From: Takakia lepidozioides
Taxonomy: Eukaryota > Plantae > Bryophyta
Length of the DNA stretch: 64,000 nt
Direction: 5' to 3'
Assembly: GCA_030704615.1 (NCBI GenBank)
Contig: CM060732.1
Span: forward strand, 25,296,001 to 25,360,000
Shown here: positions 1 to 64,000 of the stretch, piece by piece
Position numbering within the stretch: position 1 is the stretch's first letter
How the letters are laid out: every line of letters starts with the position of its first letter
Notes under the pieces: model-generated
What the model was told of the DNA's origin: nothing
The model's database searches: none
What the model saw: only the letters and a program-made list of their open reading frames with translations
Program-made: the position numbers and the translations under genes

Positions 1-370
1 CACCCGGGCATTGAAGTCACCCAATAAGGCCTCCTACAAACAAAGAGGTCCTTCCTACTCATACCGCCCTTCAATTTCAGTTTCAGCCAGATACTGTGCT
101 CATACTGCAAATCCTTGTTGATAATTTCACAATTGTCACATAAGAAATCTCGGACAAAGAAGCCAACACGGTTTTGACCATGCTTGACAGAGGCTGCCTT
201 AAGCGCACACATCTTACCGAACCACCATTGACATCTCGAACCAGTTTATCCGAAGTTTCGCATGTCTCTTGCTCTGCACAGATATGAATACCATTTGCCT
301 CAAGAACTTGTCCCACTTCAAATTGTTTCCTTTGGTTAGTCAGCCCTGAGAAGTTGAAAGTGCCCAGCCG
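1..370 (-). pseudogene. Non-LTR retrotransposon (LINE, RTE-like) AP-endonuclease remnant, truncated by the window edge
   Basis: LRLGTFNFSGL...HICAEQE N-terminal APE motifs (ORF 83..433) and LLGDFNARV read on the - strand at 1-28. Confidence 0.75.
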
Positions 371-2971
371 CAAGCCAGCCTTTTGCATATGGATTGTTCC
401 TGGACGACCAACCTGTCTGCGAAGGGGGCTCAATTACCCCGTGTGTAGATTTTGATCATCTTGTGTAAATTTCGAGGATTGGCAAACCATTCAGAGTACC
501 ATATCCTTCAGCCACACGACCTTGGACACAGCACACATAGGGCCAGCTAACCTGTCTGGCTGCTTGGTATCAACCTCATCCAGGGCTTCAAACCTGTTAG
601 AAACTTTCAAGTTGAAGTCCCCACCCCCCACCCTTGGCTGTCTTCGTAGAGCGCCTCCTTCAATTACCAATGTCTAAGACCGGTCTCCAGCCAGTCAAGG
701 GACGAACTTCTTTGAAATTGATTTGATGTGAGACTCTATTTGTAGCATTTTTAGACATTGAAATCTTCAAAGTACCTCTGTTATCAAGTCTCGAGATGGT
801 GCCATAGCCACATAATCCAAGCCTAAGCTGGAGCAGGTAGTTTTGAAGGACATCCTGGGATCCACCCCCAAAAACTACAGATGAAGCCCTAGATTTGGCA
901 TATGTAACCATTTCCCAGGAAATCACCCTGAGGAGTGTTGTTGTCATTGTGGCTTATGAAACTGTTTGTTTTCACAGGCTATAAGTTTAAGCACAAGGAC
1001 CAACCCTAGCCCAAGTGGACAGAGAACAGAAACAGAACCAAAGCACTACTGGAACAAAGCCAGAGAACTATCAGTCTGGCACATGTTTGGGCTTTCCAGA
1101 TTTCCTCTAGAAAGCTACAAGCATCTCCTGTTGGGCAGTGTGGTGTAGAGAGGTCTTCAGATTGTTTTGTGTAGAGGGAGAGGGTGGGGAGGATGTGATC
1201 TGGATGTACTTCGATGAAATATTGGTGCACTTGACACATGATTGTGACTCCGTCTGTTTGACCAAGTAGTCTGGAGGTATTCAACGGCGTAATGCTCCTT
1301 TTCTGCAATCCATCCGTGAAGAGGTTTTGTCTCTACTTCTCCCTCCCAGATTGTTTTGTCAATGGTGCACGGGGTTATCTTGTGTTTGGTGGAAGAGTTG
1401 TAGTTGTCCAGGTGTAGCCTGACATTTTGATGCCACATGCTTTGTCGCAAGCAAGATGCCGTGAACTGCTGTCATAATGTAGAAATATGCTGGTGAATTT
1501 CCATGGACACACTATCTGTTGAAGTTTTCAAACTGAGGATACGGTTTGGAGGGGCAGGTGAATGGTGAGGGCAGGTACACGCTAGTTTTGGTGTTTGCGG
1601 CTAAGGCTTTGAAATTATCCGACTTTGAGGACCGACAGGTAGGGCTTATTTCACATTTGGCATATGTACATGCCAGGCATGCTGCTGTCCTTACTTCTGT
1701 ATCTTATATATTGGGTCCTTCCCAGCTTTCCCACACCACTAAGTTGTTTGTCTAAAATGGCATGCAGGCAAAGTTCACGTCATTCTTTGGGCCTGGAGTG
1801 AAAGCAGAAATTGGTGAGAATGAATATTCAACCCCTTGTACGTACATTCATGCAGTTTTTGATTTCTTGGACTGTAAGTGGTGGAGTACGAGTTCGTGGT
1901 CGACCAGGTTTGAACGATGAACTTGTACTGATAACTAGATTCAAACATGAAAACTTGCTAAGATTTCCCACCAATTGCTTCCAAAGGTAAAGATGGTGGA
2001 TGAGTGATGTTGAGCCGGTGGTGGGGTGGGTGGGTGGGTGCACAGTTGACGGTGCCAGCGCCAACATGTATGAGGTGCGGCTAGTATCTGGGGATAATGC
2101 AGCTGTTTCCACATAGAGATTGTGTGCAAGCCTGATGAGGTTGTCATTTTGTAGAAGCTTGGAAGTAAGTGTTGCATTCAATGCCAGCAGATAGATCGGT
2201 ACTGATATTCCCAGTTACTAGGTAGATGTTGCTAGGTATCCTTTGGTGAACAGTGTCAACCTACGTTTGGTTGAACCTCTGGGGCTGCTTTGCAGGAAGG
2301 AAATACCTTGTAGATGGTAGAAATTGTTGCCAAGCATCAAACATCAAAAGAGTGTAAGGAATTTTATGACAGGTTCTCTCACTTTTCACTAGATAGTGGA
2401 AACATTCTTTTGACTGCTGTGACAACGGTGTACAATAGGATTTGCAGTCCATTTTGAATTATCAAATGGCACACATGTATGTTGACAAGTATGATTCATT
2501 CACAAGTTATCGCATGTTTGTGAACAATATTGTGAAACCTTGAATGTACTAACATAATACAAGAAAGTGTTGTGGGGAAAATGACGCATTGTCTTCCCCT
2601 CTTGCCCTGTTTTGGGATGAGGAATGGATGAGGGATGAGGATGACTTTACTGAAGGTAGCCCTGGGGCATAAAATTCAAGGAGCGCCGCACACCAGCCTA
2701 AAGGACGATTTATTTTCCTTTCATCCTTTCGCTCAAAAGAAATGGGACTGGTGAAGGAAAAGATCTTGGAGGTAAAAGATAAGGGAATGTTGGAGGTGTG
2801 CATTACACAGAAATTACACAGAATGTAATGTGTAATCCCGTGCACTAGACTTTTTTGTATTGCCCTCATACTCGGGGCTGGCTATTGCGCAGTATAATGA
2901 AACGATGTTTAATAAGAGATATCACTCACAATTACTCAAGTGTCTTTTGACTAACACATCAACTGAATTTC

Positions 2972-3704
2972 CAGTGTTGTACTGGTATGTCCATTTTGGC
3001 ATACCCGACTGGTCCTGGTAGGTCCAACTGGTAGGGCCCGGGGTAGATTAGGACTGCCCAGGTAGGTTATAGGATGGGTATGGATATTTCGAATTTTGAG
3101 ATACCCTGGTCCAGGCATGAATATCACAAAAACTCAAATGACATACTGGGGCAGCATGTACAATGGTAAGGTTATATTTTTAATGGCTGGTATCTTCTAC
3201 AATTACATTATATATTATGGTATTTTAAGGTTAACTTCATGTTATTTTTATATGTCTTTTATAATTGTACCCACAATGGGTTATTTATAAATTTATATTT
3301 TCAGTACATGGTTATATTATGGTGATCCATGTTGTAGTGGTTGGGATACATGATGCCAGCCGCTCAAATCACTGATGCCAGCCGCTGGGAGCCCAAATAT
3401 ATAGTGCTATTTTTTACATTGCACAAATGTGAATGAGGATAAGCACAAAAAAATTGTATCACTACACCTACCCATGCTAGCTCGGGTTCATCAATCCTCA
3501 ATACGAGTCTCCAGTAGAGTATGAAAATAGTTCATACTTAGACTGGTATGGTAGGTAGGGGGGTAGGTCCAATGTTCAAAACCCGGGTCCAGGGTATAGC
3601 TGGTGTATACACCCCAAGGCATACCCAACTAGTATGTTCTACAATACCCTTACTCATACCAATGCACATACCCCAGCCGACTGGCACATACCAATACAAC
3701 ACTG
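2972..3704. mobile_element. Non-autonomous hAT-type MITE
   Basis: TIR CAGTGTTGTACTGGTATGT / ACATACCAATACAACACTG; flanks GAATTTC / GAATTTTC (7-8-bp TSD differing by one T); non-coding AT-rich core. Confidence 0.75.
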
Positions 3705-6700
3705 GAATTTTCCCCTTGCAGTTGGACTTTATCTTTTCAGGTGGAAGCTGCTGATGAGCTACTGTTGGAGATAAAAATGCTTACAAATTCAATGCTTGGG
3801 TATAGGCATGGGCTAAGGCAAAAACGTGCAAAAAGTTGATGCATATGAATGGCAGAATGTAGGAATGTTGGTACAAAGGTGGAGAAGGAGATTGAAAACA
3901 AGAGGGAAGAACATCAACTCAAAACAATAATGAGAGGAAGCAAGAAATGAATGAGTGCATACTTTGAAACCCTAAACCCTAACAAGGTGGACCAATTGCA
4001 ATTCGTCATCTAGTTTTAACTCAAATGTGAGTGGTTTAGTGGACAAATGTTGTTGGAAGGTAGGAAGAACCTCATCCATTACCACTCAATCACACTCAAA
4101 TGACTTATGTGCCGTCGTAGGTCAAATGATGGTCATCCATATGTCATAAGTTAATTCTGTCATCGGTTTACACTATTTAGGGCCGGGCCGCACCTACCGG
4201 GTTAAGGAGCCGTAGAGGTTAGTAACAGGGCATTTTGGATGAGCGGGTTTATAGGAAAACGGCAGTGCGTTGACCCCCAACCTCCTTTAACCTGACGCCG
4301 CACCTGCCGGCTATAGGACCGGTGCGAAAAAGATTTCATCGCTCGTGCGTTCATCCTTCGCTCACACTTTTTCTTGGGAACGCGTAATAGAACCATTCGT
4401 GTACATGAGGGGAACATACAAGATGCACTGCCAATTTTGCGAAATCCCCCGCAGGTTTAGCTCGAATTCGCAAGGGCTCAGAATTCCATCAGCGCTTCAT
4501 CGTGGATCCACCATTTGTGAGCAGACATGCAACAGAGACTTCACGAACTCGATTTTGGGTGAGATTTTGCATTCCTTCACAAGAGCCTTTAGCTGTTGTC
4601 ATGAAGTAGTGTAGTGAATCCCAATAGCTGTAATGCACAGTGGTCACTAAGCAGGAAAGCATATGTCACAAATTATTCTGCCTATTATACTTCTCCTCGT
4701 ATCTGGAATGTCCGTCCATTGCCTGCTCTCCAGAACAACTGCATATGGTTTGTCACAATTCGGGGTGCTAAAATGAACATCACTCATTGCTTCTCTATCC
4801 CATCAGTCACTGTTACTCAGTGTCAAACTTGGGTTCTATATTAGCTGGGTTCACATTAATCTCACAATGGAATGCTACTAGTGGTGTTGAACGCTCGCCT
4901 CAACAAGCAGGCATGCCAGCACTGGAGGGTAGTTATAGCAGTGAGACTGTTTCGATCGTCTCTGTTTTCTGTGATTTCAAATCACTGTTAGGAACATATG
5001 GCCAGGCTTGAAGTATCTGTGCACTTGCTGTGAGATTGATCTGTTTGCTGACTAGATGCCTTCCTTCCTTCTCAATTACAAGCCCAGGTATACTGCTAAT
5101 GAGCCACCATAGTTTGACTTAGAGCTCTAGATGGTTGCGGGTTGAGCCTCAAATTGTGTTGTAATTGTGGCAATTGGGTGGACAGACCTCAGGATTTTTG
5201 GCATGACTATAAACTATTCTATTTTGGCTATTACTCCCACTCAAAGGCAGACAATAATCTCTTTCTTCAAACGAAAATGGGTAAGCCTCCAGACATTGTC
5301 AATCACGCCATTATTCAATAATGTCACTCCCCACCCAATAGGATTTTTCTTAGATTCAGGTACATATCTACTTCAACTGTAACATGCCCCTCTGATTGTG
5401 AAATGTGTCTATTGTTACAGACCGTATAGCACAGGAACGCATTGCCCGATCGATGGATGGGCGCAGGCAAAGTGTCTATGTGGCAGTGAATTCACTTCTG
5501 CCCCTCATTGATATGTACTTCCTCGACGAGCTCAATGAGGACTGCAGTGATCTCAGGCAAGACTTCAAGAGGCTTCACATCCCCAACCTATGCCTCAGTG
5601 GATAACAATGAGCACCATAATTATTCACAGTTTGAAATCTTTTGCAGGGCCCTCGCTAATCGTTTCGACAATGTAGCAGAATTGAGCACTCACGAGAATG
5701 GCCAGATTCTGCTGCAGTTGATATAGGTGCTACACTTTGGTAGTCATTAGTTGTGAGTTTTCGAATGAGAGAGTGCAAGGTAGTAGAATTGTACTGTATA
5801 TCAGGTCTGCCAAAATCCCACCATGCATTGAGAGCACGCTGAAGATATTCATACCCTTTTAGAAAAACCCTTGTCAGTCACCCTCAAATAGAGGCGTAGC
5901 TAAATTATACCCGAGCTCTTGAGAGGGTGGAGACTGTGCCCTCACCACTGTGCTATTCTTTGTCGTTCTCTCCTTGGTAAAGAGGAAGGCCAAGTTGCAC
6001 ACCTGGGTAGGCTTGTTTCTTTGTAAAGGTGTATGCATATATACCCAGTATGTTGTGCTACAAGGCCTAATAGAAGATATCAAGGATTATCCTGGGGGCC
6101 CCTGTGGATGTTACAAAGGCATTTCATTTATAAAGTATCTTTTCATCTCATGTCTTCCCTTCCCGCGAACTTTAGACTTTCTTAGACTTCCTCTCTCTTT
6201 CTTTATAAAGCACCATTTCATTTCATTTCTCTCTTTCTTTCCAGGCCCCCCACTTCCTCGACGGGCCTCCACTCATTTCATTTCACTTCCCTCCCTCCCC
6301 CTGATTTCAAACACCCTATAACCACCATGTCCCAACCACACCCCTCAAATAGGTGTTAGTTACTGAAACAATATCAGTGCCCTAGGAGCTTCTTCGTATT
6401 AAATCCCAATGATAGAGACTGACTGCTCCACATGTTCACATAGCTTTTTGCTTAGCTCCTTCACTTCCTTCTTGCAGAACTCTTTCTTTGCTTCATGTGA
6501 TCTTGTTGCCTCCTTGATGTATTTCAGTTTGTCCTCAGCATCCACCTGCATGTGCAAGAACCATAAATTAGAAAAGATAACCTACAGGCAGTGTGGGACC
6601 CTGCAAGGCTGAATGCATGATACTCCAAGTTTTCAGAGGGGTGCAAAGTTGTGGTCACATGCCTCACCTTTCTCAGTTGTCCAATTCTACTAGATATCCT

Positions 6701-7389
6701 CAGATGGTGCCCGAACCGCAACCTAGTGTGGATCACCTCAGCAAACCATCTGATGATGAACCCCTCCAACATCAAAGTATTGGGAAATATTGGGTCAATT
6801 CTATGTATGAGACTGTCACAGCATCTTCCTTCAAGAGCCTTTGAAAAAAAATTCAAACTAAACTGGAGAATGACAATGGCATGAAGGACTTGACTTAGAG
6901 TCTGCAGTGCGCAACTCACCTATTTTCTTCTTGAGTTCTGTATGTTTTTTTTCTGAGCATCCAGCTCAGAACGGTGTTTCTTGAGAGTCTGTAGTCACAT
7001 ACTCAACATCAGCTCCACCAACAAAATGTGGAGAGTGTGATATGAAAATTGAACACATAGTCTCCACATTCCGGCAAAGTGAATTAAGGGGTGCATAACA
7101 GTATCCAACCCTGCACATAACCAATACTACACTAATAAGGGGTGCTGAGCCAAGCTTATACTTTGGTGCCCCTCTTGGATCTTAAGAAAGAGCCTATGAC
7201 CACATTATTTACAGCAGATTTTGTTGGACCAGATATATCCACCCTGCTTTGTACCATCAAAGTCAGGCCAGTTTGACATTAGAGTATGCCATAGTCAGCC
7301 TCTATGGGTTATATAGAATGTACTCTTACGACTTTGTTTGTTGTAGCCTTGTGGCCATCCCAGATTGGATGGTAACATAGGGAATAGGC

Positions 7390-7515
7390 CCTACCTTTGT
7401 GAGGGGCTCACTCCAGTAGTGCAACTTACCTTTATATTAACAGTTAGTTTGGGCTTTCCATATATCCTCTAGAAAGCCCTTCACATAAGCATCAATCTGC
7501 TGTGTGTTAAAGCTA
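7390..7515 (-). repeat. LINE 3'-ORF2 remnant; inverted homologue at ~14540-14665
   Basis: CTTTGTGAGGGG...TAGAAAGCCCTTC-CA-AAGCATCAATCTGCT is shared in opposite orientation with 14540-14665; reads like IDACAKGFL*EMWKAK (WxxWKxRN-type L1 C-terminus). Confidence 0.45.
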
Positions 7516-7569
7516 AGATCTGTTGGGTTTGGGTTTGTTGATTTTCACTATAAGCCAACATTGTATCCC

Positions 7570-8400
7570 TAGGACGGCCCATGGACCTCGTTCCCCTTTT
7601 CCAGGCTTGCACGCGCATTGCAAACACATACAAACGCGATGTGGTTGGGCTTCACCCCTTCGTGCATCATTTGCTCACAAGTCTCCAAAGCATTCGTACC
7701 ACGCCCATGCTTGGTAATCCTGCCAACATTATATTCCACGTGATCAAAGATCGTTGAGGCATTCTGTGTTGAACACTTGGTGATCATCCATGATGCTCCC
7801 CTTAACATACATGTTGATAAGGTTGTTGAGTAGAAAAACGTTCGGCGTGAATCCACTTTGGACAATGTGAGTGTGCACCTGCTTTCCAACTTTAGCCTTT
7901 CATCTTGATGCACACATACGTATCTACATCTGCTGAAATGCCTCTTTGGTTTAAAGTAGAGCCTCTTTCAGTCTGCCTGCCTCATAAAGCATCTTCACAT
8001 GCCCATAAGTGCCAGAAGAGGCATTGTCGACTCCCTCTCTTGATCCTATTCCAGAAGCTGTGGTCATGGTTGAGGTGCCTGATTTTATCAACTGTGCCGC
8101 TACAGCTGCCGCTTGCAGCTAACCATCTACCCATGGAGGTTTCTTGTAGCTATCCTTCCACTGGGAACCATAGGTAATCTCGAGCTTGAAATCCGACCCT
8201 CTTTGATGAATATGGACCCACACTCTATCCTCCTCATTCAGCTATCACTGCCTCTGCACAAATCATGCATACATCTTTGTCTTGTTGCCAATGCAATCAT
8301 CGCACTCCACGACACCACATCTCGTTGAGCCACAGACGAACACTACCTTCGCATCTTCAATGCTCCCGCATTCGGCATACATGTCCACCAGGGTGGTGTT
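7570..8400 (-). pseudogene. Captured fragments of a PLS-class PPR gene inside the Harbinger element
   Basis: Minus-strand reads VDMYAECGSIEDAKVVF..QRDVVSWSAMIA (~8290-8390), KVGKQVHTHIVQSGFTPNVFLLNNLINMY (~7800-7895) and KHGRGTNALETCEQMMHEGVKPNHIAF; frameshifted. Confidence 0.75.
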
Positions 8401-9034
8401 CAGAACGACAAACCCTACAAGCTGGACCATGGACCTTCCATGTCACTTCCAGGTGGAGGCAGTACATATTAAAATATCTATTCCCCAAAGGCCACATTTT
8501 CTTTACCTGTTTTTGTGAAACACACGTCAACAAATGTGGCCCCCAATCATGGATGCCATCAATGCACAGTGGTTCATGGAATCGTTGAGTCGACTACAAA
8601 TTCACTTTAATGAATAAATATCTTTATTCCATTAATCAAATTATGAATGAAAATTTCTAGTCGCATGTGCAGTAATAAGAACCACTTGTAATTTCCGCTT
8701 TTTCAAATTTTATGTATTTACGTAATTAATTAAATAGCCCGGATTTTTGCTACGACGCCGGAGTCGTTGACCCCACTTCTGCCCACCGTCTGAAATGCCC
8801 CCGTGGGCCCATATTGTCCGTTTCGACTCTCCAATAGTCCCGCTTACTGCCAAGTGGTTCCCGAAGTGGTTGGCCAAAGACACGAATGCTCTAGTGCCCA
8901 GCCTCCACCTCCAGCACTTTTTCATGACCCTTCTTCGTCACTGTCACTGCCCACCTCCATAGGTGTCTTCTGTCTACGATCGCGGGCTGGTGTAAACATG
9001 TTGCCAGAAGAGCCCCTCTGCCATTCCCTGAGAA

Positions 9035-9872
9035 TTGCCGCCTTGGAACATTCCTCCTCCATGGTCACCACCCATGCCAGCTCCAGATTGGCCACCACCC
9101 ATGCCTCTTGAATGGCCACCTGCAAATGCTCCCATTGACCCTGAGCTAGGCCCCATGGCTGGGCCCCTGCTAACACCTGATCCAACAAGTCCCCTCGGCC
9201 ACAACACAACGAATGCCTTGAGATCATTACCTCAACTCCTACTAATCTTGTCTCTATTTTTTTCCATGGCAGACATGGTGTTGACAGCCTTAAACATTAC
9301 AGTAGTTGGCTCTAACAACATTCAAGCTGGTATGGTAACAACATTGTTACCATCCAGACTTCCGTTTCCCCCTTACATTGTTGATGACAGAGGATACCCA
9401 CTCTTATCACTCCATTTAAGCAAGATGTTATGGGAAGACCTTTGAGCCAAGAGGAAATGTGGTTCAATAGAAAGCACTCTGCAACCAGGATGGCCATAGA
9501 AAGGGCCTTCGGTATTCTTAAGGGCCGTTTCAAGGAGATTGGAACGAAGACAGGATTGGCATTGGAGTTTCTACCACAGGTTATATACACTGTTGTTGTA
9601 TATTGCATAATATACTACTGGCTAGCAAGGATAAAAGTCTGGACGAAATTCTGGTGGAGTGTCAAATGGCTCCAACTACTGCAGTAATGGCTGACAATGT
9701 GGAGGCACAGGCCGCACCACCAGAAATGCCACGAGGTATGGCTACAATAACAGAGGAAAGACAACTACTTGAGGGCAGAATGGCCCGAGAGGACATACTG
9801 GATTATCTGGTGAGAGTACAGAATGCGAGGTTTAATCGTAGAAGAGCCCACATAGCTGGGGGACCAGCATGA
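9035..9872 (+). pseudogene. PIF/Harbinger transposase (DDE_Tnp_4-like), internally deleted and frameshifted
   Basis: PPYIVDDRGYPLL...FNRKHSATRMAIERAFGILKGRF...LHN motifs of Harbinger transposase C-terminus. Confidence 0.85.
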
Positions 9873-12052
9873 TGCAAGCATGGCACTCTCTGCATCCAGT
9901 TACCTCAAACTCAAAACAGCTTTGCAGGGGACAGACGCCACATGCAATCATGGCCATCATGCAATTTATCATTAAATCCTCTCTTGCTTTGAGGACCAGA
10001 ATAGCTCAGCAACATACCTGCACAAGGTTCTTCCTTTGGTCTGCAGGAAGTTCCTTACTTTTAATTGAGTCAGAACTTTACTATGACAGGGGTGGGTTCG
10101 GAAATCTTGTTTGGAACCCAGAGGCTGCCAGCAGATGTAACGATCTCCTTCTATTCTTTGATGGGCATTTCTTGTTGTTCTACTTTCTCATGGGCCCTAT
10201 GGGCTCATCTGGAAATTACAAAGTTTCCTTCTTTCTTTGTACCACTTCACTCCCTTGAGCAGTGGGTGATTTTGGGATGTTTTTTGGCTCTAGTTTTGTT
10301 TCCTCAAATGCAGCAAATAGAGAGTAGTTGTAAGACCTTCTACATGCTAATTACTCGGCTGACCCTATTCCAAAAACAACTTAATAGTGTTTGGCTCGCT
10401 TGTGGCTTCAAGCTTTCAACAATCCTTTGAGAGAGCGAGTCCACCACTGAGGTGAGACCAGACAAGCACAATGCCAGTGAGGGTGGAACTAAATGGGCGT
10501 GAAACCATCACACTTCTATAGTGCAGTATCTGATTTGCAAGTGCAAATGTGATAGTTATGGTGCAAACTGCAACAGATCGAGATGAACGACTGCTGTTGC
10601 ATGCGAGTGTGGCACTGCAGCAGCACCTACTGTCTTGTGACACTGTGGGCCAGGGCTCCAAGAGACTGCATTCTACTGCAGGATGATGTAGAACTTTGAA
10701 TCCACCAAAGTAGGTGGAAGCAGGGGAGGGCCCAGACTCTCCTTGGAGAAGGAGAGAAGGATGGCAGGTGGGTCTTTTGAAATAGCAACTTACCCACTGG
10801 CAAATAAGCATGTGTTGCACAACATTGAGTAATGACTGCTTGGGTGGATGGGTTCAACATGTCATTCATCCAAGCCTTCCCTGCCAGCAGCATTAACCAA
10901 ATTTATGGTGCCCAAGAGTAAAGTTCATCCTTGGAGTCCTTGGCTGGAACAATATTGTTTGAGTTTAACCAGCAACTAAAGTGTCCCTGAGATTACAAAG
11001 ACCTCAACTTTGAGTTTCTTATGGGTTCTTTTTATGTACTGTCCTATAATGGCTTCTAAATGCCAAGGTATTGTAATCATTTTCAGCAGGATATTTGAGT
11101 GAATCAGTCCTTGTGTCTACCACCACACAAGGTACAAAACAGCAAAGGGCAGACCTGAAGCAGCAAAAAGCTAAAAAGAGATCATCACCGACGCATCACA
11201 GAGAGGCGGGCAGTGATCTGTGTCGGACAGTGAGAAGGGGAAATTCTAAACACGAACTAAAACAACGTGCTTGTACTCTGGCAGTACTGCTTTAGCATTT
11301 ATTCTCTAAAGCATTTCATTTGCTTATACAGAGGTGCAAGGACTGTGTGCTTGATGATCCTGAAGAGGGTCGCTGATGAGAATACCCTAGACATTGTATC
11401 AGAAATGGATGTTGTCTTCAGGGCACCCCACACGTTGGGTATTGACAATCTCCCTTTCCTCTCTACATCTGTTGGTTGTTTGAAGGTAGACTCCCCACGC
11501 TGGGTTTTAATTTCATTCTAGTGCCAAGGGTAGGTCGGCTCTTCAGATCATCCTTAAAGTCCTCACATATGTCACAAACTGGAAACAAGTTCAGAAGAGC
11601 TAATCCCTTTGTGCTATACTGCAGTTCATCAGGGCTGTCTTGGGAACAGTCTTTCTATTGTATCCTTTCATTTTTTTTTAAAACCCCTCACTAATTAGAG
11701 TTAGAATTAGATTCACAGCCAAGAAGGCTGTAGTGCGTTTCCAAGGTTTTCACAATCTCAACCATAGAAGTCACCACAGCACCCTTGTTATTCCTTAAAG
11801 CTTGCTGACCCATTGAGTTGTACTATGACATTGACTTGAACCACCACGGTAGTAAATGATAAAAGATTCTGGTTGGCCTTCAGCATTAGTTTCCTTTTGA
11901 GCCTTTGCATTTCATCTTTCGCAGCTGGTAATATCTAGACCAGAGCTCTGATCTGTCATCCTTGATATTACAGCAGTCTCTATAAAGGTTCACCAATTCA
12001 TTGCTCTTCCACATGTAGAAGACAGTAGAATATTAGACAAAAATAAAATTTC

Positions 12053-13160
12053 CTACATCTGCAGGATGCAGAAGATTACAGAAGCATAAGGACATAATTG
12101 TAAGCATGGTAGAGGTTGTGATGTATTGGTGCACCTGGTGAGAGACTCCATGGAGGAAGCCATCATTAACAAAGCTTGTGTCATGTTCCCTAAGTTTTGT
12201 GTTTTCTGGACTTCCAGCTCGTACAGACGTTCCTCCATGTTTGATGTCGCATTGTCCTTCAATCAGAGTCTGGCCTCACGCTCCTGGTCCAGAGTAAGGA
12301 TGTTATTCCTCCACGCTTTCTTGTCAGCCTCTTGCATCTCAGCCCTGGATAGATACTCATTGTTGAAGTCTTTTTCAAAGTCACACAGGTTATCGGTACC
12401 TGATTGTTTGCGTTTTCGTCCAGTTGAGCCAGAAGTATTGTCTCCTGGAGTGACAACAGGCGGAGGTGTTCCTACAGTCTGAGAGGAACGTGTGTCAGTG
12501 CCTGCACCTGCTGAAGTGTCTAGAGGGGAAGCCCTGCCAGCAGACGCATTGGGAGAAGGTGCACTTGAGTGTATCGGTGCTCCAGCTGCAGCTCTCCCAT
12601 AGCGCATAGGTATAGCACCAGGCCGTTTGTCGGTGTCTATGACATTCATCGTTGTGCTAAAGATGGTTCTTTGCCCATACCAGGGCTCCATGGTCAAGTA
12701 CATTGCATGAGTGAACTCTAGTGGCAACTTCCGCTGCTTGGAACTCCTTCTTTTCAATTTTGGATAACCCCCACCAATCTGTAGCTCCTGATGAGTTAAA
12801 GTAGTCTTTGAGCTTTTTGAATTCTTTAATCAGCATGTCCCATTTGTTTGTGATCTGGTCGATGTCACGGCCTCTGAAGTCTGTGTGCGCCATATAGCCA
12901 GCAAGAATGGCCCTCCACGCATCCTTCCCGTAGACAAATTTCTCCGTGGTATGAGTTAGAGGGTGGTGGCGACCTTCATACTCAATCCTCTTCTGCTCAA
13001 TGAGGATAAATGCCTCCTGTTCTGTCCAATTGGGTCCCCTCACTTTCACTTGCGGTGCACCTGTTGCAGATTGCTTCCCTGATTTCGAACCTCGACCCCC
13101 TTTCTTAGCAGGCACAACACTTGTCAGAGGTCGTGCTTGTGTGCCACGATCTCCATCCAT
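12053..13160 (-). pseudogene. Harbinger Myb/SANT (trihelix) DNA-binding protein, frameshifted
   Basis: RGPNWTEQEAFILIEQK...W..I...RDIDQITNKWDMLIKEFKKLKDY..WW trihelix motif; continues in ORFs 12263..12757 and 12053..12262. Confidence 0.85.
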
Positions 13161-16100
13161 AGACTGATGAGACTCCTCTACGTATCAACTGGGTTAAAGC
13201 TGTCATCACCCAAGTTGACATCATCTTGCAGCTCCATGTTTTCGGTAACAACACTCAAGAATTGTCTAATCCCGTTATCTGGTTGCCTGGAAAAGAACGA
13301 GAATATGGTGGGAAACGTGTTAGGGTTCTCCTGGTCCTCACCTTAAGCAGCCATACTACATGGTCAGTAGAGAGGCTGCCTTTAAAGCTAGAAGCCTCCA
13401 GGTTGCTCTGCTGATTTGGAAGACAAGTAGGCAGAAGCTAAAGGAGCAGCCACCTCACTGCTGAGCTATGGCTGCACGCAAGGTACTGACACTTTACTTT
13501 GAAGTGCTGCTCAGTATGGCAACCTAGGGTTGAATGCTTGCTGAGCTTCTATGTAAAGGCTAACCTCCCAACCAGCTAGGGTGGAGCACCCCTTCTTATC
13601 TATCTCAATGGCCTGGGATCCAATAGCCATAATTGCCATTGCCAACAAACAAAGACAAGCTTGGATAATCGCTTTGTCAAGCGCAAAAAATGAAATTTCC
13701 CCTATAAACGTGCCATATCCAATGAGGGCCTAAGAGTCAAAGGAGGGACGTCCACCAACCTGGCAGCCATAGTGCCCAATTAGTCTTTGGAAGTGCTTGC
13801 CTTGTCAGATGAAGCTGGTCCCTTCCCCTGGTAACGCTGCATCCCCACAACCCACTCTCCTGAGTATGAATAAGCAAGATCAAGACTGCAAATATTTTGA
13901 AGTCAGTTGTGAACATTTTACCATGTTTGCCAAGAAGGATTTATTACTTTCACAGAGGCCTAGACTGCTCACGGGTCACTAAACAATGAGAGACATGATC
14001 AGCACAAACCTGCAAGCCAATAATACTATCTTCAACCACCAATGACCGTTCTGGTGCCACTCCCAGTGCCTGCAATCAGACATTCTTAACACTCAGAAAA
14101 TTATGGATCCCCAACCTTACATATATTCATTTTGTGCCTAGTTGAATAAACACAGGGTGCTCCTTGTTGTAAAAGGATACATAAAGACAAGAGTATGTCA
14201 CTTTTATCTATCTTATCTATTAGGTGAGCAGTGTCCCAACAGGGCAATAAAGAAAATGTGATCCCAGATTTCAACTTTGTGGGTAAAAATATCAGTTTAG
14301 AAACATACTATGGCAGTTGCTATGTAAATGGATGGATCGGGCTTCTTCTTGTCCACGTCAACACCTGCCAGCTGTTAGTAAGACATGAAATAGGGTATGG
14401 GATTGTCATGGGTATGGAAGTAGTTGGTCCGAAAACTGAAGATGAGAGAGAGTCCAGTCTTTTAAATAGATGCATAGGGTTAAGTGCCCAGTTTTAACAG
14501 CCTAAAGCCCTGGCCTTGTTGAGATCTAATTATTGGGCAGCTCACACAAAGCAGATTGATGCTTGTGCGAAGGGCTTTCTATAGGAAATGTGGAAAGCCA
14601 AAATCAATTGTCTATACCAACGTAAGTCCCCCCTACTGCAGGGAACCCCTCACAAAGATGGTGTCTGTTCCCTCTTGTTCACCCAAACTGGGGCGGGTCT
14701 ATGGCCAAAGGCTACCGCAAACAACCTCTCATGAGGGCACTCCCTCCCTCTCTCTGATGTGCTAGCTCTGTCAGTGAAACAATGGAATTGTCCTCACATG
14801 AAGGTTCACTAGGAGGTTATACATGAGGACTGTACATGTCAAACATGGTATTCACTGGATTGGTGAGAGGTCTATTAACTGGGAGGTGTGGAGGAGATTA
14901 GGTGCTGCTGAGGCATGTTTAAGATTACCTCCAACTCCAGTTAGGTGTACAACCTCCAACTCTAGTTTTTCATTCACAATCAAATTCAACATTAGATAAA
15001 TGTGACTCTTTCCAGAAAATCAATGTGCCGAGGGTACTTTACCAACCAGACATATCTCTAATGGTCGTATTTGGGATGATGGTTTTACAGGTTTACTTCC
15101 AGTCATTCACTTCTTCTGACTGGAAGTACCCCACATCAGTTCCTACACCAGAAAGTTCAACTACTCCAGAGGTCTCCGGTGTAGTACAACCTTAGATGAG
15201 CCCTCTCGTAGCCTCTGTCTCCAAGCAGCATTTGAAGTCTTTGATGTGGTTTTCTTGTTGTCCATTTTTATTCCATAGGCCCCACATGAACATTACAAAG
15301 AGTTGTTTCGTCTATGTTATAAGCACACACACAACCTACTCACTTTGAATACTATGTGCAATCATCACAATGAATGCATGTAAGAGAATCTGATAGATGG
15401 AGAAAGACTCGAAAACTTGAAGGTTGAGGTGTTGGAAATACCGTGCCAAACAGATTAGTGAGACAGAATGCTACTGAGCTCTTTGTGGCAGCCGAACACA
15501 CTGCCAGCTTGAGTCCCTGCATTGCACGCTCACCAAACTCGTTGTCATCAGATTCTAACTGATCAGAGCAATCCAGCACTATGAAAAAAACACGAATGTG
15601 ATTGCCAGCGAGTAGATAAAGCCCTACAGGCACACGTTGGTAAATGTTTCGAGCTCACCACCGTTCTCCACCACCGTGTCTCCAGATGCTGGAGAAACAT
15701 TCTGAACAAGAGTTCATGGGGAACAAGGGAACAAACGAATGTCAAGCGAATGTCGGGAATTGAAAACGCCGATATCCGTCGAAGGTTCTCCCAAACGAAC
15801 CTCTAAACGTACAGTAGTTAACCCCCCCCCCCCCTACCCCCCATTACCCCCTATAGCCTCCGGTTAAGCATGCCGGACAGGCCCCCGACAGGGTTCGTAC
15901 CAACTCCGCTATGTGCGGCTCTAGTTAAAGAAACTCTGGCGGGTAGCACCCCATATTTGCTCCTTAACCCGGTAGGTGCGGCCTGGCCATTAGGCAGTTG
16001 TTCGTGTGCAGTTGTGAGGTCTTCACAGGCCTCATCACCCTAGCTCACTGTCCCGTCATAGGCTCAAATACCCCAGCCTGGCACACAATACTGCTGAGCC

Positions 16101-16162
16101 GCGGAGTAGAATGTTCCAGTGTTATATCATATCATCCACAGATTGAGAGATAATGTTATAAC

Positions 16163-17016
16163 CAGTTTTGTGCATGTCCGGGTTTTGACCCCGGGTACCT
16201 GGCGGGTTAGCATCCGGGTTACCGGACCCGCACCAGGACCTGTCCTATCCCCAAAAACCCAGACCCTGACCTGGTTTGATTTCTAAAATGAACCCGGAAC
16301 CGAACCCGGATCCGTCTGCTGGGTCCAGAACCGGGTAAACCCGCTACACGCGGACAAGTGGTCCGGGACTTAATTTCAGGTGGGGCATGCATTATATGTG
16401 GCAGGTTCTGTGATGTGTCGAGAAATAGGCCAGCAGCCTGCCAGCCCCCCACCAAGTTGTAGCCACATACCACCTCAAAAGTGGTTGTGGGTTCAATCCA
16501 CGGATTCATGCCACAAAGTTGTACCCTTCAGGTCCAGTGACACCATAATTTACACCTCCCAAAGGAGGCGACATATATTTTTATTATGAGGCTGGCTCCC
16601 ACACATCCGTGCTATAGTGATCTATAAGCCTTGAGACATATTACTATTGTTAACATGTTTCAGAATTAATATTGAAGAATGGAACTTTATTTTATTTAAT
16701 TCTTATGTTAAATGAGCAATACATATACATGATATTTTTTGAAGGAATATGTTCTAAAATTAAATTAAATATTAGGATTTAAATTTTTCAGCCAATATTA
16801 ATTTTATCGCTAATTAATCTTATTTTTTCTAGTTTTTTAATAAAACTGAACCCATGAACCCGTTAATATTTTCCAACCCTGACCCGAGTCCGTGCTGAGA
16901 CACCCAGACCCGATCCCAGATCCAGATTTTCCAAATTTCAAAAACCCGGATCTGGACCCGGACTAGGCTAAAAACAAATACCCCTACCCGGACCCGGCGC
17001 AACTCGCACAACACTG
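16163..17016. mobile_element. Non-autonomous hAT-type MITE
   Basis: TIR CAGTTTTGTGC / GCACAACACTG; perfect 8-bp TSD GTTATAAC (16155-16162, 17017-17024); many subterminal ACCCGG/CCGGGT motifs. Confidence 0.9.
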
Positions 17017-17618
17017 GTTATAACCTTGCAATGTTTATTACCACTTTTGTCCGGAAGCAATCCCACCTTTAATGCAGAGTAATTTATCATAGCAAAAAAA
17101 CTATCCTATTGAAGATCAACGAAACAAGAAAATAAAAATTAATTTGCACACTATATTCATGTCATGTTACAGATATTATACAAATCAACCAAACAACCTT
17201 CATTTAAAAACCAGTACCACAAATGTTCAGACAGCGTTCATAACGTCGTTGTCTTCACACATCATATTTCTATTAATCAAATTCTCGGGCCAGAAGGCAC
17301 AATTTGAATTTTCGGTTCGGTTCTTCAGAACAAAGAAATGAAAGCAGGGTGACTGTTGGTATTGTCCACAAAAGAGACAGGACAGATGTTCCCAGTGTGC
17401 GATACTAAACACAAGTCGCCACGACAAGCGTCTCCGTGCCCCATTCAATATACGAGGTGTCAGGTGTCTACCGTGCATGGTAGACAGACTTGGACTTGCA
17501 ACCAATCTTCTACATGGCTGCAAAATTTGAATACACTAGAAATACACATGTAGTAAGCTCTAACGTATGGTAACAGGTACAGTGCGCACTTCTTCAATTC
17601 CCCAAACAAGCTTTATTA

Positions 17619-19485
17619 TCACTCATGCTGCACTGGGGGCCTGCCCCTTTGGCCCCCACTCTGGGTGGCCTGCCGAAAGGTTTCCTGCATGTTCTTCAGC
17701 CCTTTGTCGTAATTCACAAAACCCATGAACCAGAACTCGTGGTTATCTTGTGTAATCACCTGAATGTACTTTTCAGCTGGCTTGCTCTGGTTCACTGAAG
17801 GGATGACTTCACGCACCTTCTCCAATGGGACTACCACCTGTTTTGGACAACAGAAACAGTGAGATAAGAGGCAGCATATGACTGTAGATACATACATCCT
17901 CCCCTCTTTTTAGAACATCCACCGTTCATACTAGGGAGAACATGCACATGCTACCTCAACATAAGACTGGGGAAGTGACTTGAAAAGAGGGGGGGAATGA
18001 GCAGTTGCAACCTTGTAGTAACTAAACGCTTGTTTGCCAGGAGCAGCTGCATAAGACAGAGGTAGGTCACTGCAAAATGCAAACTTTTCATTTGTAATGT
18101 ACAGTGTGCCAGCAACGGGACCAGTCGAAGTGGACAAGTAGCAAGCATATGTCTTGAGAAGCTGTTCACTGGGTGCCAGGCCAAATGTTTGTCTGTACAC
18201 TCCTTCGAACCCGCCTTCCGTCAGTAGTCTGGTTGCGTAAGTCATCCTTCCCCAGGCAGAGTCTGTCATAGAAGGCCCAGCTCGTACTGCGGTACAATCA
18301 ACCACCATGCTCGAGTGAGAAACATCGTTTCAACTTCTCTCTACCAAGAATAAAAAGCACCAGCCCTCAAGCATTCTAGCCGGCGAACCGTAACACCCGC
18401 GCGGAGAGACAGACGCAAAAGTGAAGTTGCTCATGGGGCGTGGACAATGCCCATATTAGGACGTACAAGACAACTTCAACAAACGGAACGGACTAAAGGG
18501 AAGGCAGTACATGCACTCTTCAAAACATAAGGTTTGGCCAAGTGGCGACATTCTACAGCATAATTAGATAGCTATAGAAAGCCATGCGGAGATAAATTTT
18601 GTTGGATTTGTTGTCCTCGGAAAGAGCTTAACTCTTCGAAGAAGACGGGAGCTAAATTTTGCAGGCAGAGAGAGGAGGCAAAGGGCGAGAACTTACAGTG
18701 GCCCCAGACATTTCCAGCCGTATGCATACAGTTGGTCAAGCTTTCAACTATGTGATCTTTGGGACCTGTGCACACAAAGTAAGTGAGTATTCACAAAGTT
18801 CAACAGAAGGCCCAAACAATTTCCGCAGGATCAATGCATCCCATCAGAAGGCACGGCTCCAGCGATGTCCAATTGATGCACCATGTACGTCAATGTCAAC
18901 TCTAGTGCACAACTGAGGGAGGGAAGAGATTAATCGGGGTCACTCACTCTTTCCAGAGTCCTCTGCGGTCTGCACATACGGACTTCCTGGCTGCTGGCCA
19001 AGATTGCTGGTCGGCTGACTTGCTGTCTGCTGGTTCGACGCAGCGCCTGCTCCGGCAGCAGATACACCAGGGCCAGAGAACCCCTTATCAGCCTTGCTCC
19101 CGTTGGTAGCATCATAGGCGCCGCTAGCTTGCCTCCTCAACCCTCCTAAACCAGCTCCGTTACCGCCGACTTTGCTATACGGACTACTTGGCTGCCTGCC
19201 CAAACCAGAGGGCGGGGCAACAGAGCCAGTCTGCTGTTCATTGGCACGCAAGATACTCTCATACTCCGGTGCTCCATGAGCGGGCTGAGATGCGGCCTGC
19301 CGGTTATCGGGATGCGAATTGGGATTAGCAGGCTCTCCCATAACTGGAGCTCCAAAACCCTGGTGCACGGGCGTTGAACTCTGCTGTTGATCGCTGATAT
19401 TTGGGTACGACACAAAATCACTCGAACGTGGACTAGGCTGCCCAGCGTTGCCTGCGGCCTGCGGCTGATCAGTGCTGTAGTTCAT
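17619..19485 (-). CDS. GRAM-domain protein, GEM-like / ABA-responsive family; exons 19485-18948, 18765-18697, 18286-18012, 17837-17619
   Basis: GT-AG junctions keep the frame; GNVWGHLRAGPSMTDSAWGR...EQLLKTYACYLSTSTGPVAGTLY...YYKVVVPL...EKYIQVITQDNHEFWFMGFVNYDK is the plant GEM/GRAM signature. Confidence 0.93.
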
Positions 19486-19660
19486 GGTCTCCTCAGATCC
19501 TTCTCAGACTCTTGACTATGTGTGAATAAAAATGGCGTCTGTCTCCCTCCCCTGCGGACTCCGTGAGATTGACTCTTTCGTTCTAAAGGTATTCTCAAGC
19601 TGCAGTTTGTTCGGATCTACAAAAGCTTCTTCGATCTGGAAGAAGGAATCAAGCGCAATG

Positions 19661-19817
19661 CATATATAGAGACATGATATACCACAATCGAAGTGCAGTG
19701 ATCTCGTAGGGATGCAGCGCGTACACAAGTGCGAAACCGACCGCGCAGTGTGGGGTTGAAGGCAGCACGTGCCACCTTCTCTACTCCTGCATTGCGCCGC
19801 GTGCTAGACACGTGTCT
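19661..19817 (-). promoter_or_regulatory. TATA box plus G-box/ABRE motifs upstream of the GRAM gene
   Basis: TCTATATATG (19661-19670 on -), GCACGTGC (19765-19772), 12-bp palindrome AGACACGTGTCT (19806-19817). Confidence 0.6.
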
Positions 19818-20048
19818 TTTAGGGTCGGTGACAGCACATCATTGCCACGCTGCTTGCGCCGTCTCCCAAATCCCTCTCACTACTCACTATTCACCGACGC
19901 TCGATATCTTAGGCCCAACCCAAGCTGCGCGACGGTTATGGCAGGTGCGAGGCCCGTTCCACGGCGTAATGAGTTGCGCTAGTCAGGTTCTCATTGGCTG
20001 TAGGTCGTAATGGGCTTGTAGACAGAGTCTACTCGCCCGTTACATAAT

Positions 20049-20124
20049 AGGGAACGGGATTTCTAGGTTCGATGCCCAGCTCACCTCGAACCTGCTGTAA
20101 TAGTCCCTAGAAATCCCGTTCCCT
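20049..20124. repeat. Perfect 19-bp inverted repeat (hairpin or tiny MITE)
   Basis: AGGGAACGGGATTTCTAGG (20049-20067) / CCTAGAAATCCCGTTCCCT (20106-20124). Confidence 0.85.
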
Positions 20125-20126
20125 TG

Positions 20127-22560
20127 CATAAAAGATTAGGGCTAAATATGGGAACATGTTCTCCTCCAGTCCACCTGACGTTTGAGTGGATGCACGGTAC
20201 GAGACATTTCTAGGCCTAGTTTTTAGATGTTTCTCGTACTTGTTTCTAAACAATGGTGATTATAGCGCAAATGGATGCATGTCTCGGACGTCTCTGGACT
20301 TAGTTTCTAGATGTTTCTTGTACTAGGTACAGTGAGGATGATGACGCGTGGTTCTTTGCTTTTATTTCATGTTGTGTTCAAGGTGATCTTTCATATGCTA
20401 TGTTGATATTTTTCGGTGGAAGATTCACATTCAGTAGTTGAGAGCCAGAGCAATGCTTACTTGCATTCATGTCCGTCTTTTGAGTTAGGACTCAATTCTG
20501 AAGATGTAGAAATGCTTATCGAATCACCTCATGGACCTGAGTTAACTGAGAGAGATCCGAATGTCATATACATGAGCAATACTGCAATTCTTGAGGACAA
20601 TGAGGATTTCGTTAAATTGGCTTCCGGCTTCCAGGACATTGATCAGAACAAGTGGGATACTGTACTGGCAGGTGGTGAAAGAAATTCTTATTATATGGAT
20701 ATGTGGGAGAGAAAGCAGTTTGATGCCTGGCGGATTTTCAAAAAACTTTCGATTCAAGAATCGTTGGAGGACATGTTCGAGCGAGATATCAAAGAACTGG
20801 TACATTTACTTGTTGAATTCAGGTAAAGAAGAAGTCTGGACAGTATTATCTTCCTAAATGTAAGTTTCAATTTTAACGTGATTTCAATAGTTTCAATCGA
20901 TTCCATCATTGTGATCTTTGTCAGAGAACTAATCTATAATTTTTATATGTAGGATTGTCTCATTGTACATAGGGATTGGGAGATGCATCAAAGCTTGGCT
21001 CGAAATGCAACAAGTGGCCAGTGGACAAGTTGAGATTCCCTTCAATATTCTCACAGATTGCCGCTTCAAGAAGTACTCCCTCTGTGTGAAGACTGTGATT
21101 AGCAGTTTTAACATCGCAGGGGTAGGTGTGAAACGGAAACATGTTCCGATGATCATGAGCTTACCTGATGAAGTTGCCTTACTAGCTAATTTAACTACTT
21201 GCATGAGTGATCCCTTAGGTTGTTCTTGAGATTTGGATTTTTCTGTAAACGAAATTTCTTTGTACGTGCACAACAAGAGCTCTATGATTTGATGGATTCT
21301 GACTTTGCACTGGGACATGATGACTATGGTTCATTCGTGAGATTCTATCCAAGGCAAAGTAAGAACTGAAAAATTGATATTAACACTACTCAACCTGAAA
21401 AGAGAAGGAAGTCTCCTACCTGCTACATTGAGGATGTGGTTGATACTTTCACTATATTTCTTTCGCACCGCCCTATCTGGAAGATGATGGTTAGGACCTC
21501 ATCCCCTGTTTATGAGGGCAATCAATGGTAATTCAAAAGATCCAAGTGTATGGTACGCGCGAATGCGTGTGGGCCTAAAGATACTTGGTCAGTGGATGAA
21601 TAAGATGGTGATTATTGTGCTTCTATTGCTGGAGCTGAACATTACACAAACAAAGTAGCACGGGTGACTAGCATCAATTGGTTGAACCGTATGAATGTCC
21701 CAATTGAAGTGGCAATGCGCTCTACAGGTCATCGGTCGAGAGAAGCATACATGAAGTACGATCGTGATAATCAGCTAGGCACTATGGAACGAGCTGTTCA
21801 AAATGTGCTATCAGCAGTGCCTGGATCTGGTGTTGATGTTTCATGATAAGAAAGTCTTTGTAGATAACAGGCCAAAACTGATTTAATTCAGGCGAATTTC
21901 TACTCTATATTTTTCATCGTCTTTGTTATTTGGCAATATTCATTATTATTGCAGGGTTGCCATGCTTATGGTACTTCTGGATTTGCATCAAGCTCAATTT
22001 CTACATCTGACAATAATGAACACCAGCAACTCGTTCAATTTCAGTTGCCACAGAAGGTTGGAGATGAGCAAGCTCTCGATGACATCGACTAGAACGACCC
22101 CCACGTTCTTGCAAGCATCGGCAATCACATTGACAAGCATTTGACTACAAAGACATGAGCAATGGCAAATCTACTCATCTGGCACTTTCGATAATTGTGT
22201 AGTATGAATTTCAATGTTACTAATCTTTCGACTATTGCCAGTGTACTCAAGCCTCCTTCAAGTGCAGAGTCAAGATTTCAATGACCATTGAATCTAGTGT
22301 AACACAAGACAATGTTGTATTACTAGTTTAGGTGGTGATAAAGCTCAAGATAGCTCAGATCTATGCCTGATCTATGTTTTGTGATTTTTGGAAATATTTT
22401 TCTCCACACTTCACTAATAAAACTCAAAAACTGTAGAATTTCACAGTCATATTCCAGATTCGGAGTAGGTCAATAGAATCATAAAGCTGATTTACGATGC
22501 AATTCCATCAAATAATCAACATCTAAGCAATGAAGGAATATTTAGCCCTAATCTTTTATG
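20127..22560 (+). mobile_element. Crypton-like tyrosine-recombinase element bounded by 23-bp inverted repeats
   Basis: CATAAAAGATTAGGGCTAAATAT (20127-20149) is the exact reverse complement of 22538-22560; encloses YR remnants. Confidence 0.75.
20416..21846 (+). pseudogene. Tyrosine recombinase (Crypton/DUF3504-like), disrupted by stops
   Basis: WYARMRVGLKILGQWM; YTNKVARVTSINWL...AMRSTGHRSREAYMKYDR matches the YR catalytic (H)xxR...GH...Y pattern. Confidence 0.75.
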
Positions 22561-24871
22561 ACAATGGATAAATCATCGAGCGGGTAGAGGACGTGGCCCG
22601 CCAATACCGCGGGCCACATAAAGGGGATGTAGGCATGTTATAGCAAAACAGGGGAGCCTAGGCCTGGTCTGTCGGTGGAAACGTCCTTGGACATGGGCAA
22701 AACTGTATGGATATGATCCAAGAAATTCTTCCCTCTCATTTTTCTTTTTTTGGGAAAAACAAAATGCATGTTGGCCTGCCCACAAGAAGCAATACTTTAT
22801 CGTCTAGAAAGTATGCTGAAAAACAAGTAAAAACACCATTTTAAGTAAATATGGACAAAAGGATGAAATCTGGACATCTGTTAAATAATTATAAATAATT
22901 AATAAATATGGAAAAAAAAACTATATTCAGTATTAACAATGCATTAAAGCTTACAATTTTGGATTTTCCAGGATTGGTCCGAAAAGTAGCATCGTCCTTT
23001 GCAAAATAACTGACAAGCAAGACACCTATGTTGAATTTGAGGATATCGCTCGTGAGTATATTCACGGAGGGGAGATCTCCCGTGCACTCGATAGGTAGTT
23101 TCTCGCAACTTACGCGAAACGAATCATTCGATTACTACATGATGGTTTAGGGGAGAGAAGATGAGAGGAGCTTTCCCGTGAAAACGTTACAAATTTATGT
23201 CAATATCATATACGGAACAAAGTAAGAGCTTTAAAACCACAATGGGTCCTGACTCAAAATTATTGGTAGAAACATGGAATAATGTTTTTGAATTATTGAA
23301 ACTTAAGGGATATAATTTTTTTTGTCACATTGAGGACATGAAATAACAAACGGAATGCATTGAACCGTCAAATACAAGGTCAGATACCATGTCAAATACA
23401 ATTTCAAGTACCATGTCAGCTTGCTACTAGTGCTTTCAGACCTCCCCCCACCAGGGGAGATCTCCCATGCTCAATACGAGAAGCGTCGAGCCGTCAAATT
23501 AAAAGAAAGTAAGATCTAGAAAATTCACAGGAATTGGTAATCCAGAAATTAAAACTGTCCGGTAAGACAACAGTTATTTGTCACCCTCCGAATACCAAAT
23601 AAGAATCCAGTAAATGCCGAACAGACGTCGAGACATAGCAGAGGAGACCTCCCGTGCCACAACAGAAATCAATAGCACAATCGCGAAAATACAGTTTAGA
23701 ACGTCGGCGTCATAAGGCGTTGCCGTTAATATCGGAGTAGTGAAAGATATTCCGCAAGGGAAGATATGAAGGTTTTGGACCAGACAAAATCCTCATCATC
23801 TTCAGAAAATGAAAACATTTGCAAATCCTTACTATATTCTACAATGAGCTCTAAGAAAAATATAATAATCATGATCGGAAATAGTCAAGTCACTGTAGCA
23901 CGGGATATCTTTCGAGCACTATGTGTAAGGGAGAAAACCATCAACCACCATGGGAAATGAGCCGTCCGACATACAAAATGCGTAGAACCATTAGATGGAA
24001 ACAAAGTAAAATGTACAACCATTCACATCCACTGGCCATTCAAAAATTCAAAATTTTGGAGATCAGAACAAAAGCTATTTGTCCACAGATCAAAAAAGAA
24101 TCCAGTAAGTAATATTAAAAAAACAACGAGACATACCACGGTTACACCTGAAAATCAATAACAACATCGTGATGATACAATTTACAAGGTCAGATTAAGA
24201 AGGGGCTGCCGTTGAAATAGATATATAAAAGGACAGTCCGCTAGGAAAGAAAATACGATATTTGGACCCCGGCATATGCTTATCAGATAACGAACCAAAT
24301 TGGGACTCATAACTATATTATTCAATGAGCACTATGGTGAATGAGAATATTAATCATGTCAGTCTGCAATAGTCAAGAATTTGTAGCACGGGAGATCTCC
24401 CTTGCTATGTGCGTAAAATACAATCAACCAGTCCTCGGAAATCAACCTTGTGTTGACACAAGGTTGATTTCAAGTTCTCCGAAATTAACCTCGTGTTGTT
24501 GTCATCCATGATTCATTCATCCATCTTTTGTCATCCTGCATTCATCCTACATTCATCCATTCCACATAGTCATTCATCCTTAAGAATTTGGCCGCACATT
24601 CCTCTCAAATTTTCATGCATGGAACTCGACGTCTTAGGTCCCAGGCATCATGTGTTACCCTCCGTTCCACTCAACATTGCCCCCACGACAATAGGTCTTG
24701 CTTTTCCCACGGCTATAGGCTCTGCTTCTCTTATGTGCTCACGCTTAGAAATCTGCTCACGCTGAACGAAGTCTGCTTACGCTTAGTGCGCTAAGCATGA
24801 TCGCGCTCACTCGATAGCTTCCCTCCGAAAAAAGAGTTCTGCATTGGATGATTGAATTTTTCTCTTGAGTC

Positions 24872-25868
24872 TCAAAATGTGGGCTTCTCGAGAGCGCGAA
24901 GACAACAAGCCAATGAGCTGATTGTCAAGTTAGGATCACTTGGCCAGAACTCGTTCGTGAACTGAGCATAAGCACCGTCACCATGGCCATGAGTCACCAT
25001 ACATGTTAGGGATATAAGTAGCTGACCAAGACCAGATGTCATCTTGTTTGTTACGAGGAGCCGGGGCAACGCAGTCTTCGAATGATCCATCTTATTGTGT
25101 ATAATACACATAAACTCCTCACCCATCATCGTTGATTCATTTCGCCAACTATGATAAAGCTTGCGACATGACTCTTGATGCTTCAAATGTCTCTCAAATT
25201 TCCTTTTGTTCTTTCTCTGCACCTCAGTTCCGCTGACTGACTTCTGGATAAGATCTTTAAACATCTCACAATCTGTGCATTTCGCGAATTTTCCACCAGG
25301 TTTTCGAACCTCAACATTCCCAAAAAGTTTTGTTCGAATTCGGCTAATTCCAGACTTCAGCAATGCCTTCAAGCCCATTCGTTTGTTCGCTTGATCCAAT
25401 AGTCAACAATATATAGAGTTGGTATCATATTTAGGACGGGAGACCTCCCGTGGACATTGAAATTGAGATCGAATTTCCAATATCTAAATCCAAGAGCTAT
25501 GAAAATTTGATATATGCATAAAGAACGAGAGACACAAAATTTCGTTCTTAAAATATAGATGGACAGATTCGCTCGGAACGATCCATCAATGGACTATCGG
25601 TTAATATTCTGACGATTTGATATCGACTATTAGTACACGTAGCAGAATGATTACGGGAGGTCTCCCGTGACATACGCTCCTTGAAAGTAGAAAAAATATT
25701 TATAGAGGCAGATCCGGATTAGGTTGGAAAGCAGTATTCTACCTCATTCGACTGTCGGTTTAGCTCCTTCCAATTCATCTCCACCGGCAGCAACTTCAAA
25801 ACATCTTGCCTTCCTTCTCCGATACCCCTCATTTTATGAGGCATGAGGTCACTGTTTCTGGAAATCAG
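24872..25868 (-). pseudogene. Transposase-like gene, 3' part (Sola-like/DUF7869-like, tentative), with intron ~25391-25742
   Basis: FAKCTDC...HLKHQESCRKLY...IIHNKMDHSKTALP...HGHGDG...WPSDPNLTI; joins in frame (LLSL|ISRNSDLMPH) with the 36532+ part once the LTR element is removed. Confidence 0.6.
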
Positions 25869-26195
25869 TGTCAAGTTATTTTACCACTAGTGTGAAACTA
25901 GCTAGGAAATAGCTAGCTTTTACATATTGACATTTGGGATTGGCCCAAGTGTCAATCCAGGGGTCAAGGCAGATTTAGGCCCTGGAGTGGTTATCTTCAC
26001 GGCAAGCGCGGGAGGCTCATCTTTCTCGAGTTGAGCCTCACCGCGCCTAGCTATGGCGCCGTAGTGTGGATTCCCCATGGCGTGGGGTGCACTTGGCTTG
26101 ACTTGTATTTGAGTGATGAGGTTATACATGCATGAGTTTATGCTTCAGCTTTGTGAGCTCGCATGAGCTTGTGCTTGTATTCTTCCTCTTTATCA
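25869..26195 (+). repeat. Repeat A1 (327 bp, 5' partial LTR)
   Basis: Matches A2 (36016-36342) with 2 C/T differences seen; ends TATCA. Confidence 0.95.
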
Positions 26196-26211
26196 CTCGA
26201 GAAAGATGAGC
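26195..26211 (+). promoter_or_regulatory. Putative self-priming PBS
   Basis: ACTCGAGAAAGATGAGC is the exact reverse complement of 26015-26031 inside A1; no tRNA-type TGG PBS follows A1. Confidence 0.65.
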
Positions 26212-27424
26212 TCGTATCTATGAGTGCTAGATACGAGTTAGTTGTAGCACTTGTGGTTTTTGCTTGAGAATGAGAGAAACCAAGTTGTTATGCAAGGAGC
26301 ACCGTGGAGCTCTTGGTTGTTAGAAGCGGAGGCGATGTGGGTTACGAGGTGGTAAACCTTGGCATTCGATCTTCAGCTTCAGAGATGAAAGCACCATACT
26401 GTAGGTATTCCAGAAGCACCTTGATGGTTTCAGATTGTGTACATGCATGAGCAAGCACGATTGGGGAGAGGACCAGTCAAGAGCAGGTTATAGTGGCTTT
26501 GGTGGCCAAAGCTGAGAACTGGACTTGGGAATGCGAGCTGTCATTGTGTGAAGGATTGCAAGACCAAGCGAAAGGCCTGATTTGGCTTGGGGCAAATCAG
26601 TGCACTTTGTTGAGTATGGTGAGATTGGGTTTCAATCTCGAGCTTCAGCATTGAGAGGGCTCTTGTCATGGCGAGAGCAGCGGCTGGAACAGGAGCTAAG
26701 AGGTGCGGCAAGGCCATGGAATGTGCACCTAGGGGTACAGAGCTGGAAGAAGAGCTCTTGCACCACAAGAGAAGTGTCTTGTGGCTGGAAATGTAAGCCT
26801 TAGGGTTTCAGGAGCTTGGCAAAGGCTATGGAGTGCTTAGTCTTGTCTAGAGAGCATAAAGGAGCCAAGGAGCAAGATAGGGGCTGATATCTCTTGTTGT
26901 GAAGAGGTTGCATGTGTGGAGCATGTATTCAGCTCATTGAAATTTTAGGCTGGTTTCCACTTGGAGTGAAAGAAAAGCACTTGTAGGGCCTATGTGAGTT
27001 GGGGTTTCAACTTCAAGCTTGAAGGGAGCGCAACTCTTGAAGCAGCAGGTGTAGGGGGCTGGAATAGGCTCTAAGACAGATGCTATGGCAAGGAGAGTGC
27101 TTGAATGAGTGCTCACAAGGGCTGGGAACCAGCAGGGCTTGGTTGTTTGCCATTGAGTTTAGTGGCGTTTGGGAGGCTAAGTGAGAAAGAAGGCTTGGTT
27201 TGTGGCAACCACCTCATGGCTTAGGGCTACTATGGTGGTGTGTGGGAGCCGAAAGAGCAAGGATACCTTGCTGATTTCCTCACAGCCACCATAGCTCGGT
27301 GGAAAGAAGCCTAGAGTCCAAGAGACACCCTAGCTTGGCGTGGCTAAACCCCTTGGAGAAATGGCTAAACTGCCATGCGGCAAGTTTGTAAAAAGACAAA
27401 CAACCCCACATTTTGTTGTGAATG

Positions 27425-28030
27425 AGGCTGTGAATAAACGGGCAAGCCGGCTGTGACAAAAAGGCTGTGACTGTGAAACAAGGCTGTGAGGCTGTGACAG
27501 GCTGTGGAAACACAGGCTGTGAGGGGCTGTGACAACAAGGCGGCTGTGACCCAAAGACAGGCTGTGAGGCTGTGACCCCCTGTGAAGGCTGTGAGGGCTG
27601 TGAGGCAAAGGCGGGCCAAAATGTGGGCTGTGATGGGGCTGTGACAGGCTGTGTGAAGTTGTGAGGGCGGCTGTGAGGGGCTGTGACATGAGGCCTGTGA
27701 AAGGCTGTGACGGGCTGTGTCCGGGCTGTTGTGAGGGCTGTGATGAATCCTGTGGGCCGGTGGGGCTGTGTGATGTTGTGAATGTGAGGGGCTGTGACAA
27801 ATGTGACGGGCTGTGAGGGGCTGTGAGGGGCTTGAGGCGGCGGCTGTTGAGATTGTGATTTGAGGGGCTGTGACCTGTTGGGCCGGGCTGTGTGAGAATT
27901 GACCTTGATCCTGTGCCTGAGACGGGCTGTGAGATGATGTGACGAGCTGTGAGGGGCTGTGACAGGCTGTGCCCAGTGGCCTGTGGGACTGTGACGGCTG
28001 TGACCAGTGAGCTGTGTGGGCCTGTGCTGG
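27425..28030 (+). repeat. Degenerate (GGCTGTGA)n array in the 5' leader of the retroelement
   Basis: Dozens of GGCTGTGA/GGCTGTG units with short spacers. Confidence 0.9.
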
Positions 28031-28291
28031 TCTGTGGTGGCCCGTGTTGACCTGTGGATGGCCTGTGCTGACTCGTGGAGGCACTGGTGGACTAAGGACT
28101 GGCATGTGGTCTGGAAGGCCGAATTTTGAAGCTCGTGGAGGGGTTTGAGGAGTATCTTCATGATATTCCCATGGTCATGCAAGTTCAGGTGTAGGCTATG
28201 TTAGGAACTTAGTATTCCAAACCATAAGCCGCAACAGGTTCTCTACCCGGTTACCTTGTGGAGAGGGGGTTAGGGACATGTTCATGACCGG

Positions 28292-30083
28292 TTGAGTGTC
28301 AACACGGAGGTGCCACTAGTTGCTGGGGACAGTGCCGGTTCGAGCACTAGCGATACTAGTGGGTACACGAGACGAGGTGTGCGGTTTAGGCCACCTTCAC
28401 CTCCTGTGTCTTCCACGGAAGGTTCTGATTCGGATTGTGAATCAGGAGGACTCATACCGGCGGTGCAAGTTGTTTCTTTGCCATTGTTGTGGGACACAAT
28501 GGAGGAGATGTATGGAGCTACCAAGGGGCCACGAAGGTACTCTGGGGCGGTGGGCCATCGAGTTGGATGATTTTATCCAAGAGTTTGATAGTTGTGTGAT
28601 TTGCAGCAAATGCGCAATCCACAACTATTTACGCCGTTCATGGCATGGAAAGGGCTGTTTCAGCACCTTGAGGGGCCTATGGATGATTACCATGAGTTCA
28701 GGCGGGGGCATGAGGTTGAGATCGAGGAGTGGAGGATGTACTGGTCACCCGACTATGTCTCCATCACTAGGGGCACTAGAGCCACGAGGGCAGTGGCTAC
28801 CTGCCGCTGCACCGGCAGCTTCAGCAAGCAGCAGTGGGACTGGTGGTACAGTAGCTACGACGTCCACCCAAGCCACTACCGCACCAGCACTAGCACCCGT
28901 GCCTGCCTTCAACCCTGTTGTGGAGTTCTTCGAAGAGTTGAGAGGGAACTACCAAGGGGTGAGGACAGAGAAGTTGCGGAGCTTGCAAGAGTTCCAACGG
29001 AAGCCGACCGAGAGCTTGAGGGAGGCTTTCACTCGCATGAGGCGCTTGATAAATGTAACCCAAGGGGTTACGGAAGCTCAGGCAGTCCAATTCTGGTATG
29101 GGATATTGGACAAGGAGCTGAGGAGAAGGGTGCGGGATGCAACTCTCCTACAAGCGGCCCAACCCACCTTAGCAAATGTGTTTTTGCTGGCAGAGCGGAT
29201 AGAGCTCAACATGGTGGAGGAACGAGTGGTCATGGTGGGATTTGCTAAGGAGACACCACGGGGTAGTGGTGCTCCTAGCCAACCACTACCTCAACGTGCT
29301 CAAGGCAACAAGGGGGCTCAGGTGAAGCTCAGGGAAGGGCAGAGAGGACCTCAGATGCAGGGGTCTCTCCCTTCATTTGCTGGCCAACAACGGGCGGATG
29401 TGGTGTGCTGGACATGTGGAGGACCCCATGTCAAGAAGGATTGCCCAGAGGGAGGCAAAGGGTCGGCACATGCACAGCCTGCACAGTTGCAGTGTGGGCA
29501 TTGTGGCAAGCACGGGCATGGAGAGGCCCAGTGTTATGGTTTGCATCCTGAGTTGCGCCCAGGCCAGTTCCAAGGGAACAATGGTGGCCGGGGGCGAGGT
29601 GGAGCAGCCCAGAGAGGACGAGGTGGCCAGCCACGAGGTGCAGGCCAAGGGCAAGCTCAACGTGGCCAAGGACGCGGAGGTCAGGGTGTTGACCAAGGCA
29701 TGGCCAACCGGCTTCAGCAGCTAGAGCAGAGGCTCGCTGCCATGGCTACAGCTCAGGTGGTACCGGCTCTAAGGCCGGATGGTCCACCTCCTGCTCCTGA
29801 GGGAGGAGATATGGGAGGCATGGGATTCATGTGTGGAGCAGCACTACCACTAGTGCAGGTGGAGTCTGCTGCAGCCGTGACTCGAGGAGCAGCACGAGTT
29901 CCTGAGCCACGAGGTGCAGAGGTGGAGTTGGATCCACAGCGTGGGGAGGCAAGCCGTCAGGCTAGGCTTCCTCAGTCATTCACATTGGCGGAGACAGTGT
30001 CGACGCCATCCATGGCACCTAGTTCTCGCCCGACTGTTACCGAGGCGGAGGTACTATGCCATTGGGGAGAGCTACACGGGTAG
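28292..30083 (+). CDS. Gag (frameshifted) with two zinc knuckles and an RGG-rich tail
   Basis: ELDDFIQEFD, FQRKPTESLREAFTRM, CWTCGGPHVKKDC, CGHCGKHGHGEAQC, GRGRGG. Confidence 0.85.
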
Positions 30084-30173
30084 CACCACTACCTAGTGTT
30101 GCCAAGGCTACGGCAGCTAGTGTGCTGCTAGGAGCGGCCACATCTGTGTGCCAGGCTCCATTGTTCGGCTACC

Positions 30174-30850
30174 ATGATTGCGACGCCGGGGGTAAGACCA
30201 GCTGAGGTGTTCAGGCTGGCAGCTACACTCTGTGAGAGTGGGGAGGTTACTTCATCTTCTGCGGAGATAGTGGGAGGTGTAGTGCCGGAGGGATCCTCGG
30301 ATTTGAGGGTCAAGACTGCCACGGCGGCGCCATGGCAAGCTGCAGCTGCCAGGTTGATGGAGCTGCCAGCTAGGCCAGCCATTGAGCGCGCCATGGTGAC
30401 ACCTGGAGTTGTCATGTTAGACAACCAGGATGGCATTTTCTGTTTGAGTGGACCGGCAGGCAAGAGGTACCGGCCACTGCGGGTCTTGTTGGACTCGGGA
30501 GCTCAGCCACTGATGCTGGGCAGAGCTGCTATTGCAGGCTTGGGCCTCACGGAGGCGGATATGGAGCCTTGTCCTTTCCAGATACAGACGTCTCTGGGAG
30601 GATCGGAGCAGGCTCGGGGCATGACACGGTGAGTTGGCTATCAGACTACGGCCGGATCACCCTACAGATGGCTCAGTGATGCGAGCCAAGGCCATTGTGA
30701 CAGACGCAGTCTCATACGATGTCCTGGTTGGTGGGGCAGTGTTGTACCCCATGGGCTTCACCCTGGATTTTTGGGAGGAGTCAGCTTCCTATAGGCCTGC
30801 ATGGCAGTCAGGGGAGGGCCGGCGTGTGCAGCTCCCTGTGACGTTCATAG
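30174..30850 (+). CDS. Retroviral-like aspartic protease region
   Basis: VLLDSGAQ catalytic motif, later YDVLVG. Confidence 0.8.
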
Positions 30851-31127
30851 GAGGAGTTGCGGTTGCCCAGCGAGGCAAGATGCCGACACTAGCAGCATTC
30901 ACAGCGGCAGTGAGTTGGCCTAGAGAGTTGCTTGAGGGCAATGCTCATTCAGAGGATGTACCACCTCCGGGAGAGCAGGATGACATGTATGGTATGGCGG
31001 AGTTGCCTACCATGGTTGCTCAGACTCCATTGTGGGGCACGAGCAAGGATTTGCAGCGGGATGCTGATCGACGGGTGCAACAAGCCTGGGTGGAGGCTTT
31101 TGTACCGTCAGGAGAGGAGGAGAGAGT

Positions 31128-32150
31128 GTGGGGATTGCACCAGGACCACCTCAATTGTCTCCATTGGACACCACACCTATTGTGTGGCAGTCTCCGGATG
31201 AAGGCATTTGTCTTCTGGACTTGTTTGGCGGGATCAGCACCGGATTGGCTGCTGTGTTACAGGCAGGTGTACGAGTTCGGCGTTACCTGTATGTGGAGAG
31301 GGATGAGACTGCACGACGCGTTTCACTTCGCCATGTTGCTCAGTTGGTGCAGCGGTACCCTGAGTTGTTGTCGGTGTCTGCAATTCGTGGATATCAGCAG
31401 GCCTTGCCAGCAGACATTTCGTTGCTGGGGGCGCAGGATTTGGAGCGGGTTGGCTCCATTGATCTGGTAGTGGCAGGTTGGCCTGCCAAGGGCATTCATC
31501 AGCCGGGCATGGCAATGGATTGCGAGACTCGAGGTCGGGTCTGTTTTGGGAGATGGTGCGGGTTTTGCGCCACTTGCAGCTTCATCAAGCTGTATCTCCA
31601 GCATACATCTTGGAGAATGTGCCACTGATGGGCGATTCTCGGGCCAGGGTGATGGCCAGTGTGCATCAAGTCCGGTCGTGGCTTGGGTCAGCAGTGTTGC
31701 TAGAGATGCAGCTACAGTGGGGTCACGGGCTCATCGTCCACGGCTATGGTGGACTAACATGATGCCACCCGCACTGCTCAAGCGTGCATTTGATGGGGTG
31801 CAGCGGCCAGCACATCTCACAGTGGATAACATTCTGGACACAGGGAGGCAGTCTCAACGTGTGAGACACGATGACCGTTCGCCTTTGGCAGTGGTCAACA
31901 AGGTGGGTCAACCACGAGCAGCATTACCTACACTGCTCAGCTTCCCAGGATCGCATGCTTTCCGGGATAGTGGACCTGGCCTCCTGTGGGATGCTCAGTT
32001 GCAGCAGTTAGTGGAGCCTAATGCTGACGAGCGTGAGCGGGCAATGGGTTTTACGGGGGGCGGTGTCGTCTCTTTCTGAGGCATCACGTCGTCAAGTGTT
32101 GGGGCAAGCAATGGATCTCAATTGCTTGACCTGGATTATCAGCTTGGCTC
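31128..32150 (+). CDS. C5 cytosine DNA methyltransferase domain (DNMT3-like) inside Pol, frameshifted
   Basis: Motif I LLDLFGGI; II YVERD; IV DLVVAGWP|CQGHS; GLRDSRSGLFWE; VI ILENV; VIII AHRPRLWWTN; IX ERERAMGF; X RRQVLGQAM. Confidence 0.9.
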
Positions 32151-32604
32151 TAGCTGAGCAACGCAGAGTGCGGAATACACTTCCCTCAATGGTCTCTCTG
32201 CCTACCGAGACGGTACAGGCAGTGAGTGGGGGCGAGCATATGAGGACCACGGGGTGCATGCATCCATGGCACACGTGGGAGGTGCTCGAGGTTCAGAGGG
32301 AGTTGGCAGCCAAGGCGGCTGTGATGGATGAGGTTGGGGATTCTTCTCGGGTTGAGGAGGTCCTCAAGGATGAGATGATGGGGCAGGATGAGGCCTTGTC
32401 ATTGACTGAGCAGGTAGGGAGTACTGCTCAAGAGGTTGCAGCATAGCAACCACGGGACGCGTCCTCTACCTCTAAGCCCACTGGACTTAAGGTTGTAGTT
32501 ACGGAGGACAATTGGGAGCCTGACATTGGACCCATTGTCACGGAGGAGAGAGACGACGTATACGGCGGTTCCTGAGGGCTTACAGGAATTGCTTTGCCTT
32601 CAGT

Positions 32605-35420
32605 TTGAAGGACTTGGGAGCACTGAAGGGTCAAGAGATCCGTATTGAGTTGGCCACTGACACGCCAATCTTTCGGAGACCCTATAGATACAGTGACATG
32701 GAGAGGTCTTTGATTCAGATGAGGACTCAAGATCTCTGGGAGGCAGGTTTGGTGGAGCTCTCTGGTGGAGAGTATGCTTCAGCCACAGTGATGCCAGCCA
32801 AGAAGGATGTATGGCAATTGGACGGAGAGACGTATGTGCGGTGATTACCGGCCTGTAAATCGTCAGACCAAGTCCGATAAGTATGCCATGCCAACACCAG
32901 AGGAGATCTTTGATGCCATCGGGCATGCTAAGGCCTTTAGCACTTTGGATTTACGATCCGGATCACCAGTTGCCAATCAAGGAGGCGGACAAGCAGAAGA
33001 CGGCATTCTGGGGGATCAATGAGCACGGCAAGGATTGCCTATATCAGTGGCGGTTCTTACCATTTGGGCTTAAGAATGCTCCTGCAGAGTTTCAGAGAGT
33101 CATGGATAGGATTCTAGCAGGGGTGGACTTTGCTCGGTGCTACATAGATGACATCATCATCTTTAGTGTTACGATGGAGGAGCATGAGAGACACCTTCAG
33201 GTGGTATTGGAGCGCTTGAGAGCGCACGGATTGAAGTTGCATCCGGGGAAGTGCAAGTTTTTCCACAACCAGATTGAGTATCTGGGTCACATGATATATC
33301 CTGGAGGATTGGGGGTACAGCAGACTAAGGTAGAGGCCATTGCACAAATTCCACGCCCCACGGATGTGAGCCGAGTTCGAGCTTTCATGGGGTTGGCAAA
33401 CTATTATAGACGGTTTGTCAAGGGATTTAGTACCATTGCAAAGGCTCTAACCAAGCTGACCAAGGTGGACCAGGAGTGGCAGTGGGAAGATGAGCAGGAA
33501 CGAGCTTTTCAAGAGCTCAAGGCGAGGTTGACCTCGGCGCCTATCTTGAGACGACCTATCAGGGGGCGTCCCTTTCAGCTGCATACGGATTGGAGCATGC
33601 TGGGGCTTGGAGCGGTGCTCACACAGGTGGATGATGAGGGAAGAGAGTTCGTAGTGGCTTACGCTAGCCGCTCGAACAACGCTGCAGAGGCTAAGTACAG
33701 CTCATATGAGGGAGAGTGCTTAGCTGCAGTGTGGGCCGTGGCACACTTCAGGTGCTATCTATACGGCAATCTTTTCACCCTTGTCACGGATCACCAGCCA
33801 CTCAAGTGGTTGATGGAGTCAGACAAGCTTACGGGGAAGCTTGCACGGTGGGCACTTATACTCCAGGAGTATGACTTTCAGGTTGTGCATCGACCGGGTT
33901 TGGTCAATCGGGATGCGGATGGATTGAGTCGCAATCCATGCATGAGCCAGCAGGATGACACTGGAGCTCGGTGGCATGGTGAGACGGACGAGGAGATGGT
34001 GCCGGGATGGCACGCATCTGCATTTTTGTGTATCTTGGCATCGGGAGGTCAGATTGGACCTACAACAGGGATGACTGTAGACGGAGTGTCTGAGGACCCT
34101 GAGGCTAGTGATGAGCTAGGTGGTGCCAGAGATATACATGAGGATTCGGCTGTGTTGGACTACCTCCGCACGGGAGACACGGCAGCCATTGTGACTGCCA
34201 GGGAGAGGGATCGGATCCTGCAACGAGCCAAGAGGTTCAAGTGGGAGGGGATACACCTACTTCGAGTGTGGGAGGATGGTCGGGTGAGGATTGTGCCTCA
34301 CCCCACACAGCGTGCACGGTTAGTGCGGCATGCCCATGAGGAGTTGGGGCATTTTGGAGTGCGACGCACTCACAGTTTACTGCAGGGGCAGTATTGGTGG
34401 CGTGGTATGCATACAGAGGTGCAACAGTTTGTGGCTAGGTGCATGGTGTGTGACAGGGTGCGTGCTTCATTCAACGCCCCTACACCACAGTTGCATCCTT
34501 TACCAATCATGGGATTGGGCTACAGGTGGAGTCTTGACTTCGCAGGACCGTTGCCACTGACTATGCGCCACCACAGATATGTGTTGGTGATGGTGGAGCA
34601 CTTCTCCAAGTGGATTGAGTTGGTTCCATTGCCTGACAAGGCTAGTGAGGGGGCTGCGTATGCATTCTTGGATCGTGTGCTTAGCCGATTTGGTGCTCCA
34701 GCTGAGGTACTCACGGACCAAGGGAGAGAGTTCTTGGGGGAGTTTCAGGCTTTGTGTGATAAAGCCTTGATAGACCACCGCACCACTTCTCGGGATCATC
34801 CTGAGGCCGATGGCTTAGCAGAGAGAGTTGTTCAGACGGTGAAGAGGGGTTTGCGCAAGTATGGCTTGCAGAAGGGACACCTAGGAGATTGGGATCTTCA
34901 GGTTCCTTGGTTAGCCATGGGCTACAGGTTCAGCAAACAAGCATCACTTGCCTCCTTCTCACCATATTTCCTTCTCTTTGGCCGAGAGCCGGATTTGCCT
35001 GCAGCCATTCGTAGGGACACTGCTCAAGTCCTTAACCTTGACGATCCGGACGTGGGTACGTGCATGTGATCAGCGTGCAGAGTTGTTCAAGAAAGTCATG
35101 CCCATGGCTTTTGAGAACCTTGCCATTGCACAGCACCGTGATACGTTGAGGTATGCCACTATACGTGGTGGAGGATATCGTCCTGGGGTTCGGAGGTTTA
35201 GCCCTGGTGACTATTTATTTGCAGCAGACTGCTCCTACGACTCTGGATGTTACTGCAGGGCGTGTTATTCTGAGGGTTCGAGAGGTGTTGCCCTCAGGGG
35301 TCCTGATCTTAGAGGGTCGGGATGGCATGACTTGGAAAGACCATGTGCGTAATTGTGCGCCATGTCACCTTCCCAATGTCGATGGCAGAGTTGACCCAAA
35401 CTTGGCAGTGGTACCTGCAG
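32605..35420 (+). CDS. Reverse transcriptase, RNase H and integrase (Ty3/Gypsy Pol)
   Basis: RMCGDYRPVN, LPFGLKNAP, YIDD, HTDWS..LGAVLTQ, YEGECLA, TDHQPL, HEELGHFG..CMVC, SLDFAG, TDQGREF, GLAER. Confidence 0.95.
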
Positions 35421-35428
35421 GTTTGAGG

Positions 35429-35562
35429 TGCATGCTCTGTGGGTCTGCCAAAGGGGCAGCCACCATGCTGGTGTGATCGATGCTCAAGGGGTTGGCATAT
35501 GGGGATGCTTGACACCACCTCTTGAGAAGGTTCCTGACGGAGATTGGTTGTGTCCACACTGC
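35429..35562 (+). CDS. PHD finger at the integrase C-terminus
   Basis: With two small indels corrected: CMLC..MLV(C)DRCSRGWHMGCLTPPLEKVPDGDWLCPHC = C4HC3. Confidence 0.85.
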
Positions 35563-35829
35563 TTGGGATAGTGGCAGTGGACATGACTGGAGGCAGCTAA
35601 CAAGACATGGGAGGCCAAGCTCATAGGAGTCAATACATGATCCCAAGCTCAAGTTCACAGGTTGCAAGACGGCGACTAACGATGGGGCAACTCTTGCACC
35701 CGGCCTCTTGATCTATCGAGTTTGAGTGTAGTAGGGATAGTGGTGGAGGACTTAGTGAGGCTATGGTCACTATCACATCTTGTGGCTACCTGGACTTAGA
35801 GGGACCTAAGCACCAGCTAGGGGGGCGAT

Positions 35830-36531
35830 TGTGTGGACTAGTGACTGCCATAGTGGGCAGCATAGTGGCAGCCTAGTGACTGACTAGTTGTAGCCTAGTG
35901 GTTGGACTAGTGGCTGGACTAGTACTAGTGGTATACTAGTGTGTGGTGTGCACATGTGTTGTGTGGTTTTGGACAGCGTATGTAGTTGTGTAGCGATATG
36001 TATGCGCACGACAGCTGTCAAGTTATTTTACCACTAGTGTGAAACTAGCTAGGAAATAGCTAGCTTTTACATATTGACATTTGGGATTGGCCCAAGTGTC
36101 AATCCAGGGGTCAAGGCAGATTTAGGCCCTGGAGTGGTTATCTTCACGGCAAGCGCGGGAGGCTCATCTTTCTCGAGTTGAGCCTCACCGCGCCTAGCTA
36201 TGGCGCCGTAGTGTGGATTCCCCATGGCGTGGGGTGCACTTGGCTTGACTTGTATTTGAGTGATGAGGTTATATATGCATGAGTTTATGCTTCAGCTTTG
36301 TGAGCTCGCATGAGCTTGTGCTTGTATTCTTCTTCTTTATCATTGTGTGGACTAGTGACTGCCATAGTGGGCAGCATAGTGGCAGCCTAGTGACTGACTA
36401 GTTGTAGCCTAGTGGTTGGACTAGTGGCTGGACTAGTGGTAGACTAGTGGTATACTAGTCTGTGGTGTGCACATGTGTTGTGTGGTTTTGGACAGCGATG
36501 TAGTTGTGTAGCGATATGTATGCGCACGACA
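35830..36531 (+). repeat. 3' repeat block: B1 (35830-36013) + GC + A2 (36016-36342) + T + B2 (36344-36531), preceded by PPT AGGGGGGCGA
   Basis: Direct comparison of copies; B1-GC-A2 forms a TG...CA LTR right after the PPT. Confidence 0.93.
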
Positions 36532-37256
36532 TCAGCGATAACAAATTTGTCTCGGCCTGCATGGTTTTTGCTCATGGTTTCTTAATTCCTCTGTTTCCAT
36601 GCATTGACGAGATGTATCCATCATTTCTCTTCCTCTTGTATCCATGGTACATTGACCTTCCGATTCCATGGATTGACCAACACGCCTTCTCACAGACCTC
36701 AACTTCCATTGTAAGGTAGGCATGACGACCACAACCTGAAAGTCGGTGTAGTCGTCGGGGGATGTCAAACCCTAACTCTCTCTTTGCATCAAAAGAAGAT
36801 GCATAGAACTTACTCCGGATAGCCTTAGTTTTTTCCCAGCTAAAGTGTTGACAACAGTTTCGAGCACAACAGCTCACAGAGCTTACTACTTGAATTGACT
36901 CCGAATTTAAGAGTCGGATCAATTTCTTCCCCTAGTGTTCCCATCTCCATTTCAAACTCGTTTCAAACATTTATACTGCGATTTCTTAACTCCTTCGAGG
37001 TGGTCATCCTCCGTGTCTGACTCGTGCTCGTCATAAAACTTTGTGAGCAACTTTGATAGTTTGCGGCCGTCTCAAAGTTTTGCAAGATGACGCTCACTAA
37101 ACTACTAGAGAGACGCCTGCCATGACAAAATCCCTCTCTAGATGTATTCAGACATGTACCCTCAGCGACAATTCTGGGAACTGGAGAGCCGACAAGTTGG
37201 ATTAAATTCACGGTTTCTCCGACAAACAACTGTCCACAGGTGCTAACCATCTTCAA
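36532..37256 (-). pseudogene. Transposase-like gene, 5' part (continues at 25868 after the LTR insertion)
   Basis: CCARNCC...VCEKACWSIHGI...HGNRG...TMQAETNLLSL; upstream VAEG..CHGRRL segment resembles Tnp1/EnSpm-type domains. Confidence 0.6.
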
Positions 37257-38766
37257 ACGCGGGAAATGCTATGCCCTCGAGTAAAAAACGGGAAGCAAAA
37301 AAGGTAGAAAAGATGAATATATCAAATGCGGCAACACTCCGCAGGATGACGGGAGATCCCCCCTTATAGTCGCCTCAACACTTAAGTTAGAATCCACACA
37401 AAAATTCTGGATTGTGCAAGATAGAATCTATGCACACCACAAATGCAAATAACACTAAGGGATCACGGGAGGTCTCCCGTTCTGTGATCTCCAATGGGTG
37501 GAAAAAGATAAACAGAAAATAGAGTTCCAGACAACTTGGAAAGGAACTGCTCAAGATGAAGGGAGATCTCCCGTCACATTCCTTTGAATGGTATAACTAG
37601 AGAAGACGAAGACAGATAAATGAGATTAAAAGAAGAGCGACAAAACAAAGAGAAAGTCTAATGGAACAGCACCTCTTCGTTGTGCCAGGCTAAAAAAATA
37701 GACACTGCGTGAGATCAGTGTGTAACTCTTCTGGAAAATACTGATAGAGAATGACTAACAAACATGCAGAGATGAAACACCACTCTCCGTCCTTCCACCA
37801 CCCTTCCACCACTCCTCAGTCAATTCCACCACCTGCACTCCCCAATTCGGCAGGGCTTCGCCGAGACGGAATGAAATGAGATGGAAGATGTTGCCCTTAT
37901 ATAGACCCGCATTTGCATGCTGGGGCATGAGGCCAACCGCACCCATACATGAGGCTTGTACAACAAGGGGAATCGTTTCATTAATTACTTGGCATAATGA
38001 CTGTGACGGGGGGCCTCCCGTACCCGATAGTACGACATCTGCATGGGCGCCACGTGGATGGATATCATCTATGATGTACCTGCACGATGACATCAATGTA
38101 ATCGGTACCGTCTGTCATGGACATAGCCCAGAGGAACTTACCAGGAGTAAATACCAGAAGTTACCAAGTTACCATGTTACCGAAAGTTATCATGACTTAC
38201 CATGATTTATCATGATCTACCATGATTTACCATTACTTACCAAGTTATCGGAAGTTTACCAAATTACTAAGAGTAACTTGGGAAACTGCTCAGGAAGCTT
38301 CCTTTGGATGAAACTTCTCCATCAAGATACCTCCTTTGTTTAATGAAGCTTCTCCATCAATAAACCTCCATAGGGGAAGCTTATTAGGGAAACTTCTTAG
38401 TAGCCAGTATATATAGGAGGCGAGACTGGACACTCTTTAGTCTCGCCAACACCAGTTCAAGCTACTCTTGTTTCCAGTTCCTAGTACTCCAGTCTAGTTC
38501 CCAGAACCCTAGCCCAGTTTCTAGTATCTGGTAATCCAGTCCAGTTTCCAACATTCCAGTATTCAAGTCGCGTTCCAATATATTGTACCCTTGTTCATTG
38601 TTATAAAGATCGCCTTGATTCCTATTTACTCGTCGTGCATACGGCCACGCCGACCTTGACTTCTTGTCTAGTCTTGTACCTCTAGTCTGATCTCTTGTTT
38701 GTGTTCAGTCATGTTCTCATCTTTGACAGTTTAGCGAGACTAAAGTTTGTTCCTTAGTTAGTTAAG

Positions 38767-39787
38767 ATGGAAGGCACATTTGCGGAAATGGTCGCCACAT
38801 TGCAGAGTCTTTAGCTCCAGATGCAAGAACTTCGTGTCTCTACTGCCCAACTACAAGCTGATCAATCTCAAGATCTTGGCAACACTCTCAACAATTTGCA
38901 ACAACAAATTTCAGAGTTGAAGGAGTCGAACAATGGATCTTCAACCTTATAAGTCCCTCCTACAACAAATCATACTGCAACAGTTCCTCCAAATCTTCAA
39001 CAGATTACAAGGGAACCAAAGGTCAGCATGCCCGAAAAATTTAATGGGACGAGATCAAGATTTCGCAGTTTTGTTCAACAAGTACGATTGTTCCTACGAC
39101 TACATCCACAACGCTACCCTGATGAAGGTATTCAAGTGGGATTTGTAGGCACCCTTCTATCCGGCATTACCCTATCTTGGTTTGCACCGCTATTAGAAAA
39201 AAATTCGCATTTACTATACAATTTTGAAGCATTCATGTCCGAGTTTACTGCAATGTTTGGAGAGAATGATAGAGAGAGAGTTGCAGAGACAAAGATGCGA
39301 AATCTTCGACAAGGAGCACGTCCAGCTTCCATTTATGCTGCCGAATTTCAACAACTTGCGTGCGACCTTGACTAGAATGAGAAGAGTCTCATTAGTCAGT
39401 TCGATGTGGCCTAAAAGAGGATGTAAAAGATTTGTTGCTGACAATGTCAAACGTGAGTACACTGAGCGAATTTATCACCTAAGTCATTGCATGCGATAAT
39501 TGTTTGTTCGAAAGACGTCAAGAGAAGCGATCTGGATGGTCGACGACACACCATGCCGCTGCTACTACGGCACCAAACACAACGATCCATCAGACATCCA
39601 GTAATGATCATATGCAGATTGATGTTGTCCGATTCAAGCCATTGACGCCACAAGAAAAACAAAGACGGCGCTCGAATGGATTATGCCTTTATTGCGGAGA
39701 AGATGATCACATAGCATTAAACTGCCCCAACAAGAGAAGATTCAAAGCTCGGGGTACAACTCAAGTGTTCGATACGAGGAGGTCGGA
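38767..39787 (+). pseudogene. Chromovirus gag
   Basis: PKVSMPEKFNG..FVQQVRL, LRQGARPASIYAAEF, MQID, CLYCGEDDHIALNC; stops and frameshifts. Confidence 0.85.
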
Positions 39788-40295
39788 TGTTGTGCACCTA
39801 AGCATCGTGCCACAACATACATCGCTGTCCACCACATAATCTGAGCATACAATCCTAGAAAGCTATACCACAATAGATAAGAGATGGGAAATGAGAGAAG
39901 TGGAAGACAATGAAAACTCTCAAATCATGAAGCAATCACACTAAGAACAAGCCCTAGTCCTTCCAAGTGAAATCCACTCTATCACATAAACTAAGTCAAG
40001 CCAAGGGCACCCTTGCTAAGGGAATCCATCCTACAAAGCCCTCAACACACTCCCTCTCAATACCTAGAGCTATGGAGGTGAGAGAAGCTCATGGAGGCTC
40101 AACTACAAGAAGATGAGCCTCCATCCATCCTCACAAGGGGAAAACCTATCCCCATGTCTCAAGTGAGGCTCGACACCTCACTTGGCATGTGAGACCAAAT
40201 GAAGTCCCAACACATAAAATATAAATATAAATATCTAAAATGTCATAGTTAACTAGAAGTAGGTAATTCTAGATAACCATGACTAACCTACAACA
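39788..40295 (-). mobile_element. Solo A-B terminal unit of a family related to the split-LTR Gypsy element
   Basis: Termini TGTTGT...ACAACA; shares CATCGCTGTCCA, AAGTCAAGCCAAG-GCACCC and GAGGCTCAACT...AAGATGAGCCTCC with the reverse complement of A2-B2; 508 vs 516 bp. Confidence 0.75.
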
Positions 40296-40879
40296 CTATA
40301 TATTCTTCGACCAAGCAAATTCCATTTTTCTCCAATTATGATCATCATCCTCGAGCAAACCTTTTCCACATGAAGACTGTTGGAACAAATACAAGGAGTA
40401 TTCAGATCAACATCGCCAACTCCAACCCCAGTTCAAGGTCGGAGATCGTGTGTGGCTTATTCGACGGGACATGCAAACCTCCCGACCATCAAGGAAGTTG
40501 GATTATCAACGTCTGGGACCATTTAAAATTATTCGACAAATAAATCAGGTCAGTTTTCGGCTTGAACTCCCACAAAGTATGCGCATCCATCCAGTCTTTC
40601 ATATTTCATTACTGGAGTTGTATCATCATCGAATATTCCAGGGAGCGTTTCCGTACCACCTCCACCAATCGAAGTGGCAATCAGGAAATCGAGTATGAAG
40701 TCGACGAAGTCCTAAACTCTCGCATCAAGTATAAACGTCTTAAGTATTTCGTACATTGGAAAGGCTACGACATCAGTGAACGAACGTGGGAACCTTCATC
40801 CAACCTTGCCAATGCATCTGACAAAGTCCAAGAGTTTCATCAACGATATCCAGCTAAACCCCGAGCTACACGTCAATAA
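40296..40879 (+). pseudogene. Integrase C-terminus (GPF motif) and chromodomain
   Basis: KLDYQRLGPFKI..IHPVFHISLL; EYEVDEVLNSR..KYFVHWKGYDISERTWEP. Confidence 0.88.
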
Positions 40880-41535
40880 GACGTCACAACGATGATGTTA
40901 GCCAAGTTAGCTTCAAGGTGAAGACTCCACATTCAGTATATCTGATACACACTAAGGAGGGAGGTTCTCCAACTCTAAGCAAGTCCAAAATTTCACCGCT
41001 CCTCGAGGAACTCGACGCTAGAGGAGGGGCTGATGTCACGGACATAGCCCAGAGAAACTTACCAGGAGTAAATCCAGAAGTTATCAAGTTACCATGTTAC
41101 CAAAAGTTATCGTGATCTACCATTTTTTTTTACCATAAGTTATCATTAGTTACAAAGTTACCGGGAGTTTACCAAATTACCGAGAGTAACTTGGGAAACT
41201 GCTAAGGAAGCTTCATTTGGAGGAAACTTCTCCATCAAGATACCTCATTTGTTTAAGGAAACTTCTCCATCAAGAAACCTCATTGGGGGAAGCCTCTTAG
41301 GGAACCTCCTAGTAGCCAGTATATATAGGAGGCGAGACTGGACACTCTTCAATCTCGCCAACGCAAGTTCAAGCTACTCTTGTTCCCAAACCCAGTACTC
41401 TAGTCCAGTTTCCAGTATCTAGTACCCTAATCCAGTTTCCAGCATTCCAGTATTCGAATCGAGTTCCAGTATCTTGTACTCTTGTCCATTGTTATAAAAA
41501 TCATCTTGATTCATGTTTACCCACCATGTTTGAAA

Positions 41536-42273
41536 ATGAATCTCGAATCAGGCACTGCACACGCTAAGGGTCGGTCAGGATGTCAGCCAAAGCGTTGGCC
41601 AAGATACCATTACCTAGAAGATGAGGAGCTGATGTCCGCTATCCAGAAATTAGTGGAGGAGAACGACAAGGAATCCGATCTAAGCCATTGCAGTGGAAGC
41701 AAAGTAAATGTTGTCGCCCCAGAGAACATACCAGCACATTCACCAGAATACACCCCTGCAGAGGACACGTATTCACCGACAGATTCACCAGCTTACACCC
41801 CTGCAGAGAACTCGTACATACCAGCAGATTCACAAGAATACACCCCTTTAGAGGACACGTATGTCCCAGCAGATTCACCAGTATACATCCCTTCAGAGGA
41901 CATTTACATACCAGCAGCTGTCCACCCAGTGTACATACCAGTAGATTCACCAGAATACACCCATTTAGATGACTTGTATGTACCTTCAGAATCACTAGTA
42001 TACACCCCTGCAGAGGACACTTACATACCAGCAGTTGTCCACCCAGTGTACATACTAGCAAATTCACCAGAATACACTCCAGGACTGTACACTCCACAAG
42101 AGCACGCCCTGGATGCACCTGTGTATCCTCCCGGATCAAATTCCCAGGGTGCACAAGCGTCGAACTCAATCGAAACCGACGAAATCTCCAAAATATTCCC
42201 TGATTGGGTTTCGGACATCGACTCTTGGAGTCCTGGATACTCTCCAGCGACACCTCAAAGGGATCCAAAGTAG
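41536..42273 (+). CDS. Hypothetical Y/S/P/T-rich tandem-repeat ORF (~39-bp units, SPEYTPAEDTYIP-like)
   Basis: Open frame through the repeats; unit CCAGCAGATTCACCAGAATACACCCCT... repeated at ~41720-42090. Confidence 0.4.
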   Translation: MNLESGTAHAKGRSGCQPKRWPRYHYLEDEELMSAIQKLVEENDKESDLSHCSGSKVNVVAPENIPAHSPEYTPAEDTYSPTDSPAYTPAENSYIPADSQEYTPLEDTYVPADSPVYIPSEDIYIPAAVHPVYIPVDSPEYTHLDDLYVPSESLVYTPAEDTYIPAVVHPVYILANSPEYTPGLYTPQEHALDAPVYPPGSNSQGAQASNSIETDEISKIFPDWVSDIDSWSPGYSPATPQRDPK

Positions 42274-42789
42274 GAGAAACTGAGAGCAGAGATCTGCAGC
42301 GCATATCAGAACTGGCTAGATAGCCCAATGCATTGTGGTGTGACAATAGGGCAATTTCTTGATGTAGATTCTAGCAAACCGTAGATGGTAGGTGGGGTTG
42401 CGTTTAGAGGTTTAGGGTTTGGAAAGTGTAGGTGGGGTTGCATTTTGTGAGCTGATCACGGGAGGTCTCTCATCACTGTATTGAAGTACATCTTTGGTGT
42501 ACTTGAGGCACCCTGGGTTTTTGATTTATAAACTACTTATTGACGTTCTGACCCTCCATGTTGCTGTTTATATGTTGTATTGATCACGGGAGATCTCTCG
42601 TCCTTGTATTCAGGAATCGCATTTGTCATAATGAGAACTTGAATTATCCTTGTTGGTGGTCTTGTTCATTGCTTGTCACGGGAGATCTCCCGTCCCTGAA
42701 TTGAGACATAGCTCCATACGGTTCGGAAAGACCGTTGTGTTGGTTGTTATTTGGTGTTTATATTAACGGATTGTTCTTTGTTGATTGTG

Positions 42790-45576
42790 CTGCCAGAACA
42801 AAGATTCCGAAAGAATCAATCGTAGTGATGAGCGCCGACATTGTCGGTTCCTTCATATATCCACACATTGAAGGATTCACAATAAAGCATGATGGCTTCT
42901 ACGAGCTAAAGAGGAGTATTGACTACTGGGGTATCGACGTTGCTGATCCCCGAACCCAGAGAAAGCCATCTTCCGTTACCAGATCGGTGCAGAAAAGAAA
43001 ACACTTCTGTGTTGTGATGTGTAGGGAATTGAAACGGAGGACTCCGTGAGGAATAACAGGGTTACCCTTGCTGTGTTCATCTGCGAGAATGCCAAGAAAG
43101 GAGAGAAGGTATTTGGGTTCTCTGTTGATGCCATGAGTCTGAGTAGTGATCTGATGGGATTCGCGATTCGATGGGATTCAGGGTCCTTGTTGTCGAAGAT
43201 TCGAAGAAGGTCGAGACGACTCTCATCGAGCAATACCAGGATATATTCCTGTTTGGATTTGAATATGTCCAGGAAGTGGACATCAACTACTGTTTTTTGG
43301 CCCCACAGCATATGGTTTATCGACCACTCTGTGAGAAGCACAAGCTTGAGATTAAATCAAGGATAGTTGCGTACAATCTAATTGACTAAAAAATGCCTGT
43401 TTACTTGATTCCACGACACGAGACCGATCCCACGAAGGTGTGGAGCAGGAAGCCCGTCAATGAGCGCGAACTGCAGAAGACGACATATTTTATTATCGGA
43501 GGCCAACATACATTGATGGCAGCCCAGGTCAGGGGAGGTCTCCCGTGCTAACTCACCTTCGAGAAATTTGGTGACTATCTCCAAGGTTCTGAACAAGCCG
43601 AACAAGGAGAATCTTTACGAACCGTCTTTCTATGAGAAGGTCCGTCACTACAGAAAATATTACAATTACAAGGAGCGGCCCCAGAAGTATGATGAGCATC
43701 GTCGGGTCGAGACTCAGCAGTGGAAGGTGAGTGTGACCATGGGAGGTCTCCCGTCATTTCTTTCCATTCATCTATCACTGCAGCGATGCAATGGATGTCT
43801 ACATTATAGTTGATCGAAATCCAATTTCATCGCCCACACACCAGCAACCACATTCGTTGTCCCAACACCTTCTCTTCCGTTGAGGCCATGTGGGATGTGT
43901 TATGCTTTGTTTTGCGGTGCTTCTCTCTTTCTCCAATCTGGTGACATCCTCGATCTCTAAGAGATCCACGCACCATCAAGATTTGAAGTTGGGGATGATG
44001 CTTCATGATGTGATTGTCTCTTGGTTACTTAAGGGTTTCTGTATACAGGTTTGACTCTGTTCTAGGTCGAGAATGTCTCCAGAAAGAGGAAATGGAGAAG
44101 CACCGCAATACAAAGTAAGAGACACTCCAGAATGATTGACCAATTGTCAGCATCCTCTTGGTTGGTTTAAATCATCAGTTGAAGGTGTTAGTAGGAAGTT
44201 AGCTGGAAGTGTTTGAAGTGTTGGAGTTAGCTGGAAGTCAGCCGGAAGTGTTGGCTGAATGTGAAAGTTAGCAAGGGAGACCTCCCGTGGTAGTTAACTA
44301 CACTTGCTGGTATGTGTAGGATTTCATGGTCGGAGCTCAAACCATTCTGGATGTGAAAAGCGACAAAGAGGCAATGCCACTTGTGTTCACCTCCGATCGG
44401 ACCTGGAATTATTGGACAAGAGTGTTCATGAAATGGGAGAAGGGCGAGCTCATTGATCCCAAAGGGAATATCCTTATGAAAGAGCAGCCAAAGCTAAAAA
44501 AATCTAGCGTTGCTCGACTGCAGGGTTTAGACGACAACCAGATTTGGAAGGTTGCCGCCATGTTACTCAAAAACAAAGTGTCGATGCGTCATCCATACAC
44601 TGGGCCTGACCCCGATGTTCTGAGTCTAGAGGATTATTGCAAGTACAAGAAGTTGAGGAGGCACATTATTGATGATATCATGGTCGGTTTTGGATTTAAG
44701 GAGCCGACGAAGGACAACCGACATCCATACACAAAGTTGGAGTGGACCGCCATCAAACATAAGTACGAAATCAACAAGGCCCAGTTTGTGCACTTTAAGA
44801 ATGCTCTCGGGATCCCCTACCTTGACGCGGAAATGAAGCCAACGACAGGAAAGCAGAAGCAACCACTTCAATTTCTGAATCTAATTCAAGCCGTGAAAAC
44901 GCTTGCAGAGACTCCACGAGGTTCGCTTGATAGAGTTTACAATGTGTGCGAGATTGGAAACAAGGCTTGGGAGATTGGGACGGTGGCAATGTTCGCCACA
45001 AAAGCATTTGAAGTTGTTTTGCTCATCATAATCAGCACATTGAATGAGCATCCAGACAAGATCGAGCCTTGGACGGAGAATGAGTTCGCCGACCTCTTCA
45101 ATGGCATGAGGTTAAGAAAAATCAGGACCAACGTATTCTGTGTCATCACCGATACTGATAGCTCTCGTGAGCTGATAGCGTACATTCAATCCTCAAAGGG
45201 GAAATTCCTTATAGAGACAAGCTTCTACATTCCATCGAAGAGGGAGATTTTTTTCAAGACAAGGAATTTTGAAATTCCAGTCGTTCTTTTCCATTTCATT
45301 TTTCCGATGGCAGACGCGGAGTGGGACAACGTGGACGAGGTCGTGCGGAGGAGCATCACAGCCGACGATCGATACATCCCAAGAGTGCTACGTACAGAGG
45401 CGGAGGAATCTGAAAATCCTCTGCAAAGTCGCTACTACAATAATGAGATCCAATCATCGGCCATCGACCAGGTCGTTGAGACCTTCTGTCGGGAGGGCTC
45501 TTCCGAAGTCAAAGTGTATTGTGGCGGGATTGTCACATACTCGCTTCTAGTAAGAACGTACAAACTCAAATCTTAA
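42790..45576 (+). pseudogene. Multi-exon transposon-associated gene with a ParB-like N-terminal motif and a 416-aa open exon
   Basis: YRPL...YFIIGGQHTLMAAQ (GGQH at 43498-43509) followed by a GT donor; ORF 44326..45576 preceded by an AG acceptor. Confidence 0.45.
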
Positions 45577-45639
45577 TTTTACTTCTTGTAAACCCCATTA
45601 TTACCGTGCTACGGACAGTACCAGATGATATAGGGAGAT

Positions 45640-47400
45640 CTCCCGTCCTCCATTGACGGGAGATCTCCCTTCCTAGCTTCAAATGCTGATGGGTTGAAAG
45701 TGTTTGTGGACAGAAGTCCATTGGCGGGAGATCTCCCGTCGTCCCGTCCTCTATATTTCATTCTTATCTACGTCTTAATATGAACCTCCGGCAATAACCT
45801 CCAGTCCTCCATTTGATAATTTATATCTCTGTTATGAGATCAACATCGCCCAAGACTAGACTGGCACGAAGCAATACTGATACCCAGATGATTACCAGCA
45901 TTTATTCGAGGACTTTCCCGAGTGCTTCCGTATGCTATGTCATTGCTCCAAACAATGATGGGTAGAAATTGCTTCGTCCAATGACGGGAATCTCATTTGG
46001 CGGGAGATCTCCCGTCGTTCATTTAGCGGGAGATCTCCGGTGGTAAATTAAAATCAATCAGGACACTAGTGATACCCAAGTGATTAACCACACATTCATT
46101 ATGGGGATTTCAAGAGTGCTTGAACAGACTTACCTTGTAAACCACAAGACTTTATGTAACACTGGCAATGTTGGATAAGATCTTGTAGTTAACTTGGTAA
46201 GTATGGCCAGACAGAAAACTTGAAGTAATTCCCAGATTGTGAGAGCTCTCATATTTCTTCAGATGATGGGTTGAAAGTGTGCATAAGAAGTCACCATATT
46301 TTCCAAGCGATTTTTCGACCTCCTTCTACGGGAGACCTCCCTTCCTTCTTTGTCCAGGTTCATCTGTGTCTTTCACCGTATCCAGTTCGTAGAATTGGAA
46401 CTCGTGCTAGACTACTGTTTCGAAAACACTATTGATACCCACGTGATTAGCTACATTCATTGCCGGACTTCTCTGGTTGCCTCCGTTTTCTTACAAAGTG
46501 ATACACAAGACTTTAGTTAACACACTGGCGATGTTATCTAACATCTTGGGTATCACTTTGTAACTATGGCCATGCACATGTAGGAATGTCTTTGCTTTGA
46601 ATGCTATATCCTTGCTTCAAATGATGATGGGTTGAAAGTGTTTGCTGGCAGACGTGGATTGACGGGAGATCTCATAGCTTTACTATGTCGGGAGACCTTC
46701 CGTTGCTGCTTTCCCGGAAGATATCCCGCCTCCTTGGTATGGGAGGTCTCCCGTGCTCGTAATGACCATTCTATTCTGCCTGTTTAAGATGACCAGTCTG
46801 ACACAAAACACTATTAATAACCCAGGTGATTAACCACAATGATTAAGGGGATTTCAAGAGTGCATGATCAAACTTACCATGTAAACCACAAGACTTTGTG
46901 TATCATTGGCAATGTTATATACGATCTTGTGGTTTACTTGATAAGTATGGCAAGCCAGAATCTTGGAGTAATTCCCAGATTGATTCATTGATGATGGGTC
47001 AAATGTGTGTGCTGGCAGAATTTCATTGATGGGAGACCTCCGTCCTCCCTTTCACTATCCTTATTTGAGTCTTACGATAGATGTCCGGCAAGGCGCACAA
47101 CCCAGATGATTAGCTAGATTCATTCTGAGTGCATGCACATTCCTACAATTTGACACAAGACTTTATTTAACACAATGGCAATGTTATCTAAGATCTTGTG
47201 GATCAATTTGTGGGCATGGACATTCTAAGTCTCTGGAAAGGAGTCCTCCGTTATTGCTTAAAATGATGGGTTTAATGTGTGAGATGGAACGTATGTACGT
47301 ACATATGTGAGATGGAATAGTTTACAAGGCTGTTGTTCCGAATTATATTGATTTTTTGTTTACGTCCTAAGGCGGGAGACCTCCCGTCCTCCTTTGACCA
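45640..47400 (+). repeat. Degenerate tandem array of ~6 units (270-365 bp)
   Basis: Recurring GATGGGTTGAAAGTGT (~45688, 45958, 46265, 46627, 46993, 47265), CACAAGACTTT, GGCAATGTT, CCCAGATGATTA and the palindrome. Confidence 0.75.
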
Positions 47401-47638
47401 TTAACATCTTTGTGTTGGGACTGCCTAGTTACTGAATGGTACTAACCGGATAATTTTTTATCCATCGGGAATCGAACTGTAGGGTGTTGGAAGTGACGCC
47501 CTGGTCATATGGTCTCAGCAAGAGCCTCTGCTGAGAAATCCTTCAACCTTATCAGACTGTTGCGTTCAAAGGTTTCCGCTGAACAGGCACAATCAGTCTG
47601 AGGGCAGGGGCGAGGGATCTGCTGGGGGTGAGGGTATT

Positions 47639-48643
47639 GTGGAGTCTCCACCAGTTACACACGCTCGTCCTGAAAGAAGTCAAGGTCGCCAGGAGAGGTC
47701 ACAAATGTCCCGCGACACCAACTCTCGAAAAGATTTACTAACACAACCAGATACAGCCGGAAATAGACCTGTGCACTTGGAGGAAGATGAAGATGATAGT
47801 GAGACTGAATCCAACGGCGTGCAACATAGCCCATTGTTTCAGAACCCATTTATCCAGCATTCGACTGGAGTGCATGTACGCGACGTGGAGTCAAAAAATA
47901 TTTCGCCAGACGGGCAAGCCAGAGGCCGGCGGACGACGAGCGGTACGCTTCAGTTCTCCCCGGAACCAATATCCTCAAGGCTCCCGAATATCTCAACTCG
48001 CAAGCTGTATAATCCTCAGATCAATGCAAGAGTGCGATGCAACGCGGGCATGCACAGGGAGATTATCAATATTGATGAGGACGAAGTGGTCAACAAAGTT
48101 GAGTCAGCATTTCATTCTGGAGGGCCAACGAATGCCTCCATTGACATTACTTCCCAAGTCCAATATACCGGTGGGGAAAGGCTTCTTGCGATGTCGAAAT
48201 TTTCTGAGATTACACCCAGCCAAGTGGACTTCGTTCTATCCGTAGACCTTATCACGGAAGGTCTCCCATTCTCCAGGGCTCGGCGGCCGGCACTGCAACC
48301 ATGCTTGTCGTCATCTTCTGGTGGAACACTGGTCCCCACAGTCACTCCAACTTTTTTGCGTCCACAAGACCTCCCAGTAACCGAGGACATCACATCTGCA
48401 GGAACCACACCAGTCGCCGAACAAGACGATGCATATTTGAGGCAATCACAGCTGTCTACAGTGGAGAACCTCACCCAGTCCCAGACCCAGACAAGGACAA
48501 TTGAAACAGAGCTTCCCACTCCACAGCTACTTCATGGTGTTAGCAATACAGAGCTCATTGTCACTCCTGCCAATCCGTTGCCGGCACAATTCCCCATAAC
48601 CGAGGACATCACATTTGCTGGAAACACACAAGATCTCGTTTGA
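47639..48643 (+). CDS. Low-complexity S/T/P-rich ORF, probably an exon of a transposon gene
   Basis: 334-codon open frame with an internal P(V/I)TEDIT(S/F)AG repeat; no recognisable domain. Confidence 0.35.
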   Translation: MESPPVTHARPERSQGRQERSQMSRDTNSRKDLLTQPDTAGNRPVHLEEDEDDSETESNGVQHSPLFQNPFIQHSTGVHVRDVESKNISPDGQARGRRTTSGTLQFSPEPISSRLPNISTRKLYNPQINARVRCNAGMHREIINIDEDEVVNKVESAFHSGGPTNASIDITSQVQYTGGERLLAMSKFSEITPSQVDFVLSVDLITEGLPFSRARRPALQPCLSSSSGGTLVPTVTPTFLRPQDLPVTEDITSAGTTPVAEQDDAYLRQSQLSTVENLTQSQTQTRTIETELPTPQLLHGVSNTELIVTPANPLPAQFPITEDITFAGNTQDLV

Positions 48644-48888
48644 AACCCTGACACTTTAAGGCAATCACAAATTAATTTTTTCTCATGGACTTTCAGTGGA
48701 GGGCATATCTGCCGCTTTTGAGCCACTGTAGTCTGCACTTACCCTACAACATTTTGACTTATATCCCTAAGCACAAACTCGGTTTTGTTTAAGTCGCCAT
48801 AAATTCTAGATTCATCTTCTACTTTACTACACATCAGTAATATAGCTGCCGATGGTCACATCCAAAGCTAACCGTTGAATCTTGACAG

Positions 48889-49764
48889 ATGGGTCATGAC
48901 CATTTTCGAGCGAGCGTGGCAGCAAATCTCTTGCGCCGGAAGACACGAGTGACGGCCTCCTCTGGAGGTCAAAGAAAGTTAATTATTCTGAGTGTTGTTG
49001 GTTTATTGTGCTATAAACCCAAGCCTGTTGGATCACAGAGGTTCCTTGAACAAATTTTCCCTCGTGCCAAAATTCCCTACGATTGGGACAATGTCGTTTC
49101 TCGTCCAGGTCTTCTTGAATTTCTTGAACTTGCGTTCAACCATTACCATGTGGGTATATGGTCCTGTGGAGTTCAGCATATGGTTGAGCTTCTTGCATAT
49201 CTTCTCCCGAAGGATATGGTCAGGAAATTTTGCTTTATCTGGTGTCGGGATACTTGCACCAAGCTTCCTACCTACATTGCCTCAACACAGCCGTTCTACA
49301 TTAAAGACATTGTTGGTCTTTGGGAACACTTCGGGAGAAGTTCTAAGCCCTACGGCCAAAAAGGCCAAACACTTTTGATTGATGATGAGCCCACCAAAGC
49401 CCTGAGGAACCCTTTAAACACTGGTTTTTACCCGAGATCCTTTGATGACACTCTAACGCCGATCGTCAAGGAGGGACGAGATTCTTTTGTTGAGGATCTT
49501 GTTAAGGCTTTATGGCCATTCCTTTCTGGCATGATGTCATCTCCGACAGTTCAAGAGTACATGGAGGAGAATTACTGGAAGTGTGCAAATGTTCAGATAC
49601 CTGTCGATAGCTCTCACCCTGATTGGATTTGGCTAGCGAGATATGTAAATCCCCTAGGGATTACTAACCCTTGTGTGTTTTTAGGTATGTTCCCACCTCT
49701 TTGCTTTCAACTTCTTCTTTTTATGTCAACCGATGTGTCTTGGAGTAGTAGGTTAAGAGGTTAG
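48889..49764 (+). CDS. FCP1/NIF-like HAD phosphatase domain with a degenerate catalytic motif
   Basis: RKLIILSVVGLL, RPGLLEFL, VGIWS, FIW, IKDI..LW, TLLIDDEPTKALRNP. Confidence 0.75.
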   Translation: MGHDHFRASVAANLLRRKTRVTASSGGQRKLIILSVVGLLCYKPKPVGSQRFLEQIFPRAKIPYDWDNVVSRPGLLEFLELAFNHYHVGIWSCGVQHMVELLAYLLPKDMVRKFCFIWCRDTCTKLPTYIASTQPFYIKDIVGLWEHFGRSSKPYGQKGQTLLIDDEPTKALRNPLNTGFYPRSFDDTLTPIVKEGRDSFVEDLVKALWPFLSGMMSSPTVQEYMEENYWKCANVQIPVDSSHPDWIWLARYVNPLGITNPCVFLGMFPPLCFQLLLFMSTDVSWSSRLRG

Positions 49765-52239
49765 AATGGGTCAGTATGCACGGGAGGTCTCCCGTCCCTT
49801 CTGCGCACCATGAATCTGAAAAGTATACTGATTTGTCTCATGGATTGGTTTATTTGTTCCAGTCAAGGCCAAGCGTCGTATGAAGTCAACATCCGACAAG
49901 AAGAAGGATGGACATACCACACCAATAGGCCAGGAGGGTCTCTGGAGGTATATGAGTATTTCTGAGGAGGAGATCTGCTGGCGAGCACAACGCCCTCAAA
50001 CAGATGTAGGGAACCGGAATATCCAACTGGGGAGATCTGGGATGAGAGTAGAATCCGCTACCCGTTTTTACTAGTCGGGTGACAGTCTTCCACCAGTTGG
50101 GATATTGTAAATAATGTACATTGACAATGACGCTATTCTCTAAGCACAAATTATGAATACGTGCACAGAGAACACAAAGCACAGCCATGATATCCATCGC
50201 TCTGACATGAAATGAATAAAAAACAATGAACCATTTCGGTTTTGGAATTCATTACTCATGTCGATATGAGAGTATCACCACAGGAGAGCTCCCTTACCTG
50301 ACTATGTGCATGTTTTGGTTTTGTCATCACACCCGTCAGACTCTTTTAGATTAGAGAGCGTGAGTAAGGACGGGAGGTCTCCCGTCCTCTTTGCCTTTCT
50401 ATTTGTGCTTGTTCCTGTTAGATCCCTCATTCTCTTATGGCTTTGGTGGGTTGTTGTAACTTGTGCATGTTTACCCCTCAATTTAATTTGACTATTCCTG
50501 ATGTGTATCGCTAATTGGGAGGGGAGACCTCCCATCTGTCCTGGTCCGCATGTGTTTTGTGCGTGGAGCTATGACTTACATGAATGAAGAATAATCGGTT
50601 CACGACCTTGCCTGTGACCTCGGAATCCGCTAGGTGGTTCTTATTTTATGGATGACGCCCTTGAGGAACCGGTCTGAGACTCGAGGACGATGATAGACAG
50701 AGAAAGACAGTCCTGTCGAAGGGCTGATGCATTGGAGCCGAACTGTTCGAATGAATTGGCTTCTATAGAGATTTTGTTCAGGATTGGTTTGTGTCGAAGA
50801 CTATGGTTTTGGGTCCTATGGGATGGTGATGGTTGATTAGTGCCCATAGCCAGGGTCCTCAATGGCTGTACAAATTTGGTTTGGTGATGCTCTAATAAAT
50901 TACTCTGGACATTTTGGGACGTATCTTGACGGGATGTCTTTCTATCTTACCATGTTCTAATCATAGATCGGGAGATCTCCCTTGCCTCAGTGGAGATGTC
51001 GAACTTGGGACAATAGTCATAATTCTCCTGTACTTCTGGAGTGACAATGTTTGGCATTTTTTTGTAGGCTAATATCAAAAAATTGAAGCAACTGTGATTG
51101 ACAGGAGGTCTCCCGTTCTGCCCGTGAAACTGTAGAAAACTAGGACTTCAACTCATATTAGGGATGTGATCAGGGTATGGATTCTCTGGGAACAACAATA
51201 TTTCCTAAACATCTACTACAATAAACTTAATAAAATCATTTAAATTTATTTTCATACTGAATTTTTATTCAATTTAAATAAATAAATAAATAAATATGTT
51301 ATTCCTGGACTTTGGAAAGTCTAGATTTACTTAAAATCCAGTCACAACAGCAAGGTTCAATTCCAAAACATGACAATCCCTCTTGACTCCACGAAGAAAT
51401 GAGGCGGAGGTGTCTGAGGTGAGTCTGTAAAAACTAATGGAGAGAGAGAGAGAGGACTTGCACACAGAGCAGATAGACCATTCTCTAATATTTTCCCACC
51501 CCTCCCCAAAACCTGCACTCCCCATTTTGGCGGCCGCGTGGTAGATCCTGGGGAGTTGTGCCCGCCCGCCCATGGGAGGCATGGCATACCCATGTCGAGC
51601 CATCGCATGGGTCTGCCTCTCCAGGTATAAAGGGGAGGCTCCTTGAGTCACTCTCCCTCTCAACTTTTGGACACGGCGAAGCCCTACTCAAAAGTTCACC
51701 TCCCTGTTTAAACAGCTTGAAAGGGATGAGGAGATTGGGAAGGTGAGATTGCGTTTGCGTTTGCGTTTGTGTTCTTGAGAGGGAGGCTTGAGAGGAGGCT
51801 TGATAGCAGGAGGCTTAAGAGTAGCCTTGAGAGAAGGGTGCTTGCGATTCCTTCAATTCGTTGAGGAGGTTGCAATTCTGTAGGTGTTTCGATTCTCAGC
51901 AGAATAGCTGCGCGTTTGGATAGCTGCGCGATTTTCTGTTTCAGTGGTGTTCCAATTTGCTATTTCAGTTCTATATTTCATGCGTGTGATCTCTTTGGTG
52001 GTATCCAATGATTGCATTTCCGTCATGGCAGCAAGGTATGCAATCTGGCTCTTTTTTGTCCCTTCAAATCTCCCCGCACTCATTGCATTAGGGTATTTTC
52101 TCAACGGAGGTCCCCTCTGCTAAAAATTCATTTGAGACCTCCTCTGCTAAATCTTCAGGGAGGCCTCCCCTTCAAATTTCGGGGTTTTGGTCTCCCGTGC
52201 TTCACAGGGGAGGTCTCCCGTGGACATTCTCCCGAGGTC

Positions 52240-52650
52240 TCAGGGGAGGTCTCCCATCACGTCCCGTGCTTCTCCAGTGACTAATCTCATGGGATAGAAA
52301 TCTCACGGGAGACCTCTCTTGACAGTTACATCGTAGGGTCGAAAAGCGTGAGAGAGTCAGTTCTGTCCATCGATAAAAAAGGTCACACGGAAAGTTGTTA
52401 CTGACATTGATTCACTCCCTTATCATCTCTGGTCTCTCATGGACATTCTCAGGGGAGGTCTCCTGTCACGTCTCGTGCTTCTCCAGTGACTAATCTCATG
52501 GGATAGAAATCTCACGGGAGACCTCTCCTGAGATTTATATCGTAGGGTCGAAAAGCGTGAGAGAGTCAGTTCTATCCATCGGTAAAAAAGTCACACGGAA
52601 AGTTGTTACTGACATTGATTCACTCCCTTATCATCTCTGGTCTCCTGTGG
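52240..52650 (+). repeat. Two-copy ~205-bp tandem duplication
   Basis: AGGGGAGGTCTCC...GTGCTTCTCCAGTGACTAATCTCATGGGATAG...TTATCATCTCTGGTCTC present twice. Confidence 0.9.
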
Positions 52651-53084
52651 ACAGAAAAAAACTCAAAAAAACTCCCACTTCCCATATAAATGTGTACAAG
52701 CATGCTTCTCATTGATATTACTCCTCAAAGTATCCAGCTTCACATATTTCATCTTCCGGCCTGATTTTTATTTTGCTTATTGAAAGCTGCATCCATATCG
52801 TGCATAAGTGCATACTGCACCTTCGATATTGATACCTAGGTTTTCCTGACAAAAATGGACCTGATACTGGTATCAAGTACCAGATTTTCAACCACCTACT
52901 AGACTGGTAGGGTATCGTCCACAGTATTAGGAAGCACATACCAGGCCAATACGGGTATATGCTAGGTAGTGGCATGAGGCGATACTAGACTGGTCTGGTA
53001 TTTCATACCAGTATTGATACCAATATTGATACCAGTTTCTTATCGGTATATCAGTCCAACACTGTTCGTGACCCTTCCCCGACC

Positions 53085-53530
53085 TAGGTCCAATGCGGTA
53101 GGGTCTACTGGCCTTGGTCTACCGGGGTCCAATGCAGTGGGTCCACTGGATCCCACTGCCAAGGTGGGTCCACCCTCCTAGGCGACAGTGGGGTTGACTC
53201 CAAGCTTTTATTTGGATAAGTCATTAAAAACTTGAAAGTGTAGCAGCAAACAGCAGGTAGTGTGGTGGTTGGGTGTATTGACTAGAATCCGGGTTCAATT
53301 CTGGTTCATGTGCAATAATGATGGTTTTTTTTATGGACAAGTTTTTCCGAAAAAAATTCTAAGTTCCGCGGGCAGGCGGACGGCTGCGGCGCGGCGAGTG
53401 GACCCGACGAGGCGGGCTGCAGCGGGTAGCGAGTAGACCCGGAACCCCCGCGAGTAGACCCTACAATTGGACCGAGTAGACCCGACCCGCGAGTAGACCC
53501 GCGAGCAGACCCGAGTAGACCTGGACCCGC
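53085..53530. repeat. GC-rich subterminal-type repeats (GAGTAGACCC and inverse), probable MITE remnant
   Basis: CGAGTAGACC x5 at 53430-53521; GGTCTAC/GGGTCCAC in the opposite orientation at 53100-53175. Confidence 0.5.
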
Positions 53531-53936
53531 CGGGTGGCCTGTGCATGGGGCCGTTGCCTGGCCCACACGTGAGACTTAAAGACCCAATTAACCTAAAATG
53601 AGAGCCCTCGTAATTAGCAGCTGTAGCAGATTCACGTTGAAACTGCCTATGACTGGAAGGGGAGATCGACCTCTGAAGATTTTTCATGTCGCCATTTTTC
53701 TTCCTACTGTCACATTTCTGGTGCATTGCATCGCTGTGCAATAACGCACCGCCCAAGCATTATTTAACACCGCACGCAAAGCCAAATCCGATTGTGGTCG
53801 ATATGAACATCCTCAGAAGCTCAAGATGCCCGAGTAAATCTTTTAATGAAGAACACAAATGTGCATCAAACTTGCACACGAAATCTCCAAACCAAATCCC
53901 AGCTGGAAATCTTGAGTAGGGGCCACATGCGCGCCC

Positions 53937-54046
53937 AAAAAAATTTGAGACCATTTCTCGATTTGTGCCGTGTCATCATCCTTGCGCAGGGGCCATGCTA
54001 ATCTTCTCTATATCGTTCCAATTTTATCAAATGTCTCCAAAGAGAC
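53937..54046 (-). ncRNA. U6: U6 spliceosomal snRNA, variant or probable pseudogene
   Basis: GTCTCTTTGGAGACATTTGATAAAATTGGAACGATATAGAGAAGATTAGCATGGCCCCTGCGCAAGGATGATGACACGGCACAAATCGAGAAATGGTCTCAAATTTTTTT; T-run terminator. Confidence 0.93.
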
Positions 54047-54069
54047 AAGAAGTAGAATGCTGATTTCTA

Positions 54070-54110
54070 ATTTATAGCAAGGAGTCAGTTATATGCAAAC
54101 GGTATGGGAT
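54070..54110 (-). promoter_or_regulatory. U6 Pol III promoter: TATA (-30) and USE (-64 to -54)
   Basis: TATAAAT at 54076-54070; ATCCCATACCG at 54110-54100, resembling the plant USE RTCCCACATCG. Confidence 0.8.
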
Positions 54111-55997
54111 ATATGCTCAAAGTGATGTTTTGGCAAATGCCCTTTAACCCTTGCCTGTGGTCGTATTCGGATTATCGTTGCTGACTTTAGCCCAGCCATG
54201 AAATGAATCATGTGGCACCTTCCGCTAATGTATCGCAGCGACCCAAAAAATTAAACCTGGTCTCACCTCCATTGCGAGTCTGCCCTTGGCTCCTCCAAGG
54301 CATTCTCTGTTACTACCACAGCCTAATTAATTATTCCTTCGCACAAAGTAGGGACTGGGGTACTTATTCACTCAGTTTTCTGTTTCCATTGGGAACATTG
54401 ATTGGATCATGTTCCCATGTCGATCCCCAACTGCATTAGTTGGCAATTTGACATGATGTTCAAGTTGCTGGTTTGAGGTACTCTCAGCGACCAGGGGGGC
54501 TGCTACACCTCCTCAGCACCTGAAACAAGTCATCATCCATTGCCGTCTTACATACAGCTTGGAAGGATACTCTCACCTCTGGTCGGTCCCATCAGGAACT
54601 GATTCACAAGGATGTTGAGAAGCACATTAGCTACCTTAATGGATGGCTCATGCTTTTCTCAGCAGTTGCAAGATGGAAAATTATCTTGCAACTCATATTC
54701 TGATGTCCTTATGTGCAGTAGTTTGCTATTGTTGAAGTTCGCTAATGTACTCAATTCTTTGCCCCCGACATTAGATGCGACAGAACTAACAACAATGGAC
54801 CGCAGTTGGTTGATTTGGCTGGGAGAGTCTAGTTAAAGCATCTTAAAAACCCAGTTAGAACGTTAGAGCGACCTTGCATTTCACTGTGAGCAGAGTACAT
54901 TAGCATGTGGGGTCGGAGAGAGACTCTCCAACTACAAATTGATGACTCATGTTGACTCACACCGTGCAGTGTGTTTGATTGTTGATAGCAGAAAGCTGTC
55001 TACTGAGGGTCACCTCTATATGCTCAACTGCAGTAGGAACCAGATTACAGAGTACCTAGTGATCAAGCGGACATAACCTTGATAAATGTTGCGCTATTAC
55101 AGCTTGGACAGTCGCCTACCCCCAATTCCTCCCCTCCACCTGGGGTCAACCTCAGCAAACCAAAGTGATGGGAGACAGTAAAGACACAATATCTCGGTCT
55201 GTTCCTCTCTCTCTCTCCCCTAGCCTCTCTATGGTGTTGAGTGTGGCACATTTGAAGCTCAATCCAAAGGGGTGGCCTCGAGGATGGATTAATATGCAGG
55301 ATCACTGACAAGAGACAGATCTGAGGAACTTCCTCTCAAGCTGCAACAGTTCAATGGGCAAGCGGCTACAGGAACTACTCCCCTAGATCAAAGCAAAAGG
55401 AATCATTGCTAGGGGAGCCTGCTGCCAGCACTCACAAATGAGGATCAAAGCTGCAGCTAATCAAACCAACAATGTACTTGCAGTGGTACAATACTGCTGC
55501 GTGTCTCACATCTCACGGTGAAAAACTCACCTCCTACTTTTTCTTCACTCACCATCAGATTAGTCATCTCTATAGTGATGCCCAATACCTGACTTCAGAA
55601 GACGAGCTGGTACCAAGGGGGGCACGGGGAGCAGCGGGCGGGCGGGGGCGGGGCAGCAGGCGGAGGACTAGGACTGTATGTTAGTATAACAGGCATGACA
55701 CATTTGATTGTAGGTGTGAGAAATCTCCCTTCACCCACTGGGAGAAAGGCTGTAGTACATGGTCATGCGACTCAACATCTGTGTGATGGCTAGTGTGGCA
55801 TTTTATGGGTACGCTCTCTCACCTCCAGTGCCCCAGCCATACATCTGAAAGAATCTCTTGGATTTATGCTGAAGTTGCCATTGCATGGCTGCCAGTTGTG
55901 CGGCATAAGCACTCTTCCTTCAGTCTGGCAACATGCAGCAAGCCTCATGTGGAGTTTTCACAGAAGTTGTAACCGACCACATATACAGCCTGTACCT

Positions 55998-58538
55998 TTA
56001 TACAGACAACGCCTGTCTTTGTTTCATCTCTTTAAAAACGCGAGATGCATCATTGAGTCTGTTGGCTCCCTCATACACGCGGACCATTGTCAGATACAAT
56101 GCCTTCTCACCAACCCCGCCTTCCTCTTTTAGCTTAGCAAATATGGCCTCTGCTGCTTTTATTTCACCTGCATGCCCATGCATTTCCATCATCTTCCAGT
56201 GAACATCCTCCCCAAAAACTAACCCTTCTTCCCGGATATTTTGATAAAATCTCTCTGCCTCTCGCACCTGCTGCAGTTTGCCATAGGCCCCCAACACCAT
56301 GAGACAAGTGTCAGAGTCTGGTAACAGGTTCCCTCCCCTCATTGCTTCAAACACGTTGATAGCAGGAGTTGCTTTATTTGCCCGTACACAAAGCTGAATG
56401 ACGTTTTTGTAGACTAATGGATCCTTAATTTCCCCAGCCTTTTGAGCTCGCCAAAATTGTTTAGCAGCTTCCTCCAGCTTCCCAGCCATGGCTAACACAT
56501 TGATGGCTGTATCGCGGGAGACATCTTCTGACTGCTTTATTTCTTCGAGAAGACGCTTTGCAAGCCCAATCAACCCTGCCTTTTCATACACCACCACCAT
56601 GGACTGATAGAGTATTTCGTCCATAGGAAAACCCTGCACCCGCAAGCTTTGAAAGAGGAGCGCAGCTTTGTCATACTTTCCATTTTTTCCATAGGTTGAA
56701 ATGAGGGCACTATAAGTCATTGCATTCGGTTCAATTCCATTCTTTTCCATTTGTTGCACCATATTCGACACTCTTTGTAGATCATGCGAATCTCCATGGA
56801 GCTTGATCAAGGTGTTGTAAGTGATGACGTTGGGCATGATACCCCTGCTATGCATGAAATGGAATATACGAACTGCCTCGGAAATCAACCCTGCCTCCCC
56901 ATATACATTGATCATAGTATTGAAAGTTACCACATCAGGGGATACCCCCAAGTCCTTCATGCTCCTAAAAAGATTTTCGGCCTCCATTACCAAGTCCAGT
57001 TTCCCATAGACATCGATCATCATGTTGCAAGTAGTGAGGTCTAAGGCGCACCCCTTGGCCTGCATCTCAAAGAAAACTTCCTTGGCCTCCCCGCATTTCT
57101 CATTTTCAGAGTACACATTTATCAGAGTACTGTAGCTTACAGTGTCGGGTTCAATTTCCAACTCTTTCATGTCAGCTAAAAGGCTTTCCGCCTCTTTGTA
57201 CAATTGTGCCTTTCCAAATATGTTGATCATGGAGTTGAACACCACGCGGTCAGGCTGGATACCAGAGGCCTTCATTCTAGTGAATAAAGACACTGCCTTG
57301 GAGAAATTTTTCACCTTCCCAGACAGCTCAATGAGAGTGCTGTATGTCACCAGATCAGGTAATATTCCCTTTTCTTCCATCTTCCGAAACCCAATCAAAG
57401 CGGAATCAAACTTTCCTGCTTTCCCAAATGCGCTGATGAGCGACGAGTAGGTGAATTTGTCAGGAGAGACTCCCTTCTCTATCATCTCCCCCACTAAACC
57501 CCCTCCTCCAGTGTCCACCTCCTTGCCCTCAATGCATTCCTGATCACAATGTTGTAGCCAAACGTTGATGGCCGGTAGCCTCCCTCCTCAAGCATCCAAT
57601 CATGCAGCGCAAGCGCTCGTTGCCAGTCCCTTTCCTGGTTTAACAAAGACATCATAAGCCTAAGCGATAGTTTTCCTTTCCACTCTGCCATTACCTGGAC
57701 CATTTCTTGCGCACTCACTGTCACTTGCAAATCTTTCAGGATTGCGTCTAAGTCAATGAGGTAATCGGGCCTAGTGAAGGTACCTTCGCCTTGATGTGAC
57801 AACACCAGATTTCCTCTAGCAATCGCGCCCCTCTTGACATGTGAATTCGAACTGGAAGCTGCATTCATGCGAGTGGAGGATGCTGCTGAGTGAAGAGTTT
57901 GCGAGCTCCGAGAGGCCGTGATAGAGGGCTCAGCTGCAGCTGCAGGAGAGTCAGATGAAAGAAAGTCTTCATAAAAAAGATCATCATTATCAGCAGGCAA
58001 TTTATTATCTGCATGGACAGTACAGGCATCCGGTAACTTCAGCCTCTGTCTATAAATAAGCAGGTTTACTTCATTCACAGCTTCTATGTCAAAGGAGGAG
58101 CTCTGATCAAACGACGCCACTTCATCCTTAACGGAAACTCTAGACGAGACTTTATCGTGTTCTAGACAGCACTCTTCTCTCACAATTGCCTGTGCAATGG
58201 CCGCGAGCTTGAGCGACGGAGAAAGGCTAAAACTAACACCTCTAACTCTACGTGGAGCCACAGGCACGAACACATGATGCAACCTACAAAACAATTCCCT
58301 CATCCCCGCATCCAATCCTCTACACTCACCACTGTAACTACAAGGCAGGCACACGCGCTGCCGCATTGCACACGATTCCATCATTTCTACTTGCACATAC
58401 GAGCGTGGCGCCACAGGCAGGAACGCTCCCTGCGACCTACAATCCAATTTCCTCATCCCCCCCCTCCAAACCTCTGCTATCTCCGTTGCAAATACATGGC
58501 GGCCACAGGGGCTGCCGCAGAGCACATGACACCACCAT
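55998..58538 (-). CDS. P-class pentatricopeptide repeat protein, At5g39980-like (probably plastid-targeted); two frameshifts in G runs
   Basis: Tandem 35-aa repeats (PDKFTYSSLISAFGK, PDLVTYSTLIEL, LDLTTCNMMIDVYG...RLNDASRV); frame breaks at ~57500 and ~58460. Confidence 0.9.
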
Positions 58539-58699
58539 TTCCCGATCTGCGCAAGGTCGAAGAGATCCCCGACAAGAGAAAAAGGGGAGGAAGGGCTTCC
58601 CGCCGCTGTCGAGAGGAAGCAGACGAGGGTCCAAGGGGGTTTCGTCCGCCACGTCGGGGATTACTTCGTCGACTTCAGCACGAGACTTTGCTAAATCCT

Positions 58700-58912
58700 C
58701 ATCCGTCTTATGAGTTCCTTCGCACTTGTGCCCATCGTGTAGCAGAAAACAAAAGCCTTGGAAGCCCATCTGTTCTTGCAGCTTTCTTTAGACAACGAGT
58801 TTCTGTTGCTTTGCAAAAGGCTCAAGCTCAATCTATTCTACATCGGGCAGAGGTTGCTGGGGCGGCTTCATCTTTCCTGTTGTCTGACCTTCTGCAGGCT
58901 GTAGGTATACTA
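58700..58912 (+). mobile_element. 3'-end fragment of an RLE-type (CRE-like) non-LTR retrotransposon
   Basis: FLRTCAHRVA...FFRQRVSVALQKAQAQSILHRA resembles the QRxSVALQ(K/R) terminus of RLE-type LINEs. Confidence 0.55.
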
Positions 58913-59907
58913 GAATGGTTTGATTTCTTTCTTTGTGTTAATATATCTAGCTCTACGAGCTTTGGTTGTTTCCTTGTTACACCCATTTGTACATTCACCC
59001 CACTTGGGTCTTTTTATAAAGCTATGCAGGTTTTTCTTGACTCCTCCTTGATTGATTCTTTCTGAGGTAGCTGTGAGAGTTGTATTCCTTACTAGGTGTG
59101 TGTTGGTTCTGACACTTGAATGGGAGTAAATACTTGTGACCATCGCTTCTGCATGACTTGGAGCCGGTTACCAGTTCATTGGTTGTGTATTGTGTGTGAA
59201 GGTATCTGCAGCCTTGCTCCCAAGCATGGACTTGGTACTGCTTTCCCTGGATTCATTTTGACTGGCAAGACACATGTCTCTCGGAGCTGGAGCGACACCC
59301 GCCGGTAACCTTAGGGGGGAATAAGAAAGGAAGAGGTATGCTCATGTTGGCCTTTGTCAACCGGTCGTGTCAGGTAATCGCGAGGCGTTGCATCTCCATT
59401 GTTCCCAATGTCAGACAAACACAGCTCTGTGCGGCAAAGATGCTGGGACACATGAAGGATGAGATCAATCCATGCGCCATTGTCAATTATGCATCTCAAG
59501 GACCAGCAAAATAGCAGGGTCCAAATGATTGCTTCTTACTACTTGGGCAAGGAAAAGTTGGGCTTTGACCCTACTTGGGACCCCAACATCGAAAACTCTG
59601 GGTGAAAATATGGTACAAAGCTACATACATACCATGCCATGCTATGTGGCTAAAACTGAACTACGGCAATTGTTGAATGGACAGTCTGGACATGTCCAAA
59701 TATCCAGCTGATCTCAGCAGAAGTGCGAAAAGATCAAGCTCTTCTTCTGTCACTTTCACGAGAGGTTCCTACACAGTAGAGTGATCTCCTCCACCAGACA
59801 CTAAAGAGACCTTCCATCGAAAGACCAATTAACGGCACTGATCTTTGCTAAGAGTGGATAATAAGTAATGCTGCCATTCTCCTTTGAAGACACCTAATTA
59901 GACCAGA

Positions 59908-62900
59908 TTACTCTTCTTCAGGCACCTCAGCTGTTTCCTCTTCATCTTGGAGGAGATTCTCACGATTATCATGGGCCCAAAATCCACGTACATCAGTAAG
60001 CATACTGGCTATAGTGCCCCCTTGCCGGCAGGCTAGCAAATCAGCCAATGTTATCTTCAAGGGGTCACTAGACTTCACCATGTCCCAAATCTCATCCCTC
60101 ACATCCTCTATGCAGAGATCATAGTTTCCTCCTTCTATCCACTTCCGATGGACATCCCTGGAACAACAAACACCCTATTAGAATAACAAGAAAACAACAC
60201 TCCCAAATTACATGCTACTGGTGAGCCCACCCCTGGAAGGAAGGGGTAAAAAATATCATTTACACTGGCTTCGGCCAGCATCATCTCTCTCTGGCTCGTG
60301 ATGAGCATAGCCACCTCGTAGATAGACATTACAAACTACTAGACACAATAACCCCATATCAGTTTCAAACTCTAACAACTGATATCACCATCCGCAGGCA
60401 GAGTTAACCAAATGTTTGGGCCATTGAGGCTTGCCAACCAGGATTCAAGGAGAGGAAGCAGGAAAATCCCCAGGGCTATATTTATTTAGGAAGAGAGTAT
60501 CGAGTAGCCAACATGGCTAAGTATTGCCACTCTTCTTTTCTTCCAGATGCTTGTGCTCACAGCAAATATTTTTCAACATGTGCACAATTCCACAAACAAT
60601 AAAATGAGGTACACAGGAGCAAAGCCACCACCAATGAGAAGCAGAAAAGAGAGAACAGTGAGAAAACTTTGTGCCGTGTCTTGAGGATACTCCCTTAAAT
60701 CCAACTTGAAATACTTGAAATATGAAATCTAGTGCAAGATGCAAAGGACAACGGACCTGAAGAGAGTGTGGACGTCCACCGTAGTGAGATAGCCCCGACC
60801 ATGGAGATCCAGGCACCGAAACAAATATGTTAACCCTTCAGGGGTCTCTCTGTTCTCTAGCGCCAAGACAAAGTCCAGGAAGCTCTCAAAGTCCATCTCT
60901 CGAGCTTTACCCCCGCTCCCTCGTCCACCCCTCCTCACATGCTCATCAAAAACTGTGCATAACCGCACAACACCAAGGACATGATACGACAGTTCAGTCC
61001 TTGGAGCACCAAGAAAAGCCCAGAAACACCCAAAACAAGAGAAACCACCACCAAGTTTGAGCCCAAACCAGAGAAGAGTAGCCCCGTCACTTAATTCGTA
61101 TCCATACTGTAGGAAAATGCTGCAACTTAGCAGCTTTCATAAGCACACACAAAGCAAGGTACAAGGATCACCCCATGCTGATGATGTTGCCAAATAAATT
61201 GGAGAGATGATCACACTATTATGTTGAACATGGAAATCAGCATACCTCGCTCAATGAAGATGTCAGTGAGCGTGCCATCAGCATACCCTTGCACTTCTTG
61301 CTTGCTCAGTGTGCCATTCATGTCTTTGTCCAATCCCAGAAACGTATCTAAATCAACCCACCCCATTACGCCCACGGGGTGTTACCAATTTCCAAAACAA
61401 CCCAGCAGCAGAGCAACTCAAGGATGCAACCAAAGGAACCATCCTCATAAGTATCGAGATGGCTCCATGCTTCCAATTAAAGATAACCAAAGAAGAAGAG
61501 CGGAGGAGATCTGATCTACGGTTAGAGAGATTTTCAGAGGAGAAAACCAGAAACAAACAGCAAAGAAAAGAAAAACAGAGCAACCAAAGGAAAGCCTGAT
61601 GGTTTTTCTAGAGCAAACCCCCTGGACTGTCTCTAAACTTTAAGGATAATGGGATTAGTCTTTCCCCCAAGTTTCACAAGCAAGGGTGTACCACAAATAC
61701 GTTGAGCACTGCTAAGAGAGAACCAATTGTCAGCAGCATCTGGCTCCGCCCCTTCCTCTTCAGTCTCCTACACATTATAGAGCATGAATCTCAAGTAAGA
61801 TACTAGAAAAATAAGCATTGAAAAATCACACTTGCAACCAATGTGATATCACTACCAGTGAAAGTTAGATTGCATTCAGCACAGAACGGAATCAAAACTT
61901 GTTGCCATGGATTTCAGTGAGATGAAACCTCAATAGCACTCTCAGTGCACAAGCTTTGCAGCAAGAAGCACCTGGTGGAGTTCCATAAGTTCTGCCAGGC
62001 AGTTGCTGAGCAGCACCTTCTTTATGCACAGCTTTCCTAAGCACTCCCCCACAAAGCAATGAACAAATGAGCTATCACAGAGAGCACTGGGCTGCTGTAT
62101 CATTAAATTAGGAACTAGGTAATCTTTATTAATCTAAAGAATCTGCGCAGATACTGGAAAAATGGATGGCGAGGAAACCCCATGACAGGCCACCACCATA
62201 AAAATTCAAATCATTAACTTTTAAATTCCTGTCTTTATATTGGAGGAAAAACTAAGGTGAAACTCTGGAATGGTAGGAACCCACATCAAGGGGTTTTTGT
62301 TAGCGAGATGGGTGGCAGTGTTGACAATGCAAGAATGATGGCCTTCAACACTACCATAGGTGCCCATGCTATTTATCTGGGCTCTGCTGAAGTAATTAAT
62401 TTCTCTTGAAGAACAGGTCTGGCAGACTTTATGGAATTTCTGCAGTTCCGGCAGTAACCATGATGACATATAATATAAAAGTACCATTTCCACTCATGTA
62501 TGGGTAGTTCAATGGTAGCCCGCTAGCTTTCTGTTAGAGCAGGTGCCGGGTTCAAATATTTGGCAATTCCGGCACTGGAAGAACATCAGTTAAAAATTTC
62601 CGGCAGCCTAATTTGATTTAATTATTGTCGGACAGCGTAGGCAGGTACGGTACTCACAGGTTACCTACCATGAACCAGTTCGGTCATGCGTGTAAATTAA
62701 CCCCAGCTTTCAGTGCTTGAAGGAGGAATGAGGATGGGGAGAGGAGAGATGTCAGACCTCGTCTGAGTGGATCACAGAAGAAGAAGAACTTGCGGGCAGC
62801 AATCCGACTGTACATGGACAAAAAGGGAGGGGGGATACTTCGTAGTTGCGCCAAGTTTGGAATAAGTCCTCGTATGTATGCCTCCATTTCCTAGACACCC

Positions 62901-63858
62901 ACAGATCTGATAAGCCTCAAGACTCAGAGGAAGTGGGAGGGGGATCCAGATGGCACGAGCACACATCTCTTTGGTTTCATTGGCCCTACCGTGCTCAGCT
63001 TTGCCCCCTATCTCTCGTTCACCTATGGGTACTGCACTTCTAGTCCTGAGGACTGCTAGTGATCTGCTAAGGGCAATTCACAAGCAAATCACAATCTCCC
63101 TTCAGAAAGAAGGCAAGGAAATTACATTGACAACAAGCAAACAGAACAGACTTAGGAAGAAGGTCAAACACTCGATGAATTGTGGAACGGTTCCAGGCTG
63201 CACAAAATCTCTGACATCTAAAGCACTTACATACCTGAGGTTGTAAGAAACCATCACCATCTTCATCAAGTTCACTCATGTCGATCCGGGCCTGTGTTAA
63301 AGACACCTGTAGCAAATTGCAACAACCAGGCCAGTCTGGTATGTCTAAGGGAAAGGAATGTATTTATCACCCACTGGGCACAGAATGCCAGTTTGTCCAG
63401 ATGCAGTCACTAATCCAAAGCACTGCCGAAGCTGAGCAAACATCAAAACAAGAGAAACCAATCTAAGACACAGGAACGTCAAAGCAACTACAGTGGATGT
63501 CAATTCCAACAATGTCAAACCACAGAACTGCCTACATCTCTGATAGAATGTACTCATAAGACGCCTAAATCTCCGATACAATGTACTCATAAGACGTTGT
63601 TTCCCGTAGCCTTGTGGCCATGGACCCTGCACCCAGTTTGAGCGGAACTAAATCTCTGATAGAGAGAGACAAGTAGCTAAGCTGTAGCTGTAGACTTACT
63701 GTGCGCATCACATAGAGGTAGAAGGGTAGGATAGCGATGCGCCCAAAGTCATCCTTCTCAAACTTCAAAAAGTTGCACGCTGAAAAAAAGCGCCGGCACT
63801 TTGAGCCAATCTGCTCTGTGCAGAGAGTTGCAATGTGACAGAAATCTTCATAGTTCAT
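59908..63858 (-). CDS. TON2: PP2A B'' regulatory subunit TON2/FASS, 3' part; exons 63858-63700, 63306-63235, 62890-62758, 62036-61972, 61767-61692, 61347-61246, 60952-60757, 60157-59908; 5' exons lie beyond the window
   Basis: GT-AG junctions keep the frame; ELDEDGDGFLQPQEMEAYIRGLIPNLAQL, FLGLDKDMNGTLSKQE, EMDFESFLDFVLALEN, RDEIWDMVK...DVRGFWAHDNRENLLQ. Confidence 0.96.
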
Positions 63859-64000
63859 CTGCACAATCCACCTCAAGATTTAGTATCTGAAGCAAATTTT
63901 GAACTAATTGCAATCATGGACATTCCTAGACAGCTTAGCTAGTCAGCTCACCTACTGCACACTTTGCCACAATTTTAAGCATGAGAGCATCAGACAAATA

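Follow-up and report, generated by a model that had tools for sequence, protein, structure and literature searches.

The closest described counterpart of the element reported here is KnitGypsy-Dnmt3 of Klebsormidium nitens, for which the legend of Figure 4c in de Mendoza et al. 2018 (PMC5890265) gives a DIRS-type repeat structure together with Gypsy domains. In both elements, a Dnmt3-like domain lies within a Gypsy Pol and the repeats are arranged A-coding-B-A-B; in the excerpted text of that paper the description comes without termini, target duplication, palindrome, priming mode, PHD finger, D(34)E spacing, single-B class or mechanism. The same geometry is found in PAT-like, Ngaro and SymbioDIRS-Dnmt3 elements, which carry split direct repeats and a tyrosine recombinase and for which a circular intermediate has been proposed (excerpts of PMC7192593 and PMC5890265). 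Well-studied retroviruses and LTR elements integrate through the ends of their linear cDNA, and their circles for the most part go no further (PMC4372172, in excerpt). The integrases of HIV-1 and foamy virus can cleave palindromic 2-LTR circle junctions, and circles can feed integration (excerpts of PMC1905944 and PMC4372172; junction cleavage also in PMC1180852, likewise in excerpt); in those viruses, the palindrome arises where the two ends meet, and this minor route regenerates an ordinary provirus. Finally, the Tf1/Sushi and Tcn1 chromoviruses are self-primed from a primer site complementary to their own LTR, and have ordinary LTRs and a chromodomain (PMC6317226, in excerpt).

We analysed a 64,000-nt stretch of Takakia lepidozioides DNA (the window), which contains a decayed Ty3/Gypsy retrotransposon with the layout TCAG|A1-internal-B1-GC-A2-B2|TCAG (window positions; + strand unless stated otherwise). 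The copy is bounded by TCAG duplications at 25865–25868 and 36532–36535, and consists of A1 (25869–26195; left genomic end, beginning TGTC; predicted distal U3, R and U5), the internal region, B1 (35829–36013; predicted proximal U3), the GC spacer (36014–36015), A2 (36016–36342) and B2 (36343–36531; right genomic end, GACA). This arrangement had been put forward in the first-pass annotation, and every coordinate was reproduced. Two of the 327 positions distinguish A1 from A2, and one substitution and two indels (5 nt and 1 nt) distinguish B1 from B2. A single 4-bp duplication would be expected by chance at ~1/256. Across the B1-GC-A2 junction, GACA-GC-TGTC forms a perfect 10-bp palindrome (36010–36019, no strand assigned), a putative integrase attachment site. 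The genomic ends, TGTC...GACA, had been proposed to be the two halves of this palindrome with the central GC lost, and relatives bear this out: they start with TGTC, end with (G)ACA and have lost 2 nt. Ends of the TG...CA type and a 4-bp duplication agree with Ty3/Gypsy LTR retrotransposons, in which the duplication measures 4–6 bp. The A2|B2 joint would be the join of two cDNA ends. The annotation had set apart an extra T between A2 and B2; the base is real, but the simplest assignment makes it the start of B, because in the nearest related family B likewise follows GGGGGGCGA directly and abuts A without a gap. With the T inside B, the LTR defined by reverse transcription begins with T at 35829 and therefore need not be TG...CA (one family begins ATACATG).

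The domain order, gag-protease-RT-RNase H-integrase, is that of Ty3/Gypsy, with a methyltransferase inserted between protease and RT. A long 5' leader (26212–28319), with a low-complexity GCTGTGA-rich tract near 27.4–28.1 kb, has open frames that matched no Pfam family at cut-off and showed no similarity to the related loci fetched. It is followed by a gag frame (28320–30083) with visible Cys/His knuckles and a weak Retrotrans_gag match below cut-off (E 0.004), an aspartic-protease region (30165–30701, LLDSGA at 30486) and a frameshift-broken Dnmt3-like cytosine methyltransferase domain (31152–32137), segments of which are 63–85% identical to a Marchantia protein that matches PF00145; the Dnmt3 subtype label follows PMC5890265 (in excerpt). 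Reverse transcriptase and RNase H lie at 32581–33872, with the N-terminal part in other frames. The integrase (34302–35220, frameshift near 35054) has an HHCC finger and a D,D(34)E core with codons at 34536, 34716 and 34821, and its best solved relative over HHCC plus DDE is Ty3 Gag-Pol (7q5b, E 5e-20). At its C-terminus, a chromodomain is absent and a PHD finger is found instead (35213–35568 together with the C-terminal part of the integrase, frameshift-broken; by comparison with protein P0002, which matches PF00628). The canonical Ty3/Gypsy spacing is D,D(35)E. The D(34)E spacing was found in the window copy and in 65 of 75 scorable proteins (121 collected); the other ten have D(35)E and are among the weakest matches. 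In the comparison with solved relatives, the Ty3 and foamy virus integrases were one residue longer. The catalytic triad is conserved among relatives. As first suggested from the sequence, the element thus has a DDE integrase despite its split repeats, and Pfam detected no tyrosine recombinase among its scanned frames. Klebsormidium homologues, which may include the published KnitGypsy-Dnmt3 copies, are 45–49% identical; the window copy is closer to liverwort proteins (77–79%), and Marchantia has relatives.

As in Ty3/Gypsy LTR retrotransposons, a primer site follows the 5' repeat and a purine tract precedes the 3' LTR. The primer-binding site (26195–26211) adjoins the end of A1 and is of the self-priming type, being the exact reverse complement of a predicted self-primer at 26015–26031; the polypurine tract AGGGGGGCGA (35819–35828) is conserved before B in relatives. 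Complementarity of primer and primer site is maintained in families F1–F3 with different sequences. The computed probability of the primer:primer-site helix was 0.73 for RNA starting at 26010–26015 and only 0.002 for a start at or before 26005, which places the predicted RNA 5' end 146 nt within A1. The element thereby resembles Tf1/Sushi and Tcn1 in its primer site, and differs from them in its PHD finger, methyltransferase and permuted ends.

Relatives were collected as 80 metagenome loci around integrase matches, from short-read assemblies in which repeats can collapse; a search of viral contigs gave nothing useful. A recognisable 3' B was present in 54 of the 80, representing 44 distinct insertions by right flank from three other families; 5 had an upstream A alone and 21 no repeat match. 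Of these 21, 14 break off no more than 750 nt from the integrase match and 6 contain an interruption or a truncation; the last, L015, belongs to another family with the same palindrome and is a circular contig that has collapsed. The 44 insertions comprised 25 ending B-xx-A-B, 18 with a single B, 1 degenerate and none with an ordinary 3' LTR. Two complete direct B-GC-A LTRs as element ends, which the first-pass annotation had named as evidence against its reading, were absent from the window copy and from the related insertions (0/44). Right ends finished in ACA in 39 of 43, and the B1|A2 spacer was 2 nt in 23 of 25 (the other 2 misaligned), being GC or its transition forms in 22 of these. GC directly followed the terminal ACA in 1/39, hence the central GC is lost rather than supplied by the target. 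Among eight relatives with both ends, five had an exact 4-bp duplication (p ~5e-11 by chance), one more a 3/4 match, and L072 and L081 none; the duplications vary in sequence between copies. In the relatives, the check proposed for further copies thus gave TGTC starts, (G)ACA ends, 4-bp duplications and absence of the two central nucleotides. In a further family (L083), the end is B-GC-A-B with B1 equal to B2 over 106 nt, and CGACAGCTG also ends contig L084, the integrase of which is merely 48% identical. Across families the palindrome ACA-GC-TGT is kept, whereas the reverse-transcription ends are not (cDNA-end sequences GTTG.., GTTTGG.. and ATACATG..).

The A|B joints are variable among copies. 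In many F3 joints, as many as 4 nt match the primer site or the purine tract; the insert in the joint of L010 is longer. By transversions, B1 and B2 of one copy were about twice as close to each other as between copies (0.006 versus 0.011, 0.015 versus 0.051 and 0.013 versus 0.029; L050, L069, L034 and L078, truncated or partly aligned, were omitted). Subfamily variants are common to both, and no fixed difference separates B1 from B2. In only 5 of 21 copies, however, was B1 nearest to the B2 of that copy, a signal blurred by transition decay. The second abundant form, A-internal-B, likely represents dead by-products. It does not form a distinct subfamily from the B-A-B copies, because the two are not separated on the integrase tree (12 changes; shuffled mean 14.2; 65–78 of 500 shuffles as low). 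An estimate of the single-B share from the ratios of A, B and internal depths was rejected, as depths are not copy numbers.

We favour, with a probability of about 0.7, a reading of these sequences in which self-primed, ordinary LTR reverse transcription would be followed by end-joining, after which integrase would make a staggered cut at the palindrome inside the LTR. The RNA would begin within A1 near 26010–26015, terminate in A2 and self-prime; ordinary LTR reverse transcription would then produce linear B-GC-A...B-GC-A. Imprecise joining of both cDNA ends, by host end-joining or a jump of reverse transcriptase, would create the A|B joint. Within ACA-GC-TGT of the LTR next to the primer site, the D,D(34)E integrase would nick both strands just behind CA, leaving CA-3'OH ends with 2-nt overhangs that resemble processed retroviral ends; its substrate would be the internal palindrome ACAGCTGT rather than cDNA-type ends. 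The last step is seen as its outcome: loss of GC, a 4-bp duplication and the layout A-internal-B-GC-A-B. This form should be able to replicate again, because it retains the promoter part of A1 and both copies of R. The circularised cDNA intermediate and the cutting of the palindrome by integrase are what we infer from the sequence. IS3/IS30-type circle-junction transposition similarly employs a DDE enzyme that opens abutted ends with loss of a short spacer; in those DNA transposons, however, the transposase creates the junction, whereas here the site would be permanently encoded in U3 and copied by reverse transcriptase. Compared with HIV-1 and foamy virus, a DDE integrase would again cut an internal palindrome of abutted attachment sites, but one that lies within U3 and is used by all copies seen.

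If a free 2-LTR circle were opened at random, A-B-A-internal-B copies should occur, contrary to what was seen: among the distinct related left ends examined, B ahead of A1 was found in 0 of 10 (0/6 for single-B copies). Since such a circle has two identical palindromes, the favoured reading needs a bias towards the primer-site-proximal one, the only one seen to be opened. The bias would be accounted for if no free covalent circle formed, the left palindrome being cut on linear or partly finished cDNA and the B piece being kept in the complex and attached to the right end by a jump of reverse transcriptase or by repair; cutting both palindromes of the linear cDNA would also directly yield the 18 single-B copies. 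We consider this unlikely, as an extra hand-over step is required, for which we know of no precedent, and the variable joints are equally compatible with end-joining of a circle. Asymmetry is likewise built into PAT/Ngaro-like replication, in which RNA would run from A1 to B2, the B1-GC-A2 junction would template circle closure so that one junction is re-made, and a DDE integrase would replace the tyrosine recombinase. The A-B-A-B geometry is that of split-repeat DIRS elements (excerpts of PMC7192593 and PMC5890265). Such replication is nevertheless improbable here: in all families the purine tract lies directly before B1 and the primer site directly after A1, the predicted 5' end is well inside A1, the A|B joint is not inherited but differs between copies and contains remnants of the primer site, and B1 and B2 have their subfamily variants in common. 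Beyond geometry, the window element departs from PAT-like and Ngaro elements in its DDE integrase, LTR-type purine tract and primer site, 4-bp duplication and loss of 2 nt.

Split direct repeats being typical of tyrosine-recombinase retroelements, a recombinase acting in trans might recombine the circle at the palindrome. With no recombinase match in the scanned frames, a conserved integrase triad, a central GC that is lost and not taken from the target, and varied duplications, we regard this as very improbable. That an ordinary LTR element was rearranged or misassembled in this one case has about as little to commend it and, for the family, is effectively refuted. Read comparison of the window copy covered its right end, which leaves a little room for such an artefact; but four or more other families have the same ends, as has a diverged solo unit within the window. 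In public run X1, 38 contigs extend beyond 36531 into sequences that are unlike one another (agreement 0.36; 17 of the 215 loose-end rows listed), while the summed depth, which is not copy number, falls from 862,777 to 576 across this position. A 551-nt contig of run X7 has B1-GC-A2-B2 in order (35848–36391). Related insertions seen in more than one assembly, some possibly re-assemblies of one data set, were concordant in layout in 9/9; L008 matches L004 at 99.4% identity as far as B1 and may be a variant produced by assembly.

On balance, we suspect an old Gypsy clade of green algae and bryophytes, D,D(34)E and PHD-bearing, whose attachment site moved to U3, with obligate integration via circularised cDNA and DIRS-like split repeats arising by convergence with a retroviral-type enzyme, unseen by LTR finders. 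The first-pass annotation knew of no description of the mechanism for plant Ty3/Gypsy elements; it was not found for a Gypsy element in the literature searched (subscription journals, Repbase Reports and bioRxiv supplements lay outside its scope), but the layout itself had been noted earlier in Klebsormidium (PMC5890265, in excerpt), an oddity for which the mechanism, if true, would account. It would also offer a natural family in which circle-based integration by a DDE integrase is tractable to test, plausibly in the liverwort model Marchantia, and gene delivery could take an interest in an integrase that opens circular donor DNA at a short, defined site. A plant reference survey demanded both LTRs, a duplication and TG/CA ends (PMC6317226, in excerpt); finders that require matching terminal repeats, TG/CA and a duplication would overlook the lineage even where it is abundant. 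The solo unit mentioned above (39788–40295, – strand) is an A-then-B unit of a diverged related family with the ends TGTTGT...ACAACA; it has no duplication and is located at a deletion within another LTR element.

The split-repeat anatomy that the first-pass annotation had assigned to the Ty3/Gypsy element at 25865–36535, TCAG-A1-internal-purine tract-B1-GC-A2-B2-TCAG (A and B being the two parts of the LTR), was confirmed in the sequence. After the left TCAG duplication A1 (25869–26195) starts with TGTC; the purine tract (35819–35828) precedes B1, which starts at 35829 and is followed by GC, A2 (36016–36342), B2 (36343–36531) and the right TCAG. Of the 327 positions in A, 2 are not the same in A1 and A2; one substitution and two small indels separate B1 from B2. 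As claimed, the element begins with TGTC and finishes with GACA, the halves of the palindrome at 36010–36019 minus its central GC. The extra T described between A2 and B2 is present; on the simplest account it is not a separate junction base but the start of B (35829, 36343), since in the nearest related family, too, B begins immediately downstream of GGGGGGCGA and abuts A directly.

A 736-aa frame contains reverse transcriptase, RNase H, an HHCC finger and the integrase core (Pfam; gag gave a weak match). Comparison with homologous proteins located three further regions, each of them frameshifted: a protease motif (30486), a cytosine-methyltransferase domain (about 31150–32140) and, close to the 3′ end, a PHD finger. 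The window copy is therefore dead. The predicted DDE integrase was found with its triad intact, and no tyrosine recombinase was detected by Pfam in the frames scanned. The D(34)E spacing has one residue fewer than those of Ty3 and foamy virus; D,D(34)E (34716–34823) is common to 65 of the 75 scorable proteins among 121 (P0001–P0120 included), including those of Closterium and Tetraselmis, and is a candidate marker of the clade. The nearest named proteins come from the liverworts Calypogeia, Riccia and Marchantia (77–79%), followed by Closterium, Klebsormidium and Tetraselmis, which makes a bryophyte the probable host. The proteins class the element as Gypsy, of the Dnmt3-bearing streptophyte type. 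It does not have two terminal LTRs, and DIRS identity was rejected.

The 17 nt at 26195–26211 are the exact reverse complement of 26015–26031 inside A, in the orientation that primes into U5. The computed probability of the primer helix was 0.73 for an RNA start at 26010–26015 and 0.002 for a start at or before 26005. In three other families the sequences differ yet remain complementary (12 A1 copies; 12–22 nt with at most one mismatch in 8, 8–11 nt in the remaining 4). The complementarity, the helix probability and the persistence in three families point to self-priming, with transcription predicted to begin some 146 nt into A1.

A one-off rearrangement is countered by recurrence of the layout in three families and in L083, a locus of a further family with B-GC-A-B whose B copies are identical over 106 nt. 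Contigs of four public sequencing runs were aligned to the right end of the element (35600–36800). In run X1, 38 contigs extend past 36531 into mutually unlike sequence, and depth collapses at that point; run X7 gave one contig with B1-GC-A2-B2 in order. Among 80 metagenome loci collected via integrase alignment (55–81% identity), 54 have a recognisable 3′ B and represent 44 distinct insertions in three related families. Their right ends are purine tract-B-xx-A-B (25), purine tract-B (18) or degenerate (1); relatives with two ordinary complete LTRs were looked for as counter-evidence, and none of the 44 ends in a full LTR. The layout was concordant in all nine insertions found in more than one assembly. 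The expectation of common termini and 4-bp duplications held in large part: ACA forms the final bases of 39 of 43 right ends, and the duplication is exact in 5 of 8 copies with both ends (L005, L013, L029, L032, L044) and matches at 3 of 4 positions in L031, with none in L072 and L081. L084 (48% identity) terminates on CGACAGCTG. The clade members L082–L084 lie inside prokaryote genome bins (cyanobacterium, Minisyncoccia), most likely as contamination from eukaryotes. Two of the contigs, L082 and L015, are collapsed circles.

The 18 A-internal-B insertions (L013, L029, L031, L032, L072 and others) are scattered among the B-A-B copies in the integrase tree. Five have both ends intact, with a 4-bp duplication in 3 and a near match in 1. 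These copies are without a 3′ R and likely dead, and may have arisen from a 1-LTR circle, doubly cut linear cDNA, B1×B2 recombination or assembly collapse.

A 2-nt spacer is present in 23 of 25 B-A-B copies (GC 8, AC 8, AT 5, GT 1, TT 1), and the palindrome is conserved across families, unlike the ends set by the primer site and purine tract; this suggests selection on the internal site. One family is without TG at the cDNA-type end. Copies differ in their A|B joint, which often contains a few nucleotides shared with the primer site or purine tract; this would follow if cDNA ends were joined anew in every cycle. Counted in transversions, the B1–B2 distance within a copy is smaller than the distances between copies, and no difference between B1 and B2 is fixed, a pattern that a single template for both would produce; a nearest-neighbour variant of the comparison gave a weak signal (own partner nearest in 5 of 21). 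Exactly 2 nt are lost beside CA and the duplicated 4 bp vary in sequence, which is DDE chemistry; the target does not supply the GC, which comes after the right end in 1 of 39. We infer all three steps of the simplest model, in which ordinary self-primed LTR reverse transcription would be followed by joining of the cDNA ends, after which integrase would make a staggered cut in the palindrome. Circle integration through the internal palindrome is supported as the best inference.

A free 2-LTR circle would contain two identical palindromes, so that A-B-GC-A-internal-B would be expected as commonly as the observed form; B precedes A1 in 0 of 10 distinct left ends (0 of 6 in single-B copies). Circle integration therefore needs a bias towards the primer-site-proximal palindrome, and this need leaves room for a variant in which the same internal site is used without a free circle. 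It leaves less room for DIRS-like templated closure, which we retain with less confidence. The chemistry proposed for circle integration is plausible by analogy with HIV-1, as HIV-1 integrase is reported to cut the palindrome at the 2-LTR junction and circular DNA can serve as a source for integration (PMC1905944, PMC4372172); there, in the portions of these papers available, the cleaved palindrome is the end junction and the route minor, whereas here the palindrome is internal.

The accessible part of PMC5890265 includes a legend giving KnitGypsy-Dnmt3 a DIRS-like repeat arrangement with Gypsy domains, as in the window element (De Mendoza et al., 2018); neither termini nor a palindrome nor a mechanism were found in that part. 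Streptophyte Gypsy-DNMT3 is only named in the available portion of a 2026 preprint (10.64898/2026.05.21.726589). The plant reference survey, as far as its accessible text describes, selected elements by their pair of LTRs, TG/CA termini and target duplications (PMC6317226), a selection that the split-end form would escape. Searches of open-licence text found no description of internal-palindrome integration by an LTR retrotransposon.

On the minus strand at 39788–40295 lies a solo A-then-B unit from a related but diverged family (TGTTGT...ACAACA), whose B stops at exactly the same point as B2 in an alignment; no target duplication surrounds it, and in run X6 its B variant was seen after the purine tract. 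It sits where its host LTR element has lost most of pol. A second LTR element (about 38120–41520, plus strand) has ordinary LTRs 83–91% alike. It retains gag, the end of integrase and, on visual inspection, a tail resembling a chromodomain; the segment from protease to the integrase core is deleted. Directly after it, 45-nt tandem repeats form a Pro/Tyr/Glu-rich open frame (41700–42100, plus strand). Many copies of a CGGGAGGTCTCCCG-type motif occur in both orientations at 23875–25402, 37340–37570 and 43700–50400, regions that are probably another repeat family and an insertion target of the Gypsy element; they include unannotated ORFs at 44320–49764 (one with a NIF phosphatase match) and 24872–25402. 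Inverted repeat arms 7 kb apart (7379–7507, 14544–14673) enclose Myb/SANT-like frames (12660–13184), a unit that we presume may be a PIF/Harbinger-type DNA transposon. A PPR-repeat gene lies at 55998–57587 on the minus strand (Pfam PPR_2, E 5e-83), which fits a land plant as host.

Follow-up and report, generated by a model that had tools for sequence, protein, structure and literature searches.

The 64-kb window of Takakia lepidozioides DNA analysed here contains a young insertion from a high-copy Ty3/Gypsy family, and this element carries a C5 cytosine methyltransferase domain which sequence comparison and structure prediction confirm as DNMT3-like, unpermuted and not DRM. The DNMT domain is the end of ORF1 (Gag-PR-DNMT), and a conserved stop sets it apart from RT-RH-IN-PHD. 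Elements of this kind are known from algae; what appears to be new here is the land-plant host, the conserved stop and the self-priming site. The element is 10,663 bp long, lies at 25869-36531 on the forward strand and has the layout A1-internal-B1-GC-A2-B2. Its termini are TGTC on the left and GACA on the right, flanked by a TCAG duplication. Its features are as follows.

25865-25868, + strand: left copy (TCAG) of the 4-bp target-site duplication; empty-site contigs join the flanks, omitting the element and one copy
25869-26195, + strand: repeat A1; the element begins with TGTC and the repeat terminates in CA
26015-26030, + strand: predicted self-primer, a 16-nt exact complement of the sequence directly 3' of A1
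26196-26211, + strand: primer-binding site, predicted to be self-priming (Tf1 type); the geometry recurs with other sequence in moss loci
26212-28319, + strand: 5' leader, without a recombinase-sized ORF; a degenerate tandem array rich in GCTGTGA lies at about 27440-28050
28349-30380, + strand: gag, with CCHC knuckles and a Gly/Arg-rich linker, frameshifted as assembled; alignment to P0326
30381-30849, + strand: aspartyl protease, with DSG at 30492; PF13650 E 0.007, below cut-off
31194-32164, + strand: DNMT3-like C5 cytosine methyltransferase domain, with three frameshifts as assembled
32444-32452, + strand: conserved in-frame TAG then CAACCA, fitting CAR-YYA (PMC2754532); predicted leaky (readthrough) stop of ORF1
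32453-35400, + strand: Ty3/Gypsy-type RT, RNase H, H2C2 and DDE integrase core; Ty3 Gag-Pol is the best-matching PDB entry (E 4.5e-78)
35410-35571, + strand: C-terminal PHD finger, then the stop; one piece matches PF00628 at E 0.0013, under the cut-off; alignment to P0062
35819-35825, + strand: polypurine tract AGGGGGG, directly before B1
35828-36013, + strand: repeat B1, terminating in CGCACGACA
36010-36019, no strand: internal palindromic junction GACA-GC-TGTC, equal to both element ends joined and identical in L019 and L037
36016-36342, + strand: repeat A2, second copy of A
36342-36531, + strand: repeat B2; the element terminates in GACA
36532-36535, + strand: right copy (TCAG) of the target-site duplication, matching the left copy

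The order PR-RT-RH-IN, a Ty3-type RT, a DDE integrase, TG..CA ends and a 4-bp duplication are those of Ty3/Gypsy elements, except that two complete terminal LTRs are lacking and the repeats run A..B-A-B. A1 and A2 are thus split direct repeats and not LTRs. In Pfam searches a gag piece matched PF03732 below the cut-off (E 0.004), and no tyrosine recombinase was matched among the large window ORFs, nor was one seen by eye among the leader ORFs. With a DDE integrase and a 4-bp duplication present and no tyrosine recombinase found, an identity as a DIRS, PAT or Ngaro element was ruled out.

All C5-methyltransferase motifs sought in the six-frame translation lie in canonical order between protease and RT, as had been claimed: I (DLFGG) at 31218, followed by II (VERD), IV (GWP then CQ) at 31476-31489 spanning a frameshift, VI (ENV) at 31613, VIII (RAHRPRLWWTN) at 31726, IX (ERERAMGF) at 32029 and X (RRQVLGQAMD) at 32087. 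A whole-ORF Pfam search did not detect the domain, because of the frameshifts. Searched in pieces, the segment 31484-31714 (motifs IV-VI) matches PF00145 with E 7e-8 and 32.7 bits against a cut-off of 22, while the other three pieces searched alone gave no PF00145 match. A frameshift-aware alignment to the intact relative P0002 covers 31194-32164 at 74.5% identity with no stop and places the three frameshifts at about 31483, 31707 and 32056; identity to Marchantia P0007 is 75.8%. P0002 itself aligns colinearly with DNMT3A (E 6e-12), whereas DRM matches only in permuted order and over the C-terminal part (E 1e-8 to 2e-4); the match to HhaI has E 4e-3. An AlphaFold model of P0002, built on a 51-sequence alignment, has a pLDDT of 92.6. 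Every Foldseek match listed for it is DNMT3A/B/C (E 7e-19), as are the top 34 VIA matches (Z up to 28.5, rmsd 2.5), with 4dkj at 24.9 and HhaI at 23.9; the ESM Atlas returned only a generic C5-methylase match. Motif order, colinearity with DNMT3A and predicted fold thus bear out the earlier assignment to DNMT3 over permuted DRM. Among 112 aligned family domains the E of ENV is conserved in 100% and the R/R/W/N of motif VIII in 96-100%, and C140 and E183 are invariant in the 51 sequences.

The domain had been described as lying inside Pol between protease and RT. Its position stands, but it does not share an ORF with RT, since a stop precedes the latter: the TAG at window 32444-32446 shares its frame with DNMT as well as RT, and CAACCA follows directly. 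Full-length ORF1 proteins (P0007, P0326, P0009 and, in the sister group, P0082-P0093) hold Gag-PR-DNMT in one frame and end past the linker. We searched for a stop motif before CAAC in 56 linker sequences, namely 55 loci, several of them duplicates of one another, and the window. TAG was found in 33, TAA in 15, another codon in three and no motif in five; two of the stop matches (L011, L021) look off-site, so that about 47 of the 56 carry a stop at this site or close to it. The residues flanking it are not the same in the window, in L069 and in the moss family, while GCN-TAR-CAACC is kept. No stop separates DNMT from RT in P0152, P0455 and Closterium P0457.

CAR-YYA after UAG is the readthrough signal of TMV, according to the accessible text of PMC2754532, and the UAG-CAA-CC stop is likely to be read through by ribosomes, judging from its sequence. 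Against readthrough, most moss copies read CAACCC, short of the full CAR-YYA, and no stable RNA structure follows the stop in the window copy (z -0.45); the z values of -0.45, -2.74 and -1.35 lend no support to a conserved RNA structure at this point. Instead of being read through, the TAG might serve as a 3' splice site or for re-initiation, and splicing could then yield Pol with or without DNMT. Splicing is known from Ogre elements. The moss copies have a T-run before the TAG and an ATG six bases after it, as such a reading would ask, but the window and L069 have neither and yet keep GCA-TAG-CAA-CCA, and one contig of X12, a run taken by guess to be RNA, crosses the site ungapped; we regard this alternative as decidedly unlikely.

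The 16 bases directly 3' of A1 are the exact complement of 26015-26030 within A, for which the chance expectation is about 8e-8. In 16 of 24 left ends of moss loci, a different 11-mer forms the pairing, at A position 165-169 with at most two mismatches, about 30 bases past a TATA-like motif. Pairing is thus 16 nt long in the window element and 11 nt in the moss loci; the Tf1 primer is 11 nt. Tf1, Sushi and Tcn1 likewise have a primer-binding site complementary to sequence inside the terminal repeat, but, as far as the accessible text of PMC6317226 goes, they combine it with ordinary LTRs and a chromodomain, whereas in the window element the repeats are split and a PHD finger and a DNMT are present. 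A 10-bp perfect hairpin at window 26205-26241 overlaps the end of the primer-binding site.

Given the self-priming site after A1 and the polypurine tract before B1, we infer that the repeat made by RT would be B+A and that the inserted form would be a circular permutation of it. Together, the split repeats, the GACA/TGTC ends, the 4-bp duplication, the self-priming site and the polypurine tract point to integration of a circle. The whole A..B-A-B arrangement recurs in four moss loci (L024, L065, L070 and L072), and four moss loci hold both ends in A-internal-B form. Both ends are present in ten moss loci: the 4-bp duplication is perfect in six of them and matches at three of four positions in another three, while one has a damaged left end. 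L024 has filler DNA at one A2/B2 junction, as end-joining would leave. What speaks against the circle model with simple random opening is that the mirror arrangement A-B-A-internal-B should then occur as well, yet none of the 24 left ends is preceded by B. No CG preference was seen in the target duplications, and the NCGN target preference of Phygy elements, given in the accessible text of PMC6317226, was not seen for this family. Two moss stretches (L045:13282-13570 and L046:5531-5819) consist of a partial A, a remnant of the primer-binding site and B, resembling a circle junction that retains primer sequence. Window 36506-36531 and the moss B ends share a CpG-containing end motif, whose variants in dead copies are CpG deaminations.

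Recent activity, claimed from the start, is borne out. Contigs of runs X1, X3 and X5 contain the empty site, with the flanks joined and 10,667 bases skipped, that is, the element and one duplication copy; the flanks of the empty site differ by about 5% (three runs, two samples). A1 (25869-26195) and A2 (36016-36342) differ at two of 327 sites, which together with the empty site makes the insertion young. Contig depth over the element is hundreds to thousands of times that of the flanks in these three runs from two samples, depth not being equal to copy number, and in the same runs the DNMT bins have about 0.5-1 times the read depth of the RT bins.

Over its aligned coding parts the window copy has 17-19 frameshifts and no nonsense codon; two compensating frameshifts in the Gly-rich stretch may be alignment artefacts. 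Moss DNMT copies show the opposite balance, with 130 stops against 10 frameshifts in the first 40 of 56, and on this comparison ordinary decay was rejected as the cause of the window frameshifts. Sister contigs vary in length at the frameshift sites. The frameshifts are probably assembly indel errors, the moss comparison copies coming from another host.

A search with the first third of the DNMT domain returned 80 proteins, and those labelled by species belong to Marchantia polymorpha, Calypogeia fissa and four Sphagnum species. Among these, the closest are 73-83% identical to the window DNMT, with synonymous sites saturated. A library of 50% clusters gave 269 proteins at E up to 1e-30, and among the best 150 of these we found two architectures: PR-DNMT-(RT), with K. 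nitens and Closterium among its members, and RT-RH-DNMT-IN-PHD, to which the chlorophytes Hariotina, Monoraphidium and Haematococcus belong. The latter group is large (P0095-P0135 and many of P0145-P0281) and finds no mention in the accessible text of PMC5890265. P0081-P0093, P0139 and P0140 form the sister group of the land-plant clade at about 50% identity, and most of them end soon after the DNMT. A scan of viral_contigs with P0092 gave no relative among 13 candidates.

In a tree of 112 of 168 DNMT domains, computed with the RH-DNMT-IN type halved and with no outgroup, the window DNMT falls in one clade with liverwort proteins (support 1.0), while the deep nodes, including the placement of Klebsormidium and Closterium, have weak support. 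The DNMT and RT trees agree across green plants on sequence comparison: distances computed from the DNMT and from RT-RH are correlated in the 77 elements that have the two domains (Mantel r 0.655, p 0.001), and the DNMT tree contains 18 of the 24 strong splits of the RT tree. The lineage may plausibly have come down vertically from an ancestor resembling Klebsormidium, with the weakness of the deep DNMT nodes in mind.

Between the window, L069 and the moss copies, DNMT pN is 0.17-0.23 and pS 0.68-0.78, compared with a pN of 0.14-0.15 for RT and 0.22-0.25 for protease; DNMT dN between lineages is 0.20-0.28, and dS ranges from 1.8 to saturated. These values support purifying selection on the DNMT between lineages. 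Variation within the moss copies (56 after deduplication of 67) is near neutral, with pN/pS of 0.6-0.8 and only the shared non-deamination variants at 0.27-0.33. Sister copies of the window element carry, among the DNMT variants listed up to 32138, six nonsynonymous and four synonymous changes, too few for a selection test. The domain is therefore present in sister copies and constrained between lineages, contrary to what a single passive capture, raised at the outset, would predict.

A DNMT-carrying Gypsy element of K. nitens, KnitGypsy-Dnmt3, has already been described by de Mendoza et al. 2018 (PMC5890265). In the accessible text of that paper it combines Gypsy domains, DIRS-type split repeats and an unpermuted Dnmt3-like domain under purifying selection, all as in the window element. 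K. nitens GAQ93235.1 (P0207), which we assume to be this element though it is not so labelled, likewise carries its DNMT after PR and shares 40% identity with the domain in the window, in line with the kinship to Klebsormidium proposed earlier. The window element differs in its land-plant host, its high copy number and its conserved stop, whereas DNMT and RT share an ORF in KnitGypsy-Dnmt3; a target-site duplication, self-priming and a PHD finger are not mentioned for the latter in the same text. SymbioDIRS-Dnmt3 shares the A-coding-B-A-B repeats and a Dnmt3-like domain in a retroelement but has a tyrosine recombinase and a DIRS RT, as opposed to the DDE integrase, Ty3 RT and 4-bp duplication found here (PMC5890265, accessible text). 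EpiLTRs are also LTR-type elements with a cytosine DNMT, but theirs is DNMT4-related, DAM-paired and accompanied by a chromodomain, and in the accessible text the authors call them distinct from the streptophyte Gypsy-DNMT3 (bioRxiv 10.64898/2026.05.21.726589). Later papers, in their accessible parts, mention Gypsy-DNMT3 only as 'streptophytes' (PMC12344493; bioRxiv 10.64898/2026.05.21.726589). The host MpDNMT3b (Mp5g09290; bioRxiv 10.1101/2021.02.12.428880, accessible text) has a DNMT3-type catalytic domain as well, but in contrast to host DNMT3 and DRM2 the window DNMT is intronless and part of a polyprotein, and the Marchantia family members (Mp4g09160, Mp8g17980 and Mp6g11220) are loci other than MpDNMT3b. 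A literature search, in which subscription papers, figures and supplements were thinly covered, found the family reported from neither land plants nor chlorophytes, and brought up no description of the stop or of self-priming.

Based on these observations, we propose a model for the life cycle of the element. ORF1 (Gag-PR-DNMT) would be made in bulk and RT-RH-IN-PHD through readthrough of UAG-CAA-CC; as DNMT and Gag both lie in ORF1, the DNMT would be as abundant as Gag. The protease would release the DNMT within the particle. RT would prime itself at the site after A1 and use the tract before B1, giving a cDNA with B+A at each end, whose ends would be joined to form a circle. Integrase would then open the circle at the internal GACA-GC-TGTC, which would produce the A-internal-B-A-B insertion and the 4-bp duplication. 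The DNMT would methylate this cDNA or circle de novo while it is still naked, and the new copy would land already marked like host repeats. Given the near-invariant catalytic residues, the predicted fold matching DNMT3A/B, the pN/pS values, the congruent trees, the conserved stop and the de novo CG methylation carried out by the related DNMT3 of a Symbiodinium DIRS element (PMC5890265, accessible text), the most likely role of a DNMT packaged at Gag level is in our view methylation of the element's own cDNA or circle, to which we give an even chance. Against this, the enzyme with demonstrated activity comes from another class of element, variation within the decayed moss copies is near neutral, and host methyltransferases would methylate the copies anyway. 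The full picture, in which an active land-plant lineage of circle-integrating, self-priming Gypsy elements packages a DNMT3 at capsid stoichiometry by readthrough, pre-methylates its cDNA circle and possibly chooses its att site, within a family that spans green plants and has had its DNMT shuffled between two polyprotein positions, is offered tentatively and is rather more doubtful.

The DNMT might act mainly in trans on chromatin, be it at the target site, on competing elements or on resident copies as self-restraint. Target-chromatin and rate-limiting roles are raised in the accessible text of de Mendoza et al. (PMC5890265), expression at the Gag level that we infer would exceed the need of one cDNA, and the integrase bears a PHD finger; on the other hand, the DNMT itself has no attached chromatin-targeting domain and the target duplications have no CG preference, and we think such a role unlikely. 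Methylation could also steer integration: with the CpG-rich end (CGCACGACA) marked, integrase would open one att site of the circle and spare the other. The B-end CpGs are common to the window and the moss family, with CG-to-TG/CA changes in dead copies, and of the two ways in which the circle could open just one is observed, but the conserved CpGs may be mere integrase contacts and the asymmetry may stem from A-A recombination or from collapse in short-read assembly, which leaves this reading very unlikely. That the domain is an inactive capture, passively carried, might be read from the frameshifts of the window copy as assembled; this is extremely improbable, as the domain is conserved in liverworts, peat moss, charophytes and chlorophytes although synonymous sites are saturated, its catalytic residues are invariant and the trees are congruent.

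Since 2018 it has been a question how a retrotransposon benefits from encoding the very enzyme that usually silences it, and the examples came from algae that are hard to manipulate. Marchantia polymorpha, a genetic model, has full-length Gag-PR-DNMT gene models with all motifs (e.g. Mp4g09160), which makes this question directly testable. Elements of this family may contribute to non-CG methylation in bryophytes and may inflate counts of host DNMTs, and their anatomy suggests an unusual Gypsy life cycle with a circle integrating at an internal att site.

Elsewhere in the window, a Myb/SANT-like fragment (12657-13184, - strand), a fragment with a weak 2Fe-2S match (24872-25402, - strand) and a NIF-phosphatase-like ORF (48886-49764, + strand) are each possibly part of another transposon. 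A direct repeat pair at 38113-38629 and 41034-41520, 82% identical and about 2.9 kb apart, is perhaps an old small LTR-type element, and proline-rich tandem repeats lie at 41712-42077. A host P-class PPR gene at 55998-58660 (- strand), orthologous to At5g39980, has Cryptomeria as its best named full-length match (51%); combined with the DNMT clade, this suggests a host among the non-seed land plants. The gene has a frame change at about 57500 in a G-run, which is likely an assembly indel.
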